A DNA stretch of 64,000 nt, taken from the NCBI GenBank assembly GCA_000004985.1, contig GG738905.1; one strand, 5' to 3'. How positions within the stretch are numbered: the first letter of the stretch is position 1; each line of letters starts with the position of its first letter. This document shows positions 1-64,000 of this stretch, piece after piece. Made by a program: the position numbers and the translations under genes. The notes under the pieces are model-generated. The model had not been told where the DNA came from. It saw only the letters and a list, made by a program, of their open reading frames with translations, and ran no database searches. This DNA comes from Naegleria gruberi. Lineage: Eukaryota.

Positions 1-13
1 AAATTATCAACCT

Positions 14-2239
14 ATGGGAAATAAATTTGCCAAAGGTGCTAGGTTTCGTCGACCAAATCAACAAGACGAAACCTCTCAAAGAAATGATGAAGCAACCTCT
101 CCCTCCCAATATCGTATTGTGAGTACAGAAGAAATTCAAGCCAATTCCTCTCCTTCCAATCATCATCATCATCCCAACAATAATAATTCCAATTTTTCTT
201 CTTCTGACTCACCAACACTCCGAAAATCCAAATCAAATCGAACAAGAAGTTTGAGTACCTCCACAACAACAGGTGGTAACAATGGTAGTAGTAGTAGTGG
301 TAGCAATAATGCTCGTTCAAGTCCAGGTACCTCTCCGACAAGTCATCATCAACGTTTCCTTCTGACCAACAATCATACAACAACAACAACTCCAAGCCTT
401 GCATCCTCTTCATCAACAACAACAAAAAATTCCCCGCCAAATTCTACAGTAATTTCCAATCAGAAAAAAAAGAGTGGTGTTGGCGGTTCGTTCAGGTTCC
501 GATCATTGAGAGGGAATAATTCGGCATCGGCATCATCATCGTCTTCATCATCGAGTAAGAAGAGTAAGAAGAGTAATGAGGGAAAGCATAATGAAAAGCA
601 ACAACCTCAATTGCAATTGAATGATTCGAATTTGAATTCATCAGTGCAAAATAATCAACATCATCACCATAATAGAACAATATCAAATGGTTCGACACAT
701 AGTGGTGCAAGTGGACATTTTCCTCTACTTTCATCATCATCGACTGGAATGATACAAACTGGTGGACATTTTCATAGAAAAACTTCAAGTCAGCCTCCAC
801 CTAATTGGGCTACTTTTAATTATCAAAATTCTGGAAGTTTATTGTCTCCTAATGGAACTGGTAATCCATTGGTTAGTTTACAAATGTCTCCAAGTCCTTC
901 ATCATGGCAGAATAATTACTTTATCTATAATTATGCAATTTTATCATCATCAGCTCCACAACCTTCCACAGTGAATAGAAGTTTATCTAGCTCACCAATG
1001 AGTGTTTCTTCAGCTGCTTCAAGTGTTAGTAATTCGAGAGATCAATTAGTGGAATATCAATTGATGGAATTCTCACCACAACAACGATTGGTTCATGAAA
1101 AACTGAGGGCCATGTTTCCTTCCATGAAAAATGTGCCTGACTATTTCTTGGCCTATTTTTCATTGGTTCTTTCAGATGAAATAACTTTGAAGGAGACAAT
1201 CTTTTCAAATGTCAGTGATATTTCATTCTACTTGGAAATGCAATCCAAGATTGAAGAATTATTCCTCGAAGAAGAGGAAAGACTCGGAAAATCACCTAGT
1301 ACTTCTAGAATGGATCATTTCACTCCTAAATCACCAGCTTATCATAGTGTTACCAATGACAATCTTCTTGCGAACACTACTGAAGATGGTGACATTAACT
1401 ATTCTTCCAATTTTTTCAATTCTAATGATGCCTATGAAAATATTACCTCTAACCTAAATTTGAACGACTCATATTCTAGTAATAACACTTCTACCGAAAA
1501 AGGTGATATTCCTTCCTCAATTATCAATTTCCAATTAGATTTCCTAAATCCTTTCCACATGATGAGCAGAAGTGAGCTCACTGTTCGCTTAATCATTCTA
1601 CCAAAAATTTTCAAAAATGTTTTCTATGCAAAGACTGAAGTTGCTCAATTAATGTCGCCTGTATTTTCTACTAGAAATAATTTACACTTCCGAGATTCCT
1701 TTATTCACAACGACGAGTTTGTTGTATGTATCATGATTGGATTTTGGGTACTCGAGTACATTCCATCCTCTGGAATTATTGTACCAAAACTTATTTATGG
1801 ACCATCAGAGCTATTTTCATATATACAGAGTATTCCTGTAATTGCCACTCTGAATAATAGTGATGGACACGTAATGAGTGCACTCATTTCTACAATAGTT
1901 AAATGGAATTGTGAAAAGAAGAATCCAAACACTAACTCTATGACGTTCATTGATGACTTACTAAAGACACTACACATTAACTTTAAATATGCCCATAATT
2001 CAACACTTGAAAATTGGAGGAAGGGTAACTCATCTCTTGAATGGACCATACCAAATCATTACAACCTGCTAAAGGATCCTAGTGTAAACACTACTAGTTC
2101 TCGAGTTTTGAAATTCAAATCAATTGAAGATTATGAATTATCAGTGCCTAAAATTGTTCACACCCTGAGTAGTGAATTGTTAATTTCTAATGGAGGAGTT
2201 TTTGATTATCTAAGTTGTCTCCAAAAATGTTTCTCGTAA
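14..2239 (+). CDS. hypothetical S/T/N/H-rich low-complexity protein (741 aa); N-terminus MGNKFAKG fits the N-myristoylation consensus; the C-terminal half is non-repetitive and looks conserved
   Basis: 2.2-kb uninterrupted ORF from the ATG at 14. The TAA stop at 2237-2239 overlaps a consensus GTAAGT donor, with a candidate acceptor ...tttatag at 2312, so a short extra 3' exon is possible. Confidence 0.55.
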   Translation: MGNKFAKGARFRRPNQQDETSQRNDEATSPSQYRIVSTEEIQANSSPSNHHHHPNNNNSNFSSSDSPTLRKSKSNRTRSLSTSTTTGGNNGSSSSGSNNARSSPGTSPTSHHQRFLLTNNHTTTTTPSLASSSSTTTKNSPPNSTVISNQKKKSGVGGSFRFRSLRGNNSASASSSSSSSSKKSKKSNEGKHNEKQQPQLQLNDSNLNSSVQNNQHHHHNRTISNGSTHSGASGHFPLLSSSSTGMIQTGGHFHRKTSSQPPPNWATFNYQNSGSLLSPNGTGNPLVSLQMSPSPSSWQNNYFIYNYAILSSSAPQPSTVNRSLSSSPMSVSSAASSVSNSRDQLVEYQLMEFSPQQRLVHEKLRAMFPSMKNVPDYFLAYFSLVLSDEITLKETIFSNVSDISFYLEMQSKIEELFLEEEERLGKSPSTSRMDHFTPKSPAYHSVTNDNLLANTTEDGDINYSSNFFNSNDAYENITSNLNLNDSYSSNNTSTEKGDIPSSIINFQLDFLNPFHMMSRSELTVRLIILPKIFKNVFYAKTEVAQLMSPVFSTRNNLHFRDSFIHNDEFVVCIMIGFWVLEYIPSSGIIVPKLIYGPSELFSYIQSIPVIATLNNSDGHVMSALISTIVKWNCEKKNPNTNSMTFIDDLLKTLHINFKYAHNSTLENWRKGNSSLEWTIPNHYNLLKDPSVNTTSSRVLKFKSIEDYELSVPKIVHTLSSELLISNGGVFDYLSCLQKCFS

Positions 2240-2403
2240 GTATTATTATTTCTAAGATATTTAATTTAATGATTAATGTTGTATTTCATTATCTGATCAA
2301 TAACATTTATAGAGAGGACTATTTCATGTTACAAACAATTAGAGCCTCATTACAATTAAAAGAATTCGCCCACTTGAAATAAATGCAGTTCAAATTTTGT
2401 TTA

Positions 2404-3493
2404 TTAAAGCATTTGAATAGACTTGTTATATTGTTTAATTTCGTGGCACTTGACACGATTTTTCTTTTGACATTTAATTCTAATATCAACACCTGCATGA
2501 GAAAATTTCATAGCTCTTGGTGGAACAAGTGCAACAAGATCATATCTGACCTTATTCTTCTTTGACTTGTAGAAATCCACAACTCTGGCAAATTCTGGAA
2601 TGGCAGCATTAATAGTTGAAACAAATTTGGCATCGCCAGTTCTAGGTTGACCAAAAGTAATTAATTTAATCTTGGCATTCTTATAATCAACGTATTTTGA
2701 TGAAACAAAGTCCAAAGCAGCAATACTAGTAACAGCAGCTCCCTAATAATAATTATTAATTTTCCAATCAAATGTTTTAAGTAATTAAATTAAATTCCGT
2801 TATGTTGTTGTGAAAATCCAATATCCAAAAATGTTCAATGATAATTCGGATCACAAATTTATCACCATCATCCTTTCGTATAAATTCTAATAAAAAAATA
2901 TAACAAACCTTTGAATGTCCAGTAAACATGACAGTGTCAACTTGATTTTCACTACTAAAAACCTTCTTTAAAGCAGCAACCAAAGTTTCCTTCAATTTCT
3001 TATAATGTTGCAAGAAACCTCTATGAACCTTTCCATTTCCATTAAAATCAGTCAACTTGAAATTAAACGAATCAGCCCAATTTTTAACATTCTTTGGTTC
3101 AACTCCTCTGAATGAAATTACAACAGTTCTAGTCAATGCATTATAATAAATTTTGAAAGAAGTTTGTGATGAACGATGAAACTTGACAACTTTGTAATCT
3201 TTGGCATTTGGCAGGGATGAACATTTGACAATTGGAACTTGTGAAATTTTGTTATGATAAACATCTTGAGAGAAAAATCCTGCCCATTCAATATCTCTTG
3301 GACAAATAGTTTTCAATCTTCTATTCACAATTTCCATTTCCTTGTCACTATTGACAAGTGACTTGACAGTTTTTGCGACATTTTTAATCTTCTTGACAGC
3401 TTGCTTTAATTTAAGTCCTTCTACTTGTTGTGTGTAGATGGAAAACAAGGCAAGCGTGAGAAGAAGAGCAAAAACTAATTTGTTTGCTTTCAT
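2404..3493 (-). CDS. secreted triacylglycerol lipase, class 3 (alpha/beta hydrolase); two exons, join(3493..2909, 2749..2404) with intron 2750-2908
   Basis: N-terminal signal peptide MKANKLVFALLLTLALFSIYTQQVEG. Lipase_3-like motifs VVISFRGVEP and HRGFLQ. The nucleophile elbow GHSKG is reconstituted across the hand-found intron (donor AAG|GTTTGT, acceptor ttattag|GGAGCT) and is in frame with ...AAVTSIAALDFVSS...GQPRTGD. Confidence 0.8.
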
Positions 3494-3660
3494 TTGTCGG
3501 TTGTGAATTTTTTTTTAAAGATAATTTTCAAGTGACCTGACAGCTGAATTTGTGATGTGAGAAAGTGTCGTTTTTTTGAGCTCTGGCCCATTACATGGAT
3601 AATTGGTGATCTAGCAAGGCATGAGATTTTCATTTTACAATACAAACGAATGAGAAAAAT

Positions 3661-3702
3661 CTATTCGAAATATACAAATTTCGAATAATATTATTCGAAT
3701 AG
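3661..3702. promoter_or_regulatory. 42-bp palindromic element ctattcgaa-N-atttcgaat-N-ttcgaatag about 170 bp upstream of the lipase ATG
   Basis: ctattcgaa at 3661-3669 and ttcgaatag at 3694-3702 are perfect reverse complements, with a further TTCGAAT core between them. TTCGAA(A/T) cores recur in other 5' intergenic regions of this window. Confidence 0.4.
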
Positions 3703-3928
3703 TATTTTCATGAATAATTTGAAGAAATGAATGTTTTATTAGTTTCAATAATATTAATCATAATGATGAATCCTTTGTTGTTCAGACATATTGGAACAAT
3801 ACCTTTCGAATTCAATCATTATACATTCGTTCAATTTCCCATATTATTTTCAAAATCTTATTTCACATATTATCTAAATTGTAACATTGTAAATGGAAAC
3901 CAATTTAAATTGCAACCTAATCTCTCTA

Positions 3929-4321
3929 TTAATAAAACATATTGTAAACTTTAATATCATCCTGAGTTTCCTTTAACTCATCCTTCATGTCAGAAATAAT
4001 TCTCTCTCTATATTCCTTATGTAACATTTCTGGATAGTCCAGATATTCCCTAAAATAGGAATCTTTGAGCAAATTTTGAACCAAGACTTCACGTCCCATT
4101 CCTTCTGGATTACCGAGATAGACTGACCAGAGTCCATACTTTTTAGAATTCTTCATTAAATGATCTGGAATTTGTAGAGAATGTGCATGTTGAGAATAAA
4201 CTGAATTACCATCAAAGGCAAATCCATAATATTCGGACATGTTTTTAAAATCATCACTGTCTGATTTGACTCCGTCTTGAGAGAGGAGAAAATCAAGGGC
4301 AAGTTGTTTGGTTTGTTCCAT
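3929..4321 (-). CDS. hypothetical 130-aa protein
   Basis: clean ORF starting MEQTKQLALDFLLSQ with balanced composition; no recognisable domain. Confidence 0.4.
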   Translation of the reverse strand: MEQTKQLALDFLLSQDGVKSDSDDFKNMSEYYGFAFDGNSVYSQHAHSLQIPDHLMKNSKKYGLWSVYLGNPEGMGREVLVQNLLKDSYFREYLDYPEMLHKEYRERIISDMKDELKETQDDIKVYNMFY

Positions 4322-4888
4322 CAAGTGCTTTCGTTTTTTTTTAATCTACTTTCGGTTAGTATTATTAGAAAGGTTAATTTAAATGAGTTTTTTATATAGG
4401 ACAATACCTTGTTTAACACTTACTAGAAAAGGAATGAAGGAGATAATGCATTTTTACCAAAAATAATCCAATCTAGATGGATAATCATTAGAAATAAACT
4501 GTTATCTCACTTTAGTTTGTTTGGATTGAATCAAATTGGAGGAATCTAATTGTTGAATAGGAAAATATCAGTTATTTTGGACCAGCTTTCCATCATTAAT
4601 GATGTGAAGAAAAAGTTCAATTGGATTAATTTTCAATTATAAATTTAGTTTACTTTCCATTAAGGTTTCTCTCTTGTCAACTGCTCATAATCATTTTAAT
4701 TTCTGGCCAAACTGAATAACATATGATAAGAATGATTTCAATATTTTCTTTCCATCTTCTAGAAAGTATCCAAATAATACTTTTCCCTTCTTTGTCAACT
4801 AACTTTTCAAAACATTGTAAAAAAAGATTCTTGTAAAAAAACATTTCAACGCTCAATTCTGTTAGTAAAAACAAACAAAAAACGAAAC

Positions 4889-5644
4889 ATGTGTTGGTCT
4901 CTCAGAGCTTCCTTGTTCTTTTCCATCCTAGGAGGATTGATGACTTTGGATCAGATTCGAAGAACACTTGCTATTCGAAAGGAGTGGAGAGCACGGAGTA
5001 TATCTCAAGTATTAATGTACCTGTCGTATACCTTGATGGAATTCCTACAATTTCTACAGTATTGGTTTGGAATTGAAGGAACGTGTGGCACCACTTCAAA
5101 TATTTTCCTGTCAATTGTGGCTCACTTTCTAATTTGGACTCAACCACTGGCACACAATTATTGGTGTTTAAGGAATACAGCGAAGGGAAGAAGTACTTTC
5201 AGATATGCTTTGTTTTGCTCCTTCTCCACCCTAATTCTGGCAAGTATCAGTTTGGCAATGGGTTATTTTCAAGTTGGTGGATTTGGTGTTGGAATTGAAA
5301 ATGACAATCTGGAAGGTGTTCCAGGAAATGTTTTGGGAATTGAAATTCAAAATGTGAATACCAAATTGTGTTCAATGCAAGGACCTAATCATTTATATTG
5401 GATGTTTCCCTATCATCCAATATGGGGACATGGCATTTCGTGGTTTACTTGGTTGATGGTTGCTGCATTTCCTCATTTCTTTAGATATTCAGTTAAGGAT
5501 AATGATTTCTTTGGAAAGAGTTGGGTGATGGGAAGTGTTGTCGTTGGTGGATGGTTAGTTGCCTTGGCAGTCACTTTGACAATTGGCAATTTCCATGAGA
5601 CACCTTCTTATTGGTGCCTTATTTCAGTTCCATGTTTGGTGTAG
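4889..5644 (+). CDS. hypothetical multi-pass membrane protein (251 aa)
   Basis: ORF with about 6 hydrophobic helices and a W/F/Y-rich composition typical of an integral membrane protein. Confidence 0.45.
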   Translation: MCWSLRASLFFSILGGLMTLDQIRRTLAIRKEWRARSISQVLMYLSYTLMEFLQFLQYWFGIEGTCGTTSNIFLSIVAHFLIWTQPLAHNYWCLRNTAKGRSTFRYALFCSFSTLILASISLAMGYFQVGGFGVGIENDNLEGVPGNVLGIEIQNVNTKLCSMQGPNHLYWMFPYHPIWGHGISWFTWLMVAAFPHFFRYSVKDNDFFGKSWVMGSVVVGGWLVALAVTLTIGNFHETPSYWCLISVPCLV

Positions 5645-5696
5645 CCCTATGTGTCTGCATTCTTCAATCCTAAACGATTCATTGTTCGAGAGGAAT

Positions 5697-5968
5697 TGTA
5701 TGTCAAAATGCCAAAGTCTTCATCTTCTGAATATGATTCAAAGAAAGTTGCCTAATTTTTGAGGGATGAGAATTGATGGATTGAAAGCCTCCATCTCATT
5801 GAGAATGAGCATTGACAATAATAGTGGAATCATTCAATGTCGATTTGAAACTATTTCAAATAAATTTCGAGTTGGAATCTGCTACTTTTTTTAAGTGTTT
5901 GGTGATAAACGTTGGGTCAATTTGTTACTTTCCATTTTGAGGAGTCATGCAGATTTCTTGAATGAAAG
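5697..5968 (+). repeat. repeat A copy 1 (about 270 bp), directly abutting the retroelement's left end
   Basis: about 93% identical to 10149-10418 (aaagtcttcatcttctgaatatgattcaaagaaagttgcc...gatttcttgaatgaaag). Confidence 0.85.
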
Positions 5969-8900
5969 TTGAAGTGAGTACCCCACTCACTAAGGTTTAT
6001 TGTAAACTACACACACCAATAAATATGAAAAATTTTTGTCTGAAAAAATTTCAACACAGCAAGATGTTAAAAGACAAGATTTACGCTCTTATTAAAGAAC
6101 ACTCCAGTGATGTTATGGCTAGTATGCCTCCAAACACCATCAAGATGGTATTGGATCTACTTGGCGAAAACCCTGAAGACAAAGAAAGATGGCTAGAAAT
6201 TGTTGAAGACGCAGGTGGTGCGTTATTCAACAACTTCTCAACAAAAGCAGAGGCCCAGGAATACTTTACCAAAGGTATTAAGAAGTTAGCAAAGAGTGGT
6301 AAAGTTGCTTCCACTAGAAGTAAGACTACCTCTTTGCAAGAGGCAAGCACTCCAAGTAACATGAATAAGACTTCTTCTTCATCTCAAATGGCTACCCCAA
6401 AGGTTTCTAGCGTTAGTCAGGTTAGAGAGTTCGTCCAAAAGAGAAGGATTGAAGAAACAGACGACAAGGAGTGGAAGAGAAGAGGTGTTATTCTTGACCC
6501 AGCTGATTTCCTTGAAAAGCCAGCTACTTGGAATCTCCCAAGTAGACAACAATGGGAAGAGATGAACCGCCAAATCAACATTTTAGTGGTCGGTAAACAG
6601 GTTGAAGAAAAGGTTAAGGAAACGTTTCCGCCATTGAGTACCAATAACCAAGCATTGAAAGCAGAGTACGACACCTTGAAAGAGGTCGCAGGAAGCGTCT
6701 ACGGTGCTGCATTGTTGAACAAGGATGAGTCAGTTGCAGACAAGTTGGAGGGTGCCATTGAATATATCAAGGAGAAAGCGGTACACCTCAAGCTCGTTTC
6801 CTTCGACAAGCATCTTGCGGAGAAGGTTCGTATCATTCGTTCAGATAAGACCTGGAGAGAACAGGCTGACCTTATTAAGGTCGCCTCCAAGTTGATGAAG
6901 GTAGAAAGTGAAGTGATTAAGAATGGAAACTTGCCAGTCATCAATAATATGACTAAAGCTGTTGAAAAGGCAAGAGATACCTATCCTGTAGCTTCCCACT
7001 GTTTCAAATGCGGAGAAGTTGGACACTTGGCAAAGAATTGCAATAAATCCACTTCCAAATACGTCTCGGTAAGTACTATTTTTCGATCCTCCAGATGCGG
7101 CAGAGATACGGGAGAGGAAACAAGCTGTTCACTCCATTTCGAATGCTTGGAAGGAGTGGAAGAGAAGAGGAGCGAAACCTTCGATAATAAGGCTCCTGAA
7201 AGAGGGTGTGAAAGTGCTTCCTTCAACAGGGTTCAAAAGATCAGTGGAGACAGTAAATTCAGCCAAGTTCTCAATAAGGGAACTACAGTGGTTGGAAAGG
7301 GAGATAAATTTGCTAAAGAAGATTGGTGCATTAGAAGCTTGTCAGAATGCGGAAGTAGTGGCCAAGTTCAGATTGGTACCAAAGGGAGAACAGTACAGAT
7401 TGATTGTAGACTTGAGACCCTTAAACAAATATTGCCTCATCCCCAAATTCAAGTACAACACATTGAAGAGATTCTTAGAGTTTATTCCAGAATCTGGAAC
7501 CATGTTCCTATCATCATTCGATTTGAAGTCTGGGTACCACCAGCTAAAAGTCCACAAGGACTCAAGAAAATTTTTTGCTATCAACTATTTTGGACAATTA
7601 TTACAGTTTACTGTGTTGCCCTTTGGCTGGAATGGATCACCATAGAACTTCACTTTGGTAATGAATCAAGCGGTAATTTTGATGGAATCACCACTCATGC
7701 GTCTTTCCAATTATTTGGACGATGTGCAAATAGTGAATGTAGTGGAAGAAACAATAGCCGTACAGAATGTAGAAATATGCAGGGAAGATGCAAACCAGCT
7801 TGGTTTAGTGTTAGAGAGAAGAAAGAGTGTAATGAAACCAATGACAGAATTAGTAGTGTTGGGGTCATGTGTGAATATTATAACGAAGACACTATCAATG
7901 ACAGAGGCTACGATAGTGAAGATTACGAATATGATAAAATCAGTACTCACGCGGATTCATTTAGGCAAAACAGTGTCGGTAAGGAAGATGAGTTCGATAA
8001 GCGGGACAGTGATTGCTTATTTGGAATGTTTTATCCCAGCAAGGGTGATGCTTGCTCCCATATTCGCCTTAATAGCAAAAACAGTAGTGAAGTACGGATG
8101 GAAAGCTTCGGTATTCGTAAGGGATGTCAGGGTCATTCACAACCTTCAATGGATTATTGCAAATATAAGGATGTGGAATGGAAAACACTTCCAGAGGCCA
8201 TCATTGGTCTATTACTTCTGGACAGATGCATCAGATTGGGGTTGGGGAGCATATTTCGAGGAGAAGGACTTGAAGATAGGTGGTCAATGGTCGGAACAAG
8301 AAAGAAAACTTCATATCCATATAAGAGAAATGTTAGCGGTGTTAAGAGCTTTGATGGAATGGAAGCATTTGTTCGAAGAGAGAAAGATCATTATTTATGT
8401 GGACAATTGGATTATCTTACACAACATTTTAAAGGGATGGGCAAAAAGCCCACTTATGAGAAGGTTAATTATGAGCTTCTGGAGAATTATATTCAGCCAC
8501 AATATAACTCTATTGTCTGTGGAATGGTTACCGTCGGAAGAGAATTATATGGCAGACGGGATCAGCAGGGGGATAATGAACGATCCCACGGATTGGGAGA
8601 TGACTATTCCAGCATTTCAAAGGATTCAGAAGGAACTTCTAGTGGAAATAGGATTCGACAGATTCGCTTCCCACGTAAGCTTCAAAGTCAAGCCTTACAT
8701 GGTAAGAGAAAGAAATTTCAGAGGAGAGAAAGCAGACGCCTTCTCTACATTATGGACAGAAGAGGTTGTAAATTTGTGTTGCGTCCCATTCAACTTAATA
8801 GGAAGAGTATTGAAACATTGCGAAGAATCAAAAGCTATAATGGTGTTGATTCATCCAGTATGGAAGAGAAGGTTTTGGTGGCCAATTCTAGAAAAGTATC

Positions 8901-9927
8901 GTATAAGGAGTGTATCGATGAATGGAAAGGACTTCTTTACAAAGTCCAATACAGGTCACGTAGAACCTTGCAAGAAATCTTGGCTATTAGAGGCAAGTCT
9001 GATAGATTGTCGAACTCGGAACTAATTAGAATTGCCAAGGAGGTCATTAGCTCTCACAGATACAAAGAGAGCACTGACAAGAACTACAGAAGATATTGGG
9101 TGCGCTTTATTAGATTTAACATTGAAAGAAAGGCTTGTTTTCCTCCTTCAGAAGATAATCTTATTGCTTTCCTGACGAACATGTTCCTTAAAACACCGTC
9201 AGGAAGCAACTGCAGTGCAGCATATGCTGCTATCATGGCATTTGCCAAGAAATTTAGTTTAGATCAGGGAATGCGAGGAGATAATATTCGAGAAGTTTTA
9301 AATGGAATGACTAATCTTTCAAGAGTGGCTAGTGAGAAGGAAAGAAATGCTTGGCAACTAGAATTTATTAGAAAGTGGGTGAGCATAGGTAGGAGAAGCG
9401 TGTCTGACAGAGAATTTGTATTATACACATCTATGATGATCATAGGTCTACGAACTATGTTGAGAGGAAGTGAACTTGGTGAACTAAAGACCGAAGATGT
9501 TCAATTTCTTCGCTTGGAGAATGGTAAAATGGCAGTCAAATTGAAATGTAGAAGAGTTAAATCTAGTCAGGGTAGAATGGGTAGAATTATGTGTATAGAG
9601 AGTACAGGAAATGATTTGTGCCCAGTATCTTGGTTGAATAGGTGGATGGTGTATAGAGATCAAGGTGATTACTTATTTGGTAATAGTAAGGCTTTGACTA
9701 CAATCGACATTTCGTGGATACTGAGATTTGTGGCGTCAGTTATTGGAGTAGATGGATGTTTCTCCTCTCATTCTTTAAGAATTGGAGGTGCTAATGAAGC
9801 AGCTCAAGCAGGTTTTTCTCTCGCTGCTATTCAAGCTTTAGGCAACTGGTCTTCAAATGCGGTTGACAAATATTTCAGATCTGAGTTTTTCTATAGTAGA
9901 AACGTATCAAAAGAATTGGGTTTCTAG
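5962..9927 (+). CDS. element frame-1 ORF: Gag-like N-terminus with CCHC zinc knuckle and tyrosine recombinase C-terminus; the middle 1.9 kb of this frame overlaps the RT/RH frame
   Basis: Zinc knuckle CFKCGEVGHLAKNC. C-terminal recombinase motifs RGSELGELKTEDV ... HSLRIGGANEAAQAGFSLAAIQALGNWSSNAVDKYF (R..HxLR..GNW..Y). Confidence 0.7.
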   Translation: MKVEVSTPLTKVYCKLHTPINMKNFCLKKFQHSKMLKDKIYALIKEHSSDVMASMPPNTIKMVLDLLGENPEDKERWLEIVEDAGGALFNNFSTKAEAQEYFTKGIKKLAKSGKVASTRSKTTSLQEASTPSNMNKTSSSSQMATPKVSSVSQVREFVQKRRIEETDDKEWKRRGVILDPADFLEKPATWNLPSRQQWEEMNRQINILVVGKQVEEKVKETFPPLSTNNQALKAEYDTLKEVAGSVYGAALLNKDESVADKLEGAIEYIKEKAVHLKLVSFDKHLAEKVRIIRSDKTWREQADLIKVASKLMKVESEVIKNGNLPVINNMTKAVEKARDTYPVASHCFKCGEVGHLAKNCNKSTSKYVSVSTIFRSSRCGRDTGEETSCSLHFECLEGVEEKRSETFDNKAPERGCESASFNRVQKISGDSKFSQVLNKGTTVVGKGDKFAKEDWCIRSLSECGSSGQVQIGTKGRTVQIDCRLETLKQILPHPQIQVQHIEEILRVYSRIWNHVPIIIRFEVWVPPAKSPQGLKKIFCYQLFWTIITVYCVALWLEWITIELHFGNESSGNFDGITTHASFQLFGRCANSECSGRNNSRTECRNMQGRCKPAWFSVREKKECNETNDRISSVGVMCEYYNEDTINDRGYDSEDYEYDKISTHADSFRQNSVGKEDEFDKRDSDCLFGMFYPSKGDACSHIRLNSKNSSEVRMESFGIRKGCQGHSQPSMDYCKYKDVEWKTLPEAIIGLLLLDRCIRLGLGSIFRGEGLEDRWSMVGTRKKTSYPYKRNVSGVKSFDGMEAFVRREKDHYLCGQLDYLTQHFKGMGKKPTYEKVNYELLENYIQPQYNSIVCGMVTVGRELYGRRDQQGDNERSHGLGDDYSSISKDSEGTSSGNRIRQIRFPRKLQSQALHGKRKKFQRRESRRLLYIMDRRGCKFVLRPIQLNRKSIETLRRIKSYNGVDSSSMEEKVLVANSRKVSYKECIDEWKGLLYKVQYRSRRTLQEILAIRGKSDRLSNSELIRIAKEVISSHRYKESTDKNYRRYWVRFIRFNIERKACFPPSEDNLIAFLTNMFLKTPSGSNCSAAYAAIMAFAKKFSLDQGMRGDNIREVLNGMTNLSRVASEKERNAWQLEFIRKWVSIGRRSVSDREFVLYTSMMIIGLRTMLRGSELGELKTEDVQFLRLENGKMAVKLKCRRVKSSQGRMGRIMCIESTGNDLCPVSWLNRWMVYRDQGDYLFGNSKALTTIDISWILRFVASVIGVDGCFSSHSLRIGGANEAAQAGFSLAAIQALGNWSSNAVDKYFRSEFFYSRNVSKELGF
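5969..6088 (+). repeat. 120-bp terminal direct repeat B1 of the DIRS-like element
   Basis: ttgaagtgagtaccccactcactaaggtttattgtaaactacacacaccaataaatatg...gatttacgctc is identical to 9973-10092. It contains the ATG and first ~40 codons of the element ORF. Confidence 0.9.
7208..9025 (+). CDS. element pol frame: reverse transcriptase + RNase H, interrupted by one in-frame TAG at 7646-7648 (degenerate copy or readthrough)
   Basis: RT motifs LVPKGEQYRLIVDLRPLNKY, FSSFDLKSGYHQ, VLPFGWNGSP and then YLDDVQIV after the stop. RNase H motifs TDASDWGWGAYF ... EKADAFS. Confidence 0.75.
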
Positions 9928-9972
9928 TAGGGGCTCATTGTTTTCGTATTTATTGGTGTGTAGTTGGATAAA

Positions 9973-10092
9973 TTGAAGTGAGTACCCCACTCACTAAGGT
10001 TTATTGTAAACTACACACACCAATAAATATGAAAAATTTTTGTCTGAAAAAATTTCAACACAGCAAGATGTTAAAAGACAAGATTTACGCTC
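9973..10092 (+). repeat. 120-bp direct repeat B2 (right end of the DIRS-like element), followed by the gap
   Basis: identical to 5969-6088; preceded at 9947-9965 by an inverted copy of an internal B segment. Confidence 0.9.
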
Positions 10093-10098
10093 CCACCA

Positions 10099-10148
10099 NN
10101 NNNNNNNNNNNNNNNNNNNNNNNNNNNNNNNNNNNNNNNNNNNNNNNN
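10099..10148. other. assembly gap (50 N)
   Basis: run of N. Confidence 1.
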
Positions 10149-10418
10149 AAAGTCTTCATCTTCTGAATATGATTCAAAGAAAGTTGCCTAATTTATGAGA
10201 ATGGATGAGAATGGATGGATTGAAAGCATTTCATCTCATTGAGAATGAGTATTGACAATAATAGTAGAATCATTCAATGTCGATTTGAAACTATTTCAAA
10301 TAAATTTCGTTATTGCAATCTGCCACATTTTTTAAGTGTTTGGTGACAAATGTTGGTCAGTTTGTTATTTTCCATTTTTGAGGTGTCACGCCGATTTCTT
10401 GAATGAAAGATTTCTCTT
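10149..10418 (+). repeat. repeat A copy 2, followed by unique non-element sequence
   Basis: about 93% identical to 5697-5968; ends at the same ...gaatgaaag boundary. Confidence 0.85.
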
Positions 10419-12292
10419 GTTGAACGTGATTTCCAGATATCAAGCTAAATGAAAATCCAAATGTTGTCGATATTCGTTGAAATTGAAAATTCATGAAGGA
10501 AAGCAACATTTCCATACAATTACAATTTGTTTCTTATCACCACTCGAGATGATCTTGTTTCATGTGATCTTTCGAATGAACTTGTGAAAGATCCTAATTA
10601 CAAAAGTGAAACTGTTCAATAAAAATTACGTTAAATGCAATGTTTTAAAGATGTTGATGAATATTTCATTTACAGTCGTCCTCAAAAGGTAATATACTGT
10701 CGAGTTCACTCATTCCCAATTACGAAAACATTTCTAATAATTCATTCAACATCCAATAGAGAATCTTCAAACTATGAAAACATGATCTCCACAATCTCCC
10801 CATTAAGTCGAATATTCCAAACCAATTAGTACTTTGAATTAAGGGCATTTAACCTATTTGGATGCTTATTTCCCCTTAATTGGACAATTGCACTACGGTA
10901 CTTCCTCAACAGTCCATTGAGATTTTTTAGATAAAATACCCAAAATTCAAGGCACCTTGAAAATAGTTTAAAGGAAGCCATGCATGTGAGATGATGAAGA
11001 AGGCATGTTTGCATGCGAAAGTTATGATGAAATCTAGTCATGTACATGTTGGTGCACATGACAGTATGTGAGAAGATTACATGTCTACTCTTTGATGTTG
11101 TAAGGGCATGTCTGAATGAAAATCCACACATTGGATGGAGATGTATGTGTGATGATAAGAGAGATACTCATCTTGATTAGATCTTTTACTTCTGCAGAGT
11201 TGGAAATAATTAAGAACTGTTTGTCAATAGTACTTACCAAGTTTTTGTTTTCCTTCATGTAATCATGGTGATGTAAATTGACATCATGTTTGTCAAGAAT
11301 GAACATGAATCAAGTGTTTAGCATGGAGTGGTTGTGCGTCACTACTCCATCAACATGTGAAATTATTTCACACCAACAAGAACAAAAGGTAATTTAGCAA
11401 CAAAACACATATATGGCAAAGCACACCCCCATTATCACCAAGCAAACTGTTCTTTCAAGATGTTCCATCACCTCACTTGAATCTCGGTTAGTGGTGCTAC
11501 CATTGAAAGTTGTTGATTTAAATCTTGTCCACCAAAAGATGAGAGGAAGTAGTGCGCACCTCATTGTTGCCTGGTTGGTGATGTTGTTCTTGTTGTTGAA
11601 TTGGTAATAACCAACTCAAACAAACAGCCTCAACAAGAGTGCATTTCATTGCTTTGCAATTTGCTTTCTTTTTTTCTAAAGTGTTGTTCATCATCATATC
11701 GCTTAATATTTATTTTAAGAGAGTAATCAGGTGGTGTGTGATTCTTGGACTAGTAGTGCGCAGAGTGATTATTAGTATTATTATTATTAATTATAATCAA
11801 TTATTTATATCTTTAAAATCATCAACACATCAAATATTTAATAAGGGTTTGAGTTGTTTCCCGCCAAAAATATAATTGACTCTTGAAAGGGGTAGGTACC
11901 TACCTGATCATTTATTTATAATATTATTTAATATTATAATATCTAAGATCTTGCTTCGAAACTCTATCAATTGATTTCTTTTAAATTTTTAAGAACTGTA
12001 GAATCATAAGAATTACCAAATAGAACGGACCAAAGCAAAAGAGAGTAAAATCTGCGATATATCTCAAATCACATCCAATTTAATCTTAAGAATCCGAGAT
12101 TCTATTTTTACGCCAAGTCGCTACAAGTACGGAAGTAAAGAGCCATAGAGTGAAATTTTTTTGCTATTAGATTGTGGACTCCATTGTGTTTTAGTGGTCG
12201 AGTGACAGTTTCAAAGTTATAAGAAACTCTAAAAAATTGAACACATCTCTCACTTTGAGGTTCCATTACTGAGAGAATAGTTTCGAATAATT

Positions 12293-14029
12293 ATGTCGGA
12301 AAGTGACGAATCTTCAAGGGAGGAATTGGCAACGAACAGTGTTTCGAATAGTGCTTCATCTGCTGTTGGTTATCTACATGTGAAAATGCCCCAAACAATT
12401 CTCTCAAAACGACAAAGACCAGGCATAAACTATTCAAATCAGCAACAACACAAAAATCCATCATCAGACCCATCACAATTTAACATTGTAGACGAAACAG
12501 ACAAGACAACACTCGATGTCAATAAGAAACTAAGAAAGAAGCGAAAGAAAAATCTACCTCCATTCCTTTCGAATACATGTCAACAACAAAAATCATCAAC
12601 ACCAAACAGCAGCAACGACAATTTAAATAATGGTAATAATAATGAAGAGGAAATTTTGGATTCAATCGAAGATATCGATCCTTCCATCAAGGTCTATGCA
12701 TTCGAAAAACCACTAATGACAAGCGCTACCAATTTTAAAGATAATTACTTCATACTGACACCTGTCGTGAACAATACTACATCTAGCACATCTAATAATG
12801 CTACTGTTAATTCTACAACTCAACATGTTTCCTCTCCATCAAGAAAATCTCAAAATCAAACTATCTCAACTAATCCGCACCGAAAAAATTCTAGACGAAA
12901 ATGTTCGTCTTCCTCCTCTTCAAACTCTTCCAATAACAATAATACTTCAGCAGCATTACTTTCGAATAATAATCTGTCTAGTACTACTCCACATGTTGTA
13001 AATTCGACAAGTGCTGTACATGTTCATAACGCTAGGAAATCGAGTCAACAACAACAACAAGTATCACATGTGATTATTGAGTATCCACAACAACATCAAC
13101 AACAACAACTTGCAAATCAACAACAGTGTGAATTAGGTGGATATGAGAATGGTAATACGGTGTTCAAGTTTGGTAATTCCTCATCTGTTCGTGAAGTTTC
13201 TGGCATGGATAAATTGACTGAGAATCCCCTTAATGATTTTTTACAACTACAATCCTCGTTGAATAGTAATAATGCGGGTAATAGTGGTGTGTCTTCGGCA
13301 GTTGCCTTGCTAGCATCAGTATTGGCCAATAACCAAGTTTCGAATAATGATTCGAATGGTTCATCTATGGCTTTTGATTACGATTCCATGATATCCATGT
13401 TGGATAAATTGCTTTGCAGGCAACCAAACATGTCATCTTCATCTGGTGCATCTTCATCTGATAACATGTTATACAACATGCACAATAATAACACAACTAG
13501 TCCAACAAGTTTAGTTTCAAATACTAATCCTTCAAATCTATTCATGACAAGTGGCAACAACATGCAACATGGTACCTCCTCCACAACATCCCAAAATCAA
13601 CTCAATAATTTATCCCTTCAACTCATTTCACAAATTGTTGAACTCTTAATTCAACGATATCAACAACAATTACAAAGCGTATTAAGCCAAAATCAAATAT
13701 CGAATTCTTCATCATTGAATAATTCTCCAATTTCCAATCCAACCTCCAATTTTGTACAACATTTATTTAATCAAGATCCTCAAGTTTCGAATATTTCGAC
13801 GAACCTATCTCAATATATAATGAATGCTCGATTTCCATCCAATGATGATTCGAATAATCAATTGCCACAAATGGTAGATCAGCAACAACTGAATCAGACA
13901 TCCATGCAACCAAATAATGTTTCGTCCTCCTCAAACGAAACAATTTCACAACAAGACATTCTAAGGTTTATTCTCCAAAATCAACATCTTCTCTTTCCAA
14001 ATTCGAATAATCAATCAAATAATCAATAA
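12293..14029 (+). CDS. hypothetical N/Q/S-rich low-complexity protein (578 aa) with basic KKLRKKRKK (NLS-like) stretch
   Basis: long ORF from an ATG in good context; strongly biased composition; TTCGAAT motif just upstream. Confidence 0.5.
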   Translation: MSESDESSREELATNSVSNSASSAVGYLHVKMPQTILSKRQRPGINYSNQQQHKNPSSDPSQFNIVDETDKTTLDVNKKLRKKRKKNLPPFLSNTCQQQKSSTPNSSNDNLNNGNNNEEEILDSIEDIDPSIKVYAFEKPLMTSATNFKDNYFILTPVVNNTTSSTSNNATVNSTTQHVSSPSRKSQNQTISTNPHRKNSRRKCSSSSSSNSSNNNNTSAALLSNNNLSSTTPHVVNSTSAVHVHNARKSSQQQQQVSHVIIEYPQQHQQQQLANQQQCELGGYENGNTVFKFGNSSSVREVSGMDKLTENPLNDFLQLQSSLNSNNAGNSGVSSAVALLASVLANNQVSNNDSNGSSMAFDYDSMISMLDKLLCRQPNMSSSSGASSSDNMLYNMHNNNTTSPTSLVSNTNPSNLFMTSGNNMQHGTSSTTSQNQLNNLSLQLISQIVELLIQRYQQQLQSVLSQNQISNSSSLNNSPISNPTSNFVQHLFNQDPQVSNISTNLSQYIMNARFPSNDDSNNQLPQMVDQQQLNQTSMQPNNVSSSSNETISQQDILRFILQNQHLLFPNSNNQSNNQ

Positions 14030-14161
14030 ATTGAAAGTTTGAAACTCTTCTCAAAACTTCAATAATTGTCATTGTAATCTTAATTCGCATCTTTACAATG
14101 ACAAGTTCACATTTCCAATCAGCGCTGATGAACTTGCCACAAAATTTACAATAAAAAAAAA

Positions 14162-15136
14162 ATGGCATCACTTGAGGAACAGCTTTTACTTCGTCGTCAA
14201 TTAATCTTCTCCAAAGTTACGGAAAAGATTGGACCTTCCCTTCCCAATGATGATAAAAAAGAGGCAAATTTAATGATTCGGGTGGCATGTTTCGTCTATA
14301 AAAAAGATGGAGCCGATCGACATTGGAAAGACCTGTTGCAAGCCTTGACTGATACCTCACATCCTAAGGAGAGAATTATTAAGAAAGATGATCACAGTGA
14401 TGGACATGAGATGATGCCTCACTTGTTGAATTTGAAAAGAGTTCAATTTGAATGTATTCAATTTGATCCGAATGATATTGGAAATGGTCAATTGATAACT
14501 AAAAAGATACATGTTGTGTTTTGTGGAGGAGGATTGGGTCCTGCACATGCTAGTCAATTGGGAGGAAAAGGAAAGAGGGAAATTATCAAGTTCTTGGAAC
14601 AGGGAGGAGGTTATATTGGATGTTGTGCTGGAGCTTATTTAGCATGTAGGTAATCTGTGATATTTATTGAATATTCTAATATTGAATGGAATGAAAAATA
14701 GGCACAGCGTATGATGCTTCTTTAAGTTTCTGGAATTATGGATTGATTGACTATCATATTCTTGATTTGTCAATGTGAAAACACTCCACAAGGTTCTGAT
14801 ATTCTCGTTTCAAACTTGAACGACTCTATTAGAAATGTCTATTACAGAAATGGACCTCTCTTTACACCAGTTACAGATGAAAAACTTCGTGAAAAGTATT
14901 CGGGAAACAAGATTGGACAATCGATGGTTTTACAAAATTTCAAACAAGAATTCACAAAGAAGAAGGTTGATTTGGAATCCAAATCAGTCATGATCGATAC
15001 TCCCTCCATAATTGCCAATCAATATGGTCAGGGAAGGGTTGTGGTGTTTAGTGCACACCCAGAAGCTTCAGATGAACAGGTTAGAAATGAATTCAAATGT
15101 GCCTTTGTTTGGGCTTCCTCTCAATTGATTTATTGA
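14162..15136 (+). CDS. class-I glutamine-amidotransferase-like / BPL_N-like fold protein; two exons (about 14162-14645 and 14793-15136)
   Basis: VVFCGGG ... GGGYIGCCAGAYLAC resembles the nucleophile-elbow region of GATase1-like domains. Two same-strand ORFs are separated by an AT-rich segment with candidate GTAGGT donor at 14646 and acceptor cacaag at 14792 that keep the frame. The family call is tentative. Confidence 0.45.
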
Positions 15137-15146
15137 AAACACAATC

Positions 15147-15719
15147 TTAATGATTTTTTGGTAGTGTAACTGCCAATGTGATAATGACAATGAGGATGGA
15201 CAGACAGACATTGAATGCCACCAATGACCAAAATGTTGATTTTGCCAATTGTCCATATTTTCTTGCTCCTCTCACTTCATGACTTGAATATTTAAAGACA
15301 AACATGTATGGAATGCAAGCAAAGAAGGGTGTAAAGATGAAGAATACTAGAAATGAAATGACAGTAGCAATCAAAAAGGCATTCTTTGCCTTGTCAGTTT
15401 GATGTTTCTCATGAAACCAATTGTTGGTTCCAGCATTTGTGTAGGGATGTTCTTGTCTATTCACAAGAGGAGTTGAGGTTGTTTCAGCTGTTGTAGTATA
15501 AACCTGCTGTTGTTGCTGAGGAGGAATCAGATTTTGTTTCAAATTCTCATGGAATGGATGCGATGTATAATGAATCGCTTGAGGAGGTGGAGGGATTTCT
15601 CCATTACTTGGATAGGCAGAATTACTGTACGAAGTAGAATTGACTGTTGCTTGGTAATTGGTTGGATTCATTTTTTCAAAATTTGTTTCTTCAATTTGAA
15701 ATGATCTTATTTCAAACAA
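15147..15719 (-). CDS. small membrane protein with Pro/Gln-rich N-terminus and two C-terminal TM helices (CD225/dispanin-like topology)
   Basis: ORF with hydrophobic segments FLIATVISFLVFFIFTPFFACIPYMFVF and FWSLVAFNVCLSILIVIITLAV; the true start is probably the internal MNPTNYQ. Confidence 0.4.
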   Translation of the reverse strand: MFEIRSFQIEETNFEKMNPTNYQATVNSTSYSNSAYPSNGEIPPPPQAIHYTSHPFHENLKQNLIPPQQQQQVYTTTAETTSTPLVNRQEHPYTNAGTNNWFHEKHQTDKAKNAFLIATVISFLVFFIFTPFFACIPYMFVFKYSSHEVRGARKYGQLAKSTFWSLVAFNVCLSILIVIITLAVTLPKNH

Positions 15720-15999
15720 TTGCCTCTTTTGGAATTGTTACAAAATTGGAAATGTAATATTTTTACATTAAAATACTCTCAAAGAAAAAGGTTTATTTTG
15801 GAGTAATTTTGGTCGTACGAAGGAAGAGGAATAAACGTAGTGGTTGTCGTCGTAGTGGAGGAAACGAAAGGATTAAGATTCCAAAGTTCCTGCGCTTATA
15901 AGCTTTTATTCATTAATTTTCCAAATTGATTTTGAAATGATATTTGAATTAGGGGCATTGTGATGGATAATGATGGACACACATGTGGTTTACATGTGG

Positions 16000-16549
16000 T
16001 TAGTCTTGAATGGGTTGATAGGCATGTCCTTGAGAATCATAATATTCAGGAGGAGGAGAATCTTCATATGCTGGAGGTTGTGTAGTGGTGCTCAATTGAC
16101 CACTTCGTGTTTTCTCAGGAATTATTCCAAAATCTTCAGCTAACAACTCAATTGTGAGTGTTCCCTTTTGTGCATTGTGCAAATTCAAAGTCAATTGTTG
16201 AGCTATTCCTTTTTCCAAACTGTCCAATGACACTGATGCCTTGCCAATCACATCATTCACCAATCGATCATAATCAAAAACTTCAAAATAAATAGTTTCT
16301 ATCTCAGGATTAAAATTTGAAGGTAAATCCATGTGGAAAGTGGCATTCCAATCTGGATTGCAATTCTTCTTGATGACTTCTGTTCGTAATTGAATGGTAC
16401 CGAGTTGAATTTTGACAAATGGATCTTTAAACAATTAATGGAATGTTAAACAAGATAATTTGATGAGAAATAAACTTACCAGAAGTGCCTCCTCGATCCT
16501 TTGCATCTAAATCTCGGCAGTTAATAACTGTTAATTTGAGTTTTGGCAT
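16000..16549 (-). CDS. C2-domain protein, paralog a: join(16549..16480, 16424..16000); C2 followed by a short Pro-rich tail with PPxY motifs
   Basis: Exon 1 encodes MPKLKLTVINCRDLDAKDRGGTS. Donor G|GTAAGT, acceptor tttaaag. Exon 2 encodes DPFVKIQLGT...NCNPDWN...FEVFDYDR...[12 protein letters not shown], then QPPAYEDSPPPEYY. Confidence 0.8.
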
Positions 16550-16624
16550 TTTTTTGATTGATATGACGCTTGACTTTTGTGAAAAAGGATACATGTCGGA
16601 CTAATAAGGTTTATAGTTCAACAT

Positions 16625-17467
16625 TTATTGATTATATTGTGGTGGATAACTTGGTGGTGGTGGTTGAGAATAACCAATTGGTGGATACCCTTGAAAATTT
16701 TGATTTGGATATTGAGATTGATCTGAATATTGAGGTGGTGGTGGTTGACATTGAGATTGATCTGAATATTGGGGAGGAGGAGGTTGTGAATTGAATGAGT
16801 TATCATTTTGAGGAGGAGGTTGATTAGGAATTGGGTATTGAGGAGGTGATACAGATGATTGATTATTCGAATAGTATTGAGGTGGAGGAGGAGATGAATT
16901 GCTGCTATCGTATTGTGGAGGTGGAGGAGTGGGAGGTTGTGTGTTAAAATTATTAATATTCGAATGATTATAATTCAATTGAGTGGCACTTCTGTTGTGA
17001 ACAGATTGTTGTGTTGGCAGAGTTGGTGGTTTAATTTCTGGAATTATTCCAAAATCCTCAGCTAGTAACTCAATGGTGAGTGTTCCTTTGTGTGCATTGT
17101 GTAAATTCAATGTCATTTGTTGAGCTATTCCTTTTTCCAAGTTGTCCAATCGAGCAGATGTCTTTCCAATCAAATCATTTGATGAAAATCTATCATAATC
17201 ATAAACATCAAAGTAAATACTTTCAAATTCTGGATCAAATTTTGCTGGCAAATCCAAATTAAAAACAGCATTCCAATCTGGGTTACAATTCTTCTTGACA
17301 ATTTCAGTTTTAACTTGAAGAGTGCCAATTTTAATTTTGACAAATGGGTCTTTAAAGAGTCATGATGATTTGATATTATGTCAACAATTTAACCTACCTG
17401 AAGTGCCACCCATATCTTTGGCATCTAAATCCCGAGCATGAATAACTGTGAGTTTGAGTTTTGGCAT
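16625..17467 (-). CDS. C2-domain protein, paralog b: join(17467..17398, 17349..16625); C2 followed by a long P/Q/S/Y-rich tail
   Basis: Exon 1 encodes MPKLKLTVIHARDLDAKDMGGTS. Donor GTAGGT, acceptor ctttaaag. Exon 2 encodes DPFVKIKIGT...NCNPDWN...FDVYDYDR...[12 protein letters not shown]. Confidence 0.8.
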
Positions 17468-17582
17468 TTTTTTAAAGTTGACTTGGTTTGTGATTGATGT
17501 TTAGATTCCATTATTGAAATTACAATAAATTCATTGATAAGCATTAAATTGCTAGTTTAAATTACAAATTTATAGTACACAA

Positions 17583-18663
17583 TTATTGGAATGGTTGTGG
17601 AGGATATCCCATTTGAGGTGGGTAACCCATTTGAGGTGGGTAACCCATTTGAGGTTGTTGAGGGTAACCTTGCATTGGCTGTTGTGGATAGCCTTGCATT
17701 GGTTGTTGAGGATAACCTTGCATTGGTGGTTGTTGTGGATAACCTTGTTGCATTTGAGGGTAACCTTGCATTGGTGGTTGTTGTGGATATTGTTGATAAC
17801 CCATTTGAGGTTGTTGTTGGGGATAACCTTGCATTGGTTGTTGTTGAGGGTAGCCCATTGGTTGTTGAGGATATCCATAACCTTGCACTCCCTGTGGTTG
17901 ATAACCCATTGGTTGTTGTTGTTGTTGTTGTGGATAACCATAACCTTGAACTGGTGGACCTTGATTGAGTGGTTGTGATTGAGTAACTGATTGAGTTGGC
18001 ATGGCTTGTCCAAAATCTTCAGCCAACAATTCCACAGTCAAAGTACCCAACTTGGAATATTGCAATTTGAGATCGACACGTTGTGGTTGTCCCTTATATA
18101 AAGTTCCCAAAGCAACTGTTGCCTTACCAATAATATCATTTCCTCCAAAACGATCATAATCATAAACTTCAAAGACAGCACTTTCACTGGCTGGATTAAC
18201 AGAAGGAGGCAAATCAAAGAACAAGGTTGTGTTCCATGTTGGATTGCAATTTTTGCTGATGTGATCAGTCTTTCTTTGAACGGAACCAATTGTTACTCTA
18301 ACATATGGATCTAAATAGTATTAATTAATTAATATATAATGATGATGATAATGAATGATTATTAATATATATATGAATAATATTTGTTAACCAATCACAA
18401 AATCATTGTTAATGTACAAAACAATATTAAATATATTAAAATCGATTGTACATTGTAGTTGAATAACACAAATAATATAAGAAATATTTCATTGTTATAA
18501 GAAATTCATCATCATGGATGTAACATCACCAAAATTCATCATCATCATCACATGTAAAATTAAATCATCATCAAATTCGCATCATCAACCTACCAGAAGT
18601 ACCACCAACATCCTTTCCTTCCAAATTTCTAGCAGAAATAACAGTAATCTTGAGTTTGCCCAT
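17583..18663 (-). CDS. C2-domain protein, paralog c: join(18663..18594, 18310..17583); C2 followed by a QGYPQQP repeat tail
   Basis: Exon 1 encodes [23 protein letters not shown]. Donor GTAGGT and a 283-bp AT-rich intron. Exon 2 encodes [27 protein letters not shown]...FEVYDYDR...[10 protein letters not shown], then (Q)GYP repeats. Confidence 0.8.
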
Positions 18664-18881
18664 TCTTTGTGTGTCTATTTTTTGCTAAAGTTTCCATTCC
18701 GTGTTGCTTGTTTGAGAAACTCATCGCGTTTCATGTGTTTTATAAATAAGAATGGATCGCTCATGTTCATGTGTGTATTTTTACCGCCAAAAAAAACTAC
18801 AATATGAACTTTGTTTTATTCCTTACCTCTGGGGTTGATGATGGGAATGTAAAATTATAATTTAATATAACAGTTAGTTTA

Positions 18882-19253
18882 TTAAGTTTGACTTGGATGA
18901 GGAGAACCTCTCAAGTGAGGAAGAATAGTATGATGTTGGGAATGATGAGGTTTGAAATGAGAAATAATTGGTCTGATTATATGATGAGAACCAAATACTT
19001 TGAATGGTGGTTGGACGGTATCACCCGATTGTTGTGGTGTAGGAATGGAAATTTGTGGCAATTGTTCTTGTTGGACGGTATCACCTGATTGTTGAGGGGT
19101 TGGAATGGAAACTTGTGGTAATTGTTCTTGTTGGACAGTATCGCCTGATTGTTGTGGAGTTGGAATGGAAATTTGTGGAAGTTGGCAATCAACTAAACAA
19201 TTGGCAATAATGAAGCATGAAATGAATAGCAAGAGAATGAGAAATTTAGTCAT
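18882..19253 (-). CDS. small secreted repeat protein (123 aa): signal peptide plus three 24-aa tandem repeats QLPQ(I/V)SIPTPQQSGDTVQQE
   Basis: N-terminal MTKFLILLLFISCFIIANC. Three near-identical 72-bp DNA repeats at about 18990-19205. Confidence 0.5.
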   Translation of the reverse strand: MTKFLILLLFISCFIIANCLVDCQLPQISIPTPQQSGDTVQQEQLPQVSIPTPQQSGDTVQQEQLPQISIPTPQQSGDTVQPPFKVFGSHHIIRPIISHFKPHHSQHHTILPHLRGSPHPSQT

Positions 19254-19556
19254 CTTTTTTGAAAATGTTACTAATACCTTTTCATTCTTCCTGAATTTGA
19301 ATCATTGTAATGCCAATGAACAATGTTAAATTGATATGTTTCGTTTAAGGATATTTACAGTTTAAAGATTTTTCCCAAGAGAGGATTTGGACACTTTGGT
19401 ATTTTCAAGCAGATGGTAATGTTATATTTATATAGTAATTCATCTTTTGTGAAGTTAGAAATCCAACTGTTTGTGACCTCTGCGTGTTAGAAGAAGAAGG
19501 AGAACTATATAAGGAAGATAATGTATTATTTACACAATTTCAAGAAGAAATTCAAA

Positions 19557-20325
19557 TTATTGATATGGTGGATATCCTTGTTGAGGAGGATATTGTTGTG
19601 GTGGATATTGTTGTGGGTATCCTTGTTGTGGTGGAAAACCACCTTGTTGTGGGTATCCTTGTTCAGGAGGATAGCCATATCCTTGCATTGGAGGTTGTCC
19701 ATAGTATGGTTGTTGTGGATATCCTTGTTGTGGTGGATACATTTGTTGTTGAGGGTAACCTTGTTGAGGGTAACCTTGTTGAGGATATCCTTGTTGTTGT
19801 GGTGGAAAACCACCTTGTTGTGGATTAGTTGTGGTTTGAGTAGTAGTTGGTATGGCTTGTCCAAAATCTTCTGCCAACAATTCAACAGATAAGATTCCAT
19901 TCCTTGAGTTGGCCAACCTTAAATCAACTTTTTGAGCGTGTCCTTTGTAAAGTGTTCCCAAAGCAATTGTTGCTCTTCCAATCAAGTCAGAAGATCCCAA
20001 ACGATCATAATCAAAAACTTCAAAAGAAGCTGATTCTGTGGCTGGGTTGACACTTGGTGGCAAATCAAAGAAGAGAGAAGTATTCCAAGTTGGATTAGTA
20101 GTCTTGGTCAAGTGGTCAGTCTTGTGTTTAATTGTTCCAACAGAAACAACAACAAAAGGATCTATTCAGTGTTTAAAATATGATATTATTATTCAGTAGG
20201 ATTATACAGATGTAAGTGTAATGATCAATGAAATTGTTTAAATAGTAACACCTACCTGATGTACCTCCAATATCCTTTCCTTCTAAATCACGTGCAGAAA
20301 TGATGGTTACTTTAAGTTTGCCCAT
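19557..20325 (-). CDS. C2-domain protein, paralog d: join(20325..20256, 20161..19557); C2 followed by a QQGYPQQ repeat tail
   Basis: Exon 1 encodes [23 protein letters not shown]. Donor GTAGGT, acceptor ctgaatag. Exon 2 encodes [27 protein letters not shown]...FEVFDYDR...[10 protein letters not shown]. Confidence 0.8.
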
Positions 20326-20669
20326 TGTTGATGATTGTTAAATTAATTGATGAACAGTGTTTGAGGTGTTTTTTTTGTTTTTAGAAATTATTGGTTTTGC
20401 AAAAGTTCCAATTTTAAATCTCAGAACGAATATTGGCAAGTTCAAAAAAGTTGCTCGCCCAATTAGATCGCCATCAAATTAAACAATTATGGACTTTTGG
20501 GTAAATAACAAAAAATTGAAAGCAAGGTCAAGGGCATGCTTCATTGTAACAAAACTGTAGTCCTTGAGAATTATTAATAATATAATTATTATTTTTATGT
20601 TAGAAATATTCAAAATTAAGGTATTTCCAAAAAAGTTAAGCACAATTATCAAACAAAAACAGAAAAAAA

Positions 20670-21911
20670 ATGTTCAAACACCAAGCTCAAACATTTCCCG
20701 CCAATTTTCATCAAGATGATGAAAGCGCACTAGATGATATTGAAACAACACTCTCAATACATAATAATCCATCTTGTTTTAATCATCATCAATTATTGTC
20801 TTCCGATACCATCACAATCATTGCAAGTTTCTTGCCAATTTCCGATTGGTTTTCAATGAGTGCTGTGAATGAGTGTTGGTTTCAAGCTATGCATCACGGA
20901 ATGAATCATGAATGGAAGAGAATTTATTATAAGGAATGGAAATTGGATCGAATCATTGCTCATCATGACCATTTGAAACTTTATGATGAAAATGATTTAA
21001 AGATGGAAAAGGGAAAATTTAATCCTGGTAAAGGAGAAGAAGAAGAACAGCACGATGAGGAAGATAATGATCATGATGATGATTTGAGAGGTGATGAGGA
21101 GGGAACAGTGGATTGGATGAGAGTGATTCAATACTATTTAAACAAATTACCAATCAAGACAGAAACTGTGGAGAGAGGAGAATGTTTAAACTTTTGTGAG
21201 GAGAGGAATAAGAGAATGGAATGGGAAAGTCCAATAATACAGAATGGAAAGGGAATTGTGGAGGGAGAGAATAGTTTTAGTATCTTTCAATTCTCGTTTC
21301 ATGTATTGAATAGAATGAAAGAGTCGATTGAGAATTTCAAAAATATGGACGAAAGCTTGGAAGATCTGCAGCTGGAACTATTTAAACAATATAGAGTTTG
21401 TCTATTTATGGAATATTTGAGTTTGGGATTTAGACCTAGTGTAGTTTCAGATGTAGTTAATATTTGGGAAGGAATTTATGATAATGAACCCATTCTAACA
21501 TTACCTCTAGTTTCCTTTCTCTTTATACTACATCAAGACAATCCAATAGAAATCATGGAAGAGTTCATTCAGGAGGAATATGGTGAAATCTCCAATTGGA
21601 TCTACGTTTCACTTTCTCAATGTCCACAAGATCGATTAGGATTCTCTCTAATTTTGAAAGAATTGGATCTCACTAACTTTTCCTATGATTGGAATGGAAA
21701 GCTCCCTTGGTACCATCAAACTGATATCAATGAAAAGAATTTCCCACTCTACCTTGGAGTTTCCCAACATTTAGCTGATTATGAAACAAGCTACTACATG
21801 GATGATTATGACACCTCTCCATGTCGAGTCTATCATTTGAGTATTTCATGTGAATTATTGGCAACTCATCATGTCAAATTGTACAGAGAGGAAAAGATAA
21901 TGAATTATTAA
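20670..21911 (+). CDS. hypothetical protein with N-terminal F-box-like motif and an acidic E/D-rich stretch (413 aa)
   Basis: ORF; TITIIASFLPISDWFSMSAVNECWFQAMH resembles an F-box. Confidence 0.5.
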   Translation: MFKHQAQTFPANFHQDDESALDDIETTLSIHNNPSCFNHHQLLSSDTITIIASFLPISDWFSMSAVNECWFQAMHHGMNHEWKRIYYKEWKLDRIIAHHDHLKLYDENDLKMEKGKFNPGKGEEEEQHDEEDNDHDDDLRGDEEGTVDWMRVIQYYLNKLPIKTETVERGECLNFCEERNKRMEWESPIIQNGKGIVEGENSFSIFQFSFHVLNRMKESIENFKNMDESLEDLQLELFKQYRVCLFMEYLSLGFRPSVVSDVVNIWEGIYDNEPILTLPLVSFLFILHQDNPIEIMEEFIQEEYGEISNWIYVSLSQCPQDRLGFSLILKELDLTNFSYDWNGKLPWYHQTDINEKNFPLYLGVSQHLADYETSYYMDDYDTSPCRVYHLSISCELLATHHVKLYREEKIMNY

Positions 21912-22047
21912 CTGTATCTCTCAGTATTCTTCAATATTTTGTAATAATAATTGCAAAGTTCTCGTGAGAAAAATTCTGAAAAATGTAATATTCTAAAAAT
22001 TCTAAAAGTAACTTCATCTCCATCAAAAACAACAACAAAAAAAAAGA

Positions 22048-22737
22048 ATGACAATTTCTAAACCACCTCCATCTTCAGGTAATAATAATACCTCAACAGG
22101 AGCAGTAGAAGAATCCATTATTTTGCAACAAGCTTTATATTGTATAGAAGATAATTATGATGTGATGATGGCCTCACCAATCACGCTCCAACTCATCTCA
22201 TCAATTTGTACCAATATTGTGACTCATCCGAACGAGGAAAAGTTTAGAAAGATTAAAATTGCCAATCCAAAGTTTAATGACTTTGTGATGGGCGTTGAAG
22301 GAGCTGTAAATTTATTAATGTTGTGTGGATTTGAAATTGATGATAGTGGAGAGTATATTATTCTCAAGAAGGAGAATTTTGTTGCTAGTGATTTGAAGGA
22401 TTTGATTGCTGCCATTGATATCAAGACAAAGAATAATTTAACTACACCACAAAAGCCAAGTAGTAGTAGTTCAGCATCATCAAGTGTTGTGAAACCAACT
22501 GGTAGCAGCAGTTCAGTTTCCGATGCTGAAATAGAAGAGAGAAAGAAGAAAATGATGGAAGAAAAGAAAAAGATTCAAGCTGAAAAGGACAAAATCAAGC
22601 AACAATTGCTTGCTGATAAGGAGGAAAGAAAGCATTTGCCAACTGGTGTTTGCTCTAGAAAGACTACCAAACCAAATAGCACTTCTAAAAAGACTTTTAG
22701 AGACATTGGCGTCGAGCTCAACAAGGGAGGAGGCTGA
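22048..22737 (+). CDS. PUB (PNGase/UBA-or-UBX) domain protein with K/E-rich coiled-coil C-terminus
   Basis: ITLQLISSICTNIVTHPNEEKFRKIKIANPKFNDFVMGVEGAVNLLMLCGFE matches the PUB-domain core. Confidence 0.55.
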   Translation: MTISKPPPSSGNNNTSTGAVEESIILQQALYCIEDNYDVMMASPITLQLISSICTNIVTHPNEEKFRKIKIANPKFNDFVMGVEGAVNLLMLCGFEIDDSGEYIILKKENFVASDLKDLIAAIDIKTKNNLTTPQKPSSSSSASSSVVKPTGSSSSVSDAEIEERKKKMMEEKKKIQAEKDKIKQQLLADKEERKHLPTGVCSRKTTKPNSTSKKTFRDIGVELNKGGG

Positions 22738-23083
22738 TGTTAATGGCAAGGAAGTTGAGAAAGAGATAGAATTTGATTGTTGTTCACTTGATTGGAAGAA
22801 GATTGAAAATATTTGAAATAGCTTAATTAGTATTTGAGAATCTTGATTCCAAAAAGTGATAGCATGTTTTGAGGATGACGATGTAAATGGTCAATTCAGC
22901 TTGTATTGCACCCTCAAATAGGTCAACAAGCAATCATTCACATCTGAGATCAACATGTTAAAACATGTCAAATTTGAACTTGATTGATTTCTTTGCCTAG
23001 ATATTTTAAATATCTTTTTATTAAATAATAAATTAATGATGTAAAACATTTCTACATTCCTCACACAAAGTTTAAATATCTAT

Positions 23084-24037
23084 TTACAAAGTACCGAATT
23101 GAACATAGACAGCTCTAAATTCCCATATTCTCTTCAATAAGAGACCTGCAAAACCAACAAAGATAGCACCAATCAAGACAACAACAAGAGCCCACCAGTC
23201 AAATCCGATATGAGTTCCAAATTGAACAGCAAAATCCAAAACCAAATAAATTCCACTGAATGGAACAAGTGAAACAATACTTGTAAACAACCACATACAA
23301 GCCAATACTAGAATAGTGTTGATATAATTCTTGTGAGTTTTCAAGAGACCAAAGAAGAATTCTTTCCTTATGATCATTATGCATGATATTAAACCACAAG
23401 TAGCTCCAAACAAACTCATCAATGCAGCAATTACCAAACAAAAAACACTAATTCCACTAAAAAGACTCACTTGATCATCTTCCAAATATCCGTTATCTTC
23501 ATAATAATCCTCATTCTTATCATACTTTGCATGATAATCTTGCACAAAATCAATAGTCAACTTGATTTCAACAAATGACAAGATTAAAAAGATAACCGCA
23601 TAAACGAAATTCAAAATTGCTGCAATCAATGGAATTAATACCCTGATAGGTTTTGGATCTCCAGCACCTCCCACAACACTACTACTAATATCACTCTTTT
23701 CAATTGAAACTCTAATATTATCAACTGATGGTTCGGCAATTGGCTCTGTTCTTTCAACTTTTTCATCAACCGTTTCTTCATCATTAATTTTCTCCTTTTT
23801 TTCATGATAATGATCTTCGGAGGTATTATTTACTTCTTCTTCATGATGAGAAGATGATGTTGTTTCTTGTTGTATCATTTCATCTTCCAATTCTATTGTT
23901 TCTTCGCGATAGACAGGTATTGTTGTTTGTTCTTCCTCTTCATGTTGTTCTTCATGTTGTTGTGATGATTCTTCGTTAATCACCTCATCAACCATATGAC
24001 TCACAGTGTTGTTGTTGTTATTTTCATTATTGGACAT
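23084..24037 (-). CDS. hypothetical membrane protein: acidic N-terminal half and about 4 C-terminal TM helices
   Basis: ORF with hydrophobic helices IRVLIPLIAAILNFVYAVIFLIL, LFSGISVFCLVIAALMSLF and others. Confidence 0.45.
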   Translation of the reverse strand: MSNNENNNNNTVSHMVDEVINEESSQQHEEQHEEEEQTTIPVYREETIELEDEMIQQETTSSSHHEEEVNNTSEDHYHEKKEKINDEETVDEKVERTEPIAEPSVDNIRVSIEKSDISSSVVGGAGDPKPIRVLIPLIAAILNFVYAVIFLILSFVEIKLTIDFVQDYHAKYDKNEDYYEDNGYLEDDQVSLFSGISVFCLVIAALMSLFGATCGLISCIMIIRKEFFFGLLKTHKNYINTILVLACMWLFTSIVSLVPFSGIYLVLDFAVQFGTHIGFDWWALVVVLIGAIFVGFAGLLLKRIWEFRAVYVQFGTL

Positions 24038-24335
24038 TTTTTTGCTAATTATTTTTTTTTTAAATCTTTTGTAAAATGTGTTTCAATTAATATTATTGGA
24101 GCAATGACTATTTGAGTGAGGGTTGCCAATTGGTTGTTGTGGAATGCATTGGAGAGTTGACTGCTTGTTGTGAAATGTATTGGTTTGTTGGGTCGCCCTT
24201 GTATGTAAAATAATTGTAATGATATTTTAAATCTCCGATTCAAATTCGAAACTTAGTTCTATTGGGGAATCCAAAAGATGCATTCAGAGTGATAAGTAAG
24301 ATATTCAAGATCCTATTGTTTGTAAAATAAATAAT

Positions 24336-27300
24336 TTATATTCTTCTTTCACTTTGTGAGTAAGTGTTGGCATTTCTGTTACCACCATAATTGTTTTGTT
24401 GGGAAGCATAAGGACTTTGTCTAGCTTGGGAGTATGGGCTAGTAGATGGTTGTTGATTGGATGGTTGTTGATTGTTGTTGGCAGTAGTGGAATAAGGTGA
24501 TTGTTGGGCAGCAACTGTGGCAGCGTATGGACTTTGGGAGTAAGGTGATTGTTGAGGAGTTGAGGAAGCATAAGGTGATGGGGCATACGGACTTGTTTGT
24601 GGTGTAGAACTGTATGGAGACTTTTGATAATTATTGTTAGAATTGGACGAGTATGGACTATTTTGATAATTTGGAGGATTAGTTCTTTGACCTCTATCAT
24701 ATGAATCATCTCTTCTTTGATACCTACTATCACCACCATAATTTCTATTTTCATTTCTATTATCATTTCTATTATCATTTCTATCAGAATAGTTGCGATT
24801 ATTATTTCTATCACCAGAATAGTCTCTGTTGTATCTGTTGTTATTATCATTTCGGTTATTATCATAGTTTCTGTCAGAATTATTTCTATATGAATTATTT
24901 CTGTCATCTCTATTGTCATTTCTTTGGTAATCCCTGTTATCATTACGTTGATAATTCGATCTGTCACCTCTGTCATAATTTCTATTATCTCTGTTATCAT
25001 TACGTTGATAGTTATTGTCTCCTCTATTTCTATTGTGGAAGTTGCCACTTCTTGAAAAGTCTACACGTTCTCTATTGTTATAGTCGTGTCTGCCTCCACC
25101 TCCATTTCTTCTAAAGCTCAAATAGTTATTTCTTGGTTTACCATTCATAATATTATCAATCATTTCTCTTGAAGAGCAGAAAGTGACAGTCTTTTCACCA
25201 TTTTGTCCAATTACAACTGGAACACTGCCTGAATCCAAAATTGTTGGCAACATTCTTGGAGGAAGTGTTACATTTGGTAATAATTTGGCAATATACTTGC
25301 ACTTGGATTTTTCAACCAATGGGAAATCAAAACAAGCACTAACAGCTGCAGTCTCTGCAACATCATCTAATAAATCAGCTTTCCATGGTACCTTAACCAT
25401 ATCTGAAGGTGCCACCGAGAGTGGATCTTGTCTGAATGTACCTGCAACATCTTTTGATGCCTTATTAAAGTCAACAAAGGAACTATCATCCAAATAGCAT
25501 GACATGATTGAATTTTGGAGTGGATGTTCAAAGTGAACATATAGAGTAGTATTGCCTAGAGTATTTCTTTCCTTTTCCTCACTTGACAATTTAGGTTCAA
25601 CAGTCTTGATGGCTGCTTGTAATTCTTCTTGATCAATGAAAGGAAGTAAGCATACACCCATCCATGTCTTGGTCTTTCCATTCAAATCAATCTTGAAATC
25701 TGTAGGGTAATAGTTAATAATTGGACTATCATCAGACAACATCAATTCACGATAACATGGAGGAAGAGCATGAGAACTTCTTGGAGGTAAAACACCCAAC
25801 AATTGAGAGAAAGGTTTGTAAGGTTGACCTTTCTTAAAATTGAGACCAAGTTTTGAACTATCAACCATGGCCATATCAGAAGCAAACGGAGCAAAATGGT
25901 AAGGATAGAACCAATCCCAAGAATCACAACCAGTATAATAATATCTAAATACCCAAACCAAACCTTCCAAATATTTCAAAGAAACATCCCAATATTCATC
26001 AGTTCCAATATTAATATCCATCTTGTCCTTGTAATATCTTTCCTTCCATCCCTGAGAACCCAATTTCACTGTATCAGGGAATTTTTCGGTATCAACATTC
26101 TTTGCTTCATCAAGTCTTAATTTCAAGCTATCTTGATATTGTTTGGAATCCATTTTAGAGATGGAAGATGAGGCAGCACCTTCAACCGAAGTTGTGGCTG
26201 TAGATGATGGTTCGGATGGTTGTTCCTCAGTTTCTTTTAACTTTTTTTCAACAGGAGCTTCCTCTTCCAATTCTTCATTTTCCTCCTCATCCTTTTTTCT
26301 TTTACCTAGGAATGATTTTTCAGGTGTATTTTCCAATCCTTGCTTTTTTCTGAAATCTTCATATGGATTTGTAATGTGACCAAACTTTCCACGATGTTCT
26401 TTCAAAATTGGAACAATTTCAACACCTTCAGGTTTGTATGATTGATCCTTTCTTTCCTTTTGTTCACGCTTACGTTGTTCTTGTTGTTTTTTAAAGTATT
26501 CTTCTCTCTTTTCTCTGACAGAGAATATTTTATCTTCATACTCTGAAACTTGTTTGAGCAGATACTGGACACGTGAAACATTGACATCACCATTTTCTGT
26601 AAGATAACCACCCATAACAGGTAAACTCTCCTTGTACAATGCAAGTAACAAGTCAATTGCACCTTCTCTAATATCCAAAGAAGGTAAATGAGGTAAGAAA
26701 TCGTTACCAACAAAGAAGCAAATAAAGACAAAATCATCCAAGCCTCTCTCAAATTCATATTGGAACGGAAGACGATCAGTTTCTTGTAGCAATTCAATTT
26801 CCAAATATTCTCTCAGTACACTAATGTGTAAAATTTCTAATGGCTTGTATTCATAGGGATGGGCACCACTATTCTTCTTTTCCACATCATAACCCTTTCC
26901 TCCAGAATTTTTACCAAAATTGACTTTTTCTCTTAGATTGTAAAAGTATGGTTCGTGTGTTGCAAGAGCAAGCATTGTAAGATCAGCATCCAATCCATGG
27001 ATAACATGACTAGTATTTGGATTATATCCTTTCATTTCTCTTTGGGATCTAATAAAATCCATAATTTTATGTTCTCCTTCACCTGGAACATTTGCATCAC
27101 TTAAAATAATTTTGACCTTTTTCCATCCTTCATCAGTGGTCAACTTCATGTGAATGAAATATCTTAGAGCTTTTCCTAGACGATACATGAAAGGAGTACC
27201 AGGAGTAATCACGTTTGAATCCCAATTATCTCCTGCAGGGTGAATTTCAAAATATTCATCCTCTTCCTCCTCCTGATTATTATTACTATCTTCAAATTCT

Positions 27301-27944
27301 TCATTGAGTGGCATATCATTATCTTCCATTAATAAACTAGCTAATTCCTTATTCTTGAAAGAAGAAAGTTTTTTCTTTTTCAAAATTCTAATTGGTTTCT
27401 CTGCAATAGAATCAATCTTTTCTGGTGGTGGTTCTAATCCACGACTAATTAATTCCTCACGTAAATCTCTTTCAACTTTCTTTTGATCTTCCATATCTTT
27501 TGCAGATTTATAACGACGAGCACGTTGTTGATTTTGTTTGGCTCTCGGAGCAGGACCATCAACAGCCATGAATAAAACTTTTCTTGGTCTGATGGCTGCA
27601 TAAATTCTCTCTACATATTCAAAGATCTTTTCATACATTTCTTCTTCTGTTTTAGGTGCTTCTTCATCTTCTGGATGGCAACAAGGGTGAATAATACCAT
27701 TCATATCCAAATATAAATTATCAAATTCTTTTCCGTTAGGATTTGGTTTGGTTGTATCAATTCCTTGGGTTACAATTCTAACAGTCTTCTTTTTAATGGT
27801 TGGTAATTGTCCATCAGCAACCTCAAAATCATCATAATTTGATGAAATTGTTGTTTTTTGTACTGTAGGTATTTCTTCAACACATTCCGATACAATATTT
27901 GGATATTTCTCTGTTAAATATCTATATAATCCTGGTACACCCAT
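24336..27944 (-). CDS. XRN-family 5'-3' exoribonuclease (1202 aa) with RD/RN-rich and SPY-repeat C-terminal tail
   Basis: N-terminus MGVPGLYRYLTEKYP plus conserved XRN_N acidic residues (LYLDMNGIIH, FMAVDGPAPRAKQNQQRARR, GEGEHKIMDFIR, HGLDADL). The tail has RNDNRDNRNYDRGDR and repeated SPYS/SPYA units. Confidence 0.9.
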   Translation of the reverse strand: MGVPGLYRYLTEKYPNIVSECVEEIPTVQKTTISSNYDDFEVADGQLPTIKKKTVRIVTQGIDTTKPNPNGKEFDNLYLDMNGIIHPCCHPEDEEAPKTEEEMYEKIFEYVERIYAAIRPRKVLFMAVDGPAPRAKQNQQRARRYKSAKDMEDQKKVERDLREELISRGLEPPPEKIDSIAEKPIRILKKKKLSSFKNKELASLLMEDNDMPLNEEFEDSNNNQEEEEDEYFEIHPAGDNWDSNVITPGTPFMYRLGKALRYFIHMKLTTDEGWKKVKIILSDANVPGEGEHKIMDFIRSQREMKGYNPNTSHVIHGLDADLTMLALATHEPYFYNLREKVNFGKNSGGKGYDVEKKNSGAHPYEYKPLEILHISVLREYLEIELLQETDRLPFQYEFERGLDDFVFICFFVGNDFLPHLPSLDIREGAIDLLLALYKESLPVMGGYLTENGDVNVSRVQYLLKQVSEYEDKIFSVREKREEYFKKQQEQRKREQKERKDQSYKPEGVEIVPILKEHRGKFGHITNPYEDFRKKQGLENTPEKSFLGKRKKDEEENEELEEEAPVEKKLKETEEQPSEPSSTATTSVEGAASSSISKMDSKQYQDSLKLRLDEAKNVDTEKFPDTVKLGSQGWKERYYKDKMDINIGTDEYWDVSLKYLEGLVWVFRYYYTGCDSWDWFYPYHFAPFASDMAMVDSSKLGLNFKKGQPYKPFSQLLGVLPPRSSHALPPCYRELMLSDDSPIINYYPTDFKIDLNGKTKTWMGVCLLPFIDQEELQAAIKTVEPKLSSEEKERNTLGNTTLYVHFEHPLQNSIMSCYLDDSSFVDFNKASKDVAGTFRQDPLSVAPSDMVKVPWKADLLDDVAETAAVSACFDFPLVEKSKCKYIAKLLPNVTLPPRMLPTILDSGSVPVVIGQNGEKTVTFCSSREMIDNIMNGKPRNNYLSFRRNGGGGRHDYNNRERVDFSRSGNFHNRNRGDNNYQRNDNRDNRNYDRGDRSNYQRNDNRDYQRNDNRDDRNNSYRNNSDRNYDNNRNDNNNRYNRDYSGDRNNNRNYSDRNDNRNDNRNENRNYGGDSRYQRRDDSYDRGQRTNPPNYQNSPYSSNSNNNYQKSPYSSTPQTSPYAPSPYASSTPQQSPYSQSPYAATVAAQQSPYSTTANNNQQPSNQQPSTSPYSQARQSPYASQQNNYGGNRNANTYSQSERRI

Positions 27945-28078
27945 GGTGATGAATATATATTATTAGAATGGTGCTGATGATCAAACGATGATGATGAAAA
28001 ACAACAATCGATGACGATCAAATTTTTTTTGAACTTTTTTAATAAAATTATAAAATACTTTTGGTTCAATTAAACGGC

Positions 28079-31000
28079 TCAAATTCTTAGCATGTTGAAA
28101 ACTTCCTTCTTGAGGGAATCTAATAGGATTGGTTTGTAAATGACAGAGTCAAAACCATGACCCACTAGAGTATCAACACTTTCCCAAGTATTGGCTGTAA
28201 TGGCTAAAATTGGTGTTTGTTTTTCAGTTTCGTTTTGTTTCTCTGCTTTACGAATCATTTCACATGCTTCCTTACCTGAAAGAATTGGCATGAAACAATC
28301 CAACAAGATAATGTCGTACTTCTTTCGTTTGTACATGTTGAAACATTCCATTCCATCACAGGCTACATCAATATCTTTAAATCCAATAACTCTTAGCATT
28401 TTGGTGAGGATTTTCCTATTAACTGCATTATCATCTACAACAAATATTGATTTCTTACTAATGTCAGGTCGAATAGGACTGGATGGGTGGTGAGATTCTG
28501 ATCTTTCACTTGTTGGAGAGGCTGTTTCTACTCCCAAGAATGTTGGCATGCTGCCTACTTCAACAATTGATTGTCTTGGGGTACAACTGGCTTTCTTGCA
28601 ATGTGCATTGTGCGGTTTCTCTTTCAACACCAAATCAGCCAAATCAACAAACTTGATCGGTTTGGTCAGGTATGAGAAAGTTTGATGATGTCTTGTTTCT
28701 CCTCTGAATATTGAAGGAATTATCATGCAATTCAATTGTTCCACAAATCTAGTGCCTTGAATTTGAGTACAGAACGATTCTGGGCAGAAAATCATATATT
28801 TACAGGAATGATCTGCAACATGGAGAATATTTTCAGATTCTTGAACAAAATCTGCATGAGTTTCAAAATCTTGAATAAGCACAACTCGTTTGAACAAGTT
28901 CAAATAGGAAGACAGTACTTGTCTAAAAACTGGATCCTCATCAATAATGATAATACTCAAATCTTGTGATTGATCTTCACTTAGAACGTCCAATAAATTT
29001 TCTGGATTCAAATTAATGTGAGTTGAGGAAGAAGAGCCTTCAGAATCTGTAACTTGCTCTTGTTTGTCCATTTCTTCGAGAGGGATATAGACGTTCATTG
29101 TTGTTCCTTCTCCTACTCTTGAGTTGACAATAATCTTTCCTTCCATTTTCTCAATAATTTGCTTAGTAATATTCAATCCAAGTCCATTTCTATTGGTATT
29201 GATGAGACTACTTCCTCCATTGTTCAATTTTGTAAATTCTGATTGTTTAAAGTAGTGCTCGAATCCTTGGGTCTTTTCTTGTTTTTCTATAATGTGGAAT
29301 GGTTTGAATAAACTTCCAATTTGAGACTCTGAGATACCACATCCATTATCTTGACATTCAATCTTGAGATAGAAGCAATTCTTCTTAATTTCCTCTTCTT
29401 GGAAGTGTAGTTTCAATTCCTCATCCTTTGCCTTTTTACATTTGAGCAGGACTTGACCTCCCTTAGTATACTTGATCGAATTTGAAACCAAATTCATTAC
29501 AATTTGACTGATCCTCACAGAATCTCCCATTAAAAACATTGGTACTTTGGAAACATCAAAGAATGAATGTAAAGTATTCTTCTTTTCAATTGCTAATGGA
29601 GAAAATACACAAGTTATGGATTCTATCAAACACATGACATTAAATTGTTCCACCTTCAGTTTGATATTTCCAATTTCCATTGAACTCATTTGAAGAGAAG
29701 AGGATAGGATGTGTAATAAGAGTGCCGCATTTTCATGAACATCATTAATCATTTCTGAGAAGGAAGCGTTTGAAACCATGCAATGTTTACAACTCTCTGA
29801 ACAATCTTCACTCTTATAAATATTCTTAATTAATTCTACGGAACCAATAATGGCATGAAGTGGATTTCTCAATTCATGAGATAGTGATGCAATAAATCTC
29901 GTCTTTTCATAATTTGAAACTCTTTCCTTTGCAATTTCTACTTGATGACTAGTGTACTGATTATTTTTCTCTGTCAAGTGTTTGGAGAAGAAGAAAGATC
30001 CGATTAATACTGTATTCTGAATTACAAACACTTCCAACACTTTAACATAAAAGTCTGCTCTTTCCTTCTCACTCAGTAAATCGTACCACATGTAAAAAGA
30101 AGTAAGTAAGGAAATGGTGGTGAAAGCAATCAATTGCCCACATCCAAATAATATATAACTAGACTTGTAATAAAACGACATGGACACTACAAAAATCTTA
30201 AATGTTGTAATGATATGCATAGGACTTAATGGTCCATACTTGATTTGCATTGCAATTTGTACAAAATCAGCAAGAGATATTCTCGATAAGTTAATCATGG
30301 AAAAGGCATGTAAGGTTGTAACCTTATCTAATATAATGTTCACGCCCATATGTATAAAATGTTCCACAACTAGTACTATAACGAAGAATAACGGTCCTAT
30401 ATCCCATGATGCTATTGCTCCAAATATAATTGGCATGATGGCCAGATAGGACCCGACTGTTGAGTGGCAACTTTGTTGTTGTTTCACTTGTTGTAAATCT
30501 ACTTCGTCTTTGATCGCTGCTGATGAATTAGCACTCCCTGCTGTGGAAGATGAAGGAGATGGAGGAACTGAATTGTTATTGGTGGTGGTAGATGAAGAAT
30601 TATTAGTTGGACTATTTGAAGAGTATTTGGCCTTAATAGAAGAGGATGGCGATTCGGGGGCCATCTCTTCCTGGTTTGGCATTCTCTTCACCACAATATT
30701 GCCATTACTTGTTTGATGGTCTAATTTTCGGAAATTCTTACTTTTCATTATTGAGGCACTCATTGGTGATGAGAAATTCATATTATTTCTTATGCTATTG
30801 ATGGTGCCTGATCTTCTATCCTTCTTTAATTGTTGTTGAGTGGCCACAGTGTCAAATTTGTCTTGAAGAAGTGAAGGAGGAGTTAAGGAAGGTGAAGATG
30901 TACTCGTTGTTTGTGGGGAAGAGGATGATGAGAGAAATTCATCATCTATTGCTTCCATAGTTGGTGTTGTTGCTGCATTAAAAGTGTTGTTATTATCATC

Positions 31001-31213
31001 TTCATCTTTATGAGGGACGGAAATTCGGATGGGAGAATTAGGTTTATAGTGATGAGAATTGTTGTTCGTTCTCACTGAACCTTCTTGTTCATTATTGAAA
31101 CGATCATCACCACCAATTGATGTTGTTGTTATTATATTGGAACTATTTGATTTGAAATTGGATATCAAAGATGTTGTCATGACTATGATGGCCGTGGAAG
31201 TTATCTTTTTCAA
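28079..31213 (-). CDS. hybrid sensor histidine kinase (TM region + HisKA + HATPase_c + receiver domain)
   Basis: H-box SHELRNPLHAIIGS; G-boxes DNGCGISESQIGSLFKPFH and GLGLNITKQIIEKMEG; receiver FVVDDNAVNRKILTKMLRVIGF...DIILLDCFMPILSGKEA...K; several TM helices upstream. Confidence 0.9.
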   Translation of the reverse strand: MKKITSTAIIVMTTSLISNFKSNSSNIITTTSIGGDDRFNNEQEGSVRTNNNSHHYKPNSPIRISVPHKDEDDNNNTFNAATTPTMEAIDDEFLSSSSSPQTTSTSSPSLTPPSLLQDKFDTVATQQQLKKDRRSGTINSIRNNMNFSSPMSASIMKSKNFRKLDHQTSNGNIVVKRMPNQEEMAPESPSSSIKAKYSSNSPTNNSSSTTTNNNSVPPSPSSSTAGSANSSAAIKDEVDLQQVKQQQSCHSTVGSYLAIMPIIFGAIASWDIGPLFFVIVLVVEHFIHMGVNIILDKVTTLHAFSMINLSRISLADFVQIAMQIKYGPLSPMHIITTFKIFVVSMSFYYKSSYILFGCGQLIAFTTISLLTSFYMWYDLLSEKERADFYVKVLEVFVIQNTVLIGSFFFSKHLTEKNNQYTSHQVEIAKERVSNYEKTRFIASLSHELRNPLHAIIGSVELIKNIYKSEDCSESCKHCMVSNASFSEMINDVHENAALLLHILSSSLQMSSMEIGNIKLKVEQFNVMCLIESITCVFSPLAIEKKNTLHSFFDVSKVPMFLMGDSVRISQIVMNLVSNSIKYTKGGQVLLKCKKAKDEELKLHFQEEEIKKNCFYLKIECQDNGCGISESQIGSLFKPFHIIEKQEKTQGFEHYFKQSEFTKLNNGGSSLINTNRNGLGLNITKQIIEKMEGKIIVNSRVGEGTTMNVYIPLEEMDKQEQVTDSEGSSSSTHINLNPENLLDVLSEDQSQDLSIIIIDEDPVFRQVLSSYLNLFKRVVLIQDFETHADFVQESENILHVADHSCKYMIFCPESFCTQIQGTRFVEQLNCMIIPSIFRGETRHHQTFSYLTKPIKFVDLADLVLKEKPHNAHCKKASCTPRQSIVEVGSMPTFLGVETASPTSERSESHHPSSPIRPDISKKSIFVVDDNAVNRKILTKMLRVIGFKDIDVACDGMECFNMYKRKKYDIILLDCFMPILSGKEACEMIRKAEKQNETEKQTPILAITANTWESVDTLVGHGFDSVIYKPILLDSLKKEVFNMLRI

Positions 31214-31548
31214 AATGTAACGATATTAAAATGTAATAATAAGAAGGAAATTATTGACGTTGTGTGATGGTGAGATATGTAAAGCTTTTTGTTTTTGTTG
31301 TTCATATTTAGCCCACTCACAGGGCCTTATTAAGGGTGTTGTTGCTCTTAATAAGGATAATAGATTTGCTTGATAAACAATATTTGACGGGGTTTTGCTT
31401 CTTTTATATCCTCTCTATGTGACCAAAAAGTATATTTTTATAACAAGTTCATCTCCTGGTTCTGAACGTGTTTCTGTTGGTGAAAGAATATGAGGCAAAA
31501 AGTACAAGTTAGTAATCTGATTGCAATATAATCATATATAATAATATA

Positions 31549-32694
31549 TTATAGAATGAAACAAAGATCCTCGAACCAACCCACTCGTTGACCTGCAATC
31601 TTTTTCAATGACATTTGTTGCATTTTTAGCTTGGCCTTACATTCGAGGCCAATATATGGCGTCTTGTTCGTAATCAATTCTGCAGTGTCTCCATCTTCAG
31701 TATTTGGATAAAAGTAGTAGATTAAATTTTGATAATTCAAATCTTTGGTGAATGGGTTGATTCGCATATCGGCAGTTGCCTTAATTTCTTCAAGTGTTCG
31801 GGCATAATTCCAAACTCTTAGTTCTGTAAAATCAGCACACATATTGACACCTTCCCACAATACAATCTTTGAAATTAAAGAATCTTTGTCGAATGAATGT
31901 GTAGGATATTCTAAGAAATAGTCCTGATTCACTCTAACCTTGATGTTATCTTGCTCAAAGACAAGCACAAAATGTTGCCACTGATCTGGTGCAATATAAT
32001 TAATAAATCTCATATCAGTAGTATTAAAATTGATGTAAAGAGCTCCAATAGAAAGACTTAATTTGATAGAACGTGATGCTGAACAAGTAATAGTCAACAA
32101 GTCGCCACTAACATTCTGCTTAAATCTAGCCCAAAATTCAATTGTAAAATTACTCATCAAGATGGGTTCGCTCATGTCCGTAATCTCTGATATTGGTGCT
32201 ATCCTTTCCATCATATCCAAGTCAAACATATAGGAAGCATCAAATAGTTCATTTCCAATAGCCGAATAGGGTCTTCTTATTTTCCCAACAGCTTGTTTCA
32301 AACTAGATTTATACGTTAATCCCAACTTTTCTCTCACATCTTCCATATACTTTTCATCCTTCTTCATCATGGCTTGTAATAATAATTTATAAACCAATGA
32401 ATCCTCACTCTCAAACAAATCATGACACATTGTATTCAAAACAGACAAGATTGGAATATAACCAACACCAGCAAACTGTAAAATCATTCCGAAAATCTCT
32501 GATGGCAACTGATCAAACCCTGTAGGCTTTCCCGAAAAGGCTTGTTTTGGTGTATGAATACTAACAAAATCCTCTAATTTTTGTATATTGTGATTGAGAG
32601 TGGGATGTTCTCTTTGGGAGGCTCTCAACATGCCGAGAGGTCCTTTCGCAAAGAGTGATTGAACAACATCTTGTTTATGATAGGAGGAAGACAT
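31549..32694 (-). CDS. F-box-like protein with C-terminal ConA/LamG-like beta-sandwich region
   Basis: LPSEIFGMILQFAG...ILSVLNTMCHDLF is F-box-like. The C-terminal half (WQHFVLVFEQDNIKVRVNQDYF...LRVWNYARTLEEI) resembles a LamG/ConA-like fold. Confidence 0.5.
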   Translation of the reverse strand: MSSSYHKQDVVQSLFAKGPLGMLRASQREHPTLNHNIQKLEDFVSIHTPKQAFSGKPTGFDQLPSEIFGMILQFAGVGYIPILSVLNTMCHDLFESEDSLVYKLLLQAMMKKDEKYMEDVREKLGLTYKSSLKQAVGKIRRPYSAIGNELFDASYMFDLDMMERIAPISEITDMSEPILMSNFTIEFWARFKQNVSGDLLTITCSASRSIKLSLSIGALYINFNTTDMRFINYIAPDQWQHFVLVFEQDNIKVRVNQDYFLEYPTHSFDKDSLISKIVLWEGVNMCADFTELRVWNYARTLEEIKATADMRINPFTKDLNYQNLIYYFYPNTEDGDTAELITNKTPYIGLECKAKLKMQQMSLKKIAGQRVGWFEDLCFIL

Positions 32695-33172
32695 TTTTTT
32701 ATTTTTTATTTTTTTTTAAATTTATTTGATGAACTTTAATATCTAAAGTCCTAGATGAACTTTTAGAAATTGTTGATTTAAGTTTTTAATTTAAATTAAA
32801 ATTTTGTAAATTGAATTGCAATTGTAAATGTAATCTTTTGTAATCAATCTTTGAGAACACCTAGAACCGAACTAACTTTATATTTATCAATACCGAGTTC
32901 TATTCGAAAGAACATTTACTTGTGAAACTATTAATAAAATGGTTTCAGATAATCATTTCAATTTTAAGAAAATGAAAATTCATTCGAACTCTGCACCCGA
33001 ACTCGAGTTTAATAAACAATTCAAGAGACTTTGTATTGGAAGTTTAGTTTGATGAAAGGAATAACCATCTCCAAGCTTAACACAAGCTGGAATTTGCCGT
33101 TGCTTAGTTACATGTCAGAACTTTATCTGTCAAAAATCATTAACAAGAGATCCCAAAATTCAACACAAAAAA

Positions 33173-36100
33173 ATGACAGCTTCAACCACAGTGTTAATAT
33201 GCCTGTTGTCTTACTTGTTTCTTTCCTTCTTCTTTACTTATAACTATGCAGCCGATCAAATTTACTATTCGAATCGTCCAACTTCACAAATGACGAAACC
33301 TTTCGTATATCAATTAGCAAGTGGTGCACCTGTTGCCCTCTCGATCAAATATTTCGATAACACAGGTGATTACGACAATGTATACCACTTCATCCCTGAC
33401 AATCCCTCAGCAAAATCCAACTTTACAATGCGTTTCTATGTTGATGGATTTTCGAATATTGCTTGGAGTGCTTTATTGACTAGTTTGGTATCTGGATGGA
33501 ATTCAGTGTCGAAATGTGGAGTTTTAGTCAAGTCAAGCTTGTCTAGCTCTAGAGAATCGACCACTTCACAAAATTCCACATTCTTTAATACACCTCTTTC
33601 CATTTCGAATAGTGATAAGTTTAATTGTGTGGTTTCGGCTAATTTTGCAAAAGCTGGATTGTTTGAAGTGTTGGTTACTCCAAAATCTAATTATGAAGAG
33701 GGTGTTTATTTATTTGAATATACTCCTGTGGCTGGTTTAACAGCTGATCAATCTTTATTTCAGGCAGAATTGGTCGTCTATTCGAAAACCACCTTTACGA
33801 AACTTGTTGGAAATCCGGTGGTTGATCCAAACAGTTTATTGGAAATTCAGGTAGCTCAACCAAGTATAATTGATCCAACTAATCCACCAAATCTCGATAA
33901 CGAAACTTCCACTTCTTACATTCCATTGAGAGATAACTTTGGAATGAATGCTATTGTTTCTTCTGCAGTTTCTAATAAGATGAATTTGATTTATACATGG
34001 CAAGTTATGAGAGTTTACAAATTGAACACTGCCATAATTGATGTCATGCCAAAAACTAACTATCTCGGTAAATCCAATACTCTCCAAGCCATGTATCAAC
34101 AAAACAGTTTAGGATACTCCTCTCTCGTTTTATCTCAAGATAAAATACTCTATGCTGATACAGCTTACAAGGTAGTGGCCTCAGTTTACTCCTCCTCTAA
34201 GACTCTCATTGCTAGAAAGATCAAATACTTGAGAACGCCACTCGATTTCTCTCCAGTCTTGTCAACTGTTGGAACTGTTTCACCAACCATTGTCAATTTC
34301 ACTGATCCACTCACTTTCAAAGTAACCTCTAATTTCAAATATAGCGACAATTCAGATGCCACTAATTTACAATTTGCATTTGGTTATTTGGATACTTCCC
34401 TAATTAAGAGTTCTGATGTCATGAGCTTTAGTAATTTGGACAATGTTCCTTACTCGACCATTATGCAAGGATTTGTGAGGGTGACTGATTATTCCACTTC
34501 CAAAATTATTTCTTCCTACCTTCCACCAAGTTATGCTTTGGGAGAAAATCAAAAATCTTGGAAGACTCTTTTGTTTGTGAAGGATTTAAGTTTTGGAAAT
34601 GTGAAAACTTATGCTTTGAATGGAGTTATTGTGAAACCAGTGGCTCTCGAGGAGATTTATCGATTTGTATTACCTTCAGCATTTATGAGTGTTTCCATTC
34701 CACAATTGAAAGGAGTAGTTGGCTTCACAAGAAAATCCTATCAAAGCACTGCCAATTCAACACTGATTGACTTGGTTCAAAGACGTTTATTTGCTGTCAT
34801 TCAGAACAAGTTGGCAACCATGACTGAAAATGATACTGACAAGTTGGCAGATCTTGCTAGAATTCTCGATATTTGGGCATACAATGCAAAGAAAACTATG
34901 GCGAATATGGTAAACACAGATGGAGATGCTATTTTCACACTCTTGTACAATTTCATTTCCATGATTAAGAAAGATGCCAATCAAAACAAGTACACTGGTG
35001 ATGTCACTTCCAAACTTCCACTTGGAATGAAGGATGGTACTGTTTTGGATATACTGACCTCTCTGTTGTCTAGTTGGATGAAAGTTTCTCAATTCAAATC
35101 GAAAACTGCATCACTTGTGAAAATGCTTTCGACTAGTATTGTTGATAGTATTTCACCAAGTGAAGAAAGAAGATATTCAACTGATTCTATTGTATTTTCT
35201 ATTAGAAAGGATTATGCTTCTAATTTTAATGGAACTACTTTAACAACTGATTCTTCATATCATTCAGTTGTCATGCCAACTGTTTCAGTATTCAATTCAA
35301 CGAAAGGTCTGTATGGAACTGAATTTGTAACCTATTTGGAAAATCCAAACAATTCCACATCATCCAGTGGTGGAAACATTACCAGTGATGTAATTTCCTT
35401 GAGATGTATCAATCCATCAGGTGATTACTTCCCTCTTAGCGAATTGACTGATCCAATTGTTTTGAATTTCAACTTGTCCATAGCCAACATTTCAAATCCA
35501 GATTTATTGGTCTGTAAATATTGGAATGAAACTGTCAGTGATTGGTTGTCCAATGGTTGTACAAGAACTGCCCTTCTCACATACGGTGATTACTATGTAG
35601 TTGAGTGTTCCTGTGATCACACCACTCAATTTGCAACATTTGTTGAGTTTCCAACTTCAACTACCAATTTAACTTTAGCACAAAAGCAAGCTTACTACAT
35701 TTTATGGGGATTTGATATTGGAATTGGTGTCATATTTGTGATTGTGAGCTTGATAATGTTATTACTGATTTGTATCTTTAGAAATTCACAACCTGTCAAG
35801 GCCAAGTACATTGCTCCATTTGTGGGAATGACAAGTATCTTTTTAGAATCATTGTTGAGCTATGTTGTTAAGTCATCGCTCATGATTGGTTTCACAGCAA
35901 CCAACTCGACCAATATTTCATTCTATTTGAATACTATTACATATTGTTCTGCTGTTATTATTAGTGTGGCTTTCGCAGAAACAGGAGAAGATTTGGCTTC
36001 TACAGATCATTTCCTCAAAGAGTTTGTACGTTTTCCTTGTGGTATGCTTGCCCTTGGTTATCTTTACCTATTTCACAGGATTTTCCATTGGAAGAATTGT

Positions 36101-37199
36101 TCAAGAATCACTCAATTCAGACACCTCTAAGCAAATTTTCACTTCTTCCATCTATACCATAGTTACCTCGAGTTTTATGGGTGCAATTCTTCTATTCTCA
36201 CTTGTTGCAGTTTCCTTAATATTCATAGTTGACTTGATTTATGCCTTTGCTGTTGAATATAGAAAACCATACATTGATACATCAGAGATTTCAGGAACTC
36301 TTGTGGAAATGAGTGAATCTCAAAGCTCTTCTGCATTCAGCACTGATTCGAATAGCAATTCCAAGAAGAAATTCAAAGATTTGGAAAGCTTTAAAAAGGC
36401 AAAGGATATTACCATGTCTTCCATGTACAAATTCTTTGTCCAAGATGATCCTTTATTCTTCCGTTGTGAGAGTTTGCTTTTCATTTTCTGTTTGGGAGTG
36501 TTATTGATCTCGTATGTGTTTGGAATTGTTGGATTAGGTTTCTTTACACTCACTGGAAAGGCATTGAGTACAAGTGAAAGCGCATTCGAAACTTCACTCG
36601 TTATGGATATCATCAGATTAGTTCTTTCAGTTGTGTACTTTGTCTTGTACATTCTGGTCTTTGGAGATTTGTCACTTTTGATTTACATTTTCAAATATAG
36701 AAAGTACAGAGTTTCGTCCACTTCAGGTTCCACAAGTTTTTCATCTGAATCTCGATACGACAATGAATTACAAGAAATTCTGAATGACGGCTTAGCTTAT
36801 TCCTTATTCGAAAAGTTCACAGTCAAGGAATTCTCAAAGGAAAACCTCCTCTGTTACAATTCCCTACAAGAACTCGAAGATGAAAAACAATTTTATCAAA
36901 AAGATTTGGAAAATCAAGTGAAAATGTTGGAAGAAATCATTGAAAAATATTTAACACAAACTAGTTCATTTGAAGTTAACATTCCTTCGAACACAAGAAA
37001 GAATCTCATTAATTTGATTAAATCAAAGGAAGGTCTTACAAAGGAAAATGTAAAAAAGTCGCTGGAATCTTTGAAATCTGATATTCTGGTCAACTTGACT
37101 GATACCTTCTCAAGATTTACTACTTCTCAAAGTTATGAATTTTGGACGCAAATCAAGGAAGAAAAGGAAAGATTGATGGCAAGAAATAAAATGGTTTAA
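33173..37199 (+). CDS. GPS/GAIN-like motif + 7TM receptor + C-terminal RGS domain; large extracellular N-terminus
   Basis: Signal peptide MTASTTVLICLLSYLFLSFFF. About 800-aa ectodomain ending in the GPS-like motif CTRTALLTYGDYYVVECSCDHTTQFATFVEF. Seven hydrophobic helices follow. RGS core AYSLFEKFTVKEFSKENLLCYNSLQELEDEKQFYQKDLENQVKMLEEIIEKYL. A frame switch near 36020-36080 means a short intron or a 1-nt frameshift. Confidence 0.7.
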
Positions 37200-37399
37200 T
37201 GTTTAAATTCAATAAGGTATTGGCAATTATTTTTCAATAGTAAGCCAAATCTGAATGAATCAAATTTGAGATTGATTTAAAATATTCTTTAATACGGAAC
37301 TGAAAAGCTAAATTTCAAGGGTGTAAATACATTGTTTTAAAGGTTGAGGTTTATTTTAAGTGTTTCTAATTATTTACAATTAATAATCATTTTCACACT

Positions 37400-38524
37400 T
37401 TAATGCTTTCTAGGAAATGCAAATAAATATTGAGGAGGAACTGCCACTTGATATTCCAATTCATGAGCAGCTCTAATTGGCCAATAAGGATCATTCAATT
37501 CCTGTCTTCCAATTAAAACCAAATCCGCCTTTTGATCCTTAATTAAATCATTAGCAAATTGAGCATCCTTAATTTTACCGACAGCGCCAGTTGCCAATCC
37601 ATCAACTGATTTCTTGACACCTTCAGAGAATGGAACTTGATAACCTTGAACAATGGAAGTTGGGGAAAGTAATTTGGCATTTGCATTGTTGCCACCTGAA
37701 GAACAATCCAACAAGTCAACTCCACATTTTTGTAAAATTTTGGCTAGCTCTGTAGTATCTTTCATGGTCCATCCTTCATCACCAACATATTCATCTGCTG
37801 AAATTCTCACAAATAAAGGCATTTCACTTGGAATATTCGCTCTAATTCTTTCAACTAATTCAACCAAGAATCGAATACGATTTTCGAAACATCCACCATA
37901 TTCATCACTTCTCTTATTCGAAGTTTGTGAAAGAAATGAAGAAATTAAATAACCATGAGCTCCATGAATCTCAATTAAATCAAATCCTGCCTTAATAGCT
38001 CTCTTTGCAGCATCCACAAATTGCTGAATCACCTCTTGAATTTCCACAATGGTCAACTCTGCTGGAATTCTATGATGTTCATCGAATGCAATTGGAGATG
38101 GACCTACAACATCCCATCCTCCTTGTTCATTTGTGAGTGCTTTTCTACTATTCGCTTCCCAAAGTCTTCCTGTTGATGCCTTTCGTCCGGCATGATTCAA
38201 TTGTAAACCGATATGACCTCCTTGTTCATGGGCAAATTGAACAATTTTTGACAACATGTCAACATGTTCATCTTTGTAAATTCCCAAGCAGCCTGGAGAA
38301 ATTCTACCAACATCTGAAACACCAGTTGCTTCTACGATAAATAAACCTGCTCCACCGACAATTCTACTGCCAATATGTTGGACATGCCAGAAATTAGCAA
38401 ATCCATCAGTTGCTGAGTACTGACACATTGGAGAAACGACAATTCGATTCTTTAATGTTAAGCCTCTAACGGTGAATGGTTGGAAAAGTGGTGGAATGGA
38501 AAGTTCTTGTTGTTGTGTGGACAT
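37400..38524 (-). CDS. NADH:flavin oxidoreductase / old yellow enzyme, YqjM-type (bacterial-like) family
   Basis: NRIVVSPMCQYS, GAGLFIVEAT, HAGRKAS and the downstream GGNNANAK (TIM-barrel FMN oxidoreductase signatures); single exon. Confidence 0.85.
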   Translation of the reverse strand: MSTQQQELSIPPLFQPFTVRGLTLKNRIVVSPMCQYSATDGFANFWHVQHIGSRIVGGAGLFIVEATGVSDVGRISPGCLGIYKDEHVDMLSKIVQFAHEQGGHIGLQLNHAGRKASTGRLWEANSRKALTNEQGGWDVVGPSPIAFDEHHRIPAELTIVEIQEVIQQFVDAAKRAIKAGFDLIEIHGAHGYLISSFLSQTSNKRSDEYGGCFENRIRFLVELVERIRANIPSEMPLFVRISADEYVGDEGWTMKDTTELAKILQKCGVDLLDCSSGGNNANAKLLSPTSIVQGYQVPFSEGVKKSVDGLATGAVGKIKDAQFANDLIKDQKADLVLIGRQELNDPYWPIRAAHELEYQVAVPPQYLFAFPRKH

Positions 38525-39030
38525 TTTTTTGAATTTGAATTATTGGAAAGGTTAGTTTAGGAAAATCTATTTATTCGAAAGTCGAGTTTCAATGAGGATG
38601 CAATTATTGTGAGGTTGCATAAATAATATCATCGAATTAAACAGTTCGTAAAAGAAAGTTTACCAAAACTGTTCGAAAGATAATCGTCCAAAAGATTGTA
38701 AATCTCCAAATATAGAATTTAGGATAGTAAATTAGATATTCCACTGTTCAACAATCTAGTTCATCTTAATTATTCGAAATCCGAATAAATGGCGTTATTT
38801 TAAATATATTCATTTTGATGAACTAGAAAACAGTTCAAAAGTAGTTTCGAATAATGTCATTCTAATTTATCCGAATCTATTTCGTATAATTTTTTTACAA
38901 TGAAATTTACAGTTTTCAATATTACAGTCATGTATTTGTTAAAATTAAATTGCTTCCATACAAAACATCAATTAGAAACAGAACACCTCAGACAAGTGAC
39001 ATTAAATAATTATTAAAAAATTTAAAAAAA

Positions 39031-41055
39031 ATGAAAGCACCCAGCATTCGTCTACTTCTCACACTCTCCCTGGTCGGCCTCTTCTTCATCATTATTACTT
39101 TCGGATTATTTTCAAAACGTAAAGGAAATGACATTTCCGAGTCAATTACAACTGGACGTGTGGCATTAGATAAAATTGACAGCAAATCCAGCACTTCAAA
39201 ACCTGCACCACCTCCACCTCCTCCTCCTCCTACCTATTGTGTATCCAATGATGTTCTTTACTTTGGTCAACTCACACATAATGGAAATTTGAACGGACAA
39301 ATGAAACGAATGTATGAAGCAGTTCATCCGAGAAGCAAGGAACCATTCTTGAAAAAGGAAAATACATTTTTCTTTACGGATATCGAACCATCTCCTTCCC
39401 ATGTCTCATTCTTTTCCAGAATTACTTTAATGGCATCAAAAGGAGGGAAGGTTGGATATGATGGAGCTCAGAGACGTTTTCTCGAGTCAATTTTTACAAT
39501 GTTAGAGTTGAAGAAGGAGAGGAATGATAAACGAGTGAGATGGTTCATGTTGAGTGATGATGACCATATGAGTATTCCTGCTAATTTGATGCGTACATTG
39601 GCAAAATATGAATTGAAATTGGAAAGAGGTGAATTGAGTGTGGATGAGCCATTAATTATTGGAAGAACACCTGAATGTAGAGCTGTTAGTGGAGGAGCTG
39701 GTGTCATCTTTAATGAAAAGGCCATTGAAGTGCTCAAGGTTAATATGGAAGAATGTATTAAGAAAGTTGGTTTACAATGGTATGATTATACCATTTACAG
39801 ATGTGTGAATGATGTTCTCACAAAGACAAAGGAGGAAAAGTGCAAGATTTTGAAACATGAAACTTCCATGCATTGTTGTAATTACATGTATTTCTGTGAT
39901 CCTTCAAGTTTTAAGGATCCACCAAATTTGAGCTGGTTCAATAGATTTAGAAAGGCAACTGGATTCCATTACCTTCAAGGAGATCACGTCAATAGGATGA
40001 AGGAGAATTTACCAGATAGTTTCTTTACAAAGATTGATAAATGCTTCCCAGTATCAGAGTTAGAGAAGGAACTTGATGGATACATGCCAAGTGTTTCATC
40101 TTCAAATAAGAATTTACGTGAAATTTTACAACAAGTTGAAAGTATGCCAGTAGTGAGGCCACCTTCACTCGATTGGATAAAGAGTGAATCGAAACAGCAA
40201 GATGAGAGTGTTGTCTCTTTCATGACAGGTTTGATTGAAATAATCTTTAGCAATTGGGAAAATCAATTCGCAAGCAATAGAAAACCAATAGATCAAACTC
40301 TGGAGAGAAAGGACATTGCCATTGCTGTTATTCCAAGTCCCCTCATTGAATCTAGAGCTTCACTCATTGCTAGAGAATATAACATCTCATCCCAAGTTGA
40401 ACTCTCTCTCAATTATTGGCAACAATCTGGATTTAATGCTCATGTATGTGAATCCACACACACTTCAAAGATTTCTCTCTATGCAGAGTGTCTGAAAAAG
40501 TCATCAACATCCTCCAAATGGACCCTAGTTGTCTCCGAATCAACAAGAATTAATTCAGATTCCCTCCTTCAATATTTGAAAACTTTCAGCAATTCTGCAA
40601 AGCTTTACATTGGTGGAATGCGATCAGCTCAAGAATTAATCCTATCACAATTGGAAGGAAAATCTATTGGACTTCCATTTGGAGCTCTCTTTGCTGTTAG
40701 CTCTCCATTCATTGAGGAATATTTATCCATCGCCACTACTTCTTCTACCTTGAAGGAAAGCATCATTCAGGAACAAATCAACGATCGTCTTCTCATTCCA
40801 AATACTGGAATGATTCTGAGTGGTGGTCACTTTTTCACTCATGCACCAGAACACTACTGCACAAAAGGAATTACAAATGTAGAGTCGTGGATTGAAATGC
40901 AAGTTCCAACCAAAGAATTGGAACCAATGACTGTGACCTTCTCTCCAACTAATAATTGTCTTGGAAGAATGAATTCGATTAATCAATTTTTCAATAAGAT
41001 TGATAAGAGTTTGCTTGGATCACCTACTGGCATTAACCATAATTGTTTTGAATAA
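39031..41055 (+). CDS. type II membrane protein, Fringe/GT31-like (DUF604-like) glycosyltransferase candidate
   Basis: N-terminal signal anchor LLLTLSLVGLFFIIITFGLF, poly-Pro stem, and RWFMLSDDDHMSIPANL (DxD-type motif) in a Fringe-like context; tentative. Confidence 0.45.
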   Translation: MKAPSIRLLLTLSLVGLFFIIITFGLFSKRKGNDISESITTGRVALDKIDSKSSTSKPAPPPPPPPPTYCVSNDVLYFGQLTHNGNLNGQMKRMYEAVHPRSKEPFLKKENTFFFTDIEPSPSHVSFFSRITLMASKGGKVGYDGAQRRFLESIFTMLELKKERNDKRVRWFMLSDDDHMSIPANLMRTLAKYELKLERGELSVDEPLIIGRTPECRAVSGGAGVIFNEKAIEVLKVNMEECIKKVGLQWYDYTIYRCVNDVLTKTKEEKCKILKHETSMHCCNYMYFCDPSSFKDPPNLSWFNRFRKATGFHYLQGDHVNRMKENLPDSFFTKIDKCFPVSELEKELDGYMPSVSSSNKNLREILQQVESMPVVRPPSLDWIKSESKQQDESVVSFMTGLIEIIFSNWENQFASNRKPIDQTLERKDIAIAVIPSPLIESRASLIAREYNISSQVELSLNYWQQSGFNAHVCESTHTSKISLYAECLKKSSTSSKWTLVVSESTRINSDSLLQYLKTFSNSAKLYIGGMRSAQELILSQLEGKSIGLPFGALFAVSSPFIEEYLSIATTSSTLKESIIQEQINDRLLIPNTGMILSGGHFFTHAPEHYCTKGITNVESWIEMQVPTKELEPMTVTFSPTNNCLGRMNSINQFFNKIDKSLLGSPTGINHNCFE

Positions 41056-41822
41056 ACTATTCGATAAACAAATGCCAAAGTATTAAAGTTTTTTATGTTT
41101 CGAATATGGTTTTGTGTTTGATATATAGCTCTCTGAGAATCATATCTTGTGGTGTCCACTCTTCGACGCCACTGGGATTCTTATAGACCATTAAATCACG
41201 TACAAGCATTAAATTATGTTGCAATACCATCATAGTTTCGTCTGGAATACTTTCCAATATTGAAAATTTTGAATAGTCCAACAATGAAGCACATCCACCG
41301 TAATCATGTGATGCTATCGTTGTGAAAAGTAATGGATAACACATCCTTGAAAATAGGGTAATAAAACAACGTCAGCTTGGTCACCTGGTACTGAAATTTT
41401 CTTATAGGAATAGTAGAGAACTGCATCCATGGTAAAACAATATTTTCCATTCAATTTCTCGCCACAGTGTTTGTGTTGTAAGTATTGTTCATTTTGCTTG
41501 AATTCGTGTACATAAATCTTTGGCCATTTCTTTCCAACAGCCCTTCCATAAACCGAAAGTAAATTAATTCTCTGATCGAAAGAAGATGAAGAGGTAATGA
41601 AGGAAGGTAATGACTTTCACATTGCATCTTGGATGCTTGACTCCATTCGTTTGGATTATTTTTCGAAGAACTAAAGTTGAAAGTATGCATATTCCTTGGA
41701 TTGGTTGCCATAACTTCCAATTCGTGTATTCTAACGAGTTGATGTTGTATGTATTTGATGGATTCTTCTATTTTGGCATTTTGAGAAGATTGAAAGAAAA
41801 AAGGGAGAACATTCAGCGATTT

Positions 41823-42436
41823 TCAAGGCGTGGACAGCAATGGGCATGTAGTTTGAGAGGATTGGTTTTGAAATCCCATTGGACGAAACTTTTGAAACTC
41901 CTTTACAACTCCATAAACTTCTCTACTAGATGCGAATATCAACCATGGATTATTTCTACTCATTGTAATTTGTTTCATCAACACTTGTGTGTTGATATCT
42001 TGACATGTGTCTTTTTCCAACTCACACCACATGACAATGACACCTCTCACGTTTGAATTGTTGAAGATTTCTCTTAAGATCAACTCATCTCTCATATCGC
42101 CTTGAATGTATTCAATTTGGTTGACATGTTCTTTCGCAAATTGAGTTTCTTCTTGAACTATTGGATGAGCATCGAGCACAATAATTTTGGAGAAGAATGG
42201 TTGGGATGTCTTTTCTGATATGAGAGCATGTAAAAGTGGATAACCAACATTTCCAGCACCAATCATTAATAGGGTTGAAGGAACATCCTTTAGTCCACTT
42301 TCGTCTAATTCTGAACTAGTGGAAAGAGAGGTTTCTATGACTGCTTGTTTCTTCTTATTAAATATACCCAATAATATGGTATTAACGTAGAGAGAGCAAC
42401 AGAGCAAAACTATTAGAAGAAGTTGTTTTTTCATTT
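41823..42436 (-). CDS. NAD(P)-binding extended-SDR (epimerase/dehydratase-like) protein, N-terminal exon; further exons probably continue to about 41093
   Basis: signal/anchor MKKQLLLIVLLCCSLYVNTILLGIF, Rossmann motif MIGAGNVGYPLL, ASSREVYG; downstream same-strand ORF fragments suggest introns. Confidence 0.45.
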
Positions 42437-42920
42437 TGTTTTGTGTGATGTTTACAAATACGAAAGCAGTTGCTTTGAACGAAATTGTGTCGATGGGGCT
42501 CACTAAGATTGAACTTATCAAAAATCGTCTCAAACCCTATACTATCCCCTCCATATATAAACCATTTCTAAAGAAAGAAAGGAAAATTACTTTAAAATTT
42601 TTTAAACTTACCCAATCTGCAATTATAATTTACTGGAATAGATGAACAGCCATGAAATTCGTATTTCAACATATACTTCACGCAGCACTTGCTACATAGA
42701 AAATATGTGGAAGGGAAGAAACAGAAGCAAACATGAGAGTTTGTGCCAGCTCAGTTTCGTATAAAGATTCAAACACAGTAATCACAACCCAAAAGTAGTC
42801 AATTTCCAATAAATTGTATTTGGTTATTGTTTTGTTGTTGTTATAATATGCTGTAACAACTACAATTTATTGGAATTTTCAAATTTCATTGTTTTTTTAT
42901 TATTTTTAAATTTCGAATTG

Positions 42921-44756
42921 TTATAAATTAATCTTGAAAACCTCAATTTCCTTAACTTTGAAATTATTTCTTGTTCCACCATGTAAATAATTTCCAGCTT
43001 GTTGACTTCCTTCCACAATTCCCTCAGGCAATTCGAAAGATCCTCCAAGATTCGAATAAGAATAATCACCTGTAGCACTCTCATTGCAAATATACAAATC
43101 ACAAGGAAATCCATACGAAACTGAATAAATATCTCTCATGAGTACTGAATTACTTTGTTTTCCATTTTGAAGTTTTAACACTTTCAATTCTAGTTGACCA
43201 TTTACATCAATTACCTTAAAAAGGAAGACAGATTCATCTGGAAAGTAGGTTGCATTTTCTGGTGATTGCCAACTAACAGATGTGTAGCCTCCAAATATAT
43301 TACCATGTTCAGATTTGATTAGTGACAGAGTTGGACCTTTGTTGTCACATTTTTCATGGAAGTTTTTCGCACTAAATCCATCTCTGGTAGCTCTATAAAG
43401 AAGTTCGATAGTTGGCTTGCTTTTTGTGAGAGAAATGAGATTTCTGATTAGGTTTTTGTCTGTAATTAGTTTCGAATTGATATGTTCGAAACTAGATGAA
43501 TCATATTCGCAACCATTCCAATTGCATTGATCAAAGAATGTATTAATAAATGAAAATCTAATCAAATTTTGATTGGAAAGGTCAATATTTTGGAAACGAA
43601 TGTCCTTAATTTCTCTCGTTTCGAATAATGAAAAATCAATAAGGCAAGAATCGAATATATTTCCTTCATAAGGTGATAAATCTCTCAATGAATTTCTAAA
43701 ATCAATTCTCTTGAATGTGCATTGTTGAAATTTGGCTTTGAGATTGAAATCCATTTCTTCAAATACTGATTGGTTGAATTGACAATTGACAGCTTCAAAA
43801 CCAGGCACATGAAGCTTCTTGAAATGAGTTCCTTTGATGATACAGTTTGATAACTTTGAATTAGTTAAATTACTTTCCCAAATAATTGCCTTTGTCAAGT
43901 CAACTGAGTCAAAATCAATATTTTCCAAATTAGAATTTGACAAGTTACAGCATGAGAGATCACTGTTCGGTAATATTGCTCTTTTAAATGAAGAACGAGT
44001 AATACTTGAGTGGGCTAAAGTAGTTCTTGTCAAATCACAACCTTCAAAATTACATTCTACCAAGCAGCAATTTTTCAAAGTGGCATTTGACATGTTGCAA
44101 CCACTAAAAACACTTCCTTTCAAATTGGATCTATCTAAAACAATACCACGTAAATCCATTCCACTAAAATTACAATTAGTAAATGTGCAATCTGTCAAAT
44201 TAGCTTTTGCCAATTTTAGCTTTCTCATGTCATAACTGTTTAACCAAACTTTATGCTGAGTTGATTGCATCATTTGGATGAATTCTTTCATGGTAATTGG
44301 ATTGTAATTGTGTGATTCCTGTTTTAGTAATTTTGAAAAGTTGAACATTTGACAGGTGCAGAGAAATTCCTGTTTGATGTCACTTGTGATTTCACCAACA
44401 ATTTTAAACTTTAACCAATTGTAAAGTAATTTGAAAATCTTCGGATCACAATCTATGAAAATTGGTTGATTGGCATTTGACAGTTGACCAGAAATTATTT
44501 TACCAAATTCATTGGCTGGTTCTATTGGATTGTTAATAAAAGTGGTTACGGAAACAGTAAAGAGAGTTCCGCCAACATTCAGAGTAATTGGATCACTCAT
44601 ATGGTTTCCAATACCTTTAGTTTGATTAGTTTCATAATATTCTACTCTTTCATAATTAGTCAATGATTTACTTTGATCAACAAAATTTTGATTAGTATTG
44701 TTTGGTTCTTTCATTTTTTTGAAACTTGTTTTTTGAAATTGATCTCTACAATTCAT
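42921..44756 (-). CDS. KCTD-like BTB/T1 domain + pentapeptide repeats + C-terminal TLDc domain protein
   Basis: BTB PITLNVGGTLFTV...IFIDCDPKIFKLLYNWLKF. Pentapeptide repeats ANLTDCTFTNCNFSGMDLRGIVLDRSNLKGSVFSGCNMSNATLKNC. TLDc LLYRATRDGFSAKNFHEKCDNKGPTLSLIKSEHGNIFGGYTSVSW. Confidence 0.8.
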   Translation of the reverse strand: MNCRDQFQKTSFKKMKEPNNTNQNFVDQSKSLTNYERVEYYETNQTKGIGNHMSDPITLNVGGTLFTVSVTTFINNPIEPANEFGKIISGQLSNANQPIFIDCDPKIFKLLYNWLKFKIVGEITSDIKQEFLCTCQMFNFSKLLKQESHNYNPITMKEFIQMMQSTQHKVWLNSYDMRKLKLAKANLTDCTFTNCNFSGMDLRGIVLDRSNLKGSVFSGCNMSNATLKNCCLVECNFEGCDLTRTTLAHSSITRSSFKRAILPNSDLSCCNLSNSNLENIDFDSVDLTKAIIWESNLTNSKLSNCIIKGTHFKKLHVPGFEAVNCQFNQSVFEEMDFNLKAKFQQCTFKRIDFRNSLRDLSPYEGNIFDSCLIDFSLFETREIKDIRFQNIDLSNQNLIRFSFINTFFDQCNWNGCEYDSSSFEHINSKLITDKNLIRNLISLTKSKPTIELLYRATRDGFSAKNFHEKCDNKGPTLSLIKSEHGNIFGGYTSVSWQSPENATYFPDESVFLFKVIDVNGQLELKVLKLQNGKQSNSVLMRDIYSVSYGFPCDLYICNESATGDYSYSNLGGSFELPEGIVEGSQQAGNYLHGGTRNNFKVKEIEVFKINL

Positions 44757-45300
44757 TCTACATTTCCAACATGGCTGTGAAACACAAATTTATTTACAAA
44801 ATTAATTTCACACCAATGGAAGATGGAATTTCTTCATTTGAAATCTCTCCAATCAACAACAATACTGAACCACTCCTCGCCAATCTCACATTCCTTCAAT
44901 ACCACTGCTCTCAACACTCAACTGTAACAAGATATCAATGGAAATTGAATAAAAATTCGAAACGTGATTGTAAACTTTGAAAAAACATTTCATGATCGGA
45001 AGCTTGATTCACCATGATGTTTACAAACTGTAGTTGTTGTAAGAAGATAATAGAATTCATACGCTAATTAAATGATTGGTTAGAAAGTCCTCCGTACTAT
45101 TATAATCCGATAACACATTTCCTTTCTTGATCTATTTGGCTAAATGGGTAAATTTAATACCAAACTGTTAAAAAGATCATGTAATTGATTGAATCATCTC
45201 CACAAATTTCACACACCATTTTCTATAAAGCAACAAGTCAGCAGAAACAACAACAACACAATTCAAAATTTTTGAATAAATTAAATATTATATTTTACAA

Positions 45301-46077
45301 TTAATGAGTGAGCATACAAGTTCTGGCCTTTGATTGATCATTAGAGAATCCAAAAACTGAAACAACAGTTTCAGCAGCTTGCTTTCTATCATAAATACAA
45401 GTAACAATCAAATCCAATGCCTTCATCTTATCATTATCAAATCCAAAAACTCTCAAAACAGAAGCAGCTTCAGTTGAGCTCATTTGACCAATATTGTTAG
45501 TTTGCTTCAATTGAGTCAATGCCTTAACCTTATCATTATCAAAACCGAACAAATTCAAAATGGTGACCAAATCAGCACCACTGACTGGACAACATTGAGA
45601 TGAGGAGTAAGTTTGAACTGCCTTGACCTTATCATTGTCGAATGAAGCATTTCTGCAGGCAGCAATAATTTGTTGAGCCAAAGCACCACTGCTCATTTGT
45701 GGTTGTGGAGAGAATCCAGAGGTTGTGGTAGTTGTGGTTGTGGAGAAACTGGCATTAACAGTTGGTTGTTGGTGATATTGAGGTTGACCGTATTGTTGTT
45801 GAGGTGGGACGTTCATATTAACACCAAATCCTGGCATATTCATGGAAACACCCATTTGTGGTTGTTGTTGGTATTGTGGTTGACCGAAAGATTGTGGTTG
45901 ACCGTATGGTTGTTGAGTTGGAACATTCATATTGACACCGAATCCTGGCATATTCATGGAAACACCAACTTGTGGTTGACCATAAGGTTGATTTGGTTGC
46001 ATATTCATATTAACACCCATTTGTGGTTGACCATATGGTGGTTGATTAGGAGTACCCATGCCAAAGTTAAAATTCAT
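45301..46077 (-). CDS. prion-like G/Q/P/N/M-rich N-terminus + four DUF4476-like repeats (FGFDNDKxKA)
   Basis: likely start MNFNFGMG at 46077; repeats SFDNDKVKAV / FGFDNDKVKAL / FGFDNDKMKAL / FGFSNDQSKA. Confidence 0.6.
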   Translation of the reverse strand: MNFNFGMGTPNQPPYGQPQMGVNMNMQPNQPYGQPQVGVSMNMPGFGVNMNVPTQQPYGQPQSFGQPQYQQQPQMGVSMNMPGFGVNMNVPPQQQYGQPQYHQQPTVNASFSTTTTTTTSGFSPQPQMSSGALAQQIIAACRNASFDNDKVKAVQTYSSSQCCPVSGADLVTILNLFGFDNDKVKALTQLKQTNNIGQMSSTEAASVLRVFGFDNDKMKALDLIVTCIYDRKQAAETVVSVFGFSNDQSKARTCMLTH

Positions 46078-46508
46078 TTTTGTGTGATTTGATTTGATTG
46101 TTGGACTCGAATGAGTTGTTGATTTGTTTTTTTTACTGTTGTGTGATCTTGTTGTGAAGAGATATTTATTATGCGTCCACTGTAATATCAATCGGCTTGT
46201 GTGTTACTTGCAATTCACATTACAGTGGTTGCATACAGGTCACCACATGGGAGTATGTAACATTGGTTATTGACTCAAGTCATTGGTTATTGTAAAATAT
46301 GACAGATTACTGTGCTCGGAGGGTAAAACACATCGGGTAGTGAATAGCGAGCGCGATGAAACTCCTCTTACATTGAATTACAAATAAATATTAAATAATT
46401 TATGATAGATATCGAGATTTAACACTCCATTGCGGAATGTGGTACTAGAACTGACATGTTGGTTGAGTAGAAAATTCCACTACAGAACTGGAATAGGTTG
46501 ATAAAAAA

Positions 46509-49500
46509 TTAGAATCGATTAGATGAGGTAATTAGTAATTCCAAAGCTTCAACCCAATCACTACGATCTTCTTCTGAGGCAGCATTGAAAACAAATGTTC
46601 TATTGAGGGTTGATAATTTAAAGCAATTAGCCCTTCCGGCTTCCTTTTCAATTTCAGGTGCCATTTGAATACGTGTTCCTCTGAGTGCAACACTCTTAAT
46701 TGGTTTTGGATCTCCTTGATTCTTATAATAGGAAAGCTGGTATTGGTTTGCTTTACCACCTTCGAGTGGTTCAAGTGCCATGAAACGCTTCTTCCACGAT
46801 TTGAATCCACCACCTTGTTTAATCAAGTAACCATTCTTGTTCTTTGCCTTTTCAAATTTCAAATCTGATGAACCACCACTACTGAGAATTGATTCACTTC
46901 TCGATTTGTTTGATGAAATGGAACCAATAGCAGATCCTCTCACACTCGTCTTTACAACAGCAGATCTGCCAGTGGTGGTTGAGGATGAAGCTGAACTACC
47001 ACCCGACTTTTCTGAACCCATGAGTGGATTAATTGTAACTGTAAATTCAGGTTCATAATCAACATCGTCAGACACAGATGAAGTTATTGATGAATTAGCA
47101 GTAGAAGATGAGGTAGTCATTGGATTTGAAGCAACAACAGTTGTACGGAGACGAACTGTGGCACGTTTCTTTTGGGTTGTTTTGGTTTCATCATCATTTG
47201 AAGAGTGGGAAGTGAACATTCCACGAGACTTGTTTGGAGAACTCAATTGAATATCATCTTCATAGTAATCAGTGGATTCCTCTGAGAATGATGAAGTACT
47301 TCCTCTACTGATGTTGTTGGTATTACTATTATTGGTGTCATTATTAGATGTGGCACTTGTTGGAGGAGGAGAGGTCATAATGATGGAACCACTTGTACCA
47401 ATAACACGGGAATTAGTAGGAGTGGAAGGTGATGGTGATTGGTTGTTTGAAGCTTGTTGTGGAGTTGTGTTTGGAGTGGCAGCTTCAGTTGGTGGTTTTA
47501 CAACAACAGTTCTCCTCACTACACGAACAATCTTCTTTGGTGCACCAGTTCCATTTTCATCAGTTTCACCACTAATGGATGGACGAGGTTGTGAATTTTC
47601 AGGTGGAAGAGCAACATGTTTTGGTTCTGAAAGTCTTGGTTGTTGTTGTTCTGGTTCAGTTGGTTTGACTTTCTCTGGTTCTTTCTGTACAACAACTGGT
47701 TTGGCTTTTGCAAGTTCTTCCTTTTCCTTCTCGAGGGTTGCAACTTTTTGCTCTTGTTCAAGTTTTTCACGCATGACACTTTGAAGTTGTTTCTTTAATT
47801 CTTCAACTTCAGAGGTGAGCTCAGAAACAGTAGAATTCAAGACATAAACTTGCTCTTCAGTTTGTTTGATTGATTTTTGGCTATCCTTTTCCAATTTTTC
47901 ATATTTTGATTTGTATTGAGAAAGTTCCTTCTCCAACTTTTTAGCATGATCATTGGCAGAGTCAAACTTGCCTTCCAATTCAGCTTTGGAGACTTCAAAT
48001 TCATCCTCCTTGTCTCTCAATTGTTGCTCCAAATCATTGATGGTGTTTTGCTTTTCTTCCATTTGATCTGAAATTTCCATAATTTCATTTTGTAAGGTGA
48101 GCTTTTCTTGCTTTTGTTTCTTGACTGCTTCCTCCAAATCTTGTTGATACTTCTTTTGGAGTTCTTCAATTGTTACATTCTTTTGGTTTTCAATTTCAGA
48201 AATCTTTCTTTCTTGTTGCTTGATTTGTTGACAGTGCTTTTCATTAATTTCCTTGATCTTTTCATTGGTTTCAATTTCGAATTGAGTTTCAACACGTTTA
48301 CGCTCATCTTCAACAGCCTTATTCTTTTCCAATTCTAAGGAGCTCTTTGTTTGTTGGATAAGAATTTGGGATTTTTGTCGTTCTTCCTTCAAGGAAATGT
48401 CCAATTCCTCAGCCTTGGTCTTGGCTTCACTCCATTCATTTTTGATAGCAGCAATTTCACTCTCCTTGTCTTCAATCTTCTTTTCGGCTTGAGACGTTTT
48501 TTCTGCTTGTTCAGAGACAAGTTTTTTCACTTGAGAAACTTCCAATTCGTGAGCAGATTTCAAAGTTTGTTCAAGAGTTTCCAATTCCTTCTTGTGTGAA
48601 ACTTTGAGTTGGTTGGTGGTTTCAACTTGAACTTCCAAATCTGATTTGACAGAACTCAATTCCTGTTGGGTTGATTGAAGACTTGCCTTGGTTGTTGCTA
48701 CCAGTTCCTTCTCATTTTGGAGATCCTTCTTGATTTGATCACGTTCTTCAACCAATTTTTGGTATTGACTCTCCTTCTCAGAGATGATAGAATTCAATGA
48801 TTCAATCTTGGTTTGAAGTTCCTTACGTTCTACATTGAATGATTCGACACTAGAGAGATTTGAAGTAACCATTGAGTTCTTATCTGATAATTCCTGCTCC
48901 AATTTACTCTTTGTAGTTTCGAGAGCAGTAACCTTTTCTTCGTAGGTTGTTTTGATGGTTTCCAATTCTGACTTGGATTCTCTCAATTTCTTTTCAGCGG
49001 CCTCAAGATCTTGAGTTAACTTGTCAATCTTTCCTTGAGCATTGGATTTTTCTTCAGACATATTCTTGTTAAACTCATCTTGCAACAATTGAACTTGTTG
49101 TTGGTGTTGTTTTTGTTGGGAGATTTTTTCACTTTCAAAAGTCTTTTCCAATTTTTCTTTTGACTTTTCGGCAGCTTCCAAACTGGCAACAGCCTGTTCA
49201 TGCTTTTGCTTCCATTCTAAGAGTTCTGCAGTTTCAGTGGCGAGCTTACCCTTGATTGTTTCAAGTTCTTCAGAAATGGATTCCTTCTCCTTACCAATCT
49301 TTTCCAAATTGTGTTGTAAGCTGGCAATTTCTTGTTGGAGCTGATTCTTTTGTTTAAGTTTTTCATCTTCCAATTGAGTGACTGTTTCTGAAAGTTCCTT
49401 GATTCTTTGCAAGTTTGTGTTATTTTGACTGTCGAGAGCTGTTGATGATTCAACATTCTTTTCTTGCAAGTTATTGATTTGTTGTTGGAGTAAATTAGCT

Positions 49501-52500
49501 TCCTCAGCTTTGGTCTTGAGTTTGTTCTCTGTATTGCTCAACTGCTCTTGCAAGGAGATGATATTTTGTTTGTATTCACTTTCCTTCTTGGAAGCCTCTT
49601 CTAAACTTGTCTTGATTTGAGTAATTGTACTCTCTGACTTGACCTTTTCAGTAGTGAGGGTTTCATTTTGCTTTTCAGCTCTTTCAGCACGATCACGAAG
49701 TTTGATAGCTTCTTCCTTCTTTTGTGAGAGTTGGGATGAGAGATCTTCAATTTCTTTCTTGAGCTCAGTGTTGCTGTTAGTCAAGTTTTCAATAGCAATT
49801 GAATTTTCTGAGATTTTAGCATTCAAGATTTGAATTTCCTTATTCTTTTCTTCAATTGTCTTTTCGAGTTTGGAAATTGATTCTTGGGAGGATGAAAACT
49901 TTCTCTCCAAATCAGAAACCTTGGATTGTTCTTCGGAGAGCTTGGTTTCACTCTCTTTGAGTTTAGTTTCTAGAGAGGACTTTTCAGACTTAAGAGTGGA
50001 AATTTCTTGTTCCTTTGTTGAAATTGTATTTTGCAAGGTTGAAATAGATTCCTTTCCACTTTCAATACTCTTGTTGAGAGCTTCAATTTCCTTCTCCTTT
50101 GTAGCGATTTGGTTGTTAAGAGTATCAATAGAGGTCTTATTTTGTGAGATGGTTGTTTCCAAATCCTTCTTCAACTTTCTTTCTTCCTCTAATTGATTTT
50201 CAACATTTTCCAAATCTGATTTAGATTGTTTGAGGTTGTCCTTCAAGGTATTAATGTTATTCTTGAATTGTTCAACTTGATTACCCAAATCGTCGTTTTC
50301 CTTTTGAATGGTCGAAATCTTTAACGATGATTCTTGTTCTTGCTTTTCTAAATTTACAATCTTGAGAGACAATTCGCTGGCAGCTTGCTTTTGCTTGTCA
50401 AGTTCTTGTTTGAGGTTGTTCTTTTCCTCTAGTGTCTTGTTCATATCATCCTTCAATTTGGAAATTTCCTTCTTGGCTTCTTCTAATTGGTTATTGATAC
50501 GAGTCATGTTCTTTTCATTTTCAATTTGAATGAGAGAGAGTTGATTCTTGGCTGTTTCAATAATGGATGGTCCCATAGTATCAAAAAGAGCGCTTTGGGC
50601 AGCTGTACACAGTTGCTTGACATCAGTTGTGAGTTTTTCTCTAACTTCAGCTTTAGCACGTTTAATTTGTTTGGAGAGAAGTACAATCTTGGAGGAAACA
50701 GATACCTTATATGATTCATGATTAGATTCAAGCTTTTTCTTTTGTTCTGAGAGGTTTTCAACTTCTTTCAACTTTTCAGAGATGGTATTGTTCAATGTTT
50801 GTAATTCCTCGATTTGTTTCTTAATCAAATTTTCATCATCACTATTCTTCTTTTTCAACTCTTGTTCTGACAATTTAATGGCATTCAATTGAGTTTGAAG
50901 AAGTTCGATTTGATCCTTCAAGGATGTATTGACTTGATTCAATGATTGATATTGAGATGACAATTCTTCTAAGTTGCCTTGGAGCGTCTTAATTTGTTGT
51001 TTTTGAGCATGATATTCCTTCTCAGTTTCTTGCAATTTCTTCAAATCAGTAGCAACAGATGCTGTTATTTTTAACAATTTCAATAATTCAATTCAATTAA
51101 TAATAATATACTTACAAATCAATTGATCGGCTGTGTTATCAATAGTCTTGGTGATTTGTTCTACAGGTACATTATCTTGTTTGTCGGAGACTTTTTCGTT
51201 TGCACCTTCTTCTGATTCAGTTCCATAAGGTGTTAAATTTTCAGATTTTACACCCCTGATTACAACATTCTTCAATGTTGAATCAGCAAACTCTAAATTG
51301 TCTGTTGTAAACTGAGCAGCATGTGGAATGGCAGGAGAACAATTTACAACTGTTGTTGTACAAGTGTTGTGCAATGAACGAGAATAGAGAATAGCAGATA
51401 AACTCGAAGAATAGAATTGACTATCATCTTCTTGTGCCTTTGGATCATTAATCAATGTGCACAAATCATAGAAGGTCAAGTGACCATTTTCCAATTCTTC
51501 CATTTCTTCTTCAGAGACACCAACCAATGGAGATTCCAAATCTATAACAGTTAATTTGCTGTTGACTACCTTTTGCTTATTATTGTCCTTTTGTTGCACA
51601 GTTAATTCTACAAATAAGTTGGAGGCAAACTTGGTTTCCTTCTTTACCTTTTCCAATTTTCTCTTTCCGATACAAGATGCCAAAATTTCCAACAATTCAT
51701 CATCAGCACCAACATATTGTTCAATCAGGCCATTAATTTCAATCTCTTGAGTTTCTTCCTGAAGTAAACATTCCAAACCATTGAATTCTTTAATAATTAA
51801 AAAATTATTCAAAAATCCAGGATGATATGTTATTGTTGTTGTTGTTGTTGAAGAAGAAGAAGAATATTCCGAGATGAATTATATTATCAGGATGAAGTAA
51901 ATTTGTTTTTTACAGTAAATTTTAAAAACAAACAAAAAGGGCGCCAAACAATTAAAACATGTAAAATAATGACTTACCTTCAGAGCCTTGTTGTTGCACG
52001 TGAGTTTCATTCAACAAATCGCAAATAATACCACTTCCACTCCAAACCTCATAGACACTCACCTTGATAGTAAATTCCAAACTCTCATCACTCTCCACAA
52101 TAGCATCAAATACACCTCTAACAAAACGAGGTAAAACACCATCATTTTCCTTTTCTTCTTGCCAATCAATGATAGAGGCTGGATTAACAGCTTCCGAACC
52201 AAACATGGTGAAGGTTTTACCAGACTTTGGTGGAGCTCCCCATGAGAGGAAGGTTACATTCTTACCAGACATGAAGGTGGAAATCATAGGCTTGGCTACT
52301 TCATCATATATTTCCTGTTGAGAGGTGTTCATGTTGAAAACACGATCAAATTGATACTCTTTAGGTTGTTCCACACCATACTATAGTATTATTGTTATTG
52401 TTGTTAGCATTATTATTATTTAGTAGCATATGTTGGAGAAAAGAGATGAAGGAGAAATTATTGTTCATAGTATAAGAGTTCCACATCATCAATAATTATA

Positions 52501-52815
52501 TTAAATAGTAGTAAAATTGTGTTCATTTCATCATCGTACGACATTAAAACATAATCATCACCATTAAATACAAATTTCATAACGATTTGAGCATGATCGG
52601 ACATTTTGGATGCATTATAATTTCATCATAATAATTATTAATACAAGTGAATTAATTCACTTTGCTTACCTTCAACAATAACTTTTTACCAGACTTGTGA
52701 AAAGCAGCACAACATTTTGTAGCATCTTCTTTGACTGCTGTTGGTGGATCAATGGCTAACACATGAGGCCTGAAACGAATGAAAAGTCTGAGTTTTTCAT
52801 CCGATGTTGCCATGT
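46509..52815 (-). CDS. kinesin-like motor (divergent) + about 1,300-aa coiled coil + C-terminal PH domain; at least 4 exons (about 52815-52670, 52378-51981, 51797-51113, 51056-46509)
   Basis: Exon 1 encodes MATSDEKLRLFIRFRPHV. Motor core YQFDRVFNMNTSQQEIYDEV...GKNVTFLSWGAPPKSGKTFTMFG...GVLPRFVRGVFD...KVSVYEVWSGSGIICDLLNE. Later degenerate switch motifs YSRSLHN and LTVIDLESP. Donor/acceptor pairs found by hand (GTAAGC, GTAAGT, GTAAGT). C-terminal PH GYLIKQGGGFKSWKKRFMALE...RSDWVEALELLI. Confidence 0.7.
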
Positions 52816-53309
52816 CTATCTGTCAATTTAAATTTTTTTAGATGAAAGGTGTGCTTGACAAGTGTTGTGCGAATGAGTATCAGGTTATTTGATGACAATG
52901 AACAAGCTTGACAAGCAGATCTAAAAAAACATCAACACACACCAGACAAGTGATAGAGATCTCTTGTGTGAAAACAATTGGATGTGATGAGTTTACAAGA
53001 TGTGCAAATTGTAAATATAATTAATATTGATTATTTAAATATTGTTGTAGCCATGAAGGTTCATAAAAACGGAATAATATTATTACCTTAATTTTAAAAT
53101 GTTACAAGATTGTGACATTAATGTTCCGAAAGAGAAATTTCTCTTTGGCTTGATATCTGGCTGTATTAATATGATATTTAATAATAATTAATATATTAAT
53201 ACACAATTTTAAGATGTTGGAATTAATTTTTATTCTTGATGTTCAATGTATTAGATAATTGGAAAGCAACAAACAGGAACCAAGATTTAAAACTGTAAAA
53301 TTTAATTAT

Positions 53310-54818
53310 TTATTTTCTATTTTCAATTTTCCTCTTGATGGTTGTGAGGATTTTTCTCTTTTCTTTCAATTGTTGTTCATACACAACCTTAAATCGATGA
53401 TGAGTGTCCATCATCAAGACACACATTTCACATTCTACAATTTCGAACAGATTTTCAGGCAATGATTCATTCTCTCCCTTTGCAAAATAATCTAAAGATT
53501 GTTTGACATTATCAGCAATTTGTTTGCTAGTATTGACAGATCGTTCACCTCTAACATCCAAAAAGTCTGTGTGTATCTCAAATGCAATCTCAAACTTTTT
53601 CTTTTCAATATCGTATAAATCCTTTTCTGTGAAACCCTTCTTACCCTTTTTCTTCTTGGATGCATCTTCATTACTTGAGGTTGTGGTTTCAGAGAATTGG
53701 TCAGATCCACTCAAAATGTCAGTATCGTAAAGGAAGACTTGAATCTCAAAGCTCCTCTCACACAACTTTTTGTAATCACTAATCTTTTCAAGGAGTAAAA
53801 AGTTTTCTTCACTTCTTTCAATTTTACAAAATTCTTTGAATTTCTCACTAAGAGCTGGATCATTGATTGTGTCCATCAGCATATACTTTTTGACTTGTCT
53901 CAGTTGCTTTTCCTTGGTTGTATCTTTTCTAACTGAAAGCGCGATATAAGCAACCAACACTGGAATCACAATGACCATAGACACAACAAGGATAATGAGT
54001 GAGATGAGGGTTGTGGCCAAGTCTTCATCTGCAATCAGATTTTGCATGTTAATAACATAATCCAAAACTGGTTGAACTTCTTCGGGATATCCGGCCAAAT
54101 AGTATTGATAAAGTGATGAATCAAGTGTATTGATAGCTTGAGTATAATTGGATGCTCTCACCATATCTACAACTGATAGCTCTACCTTGACAGCTTTTCT
54201 TGATCTAACATCTTCTCTGCTCATATTATTTCTTTTAGAATAGACAACATTGTCTGGAACGGAGACAAGTAACACATTGAGCACCTCGTAATACTTATCA
54301 TGATAGGTCATGAATAAATCAGTATATTGAAGAGAAAGTGTTCTATTGTATTCTGAAACAGCAGAAACTCTACAAGAGAGCTTCATCAAATCTCTATAGT
54401 AGCTTGCGTCTGTTTGCAATACTTGCACATTGTTGTACAAATTGGTGACAATCGAATAGTTAACAGAAATAGCTGCCAACAATAAACAGAATGCTACTGT
54501 ACTGATGGATAGAGCAATCATACTTGTAAGCTTCAAACAGTTCAGCTCCAAGATACCACAACATGTGTGAATTTTGAAAGCCTTGTTATAGAATTTGGTT
54601 ACAGATGATGAACGTGGAGTTTTCAATGATGATGGGAGTGACTTTTGTTTGTGAATTGAATCTCTTTTGGCCATTTGATTATCTATATCAACGATATCAA
54701 TGGTTGTTTGGCTTGTCAATGAAGTCAAATTGGAACCTGTTGGTGGTGAGACAATCTTCATTTCGTAAGACACATGTTGGCTGGTGTCAATATTCTCAGA
54801 GGAGGAGATGTTTGTCAT
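53310..54818 (-). CDS. 2-TM receptor-like protein (extracellular sensor-like domain between two TM helices) with cytoplasmic RGS domain
   Basis: TM1 LTSMIALSISTVAFCLLLAAISV, TM2 LISLIILVVSMVIVIPVLVAYIAL. RGS core SEKFKEFCKIERSEENFLLLEKISDYKKL...FEIAFEIHTDFL. Confidence 0.65.
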   Translation of the reverse strand: MTNISSSENIDTSQHVSYEMKIVSPPTGSNLTSLTSQTTIDIVDIDNQMAKRDSIHKQKSLPSSLKTPRSSSVTKFYNKAFKIHTCCGILELNCLKLTSMIALSISTVAFCLLLAAISVNYSIVTNLYNNVQVLQTDASYYRDLMKLSCRVSAVSEYNRTLSLQYTDLFMTYHDKYYEVLNVLLVSVPDNVVYSKRNNMSREDVRSRKAVKVELSVVDMVRASNYTQAINTLDSSLYQYYLAGYPEEVQPVLDYVINMQNLIADEDLATTLISLIILVVSMVIVIPVLVAYIALSVRKDTTKEKQLRQVKKYMLMDTINDPALSEKFKEFCKIERSEENFLLLEKISDYKKLCERSFEIQVFLYDTDILSGSDQFSETTTSSNEDASKKKKGKKGFTEKDLYDIEKKKFEIAFEIHTDFLDVRGERSVNTSKQIADNVKQSLDYFAKGENESLPENLFEIVECEMCVLMMDTHHRFKVVYEQQLKEKRKILTTIKRKIENRK

Positions 54819-55615
54819 GGTTGTGTTTTTTTGTTAAGTGAAAAAAGCCAAAGGTAAAACCTTTTGAACTAGTTGAAACCAGTTGTTGGATTCGAGGAAA
54901 GTCAGTCATTTTTTTCGTTTAAACCCCACTTGATAACCTCTTACTATTTCAAGCAATTATGCCCCTTGTCGCTTTTGACTTGTAGATAATATTGGTGTCA
55001 AGAATCGAAGTGGACACAAACATGTAAGAGGTAGGTGTGACTATGAGTCTCTTCTTTGAGAAAATCTAACGCAATGAATGCTATTTTGAACGTTACTTGG
55101 TGTTATCTGCTCTGAAATTCAAAATCCAAATTTGTAAACAATCATCAAAGATAATAAAATATTATTTTCATTGTCTCGGAGTAACTGAAAGTTGGTCTCA
55201 TGATTGGTGTGGTGCTTCCAAAGTAGTTGATTTGCATCATTGTATCATTTTCGAATCCATCAACATGTGCAACAAATTGATGCCAATGCCAGACCTATTG
55301 CATCTCGTGAATGAGTTGATGAAACATCTCATATTGAGTGTTATCAAAAGAACCTGTTCATCACCCAAAGTATTGGAAATATTCAAAGTAGCAAGAGGAA
55401 CCACTATTTGAAAATTCGTTTCATATTCAAAATTTCAAGAATATAAGCTGCGGATTAAACAATTGTGTATGATTTGCATTTTTTAAAATCAAAAGAACAT
55501 GTTTTGGCGGGAAGCTTGGTAATTGGTTTATTGGACTAAATTTCACGCAATAAATCATCTTCATCAGGAGATTCATCTAGCCACTGAGATTCATCTACCT
55601 TATTCCTTTTTTTTT

Positions 55616-55665
55616 NNNNNNNNNNNNNNNNNNNNNNNNNNNNNNNNNNNNNNNNNNNNNNNNNN
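55616..55665. other. assembly gap (50 N) flanked by two about 90%-identical copies of a ~125-bp segment (55441-55600 and 55666-55790)
   Basis: run of N; gcggattaa(a)caattgtgtatgatttgcatttttt...ggcgggaagctt...ggactaaatttcac(g/a)caataaatcatcttcatcaggagat occurs on both sides. Confidence 0.9.
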
Positions 55666-55906
55666 GCGGATTAACAATTGTGTATGATTTGCATTTTTTT
55701 AAAATCAAAAGAAAATGCTTTGGCGGGAAGCTTATTGGACTAAATTTCACACAATAAATCATCTTCATCAGGAGATTTACTTGTTCATTTGGAAATTCAT
55801 CGAGCCACATCAGTTCTGAGGTTGGAGACAACTTGGGAACCTGTGGTGCTGCAGTCTCTCTACCTTATTACTTTTTTTGTGTTTGGATTCTGTCATAAAA
55901 AGGTAA

Positions 55907-55978
55907 ATATCAGGGAAGGAGTTGAACCTCCGCCGAATCGTTAACAGCGACTCATGCTTACCACTACACTACCTGAAA
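55907..55978 (-). tRNA. tRNA-Asn (anticodon GUU), 72 nt, no encoded CCA
   Basis: Hand fold of TTTCAGG-TA-GTGT-AGTGGTAA-GCAT-G-AGTCG-CTGTTAA-CGATT-CGGC-GGAGG-TTCAACT-CCTTC-CCTGATA-T. This gives a 7-bp acceptor (one mismatch), D arm with GG, anticodon loop CU-GUU-AA, and T arm GGAGG/CCTTC with TTCAACT loop. Confidence 0.6.
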
Positions 55979-56263
55979 TACCCCATCAAAGCTCTAAAAA
56001 TTCTGAGCTAATTGACAAATTTAATTTTAGTACTGAGAGTTCCATTTGCAGAATTTAATAAACTTACTTTAAATTGCCAAGTGTATTAAGAAACGAACAA
56101 ACTAGACTGTTACAGGGCAGAATTCGGTGCTGTATCTTTGCAATTGTTGATGTCAAGAAGCTAAAATATATTTGGTAAATCACTCTTTACCTTACAGAAT
56201 GCTGGAATGACTTGTTATAAAATATTAAATTAAAAGATATTCGAAATATAATACATTTTATGG

Positions 56264-57280
56264 TTATCTTCTTATTAAAGGTAAAGTTGTGGCAACTTTT
56301 TCGTCCAATTCCCTTTCGTCATCATCGTCTTCATCACATTTCTTTTCCTTAACATTGATACGATCAGGAGTACTTGGAGTGGAGGATGTGGATGGCACTG
56401 AACTTGGTTGCTTCTTGGCAAAAACAACTTGAACGAGACCCATAGTAATCTTATAGAACCAGAAAATATTTAAAATACAAATTGAACCAATCATTAGAGT
56501 TACAAGAATAATCCAACCAAGTGGGAATGAACACCAAGTTTCAGAATCTTCCCAAACCAAATGTGGTATGTAAAAGCAGAATGAAATTCTAACAATACCG
56601 AATGTCAACCACATCAAGATGCCATTATAAGCATATAATTTGGAATCTTTCATATTGCATTTAGAAAAGAAATATCTTTGATTCACAAAAGGTGTAGAAA
56701 TTTCAGTAAACATCATGATAACCATCAATACTATGCATTTTTCCCAGACAGCACTTCCAAGCAATGCAACTATTGAAATAGAATGGTGGAGAACTGTTTC
56801 CATACCTCCCAGGTGAGGATAATTTCTTGCAACAATGTACAAGTCATATAAAAAGTAGCCAACACAATAGCCAATCAAGAAAATGCATGAACGATCGGAA
56901 AGTGACAAAATTCCAACGTTAGGGGATGGCAGATAAACAAATACGATACAGTACAATGAAATTAGTGAAGAAAGAATTGCATGAATATTAGAAACAATTC
57001 TACTATTCCATTCTCTTCTTTCTTTTTCCTCGCCAAAAATCTTCTTCTTAAAAGTAGTGCTATATTTCTTTGAAAACCAATCTGATCCGTAAGCATACAT
57101 TAGAGAGTGAAAGATTAAACTCAAAACACTCATCACAGGAAGTAATAAACCAAAATTCTGAGGAGGATGGTCTGGTGTTGAGAAAACACCCTCGTTGACA
57201 TACCAACTCCATCTATTAACAAAACTACTTAATAATCCATTCTTACTATCGATAAATCCACAAACTGCTGCAGAAGACAT
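56264..57280 (-). CDS. TLC-domain (TRAM/LAG1/CLN8-like) multi-pass membrane protein
   Basis: 338-aa ORF with 6-7 TM helices and the TLC-like motifs HHSISIVALLGS and MFTEISTPFVNQRYFF. Confidence 0.7.
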   Translation of the reverse strand: MSSAAVCGFIDSKNGLLSSFVNRWSWYVNEGVFSTPDHPPQNFGLLLPVMSVLSLIFHSLMYAYGSDWFSKKYSTTFKKKIFGEEKERREWNSRIVSNIHAILSSLISLYCIVFVYLPSPNVGILSLSDRSCIFLIGYCVGYFLYDLYIVARNYPHLGGMETVLHHSISIVALLGSAVWEKCIVLMVIMMFTEISTPFVNQRYFFSKCNMKDSKLYAYNGILMWLTFGIVRISFCFYIPHLVWEDSETWCSFPLGWIILVTLMIGSICILNIFWFYKITMGLVQVVFAKKQPSSVPSTSSTPSTPDRINVKEKKCDEDDDDERELDEKVATTLPLIRR

Positions 57281-58252
57281 TTTACAATATATTGGACGTT
57301 ATAGTCAGTCAAGAACGAGAGGATTAAATTGATCAGGAGAATAGAACTGATTCGGAAAATCTCTAAAGATCAACCAATATATATTCAATACTACCACTAC
57401 AAATGAGAGTGTAATTGCACACAACGAGCTTGCACTTCTAGAAAGCTTGTTGTTATTGTTGTGAAAGCAGAAGAATATTCTCTGTTGCAACTTTTTTCAA
57501 AGGCTTGCTGAAAAAAAGTGAAGTGAATTTTTTTTTGAGTCGAAACAGCCCAACAACTTTCGGCTGTGTGGTCACCACTCGCATTCGAAACAAGGAAGAA
57601 AAGCTTTGATTTTTTGCATGGTCGATTTCCGCTACCTTCAGATGAGACGCAAAAAAGATTCGATCTTATTCGAAGAGGATCACCGTCAATTTGTCAAGTT
57701 TCAACTGTCAAGATGATCTATTCGAATCCATTTTTGAAAAAAATTAAAGCATTACTATTATTTAAAACATGATAATATTATTATTGGCGAGTTGGTAGAT
57801 TGCTGATCAACAAGATTGGAGTGGTTGATTGTCAAAAACCGTAATGTAGTTTGTTGTGGAAATGTTGAAAAATATTCGAATCGTGAGTTGGAAGAATCTC
57901 AGTTTAGTTGAAAGTTCGTAAAAGTTCGGAATATACTCTCCATTCCAACACAGAAACACTTGGGTTTTGTAATGGAAATAATTTTCTTCTTTTTTCATGA
58001 AGCCTCATCTATGCCCAAATCGGGAATTGAATATTTATTGTTATTATTATTTTATTATTGTGGAGTGTTTTATACACTGTGTAAGAGGAGATGAAACAAT
58101 TACTGTACAAATATCTTGTAATTATTGATGAGGAGAAACAACATCCTTCTCCGCGGAATAAACCAAGAATCAAATAATTTACAAAAAAAAAATAAACAAC
58201 AACAACTTCATCAAGAAGAGGGTTCCATCATCAACACATGCTTCTAAGTAAT

Positions 58253-59290
58253 CACTGCGACTTCCAAAGTAAAATCCTTCCGATCCTTTGCAGCAACAAT
58301 TAAAGCACTAGGAGTTAGTGGGATTGGAAGTAAATGTTTGTCTACAAAAATCGTCAAACTAATTTATTTTGAATAATAGCATCACCAAACTGTATCCATC
58401 TTCTTTTAGCTTTTGATTTCTATTGTCTATTAGCTTTATATCTTGTTGGTGTTTGTTGGCTTGTTTATACTATCATTTCCAGACATGTGGAGATTCAAAT
58501 GTATTGTCATCACTAATTCATAACAATTTGAAATGACTACCAAGTGATTACTTACTATTATTCATTGGATTGATAGAGAATATTTTGAATAAGGTTTACC
58601 ATAGTATTTGGAATAGGATTGTAATAATTTGATTGATATTACTTCTGCTACCATCATAATTGTTTTAACATTCATCACCACCAATCTAATCTTTGATTGA
58701 GTAGAATTGTCATCATCTAATATACTTCTGTGTACTCAATAAAAGGAGAATACCTCTACTCATCATCACTACTGATATTTATCATCATTTTGGAATATTT
58801 CAATTATAGTAACTGGGCTACATCTCACCAATAGTAATAGTAGTAGTATTGCTTAATGGTGATTCTTCTCGGAATGAATAATAGTAGTTTTCTATCATCG
58901 GAAAATTCAAACTTCTAATCATCATTACGCTGGAATTCATCATAGTTTGATTAATTTTGAAAATACACTCAAGTAGTTCATCATCCTCCAAACTTTCTAA
59001 TTTGATGAATTAGAGAACCCAAAACTGACATTATAATTTTGTGAATCGAGTGGATTAGGCTCAAGCATAAGGAATAGAACACCAACAAAGAAATCCTTCA
59101 ATCCCATAGTTGGTTTGAATAAATACCGCAAGTTCAAATCCACCAAACCATTTTCATCAATATTCGGATGCCAAATTCTAGTTTTACAAATAATGTTAGG
59201 TGCTTTATGAGGATATTCATGAGGAATGATCAATTCAAATTCACGTGGATGATTCTTCCATATTCCTTCACTTGGAATTACAACAAAAAC
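58253..59290 (-). CDS. ubiquitin-conjugating-enzyme-like (UEV-type, no catalytic Cys seen) protein; multi-exon, boundaries approximate
   Basis: FVVIPSEGIWKNHPREFELIIPHEYPHKAPNIICKTRIWHPNIDENGLVDLNL...LEPNPLDS is a UBC fold in which the HPN motif is followed by LVDLNL instead of the active-site Cys. A candidate last exon encodes ...SALIVAAKDRKDFTLEVAVIT. Confidence 0.4.
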
Positions 59291-59806
59291 AAAACAATGG
59301 TAATAGTAATCTTATCCAATTGATTTAGGAGTGGTTTCTATTTTTTTGTAATTAAAACGATGCATAGCCAATCGAAGGACGGAAGATTTTTTTTCAAAGA
59401 AAATGGTGTGTAAATTTACGCAAGCCAAATTTTCTTAGGAAGACAGTTAATAAGATGAATGTATTTAATAGATGGAAACATAATATAAGAAAGAAAGATA
59501 ATTATAATATGTAGCAATACACTGATAGAATAGTTTTGTCTTTTTTTATCGCTTCAACTGCTTTATTATTTGAGAAAATCAATAAACATAGGCGCTGAAT
59601 TTTTTTCTCACTGATTCTGAGCTTTCGGCAAACGTTCGGCAAGAATGATTTGGAAATTTTGAAATTGGAAATTGTTCTACACATGTTTTATAATATATTG
59701 CAGACTGTATGTTCCATCGGCATGAAAGATGGTTTACAACGAACTGTTCAAAATATTGATATGTTTTTTTAATTATAAAATTTATTTTTATTTTCAAAAT
59801 TAAAAA

Positions 59807-60292
59807 ATGCCAGAAACGGACAATCAGTTAATTTATGATGCTGATTATGATGTTAAAGAAATTTTACCAACAATTTTACTTCCCGAGGCAGTTAGTAAAA
59901 CAATTTTAGGAAGAATTACAAATATTATTAAAATTAAAATTACCAACACAAAAGATGAGTGGAAAGGATGTGTTTTCCTTCACGAGTTTAGGATGACACA
60001 TAATCAGCATTTTGAAGGTGATCGTAGAGTAATATTATTAAATAATTTGGGACATATTGAAATGGCCTATCTTCCCGGAATCATCCAAGAAGATATGTTA
60101 CGGAAATTGGAAACGGTTTATGAAAATCATAGTACAGATTTTACACATGTTACTCCGATTGCTGGTACATGGAATAGATATGGTAACTGCATTAAAGAGT
60201 CTAAACGTGCAACAGAAAAGGAAAAGAATATATTATCTGAATTGGCATCTATTTGTGGAGTATTAGTTAAACATATTGTATCATCATTTTCT
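59807..60292 (+). CDS. hypothetical protein, 5' part (about 160 aa) truncated by assembly gap
   Basis: ORF from ATG at 59807 with balanced composition that runs into the N run at 60293. Confidence 0.4.
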
Positions 60293-60342
60293 NNNNNNNN
60301 NNNNNNNNNNNNNNNNNNNNNNNNNNNNNNNNNNNNNNNNNN
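60293..60342. other. assembly gap (50 N)
   Basis: run of N. Confidence 1.
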
Positions 60343-60525
60343 GTAGAAAAATTCTAATTTAAAAATACTATATTTCATATATTTTTTTAAAAAAATAATT
60401 TATTTTTTAATTTATAGTGAGTTTTACGGACTTTTATTTAATCATTTTACCATTGATTCTTTATGAATTTTAAAATTTTGAATTGACAATAAATTTTTAT
60501 TTGTTAAATGCTACATTTTAACTAT

Positions 60526-61062
60526 TTATTTTCTTTTTTTATTCTTTCTTCTTATTGGCTTGACTATTTCTTCTTCTTCTTCTTCTTCACTCTCTTCCTC
60601 TCCATATATTACAATATTTACATTTTCATCTTCTTCTTCTTCATCATCATCATTATTATCATTATAAATTATTTCAACTCTTTCATCTTCTTCATCTTCT
60701 TCAAATTCTTCTAATTCATCTTCTTCATCCTCTTTATCATCATAAATTACAATATCTTCATCTTCTTCTTCTTCTCCATCATATTCTTCTTCTTCTTCTT
60801 CAACTTGTTCATCTCTATCTTTTCTAATTTTTCTAATTTTAATTATTTCAAATACTTCTTCATCTTCTTCTATATTTTCATCTTGTTCATCATAATTTTC
60901 ATCTTGTTCATCATAATTTTCTTCTTCTTCTTCTAATCCAATTTCTTTTCTCAAATTAATATCATTTAAGGTTCCATTAATCTTGGCAATATTTAATCTA
61001 TGAATCATCATTTTCTTTAAATGAGTATTCTTTCTTTCCATTTTAACAATCTCTCTTTCCAT
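60526..61062 (-). CDS. highly acidic (E/D-rich) small protein with basic C-terminal KKRK; start lies about 35 bp from the telomere-like array
   Basis: ORF MEREIVKMERKNTHLKKMMIHRLNIAKING... followed by long E/D runs encoded by (GAA/GAT)n-type triplet repeats. Confidence 0.4.
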   Translation of the reverse strand: MEREIVKMERKNTHLKKMMIHRLNIAKINGTLNDINLRKEIGLEEEEENYDEQDENYDEQDENIEEDEEVFEIIKIRKIRKDRDEQVEEEEEEYDGEEEEDEDIVIYDDKEDEEDELEEFEEDEEDERVEIIYNDNNDDDEEEEDENVNIVIYGEEESEEEEEEEIVKPIRRKNKKRK

Positions 61063-61099
61063 TCTTTTCTTTAATTCTGCTTCAATTTTAATAAATTGA

Positions 61100-61632
61100 G
61101 GGGTTTGGGTTTGGGGTTGGGGTTGGGGTTGGGTTGGGTTTGGGTTTGGGTTTGGGTTTGGGTTTGGGTTTGGGTTTGGGTTTGGGTTTGGGTTTGGGTT
61201 TGGGTTTGGGTTTGGGTTTGGGTTTGGGTTTGGGTTTGGGTTTGGGTTTGGGTTTGGGTTTGGGTTTGGGTTTGGGGTTTGGGTTTGGGTTTGGGTTTGG
61301 GTTTGGGTTTGGGTTTGGGTTTGGGTTTGGGTTTGGGTTTGGGTTTGGGTTTGGGTTTGGGTTTGGGTTTGGGTTTGGGTTTGGGTTTGGGTTTGGGTTT
61401 GGGTTTGGGTTTGGGTTTGGGTTTGGGTTTGGGTTTGGGTTTGGGTTTGGGTTTGGGTTTGGGTTTGGGTTTGGGTTTGGGTTTGGGTTTGGGTTTGGGT
61501 TTGGGTTTGGGTTTGGGTTTGGGTTTGGGTTTGGGTTTGGGTTTGGGTTTGGGTTTGGGTTTGGGTTTGGGTTTGGGTTTGGGTTTGGGTTTGGGTTTGG
61601 GTTTGGGTTTGGGTTTGGGTTTGGGTTTGGGT
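61100..61632 (+). repeat. telomere-like hexamer array (TTTGGG)n, about 88 perfect units, with degenerate TTGGGG/TTGGG units at the proximal (left) junction; continues into the gap
   Basis: directly visible: ...gagGGGTTTGGGTTTGGGGTTGGGGTTGGGGTTGGGTTGGGTTTGGG(TTTGGG)n; the G-rich strand reads 5'->3' toward the gap. Confidence 0.9.
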
Positions 61633-62890
61633 NNNNNNNNNNNNNNNNNNNNNNNNNNNNNNNNNNNNNNNNNNNNNNNNNNNNNNNNNNNNNNNNNNNN
61701 NNNNNNNNNNNNNNNNNNNNNNNNNNNNNNNNNNNNNNNNNNNNNNNNNNNNNNNNNNNNNNNNNNNNNNNNNNNNNNNNNNNNNNNNNNNNNNNNNNNN
61801 NNNNNNNNNNNNNNNNNNNNNNNNNNNNNNNNNNNNNNNNNNNNNNNNNNNNNNNNNNNNNNNNNNNNNNNNNNNNNNNNNNNNNNNNNNNNNNNNNNNN
61901 NNNNNNNNNNNNNNNNNNNNNNNNNNNNNNNNNNNNNNNNNNNNNNNNNNNNNNNNNNNNNNNNNNNNNNNNNNNNNNNNNNNNNNNNNNNNNNNNNNNN
62001 NNNNNNNNNNNNNNNNNNNNNNNNNNNNNNNNNNNNNNNNNNNNNNNNNNNNNNNNNNNNNNNNNNNNNNNNNNNNNNNNNNNNNNNNNNNNNNNNNNNN
62101 NNNNNNNNNNNNNNNNNNNNNNNNNNNNNNNNNNNNNNNNNNNNNNNNNNNNNNNNNNNNNNNNNNNNNNNNNNNNNNNNNNNNNNNNNNNNNNNNNNNN
62201 NNNNNNNNNNNNNNNNNNNNNNNNNNNNNNNNNNNNNNNNNNNNNNNNNNNNNNNNNNNNNNNNNNNNNNNNNNNNNNNNNNNNNNNNNNNNNNNNNNNN
62301 NNNNNNNNNNNNNNNNNNNNNNNNNNNNNNNNNNNNNNNNNNNNNNNNNNNNNNNNNNNNNNNNNNNNNNNNNNNNNNNNNNNNNNNNNNNNNNNNNNNN
62401 NNNNNNNNNNNNNNNNNNNNNNNNNNNNNNNNNNNNNNNNNNNNNNNNNNNNNNNNNNNNNNNNNNNNNNNNNNNNNNNNNNNNNNNNNNNNNNNNNNNN
62501 NNNNNNNNNNNNNNNNNNNNNNNNNNNNNNNNNNNNNNNNNNNNNNNNNNNNNNNNNNNNNNNNNNNNNNNNNNNNNNNNNNNNNNNNNNNNNNNNNNNN
62601 NNNNNNNNNNNNNNNNNNNNNNNNNNNNNNNNNNNNNNNNNNNNNNNNNNNNNNNNNNNNNNNNNNNNNNNNNNNNNNNNNNNNNNNNNNNNNNNNNNNN
62701 NNNNNNNNNNNNNNNNNNNNNNNNNNNNNNNNNNNNNNNNNNNNNNNNNNNNNNNNNNNNNNNNNNNNNNNNNNNNNNNNNNNNNNNNNNNNNNNNNNNN
62801 NNNNNNNNNNNNNNNNNNNNNNNNNNNNNNNNNNNNNNNNNNNNNNNNNNNNNNNNNNNNNNNNNNNNNNNNNNNNNNNNNNNNNNNNNN
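61633..62890. other. assembly gap (1258 N)
   Basis: run of N; ORF-track entries 61071-63953, 61088-62983, 61096-63012 and 61134-62948 are artefacts of translating N and hexamer repeats. Confidence 1.
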
Positions 62891-63953
62891 TTCTTCTAAC
62901 CGTATTATTCTTCTTAATTTTGTTGTTGTCTTCCTTATTGCCTTCTGAATCTGATTCATCAGCTTCAGGTGGTTCGTTCTCAATAACTATTTTTTTCCAA
63001 ATATTCTTTTGAACATGGCAATATACAGAATTTTTCTTTTCTTCACTAAAATCTGACAAACTTTCAGAACATGATTTCAGTTTCTCGAAATCTTGTTTTA
63101 AAGTTGCCAATGTTGTTTGCCATTCTGAACTAATCTGCATATTAGGATTTGTTTTCAATCCGTGCCATTTCTTTTTGAACTTGGAGGACATGTATAACGT
63201 ACGTGTAGGAAGCAAAATAGATTCTGCAAAGGAAGGTAAATTGAATTTACCTTTATGATTTGATTTTCTTTGACCTATCATTCTACCAAGGGAATGATAT
63301 GCTTCACATCCTTGATTCATATATTTTGTTAAGCTTCCATACTTTTCCAAAAGATCCGGTAAATGATACAAAATAATATTAATATAGTAAGCAAGTTGAT
63401 CATTTGGAAAGGCTTCTCTTAAAACCTTTTTAGTGAAACTCAAATACTCTTTCAATTCTTCTTTCTTAAAATTCAAATCCAATAGCCCTTGACTGGCTTC
63501 AAGGTAATGATATATTATGAATCTAAGTGATGACCACACTTTAAAATCATTATCATTAAATTGGGTATCCGATAATGATTCCATCATAATTGATTCATAA
63601 TTTAACAAAATCATATCAGCTTGATCTGCATTCATATAAGGAACTTCTAATTCAATTTTGTCATTTGTCGCTTGTAGAGCAAGTGTTGTGGCAGGTTGTT
63701 TCTTTCTAAATTGAAATTGAGACATTCCCTTCAATTTCTGAATTTTAGCTTCGAGGGATTTAATTCCTGACACTGTCATCTTAGAAATTTGAAGGGATAA
63801 CAAACAGCCAACAATTCTCAATTTTGCATGAAGTATGTCAATAACTACATTGGTGAATAAATTTGGAAATTTTTGAAAATAATGAGCTGGGGGAGCAAAA
63901 GCAAAATCCTTCTCCATTCTATCATCATATACACAGGGACAATATGGACACAC
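62891..63953 (-). CDS. N-terminal ~350 aa of a Cys-rich (CPYCPC) protein, possibly transposase-derived (TNP2/EnSpm-like or similar); C-terminus lost in the gap
   Basis: ORF begins MCPYCPCVYDDRMEKDF; segment IILYHLPDLLEKYGSLTKYMNQGCEAYHSLGRMI is reminiscent of conserved transposase-family blocks; family assignment uncertain. Confidence 0.35.
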
Positions 63954-64000
63954 AAAGTTTCGTTTGATGTCAGAAATCTTCCATAATGCACTAAATCCGA

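Follow-up and report, generated by a model that had tools for sequence, protein, structure and literature searches.

What kind of retroelement occupies positions 5969-10092 of the window, a 64,000-nucleotide stretch of a Naegleria gruberi NEG-M scaffold, and does it end where its second repeat ends? Of 10 ORFs tested in the neighbourhood of the element, 7 match N. gruberi proteins exactly. A sequence-only reading had described a DIRS-type retrotransposon with a tyrosine recombinase, bounded by identical 120-bp direct repeats, and had placed it near a PAT/Ngaro-like or LTR-like organisation. The family is not new for N. gruberi, given the DIRS-like elements (7 copies in 6 families) reported in 2011; that survey placed the families as DIRS1-like by TBLASTX scores, called the copies too damaged to place and left their ends undescribed (Piednoel et al. 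2011, PMC3266345). The mobile element is real, though ordinary, and falls in the already known DIRS/PAT group. We consider it likely that it is a methyltransferase (MT)-bearing, PAT-like member of the DIRS order with split direct repeats, whose spacer and right-terminal repeat B2 fall in an assembly gap. The coding features are as follows.

5962-9927, plus strand: giant ORF of 1321 codons, with a Gag-like region, a pol-overlapping stretch and the tyrosine recombinase (ORF call, Pfam)
6997-7044, plus strand: CCHC zinc knuckle of Gag, CFKCGEVGHLAKNC (Pfam PF00098, 24.4 bits, cut-off 20.8)
7073-9025, plus strand: pol frame, +1 to the giant ORF, with RT, RNase H and MT-like domains (RVT_1 and RT_RNaseH matches)
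7643-7645, plus strand: in-frame TAG in the RT domain, a nonsense codon at the conserved Tyr/Phe of LPFG..SP[Y/F]xFT
8582-8896, plus strand: DIRS-type MT-like domain, DRFAS...ADAF...CVPF...P.W..WWP (family HMM, alignment)
9031-9873, plus strand: tyrosine recombinase, with SAM-like N-domain at 9031-9252 and catalytic domain at 9430-9873 (Pfam)

Profile searches for RT, RNase H and phage integrase were run and all three matched, which bore out the assignment to tyrosine-recombinase retrotransposons of the DIRS order. On the 5962-9927 ORF, Pfam detected Phage_int_SAM_4 and Phage_integrase (37.4 bits, cut-off 27.1). The C-terminal recombinase, first proposed from the motif HSLRIGGA...GNWSS...KYF, was confirmed by the latter match and by alignment to Cre, in which HSLRIGGA...GNWSS...DKYF corresponds to Cre H289/R292/W315/Y324. 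Residues R168, K200, H270, R273, W296 and Y304 were invariant in an alignment with four relatives, and the recombinase is intact in the window element. Cre (PDB 1crx and others) was also the best sequence match of solved structure to the catalytic segment, in a local match only (~40 residues, E about 3e-4); the window enzyme differs from it in being part of a retroelement polyprotein-like ORF. The Pfam search gave no rve or other integrase match, in agreement with the claimed absence of a DDE integrase, and the combination of a DDE integrase or LTR features with an unsupported recombinase was not found, Phage_integrase lying above its cut-off. The same ORF carries zf-CCHC at aa 346-361 (motif CFKCGEVGHLAKNC at 7000-7041), as expected of the Gag-like region with a CCHC knuckle that had been described, and Pfam search of the window ORFs found no protease domain.

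In the pol frame, the part upstream of the TAG matched RVT_1 at 29.4 bits, and RT_RNaseH was found at 32.4 bits, with YLDD of RT at 7712 and TDAS of RNase H at 8222, indicating that RT and RNase H are both encoded, as had been read. The element therefore shares with the DIRS order a Ty3/Gypsy-like RT and RNase H and a tyrosine recombinase that replaces the DDE integrase. Window Pol is 54% identical to P0001, which itself matches RVT_1 at 71 bits, and 42% identical to the pol of Naegleria lovaniensis; homology searches otherwise gave metagenome proteins almost exclusively. The position of the TAG is F or Y in every aligned relative; in addition, the pol frame has no ATG ahead of the RT domain and a TAA at its start, so that this copy would probably be unable to make its own RT.

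The claim that no methyltransferase is recognisable did not hold. Pfam Dam gave no direct match on window Pol, and a profile HMM made from 8 relatives, using their Dam-positive MT region, scored 68 bits at Pol aa 504-608, shuffled controls reaching at most 6.7 bits. An MT-like domain at the C-terminus of pol is also found in the DIRS group sensu Szitenberg 2014 (DIRS1-like elements and PAT). The catalytic (D/N)PP(Y/F/W) motif is degenerate in the window domain (CVPF), and all MT domains of DIRS elements are regarded as inactive (Iyer et al., PMC4738411).

The whole of pol is nested within the 1321-codon Gag–recombinase frame, and the overlap of ~650 codons is conserved in five related elements. 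Across window pol the frame of the giant ORF contains 0 stops against about 31 expected, which was matched by 0 of 5000 synonymous shuffles; over the window element, L001, L002, L006 and the N. lovaniensis element L086, each with 0 stops in the pol-overlapping frame, the expected number is 22-41 (0/5000 shuffles). The ORF starts mechanically at ATG 5962, which belongs to host DNA 7 nt beyond the repeat and recurs at 10409 in the empty-site copy; ATG 6025 or ATG 6064, both in frame, is probably the true start. As these two, and the ATG that opens the annotated N. lovaniensis gene (the sole in-frame ATG found there), lie within A1, the earlier claim that the repeat holds the ORF start is right in essence, although not for the ATG at 5962. 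The repeats and flanks are as follows.

5713-5968, plus strand: host DNA left of the insertion, outside the element; 3' flank of the DUF5765 gene (4889-5644)
5969-6088, plus strand: A1, left-terminal copy of the split direct repeat, identical to 9973-10092, with in-frame ATGs 6025 and 6064
9928-9972, plus strand: B1, from the recombinase stop codon to A2; by analogy predicted to be repeated as the right-terminal B2, which is missing here
9941-10035, plus strand: imperfect 95-nt palindrome/hairpin over the B1|A2 junction (inverted repeats, DNA fold)
9973-10092, plus strand: A2, internal copy of the repeat, not the right end; identical to A1 and followed by CCACCA, not ATTTCTC
10093-10148, no strand: CCACCA, the probable start of the spacer, then the 50-N gap that would hide the remaining spacer and B2
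10149-10409, plus strand: diverged copy of the left flank, taken as the empty-site allele, running on into the true right flank (ATTTCTCTTG...)

The two repeats are 100% identical over 120 bp (123 nt if one mismatch is allowed), so that part of the sequence-only description stands; the right boundary at 10092 does not, since the second copy is the internal A2 and CCACCA is followed, six bases past the repeat, by a 50-N scaffold gap at 10099-10148. The left end could be fixed independently. The start of the next contig, 10149-10409, is a 90% copy of the 256-bp host flank 5713-5968, and the first base of A1 is the exact point at which this homology stops. In the Naegleria-like metagenome contigs L005 (95.6%) and L004 (83.5%), homology runs uninterrupted from the DUF5765 gene across 5712/5713. 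The right flank of the empty site begins with ATTTCTC instead of the CCACCA that follows A2. We read the insertion as hemizygous and the contig past the gap as its empty-site allele; as this contig would carry the uninterrupted allele of the site, the insertion is probably hemizygous and recent. The 10149-10409 copy may instead belong to a paralogous or misjoined contig, given that 10% divergence from 5713-5968 is high for alleles.

A complete and apparently intact relative in N. lovaniensis (PYSW02000016.1, gene C9374_002847, locus L086) has the layout A1 – ORFs – B1-A2 – ~0.5-kb spacer – B2 (A1, 7889-8075; B1, 11912-11946; A2, 11947-12133; spacer, 497 nt; B2, 12631-12665, equal to B1), with ~530 nt from A2 through B2. 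It shares with the window element this layout, a giant ORF (1332 codons) with pol nested in +1, the CCHC knuckle, the MT-like domain and the B1|A2 hairpin, and its A repeats are 4058 nt apart compared with 4004 nt in the window. The two are 42% identical in Pol and 39% in the recombinase; the A repeat is 187 nt against 120 nt, the repeat sequences being unrelated, and the L086 pol opens with ATG ATG and has no internal stop, unlike that of the window copy. C-rich sequence also follows A2 in L086 (CCTCCTCCCAATCCACC), where it is the start of the spacer, which is packed with the GGATGC motif. Because this complete relative shows a spacer and B2 past A2, the N. gruberi copy appears to lack ~0.5 kb, and spacer and B2 would fall in the gap. 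B1 is repeated as B2 also in L043, L031 and L015; that 9928-9972 recurs as B2 in N. gruberi is predicted from L086, at 42% Pol identity, and from these less closely related elements. Direct repeats of 53-482 nt, spaced 3.9-5.5 kb, were found in 11 metagenome relatives, in which B1/A2 lies downstream of the recombinase.

The B1|A2 junction is marked by the hairpin. Positions 9941-9965 are reverse-complementary both to 10011-10035 and to 6007-6031, and the DNA fold is -25.4 kcal/mol (z = -6.6, with 0 of 200 shuffles as good). The hairpin at the same junction in L086 has z = -6.1, with arm sequences unrelated to those of the window hairpin.

A PAT-like element is the best match for these features, judged on structure. 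Like the window element, Pat1-like PAT of the 'echinoderm form' (SpPat1; Szitenberg et al. 2014, PMC4157794) is an MT-bearing tyrosine-recombinase retrotransposon with a Gag zinc knuckle, co-oriented RT, MT and YR, and split direct repeats whose internal copy is placed unlike that of the nematode form; in the window the internal copy stands after the recombinase. The split repeats are ordered A1...B1-A2-B2 (PMC6681497, PMC4157794), with B1-A2-B2 adjacent in the published PAT/Ngaro scheme, whereas the Naegleria congener has a ~0.5-kb spacer between A2 and B2. The window element also differs from Pat1-like PAT in that Gag and recombinase share one unbroken frame that holds all of pol, and the likeness is one of structure. 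Of the earlier placement as PAT/Ngaro-like or LTR-like, only the PAT-like part is retained.

A canonical DIRS1-like element, with its right inverted terminal repeat (ITR) in the gap, the 120-bp repeat as the right internal complementary region (ICR) and 9941-9965 as the left ICR, is one alternative. DIRS-1 of Dictyostelium discoideum and the DIRS1-like elements (PMC3266345) have Gag, an RT-RNase H-MT pol and a recombinase, a recombinase ORF that overlaps pol over a long stretch and encodes the catalytic domain in its 3' part, outside the overlap, and, close to the 3' end, an internal mirror of the junction between the element ends, all as in the window. The long overlap and MT domain are typical of such elements, the 2011 TBLASTX scores placed the N. 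gruberi families among them, part of the left end is inversely complementary to 9941-9965, and with good ITRs a right ICR resembles the left end in direct orientation. However, the internal junction of the window element is a direct copy of the ends, not an inverse complement, and the complementarity of 6007-6031 to 9941-9965 begins 38 nt in from the left terminus and not at the terminal base. The assembled part of the window element (from which the right end is absent) holds no inverted copy of its left end, as had been claimed in calling the repeats direct, and neither does the complete L086, which lacks ITRs and ends with a direct copy of B1. Among metagenome relatives 4 kb or more in length, a long-range inverted repeat occurs in L076 only, against direct repeats in 11. 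We therefore regard a DIRS1-like structure as unlikely.

It is highly improbable that the element is LTR-like and truly bounded by its 120-bp repeats, with CCACCA as host flank and the 256-bp duplicate as an unrelated assembly artefact. The contig does stop 6 nt past the repeat, and L054, L013 and L006 show a single pair of direct repeats (111-129 nt) per contig. Yet the repeat opens with TTGAAG and closes with CGCTC in place of TG..CA ends, no tRNA-complementary primer site follows A1 after 6088 (TTATTAAAG), no purine tract precedes A2 before 9973 (GTTGGATAAA), the flanks show no target duplication (GAAAG versus CCACC) and no rve domain of a DDE integrase is present. Moreover, going by the empty-site copy, the right flank should read ATTTCTC and not CCACCA, and L086 runs ~530 nt beyond A2 to B2.

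A Ngaro/VIPER type, with split direct repeats and no methyltransferase, is barely credible: direct repeats downstream of the recombinase are indeed found in Ngaro (PMC4157794) and Pfam Dam did not match the window protein directly, but the MT-like domain at 8582-8896 rules Ngaro out, and the window has the order Gag-pol-YR with a 650-codon overlap, whereas Ngaro and VIPER usually lack ORF overlaps and the recombinase ORF of VIPER is listed before RT/RH (PMC6681497). Equally hard to credit is a mis-join at the contig end of a heterozygous Sanger assembly as the source of the second repeat or of the whole arrangement; A2 is only 6 nt from the contig end and unmerged diverged duplicates occur at two 50-N gaps of the N. 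gruberi assembly, but the independent N. lovaniensis assembly has a like A1/A2 arrangement at similar spacing and a matching hairpin upstream of A2, and the unique stretch 9928-9972 links the recombinase stop codon to A2 unbroken.

For the PAT-like element, the family suggests a route of mobilisation: its RNA would be reverse-transcribed, the internal B1|A2 junction with its conserved hairpin may act as template or splint to circularise the cDNA by joining its ends, B2 and A1, and the recombinase would integrate the circle without target-site duplication. In DIRS-1, retrotransposition needs the internal junction region (PMC7192593).

With slightly less than even confidence, we propose that Naegleria (Heterolobosea) harbours an MT-bearing lineage of its own, with spacer-interrupted repeats, a junction hairpin and a nested pol, which would still be mobile in N. 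gruberi, since the insertion looks hemizygous and its repeats are identical. If so, no PAT-type element in Discoba would have been structurally resolved before, and the DIRS1-like assignment made for N. gruberi in 2011 would be revised. In any case the element is a tyrosine-recombinase retroelement of an excavate whose structure can be interpreted; our general view of the DIRS order is unaltered by it. The N. gruberi and N. lovaniensis pair offers two conserved features open to experiment, the end-junction hairpin and the ~650-codon dual-coding region. An annotation should carry the element on into the gap and list it as PAT-like within the DIRS order, not as LTR-like. The surrounding 256-bp duplication stems from the assembly or from haplotypes and is not part of the element's biology; a second 50-N gap, at 55616-55665, is likewise flanked by a duplicate, 86% identical.

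The element starting at 5969, a DIRS-order tyrosine-recombinase retrotransposon, is genuine and of a kind already reported in N. gruberi, and our analysis adds modest refinements: repeats split by a spacer, a conserved junction hairpin, a fully nested pol and a probable hemizygous insertion. In Pfam searches, the 1321-codon Gag–recombinase ORF (5962–9927, the giant ORF) matched zf-CCHC at aa 346–361, a Phage_int_SAM_4-like N-domain and Phage_integrase (37.4 bits versus a cut-off of 27.1), and the +1 frame at 7073–9025 (pol) matched RVT_1 and RT_RNaseH, while neither a DDE-type integrase nor a protease was found in the element's ORFs. The recombinase motif HSLRIGGA...GNWSS...DKYF was aligned with H289, R292, W315 and Y324 of Cre, and R, K, H-x-x-R, W and Y were invariant in the alignment with four relatives; the active site appears intact. 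Since these domains and the motif are accompanied by an exact repeat (A1, 5969–6088, identical to A2, 9973–10092), the coding content and the 120-bp repeat are real. The sequence-only reading was thus confirmed in its Gag-like CCHC region, RT, RNase H and C-terminal tyrosine recombinase, in the motif (as HSLRIGGA...GNWSS...KYF), in the lack of a DDE integrase and in the identity of the direct repeats. The giant ORF had no protein-database match at E ≤ 1e-5, where low-complexity words probably saturated the candidate list.

The same reading had taken the two repeats as the boundaries of the element. A 50-N scaffold gap (10099–10148) begins six bases after A2, and the contig beyond it opens with 10149–10409, a 90% copy of the 256 bp directly before the element (5713–5968). 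The similarity stops at ...GAATGAAAG in both, after which the left copy passes into the repeat at its first base (TTGAAGTGAG) and the right copy runs into ATTTCTCTTG. The stretch 5713–5968 can be assigned to the host, because two Naegleria-like metagenome contigs with the upstream DUF5765 gene (L005 and L004) align unbroken across 5712/5713 (95.6% to position 5840, 83.5% to position 5758; both end before the insertion site). On the simplest reading of these alignments, the right contig represents the uninserted allele, and the insertion would probably be hemizygous. Naegleria has been characterised as mainly a heterozygous diploid (PMC9928731). A second 50-N gap (55616–55665) is also flanked by a duplicate (86%, 55450–55573 vs 55666–55777), and it is suggested that the 50-N gaps of this assembly join contigs with unmerged, diverged and probably allelic overlaps. 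Alternatively, 10149–10409 may come from a paralogous contig, in favour of which a divergence of 10% is high for alleles. The DUF5765 membrane-protein gene adjoining the insertion (4889–5644; EFC38710, 251 aa) clusters at at least 90% identity with EFC37006 (287 aa) of another N. gruberi scaffold; the latter could be a paralogue or lie on an alternative haplotype scaffold, and may help to explain where the duplicate comes from.

If the right contig is the empty allele, the left end is fixed at 5969 independently of the repeat, and the right flank is predicted to be ATTTCTC. The sequence actually following A2 is CCACCA; therefore A2 would not be the right terminus and the element would continue into the gap. 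The claim that the 120-bp repeats bound it is not supported. Comparison with the empty site revealed no target-site duplication at the left junction. CCCACCA (7 nt after A2) had no other occurrence upstream in the element, which was first counted against split repeats; this objection was overturned by the spacer between A2 and the right-terminal repeat (B2) in relatives.

A complete element of the same plan was found by profile search through the annotated Naegleria lovaniensis protein C9374_002847, whose locus (L086, PYSW02000016.1) sits within a 689-kb contig, in a part free of gaps.

Features of the N. lovaniensis element (L086 positions)
7889–8075: A1, left repeat copy, 187 nt
7905–11900: giant ORF, 1332 codons, with CCHC
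8974–11001: pol, nested, +1 frame
11912–11946: B1, directly before A2
11947–12133: A2, 99% to A1; spacing 4058 nt versus 4004 nt in the window
12134–12630: spacer, 497 nt
12631–12665: B2, identical to B1

The spacer of L086 starts C-rich (CCTCCTCCCAATCCACC), resembling the CCACCA after A2 of the window, and the 9 nt ACAAATTCG form the first bases of A (7889–7897) and recur directly after B2 (12666–12674). Among the metagenome loci, eleven had direct repeats (53–482 nt, spaced 3.9–5.5 kb), four (L043, L041, L031 and L015) had the order A1 ... B1-A2-spacer-B2 with spacers of 213–664 nt, and only L076 of those of at least 4 kb had a long-range inverted repeat; B1 and A2 were downstream of the recombinase in all metagenome relatives examined. 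The metagenome scan with the Pol profile yielded relatives of 23–31% identity only, which are informative on the architecture and not on the missing end, and the closest relatives (L001–L003, 53–54% identity) are short contigs that lack termini and change frame in places when compared with the window. Split direct repeats in the order A1 ... B1, A2, B2 have been described for PAT-like elements, Ngaro and VIPER (PMC6681497, PMC4157794); what these sequences add to that order is the spacer separating A2 and B2. By analogy, the N. gruberi copy would be missing about 0.5 kb, comprising the spacer and B2, and its end is predicted as a spacer from CCACCA, followed by a direct copy of ~9928–9972 (B1 at 9928–9972) ending ...GTTGGATAAA and joined to ATTTCTCTTG.

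Some further observations were made around these ends. In L086, B2 and the 9 nt behind it extend into the 3' end of a neighbouring annotated gene (12661–14391, minus strand). The L086 spacer has, at 12205–12440, eleven GGATGC(C) copies in ~235 nt, a stretch in which an 81-nt unit recurs with a spacing of 136 nt; only four copies lie elsewhere in the 20-kb locus. The copies are candidates for promoter repeats or protein-binding sites, and the equivalent N. gruberi region falls in the gap. L041, L043 and L031 carry an extra partner-repeat copy (B-A) after B2 or before A1, a pattern to be expected if elements had inserted, in tandem or nested, into their own junction, or if the assembly ran through circular forms.

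The B1|A2 junction of the window lies in an imperfect palindrome (9941–10035), where A2 positions 39–63 pair with the final ~32 nt of B1 and a short hairpin (GTGAGT-ACCCC-ACTCAC) sits inside. A DNA fold of the palindrome reached −25.4 kcal/mol (z = −6.6, 0 of 200 shuffles as good), and the hairpin across B1|A2 of N. lovaniensis reached −23.2 kcal/mol (z = −6.1). Since the arms of the two hairpins were unalignable by MAFFT, the structure appears to be maintained without its sequence. The same hairpin would be expected at any B2-to-A1 joint, in a circle or a tandem, because B2 equals B1 and A1 equals A2. As judged from the family, transcription would begin within A1 and continue through A2, the Pol protein would perform reverse transcription, and the internal B1|A2 junction could act as a template or splint joining the cDNA ends, a role that experiments have demonstrated for the internal complementary region of DIRS-1 (PMC7192593). 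The joined cDNA would be a circle with the B2|A1 junction as its recombination site, and the recombinase would integrate it at a target that has a short core in common with it; the 9-bp ACAAATTCG, present at either end of the L086 element, may be such a core.

The repeat had also been said to contain the ORF start. This does not hold for ATG 5962, which lies 7 nt outside the repeat, immediately behind a TGA in the same frame. Identical bases are present at 10401–10409 of the duplicate, and this ATG belongs to host DNA. Two further ATGs of the giant-ORF frame (6025 and 6064) lie within the repeat, and the annotated N. lovaniensis gene begins within A1 at ATG 8001, the sole in-frame ATG found in L086 7905–8200, so that an ORF start inside the repeat survives. 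The pol frame of the window has an in-frame TAG inside RT (7643–7645), where all relatives have F or Y (LPFG..SP[Y/F]xFT), as well as a TAA at 7070–7072, and it lacks an ATG ahead of the RT domain; at the corresponding pol start (window 7034–7072), N. lovaniensis reads ATG ATG and stays open, whereas N. gruberi reads ACT TGG and then the TAA. With three lesions in pol and zero in the 1321-codon frame, the window copy is probably unable to make its own RT. A programmed +1 frameshift from the Gag frame into pol was considered and is inseparable from simple decay of this copy; pol without an ATG would reflect either such a shift or, more likely, a defective copy mobilised in trans.

The Gag–recombinase frame is open through all 650 pol codons. 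The stops expected in this overlapping frame were estimated from 5000 synonymous shuffles per element.

Stops in the frame overlapping pol
Window: 0 stops, ~31 expected, 0/5000 shuffles as good
L001 (54% Pol identity): 0 stops, ~32 expected, 0/5000 shuffles as good
L002 (53% Pol identity): 0 stops, ~24 expected, 0/5000 shuffles as good
L006 (28% Pol identity): 0 stops, ~22 expected, 0/5000 shuffles as good
N. lovaniensis L086 (42% Pol identity): 0 stops, ~41 expected, 0/5000 shuffles as good

The remaining alternative frame contained 48–84 stops across these elements, and three host genes showed no comparable depletion of stops. The overlap region is poorly conserved: against N. lovaniensis, only aa 192–587 (22.6%) and aa 840–1321 (39%) align. 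In DIRS1-like elements the recombinase ORF overlaps pol at length, its catalytic domain being encoded by the 3' portion outside the overlap; Ngaro and VIPER seldom show so long an overlap (PMC3266345). Compared with the window, L001 (~1077, ~2690) and L002 (~2060, ~3200) change frame at differing places and still keep both overlapping frames stop-free; indels seem to be tolerated in this region without truncation.

The sequence-only reading had recognised no methyltransferase (MT) domain. Pfam Dam (PF05869) had no direct match to the window Pol, but it matched the equivalent region of relatives (e.g. proteins P0003 and P0006, 40.3 and 30.1 bits), and a family HMM built solely from the Dam-matching region of eight relatives scored 68 bits on Pol residues 504–608 (window 8582–8896) versus at most 6.7 bits for a thousand shuffles, which overturns that statement. 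The (D/N)PP(Y/F/W) motif is CVPF in this domain, and all DIRS MT domains are regarded as catalytically dead by Iyer et al. (PMC4738411). Under the structure-based classification of Szitenberg et al. 2014 (PMC4157794), the element falls into the DIRS group by virtue of its MT domain. Its direct, not inverted, repeats are shared with PAT, and the Gag zinc knuckle and co-oriented recombinase match the Pat1-like type. Its internal repeats follow the recombinase, whereas the nematode form has them between MT and recombinase. DIRS1-like status fails on inverted terminal repeats, with the element's own right end in the gap. Of the proposed PAT/Ngaro-like or LTR-like organisation, the closeness to PAT stands; Ngaro is rejected on the MT domain and the ORF overlap that the element has, and an LTR-like form is discarded, no TG..CA, PBS, PPT, TSD or DDE integrase being found in the element. 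The call of a DIRS-type element closer to PAT than to DIRS-1 was right in outline, judged on structure. Such elements are not new to this organism: Piednoel et al. 2011 reported seven DIRS-like copies in six N. gruberi families, assigned as DIRS1-like from TBLASTX scores alone with frameshifts too many for phylogeny; their termini were undescribed, and the paper's supplements give neither coordinates nor reference sequences for N. gruberi (PMC3266345). In N. lovaniensis, 89 DIRS hits were reported by RepeatMasker.

Regarding the host context, 7 of 10 long window ORFs tested were exact matches to annotated N. gruberi NEG-M proteins (EFC38710 to EFC38785), carried by a scaffold of 290,827 bp. 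The G+C content is ~34% in the window and ~40% in the element, and the window has four N-runs. Exact look-ups found no record of the products of 12293–14029, 5962–9927, 6025–9927 and 4889–5644, nor of EFC37006. The ORF at 12293–14029 (578 aa, extremely N-, Q- and S-rich, no Pfam match) probably differs from the annotated gene model, since its exact product is not on record. Long 'ORFs' across 61071–63953 are N-run artefacts. At 61101–61632, 89 GGGTTT copies adjoin a 1258-N gap (61633–62890), on the far side of which lies very AT-rich DNA (G+C of 17.6% at 62001–64000); this array could be telomere-like or subtelomeric.

Follow-up and report, generated by a model that had tools for sequence, protein, structure and literature searches.

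The 64,000-nt stretch of Naegleria gruberi DNA analysed here (the window) carries a DIRS-order, apparently PAT-like tyrosine-recombinase retrotransposon with all of its parts on the + strand (Table 1), and what follows is a first structural description of a Naegleria tyrosine recombinase (YR) retroelement. RVT_1, RT_RNaseH, Phage_integrase and SAM-like matches lie on one strand between direct repeats; RT/RNase H combined with a tyrosine recombinase in place of a DDE integrase is the arrangement that marks the DIRS order, and a domain search of the N. gruberi element returned no integrase or protease domain. Gag carries a CCHC zinc knuckle, CFKCGEVGHLAKNC, at 7000-7041 (PF00098 zf-CCHC, E 1.4e-05, aa 346-361), and is 24% identical to the Gag of the related copy L001 (tblastn). 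Against P0001 and P0002, pol shows 54% and 53% identity, respectively; for the recombinase the figures are 46-51% with P0056, P0057 and P0058 and 43% with P0060 of Naegleria lovaniensis.

A methyltransferase-like domain (Dam, PF05869) after RNase H separates DIRS1-like and PAT-like elements from Ngaro and VIPER. The C-terminal 150 aa of the window pol align with P0003, P0004 and P0005, with 15 invariant columns, and PF05869 was matched by three of the five aligned C-terminal segments (P0003, P0004 and P0005; best E 4.7e-09), while the window pol itself gave no Dam match even at E<=10. A profile search of this region against solved structures in the PDB found nothing significant.

Table 1. Features of the N. 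gruberi element, in window coordinates
Feature	Position	Strand	Remarks
A1, 5' terminal direct repeat	5969-6088	+	5966-6088 matches 9970-10092 at 99%
gag, frame 1	6025-7068	+	candidate starts ATG 6025, 6064 or 6115
pol, frame 2	7073-9025	+	RVT_1 and RT_RNaseH matches; TAA stop 9023-9025
Candidate +1 frameshift site AUU UUU CGA	7078-7086	+	putative, from sequence
Frame-1 spacer	7087-9024	+	646 codons overprinted on pol; stop-free
RT within pol	7373 to ~7900	+	YLDD at 7712-7723
RNase H within pol	~8213 to 8416	+	
MT-like region within pol	~8588 to 8899	+	alignment to P0003, P0004, P0005
YR, frame 1	8965-9927	+	conserved N-terminus from 8965; TAG stop 9925-9927
SAM-like domain of YR	9031-9252	+	PF13495
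Phage_integrase catalytic domain of YR	9430-9873	+	PF00589; HSLR 9769; Tyr in AVDKYFR 9859-9879
Long hairpin	9941-10035	+	inverted repeats I3 and I4
A2, internal copy of 5' repeat	9970-10092	+	followed by 6 nt, then assembly gap

Terminal repeats and classification

The start of A1 (~5969) was placed where the similarity between the element's flanks ends: a flank repeat at 5713-5968 matches 10149-10409 and stops exactly at this point. [quoted passage not shown] We dropped the idea that the repeats at 5713-5968 and 10149-10409 form an odd nested terminal repeat once this gap was seen; they are flanking sequence, which may be an empty site that was duplicated or that stems from an alternative haplotype. 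Downstream of YR, 9941-9961 is complementary both to 10015-10035 (within A2) and to 6011-6031 (within A1), and 9928-10098 folds with an MFE of -55.9 kcal/mol (z -6.8), a stability that none of 200 shuffles reached.

The earlier note had called the element DIRS-1-like, which holds for its long pol/YR overlap but not for its termini, which, as direct A1/A2 repeats, look PAT-like. [quoted passage not shown] The 21 nt at 9941-9961 complement the interior of A, without ICR geometry. PAT-like elements have split direct repeats, A1 ... B1-A2-B2 (PMC4157794, PMC9210276). A2 lies downstream of YR here as well, any B2 would lie among the 50 Ns of the gap, and in N. lovaniensis L084 an exact 40-nt pair (9368-9407 and 10084-10123), beginning just after the YR stop, fits B1/B2. 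Like Pat1-like elements (PMC4157794), ours has a zinc-finger motif in Gag, and it shares with them the direct A1/A2 repeats, the placement of A2 and the MT-like region, a likeness in structure; B1/B2 themselves are hidden by the assembly gap. Ngaro elements lack an MT domain, and their ORFs do not usually overlap (PMC3266345), whereas the N. gruberi element has an MT-like region by alignment and a 1.9 kb overlap.

A stop-free frame across pol

Frame 1 contains no stop from 5962 to 9924, giving a 1321-codon ORF that runs from gag through the recombinase, so that the earlier note was right to join the Gag/CCHC region to the recombinase in a single ORF (5962-9927). The ATG at 5962 with which that ORF opened is flanking DNA, because the element begins only at ~5969. 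The RT and RNase H domains are indeed in frame 2, which had been given as 7208-9025; the frame opens earlier, at 7073, and 7208 is merely its first GTG. From there it is open to 9022 but for a single premature TAG (7643-7645) between the RT motifs LPFGWNGSP and YLDD, a refinement of the earlier note. With this TAG inside RT the present copy is probably non-autonomous or defective, and each copy seen in the Naegleria clade bears some defect, be it a TAG, indels or truncation at the 5' end. Over the span of frame 2, 84 stops occur in frame 3.

On a reading by base composition, this 1.9 kb would be purine-rich coding DNA that is free of stops in a second frame by accident. The region does have a high A+G content, but synonymous shuffles that preserve the pol protein had a mean of 30.7 frame-1 stops and never fewer than 18 (n=5000), and shuffles using gag and YR codon usage had a mean of 54.5 and a minimum of 34, against none observed. 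The depletion is, moreover, confined to the context that matters: T at pol third positions occurs in 0 of 193 cases before AA, AG or GA codons, where it would form a frame-1 stop, and in 26/101, 34/114 and 73/241 cases (26-30%) in other contexts. Relatives with the overlap repeat this pattern independently (stop-forming T in 0/151 cases in L001, 0/103 in L002, 0/215 in L004 and 0/159 in L028), whereas the non-overlap control L005 has T in 55 of 140 such positions, and non-overlap relatives carry 30-66 stops. Chance is, on these numbers, an extremely improbable source of the open frame, in agreement with the earlier note; the stop-free frame is maintained via selection on pol synonymous sites.

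Both frames are also open in L001 (54% pol identity), L002/L003, L086, L085 and N. lovaniensis L084, relatives drawn from N. lovaniensis and metagenomes. Where these copies have indels, the indels displace both frames together, and scattered frame-1 stops, which the earlier note had named as what would refute it, were found in none of the six; the sole stop lies at the truncation boundary of L085.

What is selected is openness rather than a particular protein. Identity at the third positions of conserved pol residues is 0.410, compared with 0.417 in the non-overlapped YR control, and the amino-acid identity of the spacer is 0.30 against a synonymous-resampling null of 0.265 +/- 0.016 (z 0.3-2.6 over comparisons). 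The spacer amino-acid sequence is thus under essentially little or no constraint beyond that set by pol. The spacer has no Pfam match even at E<=10, and, given also the near absence of amino-acid constraint of its own, this part of the ORF behaves as a stop-free spacer. The whole 1321-aa ORF gave no matches as a protein query; its YR part and pol were searched separately. Of the overlapping-gene arrangement proposed in the earlier note, the avoidance of stops is borne out, but the protein sequence of the overlapping frame is not conserved. On the expression model given below, this is a clean natural case of selection for translatability alone over ~2 kb, useful to methods for calling overlapping genes, and it would be among the longest dual-coding stretches kept purely for that purpose. 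Elsewhere in the window, four overlapping long ORFs at 61071-63953 are an artefact of an N run and a hexamer repeat.

One frame from gag to recombinase

DIRS-type elements have been known to have long overlapping ORFs since 1985. Of 28 DIRS1-like elements in Piednoel 2011 (PMC3266345), half had a long overlap of ORFs, the catalytic YR domain lying beyond the overlap in the 3' end, and Ribeiro 2019 (PMC6681497) described DIRS ORFs as 'frequently extensively overlapped', both in accord with the earlier note's description of recombinase/RT overlap as a DIRS hallmark. N. gruberi is a heterolobosean, and for this group Piednoel 2011 (PMC3266345) reported no copies other than degenerate, uncharacterised ones. 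The long-overlap DIRS1-like elements listed there (D. discoideum DIRS-1, AcDIRS2, TnDIRS1a and XtDIRS2/3; Table 3, PMC3266345) likewise have gag, a pol with RT, RH and MT, and a YR ORF that reaches upstream over pol while keeping its catalytic domain in the non-overlapping 3' end. In Naegleria, by comparison, the overlap spans all of pol and continues into gag without a stop, and the termini are direct A1/A2 repeats instead of inverted repeats plus ICR. The long pol/YR overlap is already known in DIRS elements; a gag-spacer-YR ORF without any interruption is an extreme and new form of that overlap. For PAT elements we found no description of a pol/YR overlap in the literature covered, and in the DIRS literature covered the overlap is only described, with no explanation of how the overlapped recombinase is made.

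Only L001, also of the Naegleria clade, runs like the window element from gag to YR without any stop. Eight further, more distant overlap families (L004/L056, L007/L008, L010, L019/L020, L028, L030, L063 and L065) have gag and the spacer-YR ORF in the same frame with a single TGA between them (8/8); the next base is C in seven. In all of them pol is +1 to an ORF in the gag frame that has no stop across pol, and in the families with enough sequence to show it (L007, L010 and L028) this ORF has YR as its C-terminus. Non-overlap families differ: upstream ORFs that are out of frame end with a mixture of TAA, TAG and TGA, and where gag and pol are in frame, TGA CTAG stands between them. In a neighbour-joining tree of pol, a rough one built from metagenomic fragments and taking in only metagenomic relatives, the overlap families group together with the window clade nested among them. 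The earlier note had considered the fusion of the overlap frame to gag unusual, as it proves to be beside eight families that keep one TGA, and the Naegleria clade appears to have lost the gag-spacer stop kept in these relatives.

Stop-codon readthrough at UGA-C and UGA-CUAG is familiar from alphaviruses and some cellular genes. The TGA-C context in seven of the eight overlap families suggests readthrough, and both this context and the gag TGA CTAG pol of the non-overlap relatives resemble those systems; the window element, on the other hand, has no stop to read through.

A classical three-ORF organisation would have the recombinase start at an internal AUG in the overlap, reached through leaky scanning or reinitiation or on an RNA that is spliced or subgenomic, with the overlap as a fast-evolving N-terminal extension of YR and the continuity with gag incidental. 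Separate GAG, YR and pol ORFs have been described (PMC3266345, PMC3950715), about eleven in-frame ATGs lie in frame 1 inside the overlap, and spacer identity slightly exceeds the null, as given above. An internal start would not, however, need a frame that is stop-free back to gag (window and L001) or to exactly one TGA (eight families), no ATG position is common to the window and L001, and third positions are no better conserved than those of YR outside the overlap; we regard this organisation as unlikely. Still less likely, in our view, is that the open frame serves the RNA, with ribosomes running to the 3' end shielding genomic RNA from nonsense-mediated decay and YR made as a side benefit or by another route. 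Selection on openness and not on sequence would fit, as would an ORF that stops ~45 nt before the 3' repeat, but most ribosomes would still stop early in the families that have a TGA behind gag, and the frame always ends in an intact, in-phase YR domain, which makes protein output the simpler explanation.

A putative route to pol and a proposed model of expression

Pol would need recoding to be translated; its frame has no usable start, the first ATG being codon 144, already inside RT. Conserved pol sequence (EIRER) begins at 7103, 30 nt past the opening of the frame at 7073, so a shift from gag would have to occur within ~30 nt, and the lack of a usable ATG points to a +1 frameshift near 7078-7086. 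The UUU of 7078-7086 is the only codon in the permitted interval with perfect +1 re-pairing; the corresponding site of L001 reads CCC UUU U, so that UUU-Y is common to both. Host ORFs use CGA at 3.4 per 1000 codons, compared with 22 for AGA, making CGA only moderately rare. No stable fold that might stimulate frameshifting was found downstream of the site (z -0.9). Within 10-16 codons, chance alone not infrequently supplies a codon with perfect +1 re-pairing, and the candidate site is represented by two sequences. 'TTTTTTCGATC' of L065, which resembled a slippery site in common, was rejected: its place is upstream of the L065 zinc knuckle, and the match is probably a coincidence.

Splicing or polymerase slippage could in principle yield pol instead. 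GTAAGT at 7069-7074 lies exactly where frame 2 opens, and its use as a 5' splice site, with 37 nt (7069-7105) removed, would bring gag and pol into phase. This intron would be very short, its GTAAGT is not conserved in L001 and its removal would delete part of the conserved EIRER, while a 26-nt GT..AG option ends in frame 3, and we accordingly discarded an intron at 7069. For slippage there is a T5 run at 7079-7083, but runs of T4-T5 are short for efficient slipping. Both routes seem to us very improbable.

That the overlap frame is the gag frame, that one TGA-C or nothing interrupts it, that stops are avoided without constraint on the protein, and that non-overlap relatives have gag-TGA CTAG-pol together lead to a testable model, in which Gag-YR would be made by readthrough or direct fusion and Gag-Pol by recoding. 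Gag, spacer and YR form one frame-0 ORF with pol in +1 beneath the spacer, and judging from the reading frames we think it probable that they are expressed by in-frame reading and frameshifting. Ribosomes that do not shift would translate Gag-spacer-YR, the spacer acting as a conduit with translatability as its sole requirement, while a fraction would shift +1 within 7073-7102 to make Gag-Pol, most likely at AUU UUU CGA, where tRNA-Phe could slip from UUU onto UUC while the A site holds CGA, a relatively rare codon. Gag-YR would then be the default product in Naegleria and Gag-Pol the +1 frameshift product.

Ty1 and Ty3 make Gag-Pol by programmed +1 ribosomal frameshifting. The Naegleria element is like them in having a +1 pol without its own start and, at the candidate site, a codon in the P site that is able to pair again at +1, ahead of an infrequent Arg codon; the gag frame of Ty ends soon after the shift, whereas that of Naegleria continues without a stop for 2.8 kb and codes for the integration enzyme. 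With a constitutive fusion there is no free Gag, and a protease domain could not be detected, which is odd for a retroelement.

In the related families a leaky UGA-C between gag and spacer would make YR a readthrough extension of Gag, while in the Naegleria clade, with the stop lost, there would be no gate between the two. We see about even chances that a whole branch of DIRS/PAT-type elements expresses its recombinase as a C-terminal Gag extension through a conduit of ~650 codons overprinted on pol, gated by UGA-C in most families and with the gate gone in Naegleria; if true, this would explain the long-noted ORF overlap of DIRS elements. In the literature covered, nothing relevant turned up on DIRS with readthrough or frameshifting; a shared gag/YR frame may already have been described in older DIRS work (Goodwin & Poulter 2001; Poulter & Goodwin 2005).

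The eight related families are not uniform in how pol could be reached. In L004 and L063 the pol frame does not open until after the gag stop, and L007 and L010 have an ATG directly before the TGA, suggesting that the route to pol differs among families.

Overlapping frames and stop avoidance

Our analysis showed that the double-open arrangement in this DIRS/PAT-type retrotransposon, which carries a tyrosine recombinase (YR), is real and highly non-random. Frame 1 is stop-free from 5959 to 9925, giving a 1321-codon ORF that joins gag to YR, while RVT_1 and RT_RNaseH both match in frame 2 (pol), which is open over 7073-9022 except for a single TAG (7643-7645) between the RT motifs LPFGWNGSP and YLDD; frame 3 has 84 stops across the same 1.95 kb. 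The double-open frames and coordinates of the earlier note are correct after three amendments: RT/RNase H do lie in its frame 2 of 7208-9025 but the frame opens at 7073, that frame is open apart from the one TAG, and the frame-1 ORF given from 5962 is stop-free but the 5962 ATG belongs to flanking DNA. At the TAG, frame 1 is unbroken and reads GAA, and relatives have Phe or Tyr at this position; the stop derives most simply from a TAC-to-TAG change, since a TAT ancestor would itself have produced a frame-1 stop. With a TAG in RT, the window copy is probably dead; it is also incompletely assembled.

Coordinates of features of the element and its flanks
Feature	Position	Remarks
CCHC zinc knuckle	7000-7041	frame 1
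SAM-like recombinase N-domain	9031-9252	frame 1
Phage_integrase catalytic domain	9430-9873	frame 1
A1, 120-nt direct repeat	~5969	element start
A2	9970-10092	99% identical to A1; ~45 nt 3' of recombinase stop
Assembly gap, 50 N	10099-10148	six bases past A2
256-nt repeats	5713-5968 and 10149-10409	90% identical; terminate exactly at element boundary

That frame 1 would hardly stay open by chance, as had been claimed, was borne out by null models that keep the pol protein unchanged, vary its synonymous codons and count frame-1 stops: none is observed, against a mean of 30.7 on synonymous codon shuffling (minimum 18 in 5000 shuffles) and of 54.5 (minimum 34) with codons sampled from this element's gag and YR outside the overlap. 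A frame-1 stop arises where a T-ending pol codon precedes a codon beginning AA, AG or GA, and T occupies 0/193 such third positions, compared with 26-30% before the remaining codon classes and 27-37% at the equivalent 'dangerous' positions of gag and YR. T is thus absent only where a stop would form, and therefore the depletion is stop-specific and no effect of dinucleotides or composition.

Openness of the spacer in related copies

When pol and YR were used as protein queries, a small clade of relatives turned up in a JGI metagenome (L001; pol 54% and YR 46% identical to the window), in ENA metagenomes (L002/L003, L085 and L086) and in Naegleria lovaniensis (L084). Scattered frame-1 stops in other copies, the outcome named beforehand as refuting, were not seen: the counterpart of frame 1 is stop-free over the retained pol in all clade relatives, the counts being 0 stops in 627 codons for L001, 0 in 586 for L002, 0 in 283 for L086 and 0 in 147 for L084. 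The ORF lists of L001 and L002 look different at first because each has two indels, which shift both frames jointly; once these are accounted for, gag-spacer-YR in L001 (the spacer being the part overprinted on pol) is uninterrupted as in the window, and therefore the missing gag stop characterises the clade rather than being a mutation peculiar to the window copy. Two independent 5'-truncated clade copies (L002, 2-1705; L085, 565-1908) lie directly 3' of ORFs for protein kinases; the kinase ORF of L002 shares the spacer's frame, with one stop between.

The 646-codon spacer has no Pfam match even at E<=10. At codons where the window and L001 share the pol residue, their third positions agree at a rate of 0.410 across the overlap; the corresponding figure for the non-overlapped YR control is 0.417. 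Spacer amino-acid identity across pairs is 0.26-0.44, only 0.3-2.6 SD above a null made by reassigning synonymous codons under stop avoidance, a small excess comparable to the residual synonymous similarity that the control also shows. The evidence points to selection for openness only, the spacer apparently being a translatable stretch and not a conserved protein.

Wider families and a proposed model of expression

A metagenome scan yielded 80 further pol relatives (23-31% identity), about 60 with 30-66 stops across pol in the -1 frame, the one matching window frame 1. Twelve loci, from about eight families, have none or two. In these overlap-type families gag and the long -1 ORF share a frame wherever upstream sequence is present, with exactly one stop between them, which is TGA in 8/8 families and followed by C in 7/8; a recombinase domain ends the -1 ORF where this could be checked. 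Out-of-frame upstream ORFs of non-overlap families, taken as a control, terminate in mixed TAA, TAG and TGA. UGA-C and UGA-CUAG are the eukaryotic contexts most prone to readthrough, TGA CTAG being the classic high-efficiency one. Non-overlap families with gag and pol in frame have TGA CTAG between the two (metagenomic loci L005, L011, L012, L016, L017 and L023), which suggests that their Gag-Pol is made by readthrough. In a rough NJ tree of pol, overlap-type loci all fall in one part, with the window and L001 nested among L004, L029 and L028, and so the stop-less gag-spacer state looks derived. Overlap-type elements also occur in head-to-tail tandem on metagenomic contigs (L010 copies ~4457 bp apart; the L007 YR tail, 2-1123, recurs at 5426).

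Part of the mechanism we propose is observed directly: stop avoidance is specific to the gag frame and kept across copies, the spacer lacks amino-acid constraint, and YR is in phase at the frame's end. In-frame ribosomes would then make Gag-spacer-YR. The earliest frame-2 ATG is codon 144, inside RT, so that pol seems to have no start of its own; with conserved pol sequence (EIRER...HSISN) from 7103, 30 nt past the frame-2 opening, this would place a +1 shift onto pol inside 7073-7102. The sole perfect +1 re-pairing codon there is the UUU of AUU UUU CGA (7078-7086); the corresponding position in L001 reads CCC UUU U, CGA is moderately rare among host genes, and we found no stable structure 3' of the candidate site, which is only suggestive as the specific shift site. 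Just upstream, GTAAGT (7069-7074), a consensus 5' splice-site hexamer, includes the TAA closing frame 2 just 5' of pol; it is not conserved in L001. Two difficulties face the model: constitutive fusion yields no free Gag and no protease is recognisable, and the route to pol appears to vary among families. In L007 (2523-2540, GATGCTTGAC) and L010 (1641-1658, GATGTTTGAC) a pol-frame ATG lies four nt before the gag TGA, a layout resembling termination-reinitiation sites.

Long pol/YR overlaps that leave the catalytic domain outside, at the 3' end, are documented for DIRS elements (PMC3266345, PMC6681497, PMC9210276, PMC5633606). The window element shares this trait, and the reading of a DIRS-type overlap unusually fused to gag and recombinase is supported. 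In the searchable literature, key older papers excepted, we found no case where the overlapping frame is the gag frame, no TGA-C gate between gag and spacer, and no account of a spacer without amino-acid constraint or of the stop-less Naegleria variant. Moderately interesting by itself, the arrangement gains interest from the general model of expression to which it points.

Termini, classification and surroundings

The host is Naegleria gruberi, the ORF at 39031-41052 being identical to XP_002671459.1; seven DIRS1-like copies were reported from this species and left uncharacterised (Piednoel et al. 2011, PMC3266345). The element probably belongs with the PAT/Pat1-like group and not with DIRS-1 proper, given its direct A1/A2 repeats, the zinc knuckle of Gag and the MT-like C-terminus of pol. 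This MT-like region can be aligned with segments of relatives that match PF05869; a search with the window sequence itself gave no direct match to that family. The element's true 3' end is missing because the assembly gap begins so soon after A2. The 256-nt repeats are flank and lie outside the element; the copy of the 5' flank beyond the gap ends precisely at the insertion point and could be a tandemly placed empty-site paralogue or haplotype, or a local duplication. In L084 (PYSW02000001.1), an exact 40-nt direct pair just past the YR stop (9368-9407 / 10084-10123) is a candidate for the B1/B2 of PAT elements; it flanks a region rich in GGATGCCT-containing repeats (9661-9916), including 81-nt units spaced 136 nt.

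A very stable hairpin (9928-10098; -55.9 kcal/mol, z -6.8) pairs 9941-9961, just past the YR stop, with 10015-10035 inside A2, and the 21-mer of 9941-9961 is also complementary to A1 (6011-6031); the hairpin may function in replication or priming. Elsewhere, a set of four overlapping 'ORFs' of 600-960 aa, spread over both strands (61071-63953), was rejected as an artefact of a ~1.35 kb N run and a perfect (GGGTTT)x88.7 array (61101-61632), which is long, telomere-like and adjoins a gap. An ORF of 251 aa that matches DUF5765 (4889-5644) sits directly 5' of the element's flanking sequence and is presumably a host gene.

Follow-up and report, generated by a model that had tools for sequence, protein, structure and literature searches.

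The window analyzed here is a 64,000-nucleotide stretch of Naegleria gruberi contig GG738905.1 (GenBank assembly GCA_000004985.1), read on one strand from 5' to 3'. Of ten long ORFs from it, seven match annotated N. gruberi proteins exactly, on a scaffold of 290,827 bp. The window contains a retrotransposon that spans position 5969 to beyond position 10098, where it enters an assembly gap (Table 1). Pfam domains zf-CCHC, RVT_1, RT_RNaseH, and Phage_integrase were identified in the element, which encodes gag, pol, and a tyrosine recombinase (YR). The terminal repeats are direct: positions 5966 to 6088 and 9970 to 10092 (123 nt) are 99% identical, and the two 120-nt copies starting at 5969 (A1) and 9973 (A2) are identical at 120 of 120 positions. 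A self-BLAST of the window for other copies of the element recovered none, so that the window holds a single copy.

Table 1. Features of the retrotransposon, its flanks, and the hairpin at the B1/A2 junction (window coordinates)
Feature	Position	Strand	Basis or remark
Left flank X, outside the element (host/target)	5713-5968	+	Approximately 90% identical to X' (10149-10409)
Repeat A1, left terminal direct repeat	5969-6088	+	Inner hairpin 5973-5991; right-arm copy 5985-6031
gag ORF with CCHC zinc knuckle	6025-7068	+	PF00098, E 1.3e-5; start ATG 6025 or 6064
pol: RT, RNase H, MT-like C-terminal domain	7072-9025	+	RVT_1, RT_RNaseH; +1 frame relative to gag
Tyrosine recombinase (YR)	8752-9927	+	Phage_integrase E 4.8e-10; SAM-like N-terminal domain; invariant R, H-x-x-R, and Y columns
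Putative repeat B1, internal copy of the right terminus	9933-9972	+	Conserved block CTCATTGTTTTCG plus the inverted segment; analogy with L005
Repeat A2, internal direct repeat, identical to A1	9973-10092	+	Repeat comparison
CCCACC, start of a 3' spacer that should lead to B2	10093-10098	+	Resembles the sequence after A2 in L005
Assembly gap, 50 Ns	10099-10148		Follows CCCACC
X', empty-site-like copy of the left flank, outside the element	10149-10409	+	Similarity to X
Hairpin, left arm	9941-9983	+	Folds and pair list; B1/A2 junction between 9972 and 9973
Hairpin, outer stem	9941-9965 x 10009-10035	+	Segment in the initial annotation, 9947-9965
Hairpin, middle stem	9967-9974 x 9998-10005	+	Fold
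Hairpin, inner stem	9977-9983 x 9989-9995	+	Fold
Hairpin loop ACCCC, 5 nt	9984-9988	+	Fold
Hairpin, right arm, wholly within repeat A	9989-10035	+	Pair list; AATAAA at 10022-10027

The left terminus of the element was fixed by comparison of its flanks, since the similarity between X and X' stops exactly between 5968 and 5969. Past the insertion point, where X and X' diverge, X' continues with ATTTCTCTTG. X' looks like an unoccupied copy of the target and may be a paralogue, a second haplotype, or an artefact of scaffolding. We rejected X' as the missing spacer or B2, because it has no B1-like end and its alignment with the left flank reaches the insertion point. The gap hides B2 from view, and the split-repeat status of the element is thus taken from its relatives. 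The CCCACC motif, which follows A2 here as in a relative from Naegleria lovaniensis (L005), suggests that the element runs into the gap with a spacer and B2, and the layout of L005 suggests by analogy that approximately positions 9933 to 9972 are B1, a direct internal copy of the right terminus. A B2 beyond the gap would be expected to match this segment and to end in ...GTTGGATAAA.

The YR is the 3' part of a long frame-1 ORF (5962-9927) that is open from gag through YR, with 1321 amino acids in the window and 1317 in N. lovaniensis (L005 7950-11903), while pol lies in the +1 frame over approximately 2 kb. This long ORF overlap is kept in both Naegleria species, as reported for DIRS1-like elements. 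A 26-nt GT...AG segment is located at the gag/pol boundary (7069-7094). We rejected it as an intron fusing gag and pol, because its removal does not restore the frame; pol stays out of frame, implying that the passage from gag to pol is a +1 shift. An in-frame TAG (7643-7645) lies within the conserved RT motif GWNGSP(F), and the N. gruberi copy is therefore probably not autonomous, despite its identical A1 and A2. Besides, we observed a near-perfect inverted repeat, TTCCTGACG...CGTCAGGAA, at approximately 9168 to 9210 inside the most conserved recombinase motif (FLKTPSGSN); around it, the minus strand of 9121 to 9270 folds with a z score of -4.5.

Searches for relatives with the YR returned only seven homologues (30 to 51% identity), and a pol profile returned three close relatives together with approximately 30 distant ones at 23 to 29% identity, many of which carry Pfam Dam. 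No relatives were found by YR-profile scans of metagenome and viral collections. The pol of the window is 49% identical to that of L002, a close relative, and its YR is approximately 41% identical to the N. lovaniensis YR (measured with a near-identical second copy). A DNA pattern scan with two conserved 3'-UTR blocks gave seven matches; one of them (L013) was rejected as a relative since its contig is bacterial by its ORFs, and the other six, which have no family-like 3' sequence, were judged to be chance matches. L006 and L007 were likewise discarded as comparators for the hairpin described below, being YR-deleted derivatives without A/B repeats, and L003, a YR without RT, was left out of the comparison.

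The N. lovaniensis relative L005 is complete and flanked by host genes. Its split direct repeats comprise A1 (7889-8075) and A2 (11947-12133), each of 187 nt, and B1 (11912-11955), which comes right after the YR stop, abuts A2, and equals B2 (12631-12674; 44 nt, 100%). B2 lies approximately 500 nt downstream of A2, and the sequence after A2 begins CCCACCCTCC, with the CCCACC motif common to the bases preceding the gap in the window. The spacer (12134-12630) has 136-nt tandem repeats rich in GGATGCCT, and a 17-nt inverted repeat (11847-11863 and 12143-12159, 94% complementary) brackets B1-A2. L001 (9368-10123) is a 5'-truncated second N. lovaniensis copy that retains YR-B1-A2-spacer-B2 with no RT upstream. 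The distant relatives L008 to L012 all show the order A1, then gag, pol, and YR, then B1A2, spacer, and B2. Thus, all four repeats were seen in six relatives (L005, L008, L009, L010, L011, and L012), with B2 identical to B1 at 97 to 100%.

Gag-pol-YR order, an MT-like domain, and split direct repeats are the features of PAT-like elements (PMC4157794). The Pfam Dam model gave no match to the pol even at E<=10; the pol C terminus aligns with the Dam-annotated region of P0024, a more distant relative (28% identity, E 3e-7), and has a putative motif, CVPF. On this scheme, we classify the element as a split-direct-repeat (PAT-like) tyrosine-recombinase retrotransposon of N. gruberi, the MT-like region being assigned by pairwise homology and B2 by analogy with the relatives. 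Like the PAT- and Ngaro-like split-repeat elements (A1-ORFs-B1A2B2), it has direct A1 and A2 and a probable B1-A2 junction just past the YR stop, and its gene order and putative MT-like domain correspond to those of PAT-like elements; B1 and B2 were seen directly in the N. lovaniensis relative and five distant relatives. It differs from them in that A2 and B2 of its family, as seen in the relatives, are set apart by a spacer of approximately 100 to 500 nt. We rejected a Ngaro-like assignment, given the homologue of the MT-like region, the long overlap of the frame-1 ORF and pol, and the Pfam Dam in the nearest distant relatives. An LTR retrotransposon was also rejected: there is no tRNA primer-binding site after A1, because gag coding begins inside repeat A, no rve domain was detected, and the integration enzyme is a tyrosine recombinase. 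The initial annotation had placed the element in the DIRS family, which holds at the level of the DIRS order (gag, RT/RNase H, and tyrosine recombinase) but not for a DIRS1-like element, as the terminal repeats are direct. A survey of DIRS elements in 2011 listed N. gruberi with seven YR-bearing sequences in six families of uncertain status (Piednoel et al. 2011, PMC3266345). On our classification, N. gruberi carries a nearly intact PAT-like element, which would settle that listing. With so few sequences per family, comparing further copies of one element, as the initial annotation proposed, is a weak test in this genome.

A short segment immediately upstream of the right repeat had been reported in the initial annotation as the exact reverse complement of a sequence within both terminal repeats. 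The 21-mer in question, AACTACACACACCAATAAATA, does occur in two exact copies, at 6005 to 6025 and 10009 to 10029 (0 expected by chance), and the inverted counterpart that directly precedes the right repeat is a real and conserved element of structure. The complementarity is not exact, however: positions 9947 to 9965 read TATTTATTGGTGTGTAGTT (19 nt) and lack one GT/CA unit of TATTTATTGGTGTGTGTAGTT, the reverse complement of the 21-mer. Indeed, a minus-strand search for the 21-mer with up to three mismatches gave no match at 9947 to 9965 or elsewhere, and pairing of the 19-mer with the 21-mer leaves a 2-nt CA bulge. The complementarity also reaches further than this segment, from 9941 to 9965 against 10009 to 10035, and equally against 6005 to 6031; this outer pairing covers 25 positions with one G.T opposition and the 2-nt bulge. 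The feature had been correctly spotted and imprecisely described.

Furthermore, the inverted segment forms no more than the outer tier of a single uninterrupted hairpin of approximately 95 nt (9941-10035). In silico folding of the single-stranded region, which the initial annotation had proposed as a check, predicted 39 pairs, of which 35 are Watson-Crick and 4 are G.U. The RNA fold had z scores of -6.2 to -7.7, with 0 of 200 dinucleotide shuffles as stable, and the minus strand folded as DNA had a z score of -5.0. The left arm consists of the last approximately 32 nt of B followed by the first 11 nt of A. Facing it, the part of the right arm from 9989 to 9999 is complementary to the start of A, that is, to the left terminus (nt 1-2 and 5-11), and the part from 10000 to 10035 is complementary to the last approximately 32 nt of B, the right terminus. 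Since the right arm is inside A, every copy of A has a stretch complementary, in adjoining parts, to both ends of the element. Repeat A without B folds into the small inner hairpin only (z -1.6 for A1; also -0.6), implying that full pairing needs B. In A1, the gag ATG at 6025 falls within the right-arm copy. An Rfam scan found no family match at gathering score for the hairpin. The weak alignments, to long miRNA-precursor hairpins (E 0.01-0.7; 17-23 bits versus gathering scores of 73-211), recover the ends 9941 and 10035, and we ruled out a known RNA family, as these are generic hairpin matches and all below gathering score. The sole gathering-score Rfam match within the window is a tRNA gene on the minus strand (55907-55978).

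The hairpin is a conserved structural feature of the B1/A2 junction. Among seven related elements, it is present in five (the window element, L005, L009, L010, and L012), mirrored in one (L011), and absent in one (L008); with L009, L010, and L012 being interrelated, the independent lineages that have it number two or three. The L005 hairpin (11921-12008) has three tiers and 38 pairs (z -5.5), and its arm sequences are unrelated to those of the window. The junction hairpins of L009, L010, and L012 had z scores of -7.8, -7.0, and -3.0, respectively. The five share a common plan: in the outer stem the end of B pairs with an A-internal part, the inner hairpin is formed by the start of A, and the B/A junction is located at the inner end of the enclosing stem or within approximately 4 nt of it. 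L011 has a significant local hairpin in a mirror arrangement, with the inner hairpin in B (z -3.0), and no hairpin was obtained on folding the junction of L008, which has the same layout (z approximately 0 to -1.3). The left arm has at its 5' foot the block CTCA(T/A)TGTT(T/A)TCG, which recurs in two close relatives, L002 and L004; both of these contigs end inside the arm, and the right-arm comparison leaves them out.

In an alignment of L009, L010, and L012, 28 pairs are kept, and 6 of the 28 show compensatory double changes. The window and L005 hairpins, too diverged for MAFFT/RNAalifold, were compared by pair lists from separate folds. Their inner stems, AGTGAGT/ACTCACT in the window and AGTAAAA/TTTTACT in L005, differ by three double changes of the G-C to A-T type. 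Near the junction, both Naegleria elements have AAA/TT on the left (the slash marking the junction) and GGTTT(A/G)TTGTAA on the right, with the same TT.GG wobble pairs. The B2 end of L001 reads ...ACAACAAA, which places the crossover at approximately AAA/TT, the same relative position as 9972/9973 in the window. The five hairpins together contain 12 G.U pairs and 0 A.C oppositions. Allowing for shared ancestry, these reduce to approximately 8 independent cases (p approximately 0.01 under strand-symmetric mutation), a hint that selection acts on plus-strand pairing, RNA being the simplest case. In both Naegleria elements the right arm contains AATAAA (approximately 11991-11996 in L005); the hairpin buries this motif at A2, whereas at A1 it is exposed. 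The L009, L010, and L012 right arms do not have it. Besides, L009 has a 20-nt, 100% inverted repeat between an A1-internal part and the B2 end, near both ends of the integrated element.

The explanation that we prefer, with confidence and doubt about evenly balanced, is that this is a B1/A2-straddling hairpin of a PAT-like element, whose pairing in trans favors a precise B/A junction. On a linear plus-sense intermediate, either RNA or plus-strand DNA, that runs 5' to 3' from A to B, the same pairing would be expected to form in trans. This would bring the B 3' end up against the A 5' end, leaving a nick where the inner hairpin begins, and ends placed in this way would favor a template jump or joining that yields a precise B/A circle junction, which the recombinase could then use for integration. 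That the same hairpin is kept with different sequence in the relatives makes help in end joining during copying plausible. The absence of the hairpin in L008, its mirrored form in L011, and the stop codon in the RT of the N. gruberi copy count against this explanation, as do the gap over B2, the low number of independent lineages with the hairpin, and the plus-strand bias of its wobble pairs, which departs from the minus-strand cDNA role proposed for the DIRS-1 ICR. A role of the inverted segment in circle-junction formation, as suggested in the initial annotation, is a reasonable and plausible reading.

[quoted passage not shown] Similarly, the right arm in A is complementary, side by side, to the beginning of A (left terminus) and to the final part of B (right terminus), a geometry in which both element ends could anneal adjacently on one strand. 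The N. gruberi stretch differs in being part of a repeat, present in A1 and A2, in its length of approximately 47 nt, of which only approximately 11 nt face the left terminus, and in that its element has no inverted terminal repeats. Thus, the ICR-like part, if anything, is the opposite arm (9989-10035) in repeat A and not the segment noted initially. The ICR of DIRS-1 is essential for a step after first-strand synthesis (PMC7192593) and is thought to act on minus-strand cDNA, whereas the G.U bias of the hairpin points to plus-sense RNA. By membership the hairpin is no DIRS1-type ICR; in function, as judged from its pairing, it is plausibly ICR-like.

We also considered, with reservations that make it rather doubtful, a stronger version in which the circle junction is an imperfect palindrome, the family is structurally intermediate between PAT-like and DIRS1-like elements, and the hairpin cyclises the plus-strand RNA template. 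With a palindromic circle junction, B1-A2 would be both a direct copy and a complementary copy of the joined termini, and an RNA-cyclising hairpin would let the reverse transcriptase make the precise B/A junction. An intermediate between the split-direct-repeat and inverted-repeat architectures "is not observed" according to PMC4157794. In the accessible literature, to which the primary Goodwin and Poulter papers do not belong, B1-A2 is treated as a direct copy of the termini, with no junction hairpin or palindrome. The feature may be undescribed, as appears from that literature, and an earlier description in the Goodwin and Poulter papers is possible.

End rebuilding and circularization of tyrosine-recombinase retrotransposons are known experimentally for DIRS-1 alone, where the ICR is essential, and split-direct-repeat elements so far have a paper model only. 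A conserved hairpin that sets both termini side by side would give the split-repeat model a concrete element that can be mutated. If true, a shared palindromic junction would link the architecture of inverted terminal repeats and ICR with that of split direct repeats.

The same pairs could instead serve self-priming, which we regard as unlikely though deserving attention. The 3' region of the RNA would fold back, through B1 and A2 or through the B2 end and the right arm of A2, and the paired 3'-OH would prime minus-strand cDNA; this would follow 3' processing and replace the tRNA primer that DIRS-order elements lack. Consistent with this, no primer-binding site follows A1, gag coding starting inside A, and the G.U bias fits an RNA structure. 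The AATAAA in the right arm of both Naegleria elements implies that cleavage could fall just 3' of the hairpin, but the L009, L010, and L012 right arms lack this signal. In Tf1 of fission yeast, self-priming reportedly involves pairing of the RNA 5' end with a site immediately 3' of the left LTR. The Naegleria hairpin resembles this arrangement in an intramolecular complementarity between repeat-region sequence and a site beside a terminal repeat that could replace a tRNA primer, and differs in that its pairing is at the 3' side and comprises 39 bp. A 3' hairpin has been proposed for DIRS-1 too, whose primer is unknown (PMC7192593). A 39-bp stem, however, far exceeds what priming needs, and self-priming leaves the constant position of the B/A junction at the base of the inner hairpin unexplained.

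In general, tyrosine recombinases of the Cre, Flp, and lambda Int families act at a crossover that lies between inverted binding sites. The inverted arms might accordingly bind the recombinase as a duplex site, like lox, FRT, or att, around the presumed crossover at the B/A junction. A 7-nt AAATTCG common to both termini of L005 does have an 8-nt inverted pair, TTTACAAC and GTAGTAAA, on its two sides. We nevertheless consider a duplex recombination site improbable. The crossover lies 15 to 25 nt off the center of the palindrome rather than in a central spacer of 6 to 8 bp, 25 to 45 bp separate the arms, and 12 G.U pairs against 0 A.C oppositions are unexpected under selection on duplex DNA symmetry. 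Besides, the arm sequences differ even between the two Naegleria elements, whose YRs are approximately 41% identical.

We assign the same low likelihood to another role of the RNA, be it occlusion of the poly(A) signal at A2, which would allow read-through to B2, a Gag packaging or dimerization signal, or a Dicer substrate for host silencing. Burial of AATAAA at A2 and its exposure at A1 in both Naegleria elements agree with the first of these, and the CCHC knuckle of Gag agrees with the second. The HIV-1 poly(A) hairpin offers a parallel, with AAUAAA in an R-region hairpin and pairing that differs between the 5' and 3' copies. As in HIV-1, the signal here lies within a hairpin of a terminally repeated region; unlike in HIV-1, it is the 3' copy that is occluded, and the signal is missing in the distant hairpin-bearing relatives, which also argues against poly(A) occlusion as such. 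For a Dicer substrate, long miRNA-precursor hairpins are the sole Rfam entries with similarity, although their 17 to 23 bits fall far short of the gathering scores, and RNAi is known to control DIRS-1 (PMC7192593). None of these roles explains the fixed place of the junction in the structure.

That the inverted segment is a genuine DIRS1-type ICR, the likeness drawn in the initial annotation, is very improbable. Its location, after the YR stop and before the right repeat, and its complementarity to terminal-repeat sequence do speak for this reading. DIRS1-like elements, however, have inverted terminal repeats (PMC7192593, PMC3266345), and those in the window are direct. The segment from 9947 to 9965 faces repeat-internal positions, approximately 37 to 63 of 120, instead of the extremity, and it is not complementary to the start of the left terminus. 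Complementarity to the right terminus would be expected in the right arm inside A (via B1, which equals B2 at 97 to 100% in the relatives), where it would adjoin the part facing the left terminus. The complementary stretch of approximately 47 nt is not a unique internal region, since it is inside repeat A and hence occurs twice. The segment itself measures 25 to 32 nt, compared with 85 to 130 nt for the two ICRs summed (PMC3266345). As a positive control, the DIRS1-like element L020 (3763-10503, ENA assembly) has 133-nt inverted terminal repeats (98.5%) and ICR halves of 45 nt (left) and 60 nt (right) which correspond to the two extremities and have a few bases in common. [quoted passage not shown]

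A chance inverted repeat from (GT)n/(CA)n and AT-rich low-complexity sequence is hardly credible: the arms do hold GTGTGT/CACACAC and AT-rich runs in a genome of 34.5% GC, but dinucleotide-preserving shuffles never match the observed energy, the same architecture recurs with covariation in relatives, and when both strands of the entire 64,000 nt are folded as sliding 110-nt segments the hairpin ranks second of 12,410, at -43.3 kcal/mol versus a mean of -16.2 (standard deviation, 5.8). Energies below that of the hairpin were confined to a low-complexity coding repeat near 17.6 kb. Tandem low-complexity coding repeats, with units like GGTAACCCATTTGAGGT, occupy 17570 to 17890 and 19570 to 19760; they have the lowest folding energies and are unrelated to the element.

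Follow-up and report, generated by a model that had tools for sequence, protein, structure and literature searches.

We asked what is encoded by a group of related genes in a 64,000-nucleotide stretch of Naegleria gruberi DNA (contig GG738905.1; hereafter the window), and what their products might do. The minus strand of positions 16000-20325 carries four two-exon genes, paralogs a to d, each encoding a C2 domain followed by a low-complexity tail (Table 1). We consider it likely that the four proteins are small peripheral-membrane adaptors, in which a single N-terminal C2 domain docks on membranes under Ca2+ control and bears a disordered Pro/Gln/Tyr-rich tail. The initial annotation had described a tandem array of four genes with identical 70-nt first exons. 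All four C2 genes are indeed present; they share strand, neighborhood, intron position and phase, and form one clade against outgroups, but an unrelated gene that does not belong to the family separates c from d (EFC38775.1, whose product is hydrophobic at the N-terminus, contains three 20-aa repeats and ends in a His-rich stretch), so that c and d are not directly adjacent. The first exons are identical in length, exactly 70 nt in each gene, but not in sequence, with 47-55 of the 70 nucleotides shared between any two. A phase-1 intron follows exon 1 in every gene model, as had been described: the boundary reads ...TC(A/T)G followed directly by GTA(G/A)GT, and the introns (GT..AG, 21-27% GC) split the codon of Asp24. 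The peptide signatures reported for the two pairs, MPKLKLTVI in a and b and MGKLK in c and d, were also recovered. A tblastn search found no extra C2 copies or pseudogenes within the window.

Table 1. Positions of the four C2 genes, their parts and the intervening gene (numbering of the window)
Feature	Position	Strand	Remarks
Paralog a, gene	exon 1 16549..16480, intron 16479..16425, exon 2 16424..16000	-	164 aa
Paralog a, exon 1	16480..16549	-	70 nt; MPKLKLTVINCRDLDAKDRGGTS + first base of Asp24 codon
Paralog a, intron	16425..16479	-	55 nt, phase 1, GTAAGT..AG, 22% GC
Paralog a, C2-completing part of exon 2	16126..16424	-	up to and including ELLAEDFG
Paralog a, tail and stop codon	16000..16125	-	41 aa; 2 PPxY (PPAY, PPEY)
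Paralog b, gene	exon 1 17467..17398, intron 17397..17350, exon 2 17349..16625	-	264 aa
Paralog b, exon 1	17398..17467	-	70 nt
Paralog b, intron	17350..17397	-	48 nt, phase 1
Paralog b, C2-completing part of exon 2	17048..17349	-	
Paralog b, tail and stop codon	16625..17047	-	140 aa; 7 PPxY
Paralog c, gene	exon 1 18663..18594, intron 18593..18311, exon 2 18310..17583	-	265 aa
Paralog c, exon 1	18594..18663	-	70 nt
Paralog c, intron	18311..18593	-	283 nt, phase 1, 21% GC
Paralog c, C2-completing part of exon 2	18009..18310	-	
Paralog c, tail and stop codon	17583..18008	-	141 aa; 12 GYP
Paralog d, gene	exon 1 20325..20256, intron 20255..20162, exon 2 20161..19557	-	224 aa
Paralog d, exon 1	20256..20325	-	70 nt
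Paralog d, intron	20162..20255	-	94 nt, phase 1
Paralog d, C2-completing part of exon 2	19860..20161	-	
Paralog d, tail and stop codon	19557..19859	-	100 aa; 8 GYP
Intervening gene between c and d	18882..19253	-	123 aa, EFC38775.1; unrelated, not a family member

Are these gene models real, or could they be annotation artefacts or decaying duplicates, with exon 1 unused or some of the copies pseudogenes? The public annotation gives some reason to ask: its model of a (EFC38772.1, NAEGRDRAFT_73553) is cut to 110 aa, the public protein collection contains no protein with the C2 sequence of c, and a search for experimental or expression data on the four genes came back empty. However, all four reading frames are intact with canonical splice sites, and removal of exon 1 would deprive the C2 domain of Ca2+ loop 1 as well as of its first strand. 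Exon 1 taken alone has changed far more at synonymous than at nonsynonymous sites (pS 0.57-0.73 versus pN 0.10-0.24), and in a close metagenomic orthologue, which has the same exon/intron structure, all 23 residues encoded by exon 1 are identical despite 8 nucleotide changes, every one of them synonymous. Four other loci have their intron at the corresponding position; the 70-nt exon and the phase-1 intron are kept in the N. fowleri orthologue and also in a more distant metagenomic relative (∼50% identical). An origin as artefacts or pseudogenes is thus extremely improbable. The proposed exon 1 splice is borne out by this conservation in N. fowleri and the two metagenomic relatives, together with our models of b and d, which are identical to the GenBank 'predicted proteins' EFC38773.1 (NAEGRDRAFT_73554) and EFC38776.1 (NAEGRDRAFT_73557), respectively.

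The assignment of the folded part to the C2 family held in all four proteins. A Pfam search matched each of them to PF00168 with 87-91 bits (gathering cut-off 22; E = 9e-25 to 5e-26) from profile position 1-2 to 98-101 of 104; the domain spans residues 1 to ∼124, and other Pfam domains are absent from a-d. A profile built from a-d matched C2 domains of solved structure from ferlins, synaptotagmins, PKC and NEDD4, and one from a Trichomonas 'XYPPX repeat family protein'. The AlphaFold2 model of d has eight strands with pLDDT >90 for residues 1 to ∼128 and pLDDT <50 for the tail (residues 132-221), which amounts to a confident prediction of an eight-strand C2 fold with a disordered tail. When this model was compared with the PDB by Foldseek, the top matches were all C2 domains (best E 4e-11, range ∼1e-10 to 1e-11; target-normalised TM-score ≤0.87). 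Those covering the whole domain were C2 domains of type-II topology (cPLA2, PLC-delta, PKC-epsilon, Munc13 C2B, E-Syt), while Syt1 C2A and PKC-alpha aligned over only ∼106 columns. In an alignment to rat Syt1 C2A, D18, D24, D74, D76 and D82 (D81 in a, which has a single-residue deletion in Ca2+-binding loop 3) correspond to the aspartates of its ALD, SDP, YD, FD and HD motifs, the five Ca2+ ligands of its loops 1 and 3. All five are invariant in a-d. The C2 domains of a-d would therefore be expected to bind lipids in a Ca2+-dependent manner, although conservation of the ligands does not by itself prove such binding, and the general idea of Ca2+- and membrane-binding adaptors put forward in the initial annotation is supported by these residues.

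How did the cluster arise? The paralog phylogeny is ((a,b),(c,d)), with 100% support for (a,b) and 76% for (c,d,...), in agreement with the two rounds of duplication that had been proposed. The family had also been described as rapidly diversifying. The four copies diverged long ago (dS 0.8-2), and their C2 domains are under purifying selection (omega 0.11-0.34). The tail of d is likewise under purifying selection between orthologues (omega 0.07 over the aligned codons) and varies mainly through gain and loss of repeat units, so that rapid diversification is unsupported. Members with similar tails also occur in N. fowleri and Willaertia magna.

The tails (41-141 aa, 17-27% Pro) fall into two classes: PPxY in a and b (2 and 7 copies) and GYP(P)QQ in c and d (12 and 8 copies). 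PPxY, a group-I WW ligand, had been noted only for a; its two copies (PPAY at 140, PPEY at 148) exceed the 0.10 expected from composition-preserving shuffles (P = 0.002), and the seven overlooked copies in b, mostly within PPPPQY, exceed an expectation of 0.86 (P < 5e-5). The motif scan found no PPxY in c or d, and with seven copies in b the motif thus marks the a/b pair, not a alone. In a and b PPxY lies in a presumably accessible, disordered region, as expected of group-I WW ligands, the disorder being modelled in d and assumed in a and b. The tail of b (P 27%, Q 16%, S 14%, N 12%) contains a 39-nt DNA repeat and five PPPP runs. The GYPQQ-type repeats described for c and d were found, with GYP occurring 12 times in c and 8 times in d against 0.53 expected in either under the same shuffling. 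The c tail (Q 35%, P 23%, G 13%, Y 12%, M 9%) is built on DNA repeats of 18, 24 and 48 nt, of which the 18-nt repeat is 100% identical across 2.7 copies, and the d tail (Q 32%, P 25%, Y 15%, G 14%) on a 15-nt GYPQQ repeat. Taken with the Pfam C2 scores, the excess of motifs over shuffles means that the four-gene observation is not due to chance. When the four tails were scanned alone (hmmscan, E ≤ 10) no Pfam family was found, XYPPX repeat PF02162 included; literal xYPPx pentapeptides are present in b, c and d (e.g. GYPPQ in c, QYPPQ in d). At its C-terminus b retains ..QGYPPIGYSQPPPPSYPPQYNQ, and GYPP-type tails are carried by the remaining family members, as would fit an ancestral tail of that type.

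We propose that rising cytosolic Ca2+ would bind to the five invariant aspartates of loops 1 and 3, and that the Ca2+-loaded C2 domain would move onto acidic phospholipids, e.g. phosphatidylserine. The unstructured multivalent tail would thus be delivered to the membrane, and cytosolic partners could be recruited there by its short Tyr-Pro motifs. Any partner of the tails is one that we infer; as there are two tail classes, a/b and c/d probably recruit different ones.

What could these partners be? Naegleria amoebae crawl and are phagocytic, and their movement is actin-based. In Entamoeba histolytica, the C2 domains of EhC2A and EhC2B bind Ca2+ and phosphatidylserine, and EhC2B binds actin and nucleates it under the membrane through its proline-rich C-terminal region, which is needed for both activities in vitro (PMC7197785). 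The Naegleria tails may act similarly once docked, binding G-actin or profilin and nucleating actin for pseudopods or food-cups; the architecture is that of EhC2B, and the PPPP runs of b would fit. On the other hand, runs of at least five prolines, typical of profilin ligands, are absent from all four tails, and in c and d the tail is not polyproline but rich in Gln, Gly and Tyr. We therefore regard a role in actin nucleation as conceivable but somewhat unlikely.

For a and b, the PPxY motifs suggest another possibility, namely that these adaptors take a WW-domain protein such as a ubiquitin ligase to membranes upon Ca2+ binding, much as Nedd4-family ligases are served by Ndfip or arrestin-related adaptors. 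The excess of PPxY in a and b and its absence from c and d speak for this, and the PPxY motifs that the initial annotation described are confirmed for the a lineage. Its WW-ligand reading, however, is not supported in that the usual reader is lacking: reports of C2-WW-HECT (Nedd4-like) ligases come from Apusozoa and Opisthokonta alone and not from Excavata (PMC3673628). Moreover, PPxY in b may be a by-product of the expansion of its PPPPQY unit through the 39-nt repeat. On balance such a function is unlikely. It is more doubtful still that a and b evolved their PPxY arrays from an ancestral GYPP-type tail and that these, if functional, give Naegleria, within Discoba, a Ca2+-gated PPxY-reader system of independent origin. 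If true, one membrane-docking module would have been re-targeted to new partners purely through turnover of short repeats in the tail, and PPxY arrays would have arisen in a lineage reported to be without Nedd4-type WW ligases.

Could the GYPQQ repeats of c and d instead be ligands of a penta-EF-hand (ALG-2-like) protein, in the way known from the N-termini of annexins A7 and A11, so that two Ca2+ sensors are coupled at the membrane? URE3-BP, the partner of EhC2A, is an EF-hand protein. EhC2A, an architectural analogue, recruits this transcription factor upon a Ca2+ rise and anchors it at the plasma membrane (PMC7197785). The composition and GYP periodicity of c and d also resemble those of the Pro-rich regions in annexins A7 and A11, regions that have been assigned to the 'type 1-like' ALG-2 ligands (PMC5037681). 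ALG-2 recognises ABM-1, i.e. PPYP with YP four residues apart (PPYP being replaceable by PYP or PxYP and the spacing possibly variable), and ABM-2, PxPGF (PMC5037681). We scanned a-d with PPYP.{2,6}YP, P.YP.{2,6}YP and P.PGF. None of these expressions, the looser PxYP..YP form included, matched any of the four proteins, although these rules are mammalian and may not transfer. The likeness to ALG-2/PEF ligands that had been noted is thus compositional, the canonical ALG-2-binding motif being absent from c and d, and we hold binding of this kind to be quite unlikely.

The same tails could also be prion-like and self-associating, with Ca2+-driven docking seeding a condensate or plug, e.g. at membrane wounds. 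Gln makes up 32-35% of their residues, Tyr and Gly recur at regular intervals, disorder is predicted for the d tail, the one that was modelled, and their composition presumably resembles the oligopeptide repeats of yeast Sup35. Yet 23-25% proline disfavours amyloid, and a motif spacing conserved between orthologues suits ligand motifs at least equally well, which leaves self-association very unlikely.

Finally, we compared the preferred reading, that of Ca2+-gated adaptors, with known C2 systems. Proteins of this architecture have been described before in other protists and in plants, so that the gene family, although real, is fairly ordinary. By sequence, Syt1 C2A is 38% identical over 95 residues (E = 3e-18), with all five Ca2+-ligand aspartates kept and the motifs GGTSDPYV and VYD(F/Y)DRF..(H/N)DIIG nearly identical. 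However, the Naegleria domain begins where the second strand of Syt1 lies, the last strand of the Naegleria domain is unmatched in the sequence alignment, and the Naegleria proteins have neither a transmembrane anchor nor a second C2 domain. Annexins A7 and A11 likewise join a GYP-rich Pro/Gly/Tyr low-complexity region to a Ca2+-dependent phospholipid-binding module, but the annexin core is not a C2 domain, the low-complexity region is N-terminal, and c and d lack PxYP..YP.

The annotated name of the Trichomonas XYPPX repeat family protein (9bkw) suggests that xYPPx repeats, such as those seen literally in b, c and d, accompany its C2 domain; the protein matched the a-d profile with E = 2e-13 and the d model with a TM-score of 0.78 (target-normalised, 26% identity). 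At ∼25% identity it is no nearer than many other C2 domains, the solved part is the C2 domain only, and the Pfam XYPPX repeat is missing from the Naegleria tails; a paper on its function was not found. Plant small C2 proteins also contain a single C2 domain, and the best structural matches of d include plant SYT1 C2A (7as6, 7atp) and CAR4 (5a50), but identity is only 23-30%, and in CAR proteins a tail of this kind is missing and there is an additional insertion. The tail of SRC2 is rich in Pro, Gly and Tyr, and the repeats of c and d had been likened to SRC2-like proteins. In a word-seeded search that returned 38 proteins with E ≤ 1e-8, most of them unnamed, a CAR10 protein (E = 1e-11) was the only named plant match, no protein was named SRC2 or after Entamoeba, and no specific sequence link to SRC2 emerged. 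The architecture common to the plant proteins and a-d is probably convergent.

The closest characterised analogues of a-d are EhC2A and EhC2B, close paralogs with 76% identity and a C2 domain at about residues 1-100 (PMC7197785). Like them, the Naegleria proteins are small, occur as paralogs and consist of one N-terminal C2 domain and a C-terminal proline-rich region, with nothing else, and in the Entamoeba proteins it is the tail that supplies the effector function. They differ from EhC2A and EhC2B in that their tails form two motif classes, PPxY and GYPQQ. Entamoeba belongs to Amoebozoa, whereas Naegleria belongs to another supergroup, Discoba. The resemblance is one of architecture and may reflect convergence.

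We confirmed that the cluster of four C2-domain genes (a-d, all on the minus strand) is real; the observation made in the initial annotation holds, and its interpretation is partly supported. The gene models were rebuilt on the reverse complement of 15900-20400 by joining exon 1 to whichever acceptor gave the longest reading frame, and the coordinates and peptide signatures reported at first proved right. In each gene, coding sequence runs for exactly 70 nt from the ATG to a GTA(G/A)GT donor. The phase-1 introns are A+T-rich (21-27% G+C; the window has ~34% G+C, typical of an A+T-rich eukaryotic genome) and split the Asp24 codon between G and AT, so that the first beta-strand and the larger part of Ca2+-binding loop 1 lie in exon 1. 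The first exons had been called identical; this is correct for their length but not for their sequence (47-55 of 70 nt identical). The tandem array likewise contains the four genes, but an unrelated gene between c and d breaks it. When the window was searched by tblastn for further C2 copies or decayed remnants, none were found beyond a-d.

Protein look-up returned exact N. gruberi matches to the models of b, d and the small gene between c and d. EFC38773.1, EFC38775.1 and EFC38776.1 lie on one 290,827-nt scaffold, and their sole name is 'predicted protein'. The public model of a is cut to 110 aa, which is an annotation defect, and a second defect is that the C2 domain of c is missing from a 5.8-billion-protein collection. 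This gives two practical fixes for the N. gruberi annotation (a truncated, c missing or mis-modelled). Our literature search found no paper on the locus tags or accessions of these genes and nothing on a Naegleria C2/proline-rich family.

Features of the C2 cluster, its surroundings and the compared loci (positions in the window unless a contig is named)
Feature	Position (strand)	Intron	Product or length	Public model or content
a	ATG 16549 (-)	55 nt	164 aa	EFC38772.1
b	ATG 17467 (-)	48 nt	264 aa	EFC38773.1 (NAEGRDRAFT_73554)
c	ATG 18663 (-)	283 nt, 18311..18593	265 aa	
d	ATG 20325 (-)	94 nt	224 aa	EFC38776.1 (NAEGRDRAFT_73557)
Gene between c and d	18882..19253 (-)		123 aa	EFC38775.1
Gene directly downstream of a	15147..15719 (-)			
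b stop to a ATG	16550..16624		75 nt	
c stop to b ATG	17468..17582		115 nt	
PUB-domain gene	22048..22737 (+)		229 aa	PF09409, E = 3e-18
Syntenic flanking gene	23084-24037			
Telomere-like array	61101..61632		~89 copies	GGGTTT, 99% identity
N gap	61633..62890		1258 nt	
N. fowleri C2/tail-junction intron	L001 10517..10596		80 nt	
N. fowleri orthologue of the gene downstream of a	L001 11354..11860			
Metagenomic relative P0084	L005 533..1450	47 nt		

Several independent lines indicate that exon 1 is real. Public annotation places the splice sites of b and d exactly where they were deduced here. In N. fowleri, exon 1 of the orthologue P0006 (FDP41_010191) is likewise 70 nt long, and its 145-nt GT..AG intron interrupts the same codon. 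L004, a metagenomic orthologue of d, pairs a 51-nt intron with an exon 1 of 70 nt that differs from that of d at 8 nt yet encodes the same 23 residues. Even P0084, a relative only ~50% identical, carries the same 70-nt exon, which its called gene model had omitted. Furthermore, in exon 1 alone pS among a-d is 0.57-0.73 versus a pN of 0.10-0.24. As these comparisons agree, the exon structure is ancestral to the family and not special to this array. The metagenomic relative P0008 (L002) is intronless and has lost the ancestral structure. Willaertia magna P0117 also lacks the exon-1 structure and instead has a 51-nt intron near the C2/tail border, a few codons before the junction position; the N. 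fowleri orthologue has an extra intron exactly at the junction (after ELLAEDFG) that is absent in all four N. gruberi genes. Together these two introns make the C2/tail boundary a recurrent intron site, which would make tail exchange easier.

Several side observations concern the non-coding parts of the region and its neighbours. AAAAAA directly precedes the ATG in a and b. Given the short spacers downstream of c and b, either the promoters and 3' ends are highly compact or they overlap upstream tail-coding sequence; read-through or co-transcription among c, b and a is conceivable. The intron of c exceeds those of its paralogs 3- to 6-fold in length and contains four C-box-like RTGATGA motifs. 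When 15000-21000 was scanned with Rfam, there were just two hits, both below threshold (E 0.6-0.7); the one in this intron was a weak match to the C/D snoRNA ceN106 (E = 0.63, 21.7 bits against a gathering threshold of 60). We rejected a snoRNA because the intron has no CTGA D box. EFC38775.1 has a hydrophobic, signal-peptide-like N-terminus, a His-rich C-terminus and three 20-aa repeats, QLPQ(I/V)SIPTPQQSGDTVQQE (a 60-nt DNA repeat, 2.8 copies, 89%). The protein encoded downstream of a has an N-terminus rich in Pro, Gln and Tyr and, after it, two hydrophobic stretches predicted to span the membrane; neither protein had a Pfam match. Far from the cluster, the GGGTTT array starts with slightly irregular GGGGTT units and runs directly into the N gap. 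Because it resembles a telomere yet lies within a scaffold, it may mark a place where the scaffold was joined across the end of a chromosome, or else be an interstitial tract of telomere-like sequence.

The proposal of two rounds of duplication was supported by a neighbour-joining tree of the C2 domains, in which a and b grouped with 100% bootstrap and c, d, P0006 and L004 with 76% (d with L004 100%; c with P0006 weakly, 56%). The duplicates are not young: dS is 0.87 (a-b) and 1.21 (c-d), with saturation in the other pairs. The family had also been described as rapidly diversifying, a view supported neither by these distances nor by the dN/dS of 0.11-0.34 among the C2 domains of the paralogs, nor by the comparison of d with a close orthologue, where omega was 0.14 (C2 domain) and 0.07 (aligned tail codons). 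In the same comparison, 18 of 101 tail columns were repeat-unit indels. The family is thus conserved, and its tails alter through gain and loss of repeat units and not through fast substitution.

Relatives sharing the last strand LT(V/I)EL(L/V)AEDF(G/S) and a P/Q/Y-rich tail were found in N. fowleri, W. magna and unassigned metagenome contigs; past these, matches were generic C2 domains. N. fowleri has a single c/d-type gene, which sits between orthologues of the syntenic flanking gene and of the gene downstream of a. This single copy at a syntenic site reflects either expansion in N. gruberi or reduction in N. fowleri. The orthologue of the gene downstream of a adjoins the C2 gene in N. fowleri as well, so this adjacency is conserved between the two species. 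On the other side, a segment with the PUB-domain gene separates the N. gruberi cluster from the syntenic flanking gene, and nothing equivalent to this segment is present at the N. fowleri locus; PUB domains of this type bind p97/VCP. As an a/b-type orthologue in N. fowleri, the only candidate was the divergent family member P0158 (43% identity), which we rejected as it fell outside both N. gruberi clades.

The C2 assignment was upheld by a profile search (Pfam PF00168, E ~1e-25, nearly the whole profile in all four). A profile of the four domains matched solved C2 domains of ferlins, synaptotagmins, Munc13, PKC, NEDD4 and plant CAR proteins, as well as 9bkw, an 'XYPPX repeat family protein' of Trichomonas vaginalis. 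HMMER against 1.84 billion representatives returned mostly multi-C2 proteins (ferlin-like or E-Syt-like); it is of use only where short single-C2 relatives are concerned, of which there were few. In BLASTP against rat synaptotagmin-1 C2A (38% identity, E = 3e-18), D18, D24, D74, D76 and D82, which are invariant among a-d, aligned with the five Ca2+-coordinating aspartates. When d was modelled with AlphaFold2 on a 6-sequence alignment, eight strands were predicted, with pLDDT above 90 in residues 1-~128 and pLDDT below 50 in residues 132-221. In the PDB, Foldseek matched the model to C2 domains only. The topology is probably type II, because the matches over all strands were type-II domains (plant SYT1 C2A, intersectin-2, Munc13 C2B, CAR4, cPLA2, PKC-epsilon, PLC-delta1 and the T. 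vaginalis C2 domains) whereas type-I domains (Syt1 C2A, PKC-alpha) aligned over ~106 columns only.

The tails fall into two classes, and motif type splits cleanly between the two duplicate pairs. PPxY had been ascribed to a, whose 41-aa tail does have two, but it is not confined to a: the 140-aa tail of b has seven, mainly as PPPPQY. The tails of c (141 aa) and d (100 aa) lack PPxY and have 12 and 8 GYP, respectively, as (Q/M)GYP(P)QQ. All of these counts are far above composition-preserving shuffles. Tandem DNA repeats occur in c (18-nt unit, 2.7 copies, 100% identity), d (15-nt GYPQQ unit) and b (39-nt unit). A Pfam scan of the four tails alone (E <= 10) found no family, so the XYPPX repeat went undetected, and regex scans of a-d for P(S/T)AP, YPxL, PPLP and runs of at least five prolines were negative. 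The C-terminal end of b (..QGYPPIGYSQPPPPSYPPQYNQ) is still GYPP-like, and GYPP(Y) endings are common to d, L004, P0008 and both N. fowleri proteins, which suggests that tails of the GYPP type came first and that the PPxY arrays are derived. C-terminal parts vary elsewhere in the family: P0084 has a Thr/Gln linker followed by ~130 aa that are not low-complexity, and P0158 has a Met/Pro/Gln/Thr-rich tail (PMMTQ, MQPMQPMPMQ) ending in GYPPYGQPGYPPYGGGGFY. The cluster is a tidy example of a conserved docking domain gaining outputs via repeat turnover in a disordered tail. GYPPQQ may be comparable to the repeat of Dictyostelium annexin VII, on which our literature search found nothing useful.

Two kinds of tail partner had been proposed. 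An ALG-2/PEF partner for c and d is a weaker reading on motif grounds, as regex scans found neither PPYP..YP, nor the looser PxYP..YP (annexins A7/A11), nor PxPGF, the motifs defined for mammalian ALG-2 (PMC5037681). WW-domain partners for PPxY would also be a weaker proposal; C2-WW-HECT ligases, the usual PPxY readers, are reported from Apusozoa and Opisthokonta only (PMC3673628). Best supported is a Ca2+-switched membrane adaptor: when Ca2+ rises, the C2 domain would dock on acidic lipids and the disordered multivalent tail would then recruit partners at the membrane.

The four genes add uncharacterised proteins to a familiar protein type and define no new one; they open no new category and resolve no long-standing question. 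The architecture is widespread in protists, as shown by the parabasalid 'XYPPX repeat family / C2 domain' proteins (PMC9610433), among them those of T. vaginalis whose C2 domains (PDB 9bkw, 9bky) were found by our profile and structure searches. The characterised proteins sharing the exact architecture of a-d are Entamoeba EhC2A and EhC2B, whose C2 domains bind phosphatidylserine as well as Ca2+ (1:1, Ka ~10^5 to 10^6 per M). EhC2A holds URE3-BP at the plasma membrane, and EhC2B uses its proline-rich tail to bind actin and to nucleate it at pseudopods and phagocytic cups (PMC7197785). The pathogenic N. fowleri has a single copy at the syntenic locus. If the adaptor reading is true, Naegleria has a small set of such proteins, like those that in Entamoeba govern actin at the phagocytic cup and a transcription factor under Ca2+ regulation.

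Follow-up and report, generated by a model that had tools for sequence, protein, structure and literature searches.

A heterolobosean GAIN-7TM-RGS receptor family and its Naegleria gruberi ortholog carrying a 95-nt out-of-frame deletion

Proteins in which a 7TM region is followed by an RGS domain (7TM-RGS proteins) have been documented in many eukaryotic lineages (PMC3971589). Within Naegleria fowleri, 28 of them were described by Bosch et al. (J Biol Chem 2022; PMC9283941), several with GPS motifs and EGF or lectin ectodomains. Four of these proteins (Nf 7TM RGS1-4) were studied, and the RGS domains of RGS2-4 were found to speed GTP hydrolysis on Nf G-alpha, while RGS1 was not assessable; some of the Nf G-alpha subunits are self-activating (PMC9283941). 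The GAIN/GPS-7TM-RGS architecture is thus already published and not new. The original prediction for the locus analyzed here, which held such a combination to be rare if it is described at all, was wrong in this respect, as the 28 N. fowleri proteins were reported in 2022 together with GAP assays (PMC9283941). The same prediction envisaged a self-contained receptor-GAP that would regulate heterotrimeric G proteins in the absence of a canonical GEF step, and a receptor-GAP for self-activating G-alpha, comparable to plant AtRGS1, has already been proposed for Naegleria (PMC9283941).

The locus is located in a 64,000-nt stretch of DNA (hereafter the window; positions are counted from its first letter), whose source is Naegleria gruberi and for whose encoded protein a database entry was found. 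It is described below together with its orthologs and paralogs, which were used to judge the state of the N. gruberi copy.

Reading frames and domains of the locus

The locus spans positions 33173-37199, exactly as it had been delimited before: an ATG is present at 33173 and a second ORF ends at 37199. The first of the two ORFs (ORF A in the ORF list) comprises 985 codons (33173-36130), and the stop map places the stop codon of its frame at 36128-36130. ORF B (approximately 35979-37199, its stop codon ending at 37199) lies in a different frame, which is closed upstream of position 35928. The N-terminal part of the encoded protein comprises the following features.

33173-33250, plus strand: start codon and hydrophobic, signal-peptide-like segment, residues 1-26, MTASTTVLICLLSYLFLSFFFTYNYA (ORF list; hydropathy peak at residues 1-25)
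33251-34762, plus strand: N-terminal ectodomain, residues 27-530, rich in beta strands (no Pfam family)
34763-35167, plus strand: GAIN subdomain A (helical), residues 531-665 (the equivalent part of the N. lovaniensis ortholog P0002, residues 2-133, is modelled as six helices)
35168-35650, plus strand: GAIN subdomain B (beta sandwich) with the GPS motif at its end (Pfam GPS; Foldseek with the ortholog model)
35618-35626, plus strand: predicted autoproteolysis site H816-T817-T818 (HT↓T, where the arrow marks the cleaved bond; family motif)

Judged by its hydropathy, the N-terminal segment is probably a signal peptide, and the expectation of a signal peptide with an ectodomain of about 800 aa was borne out by the hydrophobic signal-like N-terminus and the ~810-aa ectodomain that follows it. 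The N-terminal ectodomain (residues 27-530) is common only to the N. fowleri and N. lovaniensis orthologs, and a local phmmer search with the ectodomain gave the N. fowleri ortholog (P0154) as its sole match. The AF2 model of the N. gruberi ectodomain and GAIN region was built from 5 sequences and, with a pLDDT of 45.6, is unusable for fold assignment. Within this model the N-terminal 500 aa consist mostly of strands with only weak Ig-like/FN3-like matches, and the top structural matches of this low-confidence model were the GAIN domains of BAI2 and BAI3. The AlphaFold model of P0002, in which one chain contains GAIN and RGS domains as well as a seven-helix GPCR fold, comprises helices at residues 2-133 (subdomain A) and strands at residues 138-303 (subdomain B), and its GAIN part was matched by Foldseek to BAI2, BAI3, latrophilin, CELSR1 and CD97 (E 1e-8 to 1e-6).

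The GPS string named at the outset, CTRTALLTYGDYYVVECSCDHTTQFATFVEF, was located at residues 796-826 (window 35558-35650). The Pfam GPS profile matched residues 780-821 with E=7e-6 and 26.9 bits, above the curated cut-off of 22.5, so the GPS-type motif was upheld by the profile search that had been named as its check. No variation was seen among 16 family members at the GPS positions C, W, G, C, C, C, H, T, T and F, and 79 of the 90 best family matches carry the motif C.C.H[T/A]T.F (HTT in 76 and HAT in 3). When compared with the cleavage-site consensus H-L↓T/S, the sequence has His at -2 and Thr at +1, with Thr also at position -1. By analogy with this canonical site, cleavage is predicted at H816-T817↓T818, directly ahead of a Stachel-like strand, TQFATFVEF; the earlier placement (HTT↓QF) was one residue too far.

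The membrane domain and the C-terminal part are distributed over the two frames as follows.

35690-35779, plus strand: TM1 (hydropathy; aligned to helix 311-344 of the ortholog model)
35807-35893, plus strand: TM2 (alignment to P0002 helix 357-386)
35915-35974, plus strand: TM3, N-terminal half only, ISFYLNTITYCSAVIISVAF, the last conserved stretch of frame A (family alignment; tblastn)
36024-36092, plus strand: TM4, frame B, LYVFLVVCLPLVIFTYFTGFSIG, conserved with the orthologs (BLASTP against P0002; family alignment)
36135-36254, plus strand: TM5, frame B (hydropathy; alignment to P0002 helix 498-538)
36255-36464, plus strand: long intracellular loop 3 with the family-conserved DPLxFR motif at its end (invariant L602, F604 and R605 of P0002)
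36465-36698, plus strand: TM6 and TM7, frame B (hydropathy; ortholog helices 604-637 and 643-701)
36762-37157, plus strand: C-terminal RGS domain (Pfam RGS; phmmer against PDB; family invariants)

The 7TM region that had been predicted is only partly there. Hydrophobic TM segments are seen, but TM3/ICL2 is truncated and frameshifted, and a 7tm_2 profile match is absent in all 17 members; no Pfam 7TM family (7tm_2, i.e., adhesion/secretin, included) was detected at E<=1 in the window protein or in the 16 family members. Seven TM helices with GPCR topology were not found in the window protein, and class B2 bundles were not those with the greatest structural similarity. In the P0002 model, residues 539-587, which correspond to intracellular loop 3, have low pLDDT.

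The C-terminal RGS domain was confirmed. The Pfam RGS profile matched residues 1186-1309 of the spliced model (E=1e-8, 35.9 bits, curated cut-off 23.9), and phmmer searches against PDB returned structures of RGS6, RGS10, RGS7 and RGS17. The G-alpha contact residues are kept in the window RGS domain in the motifs EFSKEN, EVN and DTFSRF; the positions tested were E87, N88, N128, D163 and R167 of RGS4, which we take to be the G-alpha switch contacts. Across 16 members of the family, E738, E742, N743, N788, T830 and R833 are invariant and D829 is shared by at least 90%. Over the RGS region, the N. lovaniensis ortholog and the window protein show about 60% identity, and the RGS part of the ortholog model (residues 710-856) is an all-helical fold that matches RGS8, RGS16, RGS4 and RGS9 at TMt 0.7-0.83.

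Orthologs and the wider family

The N. fowleri ortholog P0154 is encoded by one uninterrupted 4,017-nt ORF of 1338 codons with Pfam GPS and RGS domains, and it shows 43% identity to the window protein over the full length, with the same architecture. P0002 is likewise continuous through TM3-ICL2-TM4, and two apparent 1-nt frameshifts in the N. lovaniensis ortholog resemble assembly errors. The 7TM region and the RGS domain share one continuous frame in the orthologs and not in the N. gruberi locus. It follows from the single N. fowleri ORF that the RGS part is not a separate downstream gene, the possibility by which the original prediction could have fallen.

Word-indexed homolog searches recovered the orthologs only, while the family was recovered by an exhaustive HMMER search, which gave 352 library matches at E<=1e-3 and 47 at E<=1e-30, many of them over query positions 100-790. 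All named family members belong to Naegleria (N. fowleri, N. lovaniensis, N. gruberi) or Willaertia, and D2VLM2 is an example of a paralog that is intact in N. gruberi. The RGS domain is present in all 16 members analyzed and GPS in the same chain in 14 of them, and in four of the 16 (all paralogs) a REJ domain precedes GPS. These sequence comparisons and the ortholog model support the view that GPS/GAIN, the GPCR-fold 7TM region and RGS are parts of one ancestral gene. The models also lend first structural support to the view that the "GPS motifs" reported in 2022 would sit in complete GAIN domains ahead of a GPCR-fold bundle.

The deletion in TM3/ICL2 and its explanations

A three-species DNA alignment revealed that N. 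gruberi lacks exactly 95 nt in comparison with N. lovaniensis and N. fowleri. Two features mark the lesion.

35975-35984, plus strand: deletion junction, at which the reading frame shifts by +1 (DNA alignments, tblastn)
35975-36130, plus strand: out-of-frame tail of ORF A, 51 non-homologous codons (AETGEDLAST...FRHL) followed by the stop at 36128-36130

The tblastn matches of the orthologs run in frame 2 (frame A) to position 35983 and in frame 3 (frame B) from 35985, with zero DNA between them and approximately 32 ortholog residues unmatched at the N. gruberi junction; no homology to the orthologs was found for the tail of ORF A (35975-36130) in that frame. In the two orthologs, these 95 nt code for the C-terminal half of TM3 together with a portion of ICL2. 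The Q..RY motif lies in this segment, and its Arg (R422 of P0002), lost in N. gruberi, is invariant in the 16-member family alignment. As all 17 other family members aligned there (the two orthologs and 15 more), including those of Willaertia, retain the segment, the difference arose by deletion in N. gruberi and not through an insertion in the others. No other part of the window encodes the missing peptide. In consequence of the loss, the 7TM region of the window protein is both frameshifted and truncated in TM3 (C-terminal half) and ICL2 (in part), and the statement that a single gene encodes all the domains fails for the given sequence, in which they are divided between two frames by an out-of-frame deletion. 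As frame A (GAIN-TM1-TM3) is split from frame B (TM4-TM7-RGS), the ancestral 7TM-RGS protein cannot be made from the sequence as given. Programmed +1 frameshifting was considered and rejected, being unsupported and unable to restore the missing half of TM3.

In the public gene model (P0001, 1325 aa, "predicted protein"), the frame is rejoined by means of a 49-nt "intron" (36030-36078) with canonical GT..AG ends. This intron excises most of the conserved TM4, and the P0001 sequence is without TM4; the intron is a frame-restoring artefact. P0001 is unsuitable as an intact 7TM-RGS protein for comparative or structural work, and the orthologous group is better represented by the N. fowleri protein, which is intact (1338 aa, one ORF).

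We consider the locus to be the N. gruberi ortholog of a conserved heterolobosean GAIN-7TM-RGS receptor that was broken by the 95-nt deletion and most likely represents a recent pseudogene or, in the sequenced strain, a null allele (probability of about 70%). Apart from the lesion, both ORFs are open and the other family-invariant residues are all retained in N. gruberi, which suggests that the lesion is recent. The same observations would also be expected from an assembly or haplotype artefact, in which the real gene holds the 95 nt and encodes an intact receptor of ~1360 aa, the deletion being confined to the reference or to one allele: both ORFs are otherwise intact and conserved, every family-invariant residue save the deleted Arg is kept, and the 411 codons still open 3' of the frameshift fit an intact gene as well as a very recent lesion. 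The scaffold is, moreover, a draft with four N gaps, and the N. lovaniensis ortholog carries the apparent frameshift artefacts mentioned above. However, the 95-nt loss is clean and lies inside unique coding sequence, with neither an N run nor a repeat, which is atypical of errors in assembly. A second N. gruberi sequence is absent from the 90% cluster to which the window protein belongs. Exact-protein look-ups returned no independent assemblies or transcripts of ORF A, ORF B or the annotated protein. On balance, an artefact of this kind appears unlikely, yet it is the most plausible of the rival explanations. A metagenome scan with a 23-mer adjoining the deletion retrieved one contig (L003), which was dismissed as a chance AT-rich match, as flanking similarity was absent.

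The two remaining explanations would leave the locus functional in some form. If a short intron (36030-36078 or, e.g., 35966-36005) were removed, the product would be a variant receptor in which TM3 is shortened or TM4 is missing and the RGS domain is kept. The canonical ends of the P0001 intron and the 21 frame-restoring GT..AG pairs that are available agree with this, the 35966-36005 option (40 nt) retains seven hydrophobic segments, and a shortened product could in principle retain some function. Nevertheless, the orthologs have no intron at this site (the N. fowleri gene being a single ORF), and the annotated intron cuts TM4, which is conserved at the protein level, leaving six TM segments, by which the RGS domain would come to lie outside the cell. 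Nor could any splice recover the invariant Q..RY end of TM3: the missing TM3/ICL2 peptide is restored by none of the 21 pairs. The donors GTTTTC and GTGGCT bear little resemblance to the usual GTRAGT. The 40-nt splice at 35966-36005 was rejected as the true structure, as comparison with the orthologs traces the frame change to a deletion rather than to an intron, and a functional spliced gene is altogether improbable. Even less credible, to the point of being nearly negligible, is a split of the locus into two genes, one for a membrane protein with GPS and, downstream of it, an independent one for a TM-RGS protein. The ORFs do differ in frame, and ORF A ends in a stop of its own at 36128, but their 167-nt overlap leaves no intergenic space, an ATG is absent from frame B ahead of TM5, and both parts are contained in a single ORF in the orthologs, in line with the co-occurrence of RGS and GPS in the chains of the family.

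Putative mechanism of the family and comparison with known receptors

In the intact members of the family, the ectodomain and GAIN domain may respond to a mechanical or extracellular cue, for which autoproteolysis and a tethered TxFxxF strand are possible means. The signal would then be relayed by the 7TM domain and may alter the RGS domain in its access, activity or location, and the RGS domain would accelerate GTP hydrolysis on Naegleria G-alpha, making the protein a receptor-GAP like AtRGS1. It is a tentative suggestion, which we regard as possible but doubtful, that the GAIN-7TM-RGS family with its HT↓T site and TxFxxF strand represents true tethered-agonist adhesion-type receptors whose output is GAP and not GEF activity. 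If this were true, GAIN-to-7TM coupling would be far older than the metazoan adhesion GPCRs and able to drive the opposite biochemical output, and the REJ-GAIN paralogs would connect the family to the polycystin lineage. The GAIN domain and the HT↓T site conserved at the family level make cleavage and tethered-agonist experiments worthwhile in a pathogen-related model. From the window locus alone there is little to gain, since N. fowleri proteins of this architecture have been published and the copy in N. gruberi is apparently inactivated; its value is corrective and concerns the public gene model.

The closest likeness is to the N. fowleri 7TM RGS proteins, which belong to the same family and share the large ectodomain, GPS motif, seven TM helices and C-terminal RGS domain. 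The orthologous group of P0001, P0002 and P0154 is not among the four proteins assayed, its ectodomain is without EGF or lectin modules, and its N. gruberi copy is frameshifted by the deletion. With AtRGS1 and the 7TM-RGS proteins of plants, Trichomonas, chytrids, filastereans and ichthyosporeans the group shares a seven-TM region fused to a cytoplasmic C-terminal RGS domain, an arrangement for which a role as receptor-GAP on self-activating G-alpha has been proposed (PMC9283941, PMC3971589). The likeness to AtRGS1 is claimed for architecture only. To our knowledge, AtRGS1 has a short N-terminus without GAIN/GPS.

Metazoan adhesion GPCRs (ADGR, class B2) resemble the Naegleria proteins in having a GAIN domain with GPS directly before TM1, as well as in the Cys/Trp pattern, the His at -2, the Thr at +1 and the Stachel-like TxF[A/S]x[F]. 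In Polycystin-1/PKDREJ, GAIN/GPS also precedes the first TM helix, and REJ is shared with the four paralogs mentioned above; the window protein gave no Pfam match to REJ, and, unlike Polycystin-1/PKDREJ, the Naegleria protein has neither a PLAT domain nor an 11-TM channel-like region. Finally, in the metazoan class C orphans GPR158/GPR179, which act with RGS7-Gbeta5, the RGS protein is recruited in trans, whereas in the Naegleria family it is fused to the receptor, and the structural similarity to GPR158/GPR179 is generic to the GPCR fold (8-11% identity).

Receptor locus and its public gene model

The window has a GC content of about 34%, and its ORFs are long and mostly devoid of introns. 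The receptor gene (33173–37199, + strand) is already a database entry, as a public protein collection holds P0001, a 1325-aa "predicted protein [Naegleria gruberi]" with precomputed Pfam RGS and GPS annotations and 98% identity to the spliced translation of two ORFs:

33173–36130, +, ORF A (985 aa; GAIN/GPS to half of TM3), overlapping ORF B in another frame
35964–37199, +, ORF B (TM4–TM7 and RGS), overlapping ORF A in another frame
36030–36078, +, annotated intron of P0001 (49 nt, GT..AG), linking frames A and B

The GPS-type motif and the C-terminal RGS domain of the original prediction were both recovered. The quoted GPS string lies at 35558–35650 and is matched by the Pfam GPS profile (residues 780–821; 26.9 bits vs. 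a curated cut-off of 22.5), and the RGS domain scored 35.9 bits (vs. 23.9) and is alignable to solved structures of RGS6, RGS10, RGS7, and RGS17, with conservation of the motifs EFSKEN, EVN, and DTFSRF, the counterparts of the G-alpha contact residues of RGS4. The proposed 7tm_2 search gave no such result: no Pfam 7TM family matched the N. gruberi protein, even at E ≤ 1, nor any of 16 scanned family members.

Frame A reaches its stop at 36128, and frame B is not open upstream of 35928. The annotated intron cuts through the frame-B peptide SSKSLYVFLVVCLPLVIFTYFTGFSIG, homologous (in the P0001/P0002 comparison) to TM4 of P0002, the N. lovaniensis ortholog, and most of this segment is lost. As P0001 with this intron has six hydrophobic segments, its RGS domain would face outward instead of into the cytoplasm.

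Further genes and ORFs noted in the window are:

5962–9927, +, CCHC zinc knuckle and tyrosine recombinase ORF (1321 aa; Phage_integrase and N-terminal SAM-like domain)
24336–27944, −, XRN 5'-3' exonuclease
28079–31213, −, hybrid histidine kinase (HisKA, HATPase_c, and receiver)
31549–32694, −, Laminin_G_3 (concanavalin-like) protein
37400–38524, −, Old-Yellow-Enzyme-type NADH:flavin oxidoreductase
42921–44756, −, BTB, pentapeptide-repeat, and TLDc protein

The last five (24336–44756) neighbour the receptor gene, with no evident functional link to it. The first ORF points to a mobile element resembling DIRS or Crypton; reverse transcriptase gave no match in it at E ≤ 1e-3. At 61101–61632, about 89 tandem TTTGGG copies (99% matches) run straight into a 1258-nt N run (61633–62890); such an array, at what may be a scaffold join, could be telomere-like or subtelomeric. 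The long overlapping ORFs at 61071–63953 are artefacts of the N run. Three other N gaps, of 50 nt each, are placed at 10099, 55616, and 60293.

The frame switch in TM3

P0002 (53% identity) is unbroken through the frame-switch region and carries about 45 residues absent from P0001. In N. fowleri, the ortholog P0154 (1338 aa; 43% identity to P0001 over the full length, 81% to P0002) is coded by one unbroken ORF on its contig. In tblastn searches, the frame-2 matches end at 35983, with residue 890 of the N. fowleri ortholog and residue 412 of the N. lovaniensis one, and frame 3 takes over at 35985 with residues 923 and 445, respectively, leaving no DNA between the matches. DNA alignments of three Naegleria species revealed that N. 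gruberi is without exactly 95 nt at about 35975–35984. The missing segment, which includes the cytoplasmic end of TM3 with its Q..R[Y/F] motif, is kept in all 17 aligned family members (among them Willaertia magna), and the Arg of this motif (R422 of P0002) is invariant in the 16-member alignment. Since the segment is present in all these members, the alignments identify the frame difference as an out-of-frame deletion of 31 codons plus 2 nt from the N. gruberi gene. Splicing offers no remedy, as none of the 21 frame-restoring GT..AG pairs restores TM3, and the missing peptide is not encoded in the rest of the window.

As sequenced, translation from 33173 stops at 36128, after half of TM3 and 51 unrelated residues, and the RGS part has no route to union with a correct 7TM domain. 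Thus, the original view of a single gene encoding the whole receptor holds for the domains themselves and for the one-ORF P0154, but not for the ORF in the window. ORFs A and B are open otherwise and all other invariant residues are retained, so that two readings are left: the lesion arose recently, or it is an artefact (assembly or single haplotype). Four N gaps are present in the scaffold. The N. lovaniensis ortholog itself has two apparent 1-nt frameshifts, which its annotation also bridged, by splitting the gene and adding an "intron" of 46 nt. At its locus (L001, 4640–8629), annotated as two models of 441 and 860 aa, the matches of the N. fowleri protein are collinear, abut one another, and fall successively in frames 2, 1, and 2, from which the frameshifts were deduced; judging by this alignment, the real gene is probably a single ORF of about 1330 codons.

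Fold and members of the family

The AlphaFold2 model of P0002 (mb129dfcba220; 16-sequence input alignment, pLDDT 72.9) comprises six helices and a beta sandwich (together the GAIN domain), seven long helices, and a helical C-terminal RGS domain. Foldseek matched it to GAIN structures of BAI2, BAI3, latrophilin, CELSR1, and GPR56 (E from 1e-8 to 2e-4), to inactive full-length CD97 (E = 6e-8), and to RGS8/16/4/9 (TMt 0.7–0.83). Pfam RGS was detected in 16/16 scanned members and GPS in 14/16. The fold matches and Pfam scans taken together give a modelled family architecture of GAIN/GPS, GPCR-fold 7TM, and RGS, with a 7TM domain not assignable to the adhesion/secretin class.

When the GAIN-TM-RGS part was used as the query, exhaustive HMMER searching yielded 352 relatives at E ≤ 1e-3 (47 below 1e-30), many of them of 1200–2600 aa, with the alignment spanning GAIN to RGS. 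Named members belong to N. gruberi, N. lovaniensis, N. fowleri, and Willaertia magna, and the others are metagenomic or run-assembly (Logan) proteins. N. gruberi also has intact paralogs with EGF-rich ectodomains. A REJ domain precedes GPS in four of the 16 scanned members (alignment A2; best E = 3e-31), a pairing otherwise typical of polycystin-1/PKDREJ; other ectodomains carry teneurin-like EGF arrays, NHL repeats, or RCC1-like propellers. The C.C.H[T/A]T.F pattern occurs in 79 of the best 90 matches, 76 times in the HTT form.

Intracellular loop 3 is long and of low confidence in the P0002 model (residues 539–603; window 36255–36464). It ends, just before TM6, with a DPLxFR motif, whose L, F, and R are invariant in the 16-member alignment and whose D and P are kept in most members. 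At the sequence level, DPLxFR and the Q..RY end of TM3 constitute a family signature.

Putative mechanism and known systems

The analysis shows the domain order and the conservation of catalytic/contact residues. A cue would be sensed by the ectodomain and GAIN domain and relayed by the 7TM domain, possibly via the TQFATFVEF strand after a cut at the predicted H816-T817|T818 site, and this relay would determine how available the RGS domain is. Of the original interpretation, the architecture and the likely function stand, but cleavage at HTT|QF is replaced by the above site, and the claim that the combination is rare, if described at all, fails, as it was published in 2022 for N. fowleri 7TM RGS proteins (PMC9283941). 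For this reason the gene belongs to an already known kind, and the N. gruberi locus is an added, probably defective member of the 7TM-RGS family. Within the literature searched, no further paper was found that joins GAIN with 7TM-RGS. Wider interest lies only in the modelled GAIN fold of the family, the predicted HT|T site, and a putative tethered-agonist behaviour.

7TM-RGS proteins are found across many lineages (PMC3971589). Some G-alpha subunits of Naegleria are self-activating, and in three of the four N. fowleri 7TM RGS paralogs studied, the RGS domain is a selective GAP (an accelerator of G-alpha GTP hydrolysis) which binds transition-state G-alpha (PMC9283941). These proteins are the closest known relatives of the N. 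gruberi gene and form one family with it; its ortholog P0154 was not among the four assayed. The likeness to AtRGS1 is limited to architecture and presumed function, that to adhesion GPCRs to the GAIN/GPS part, and that to polycystin-1 to the REJ-GPS part of some paralogs.
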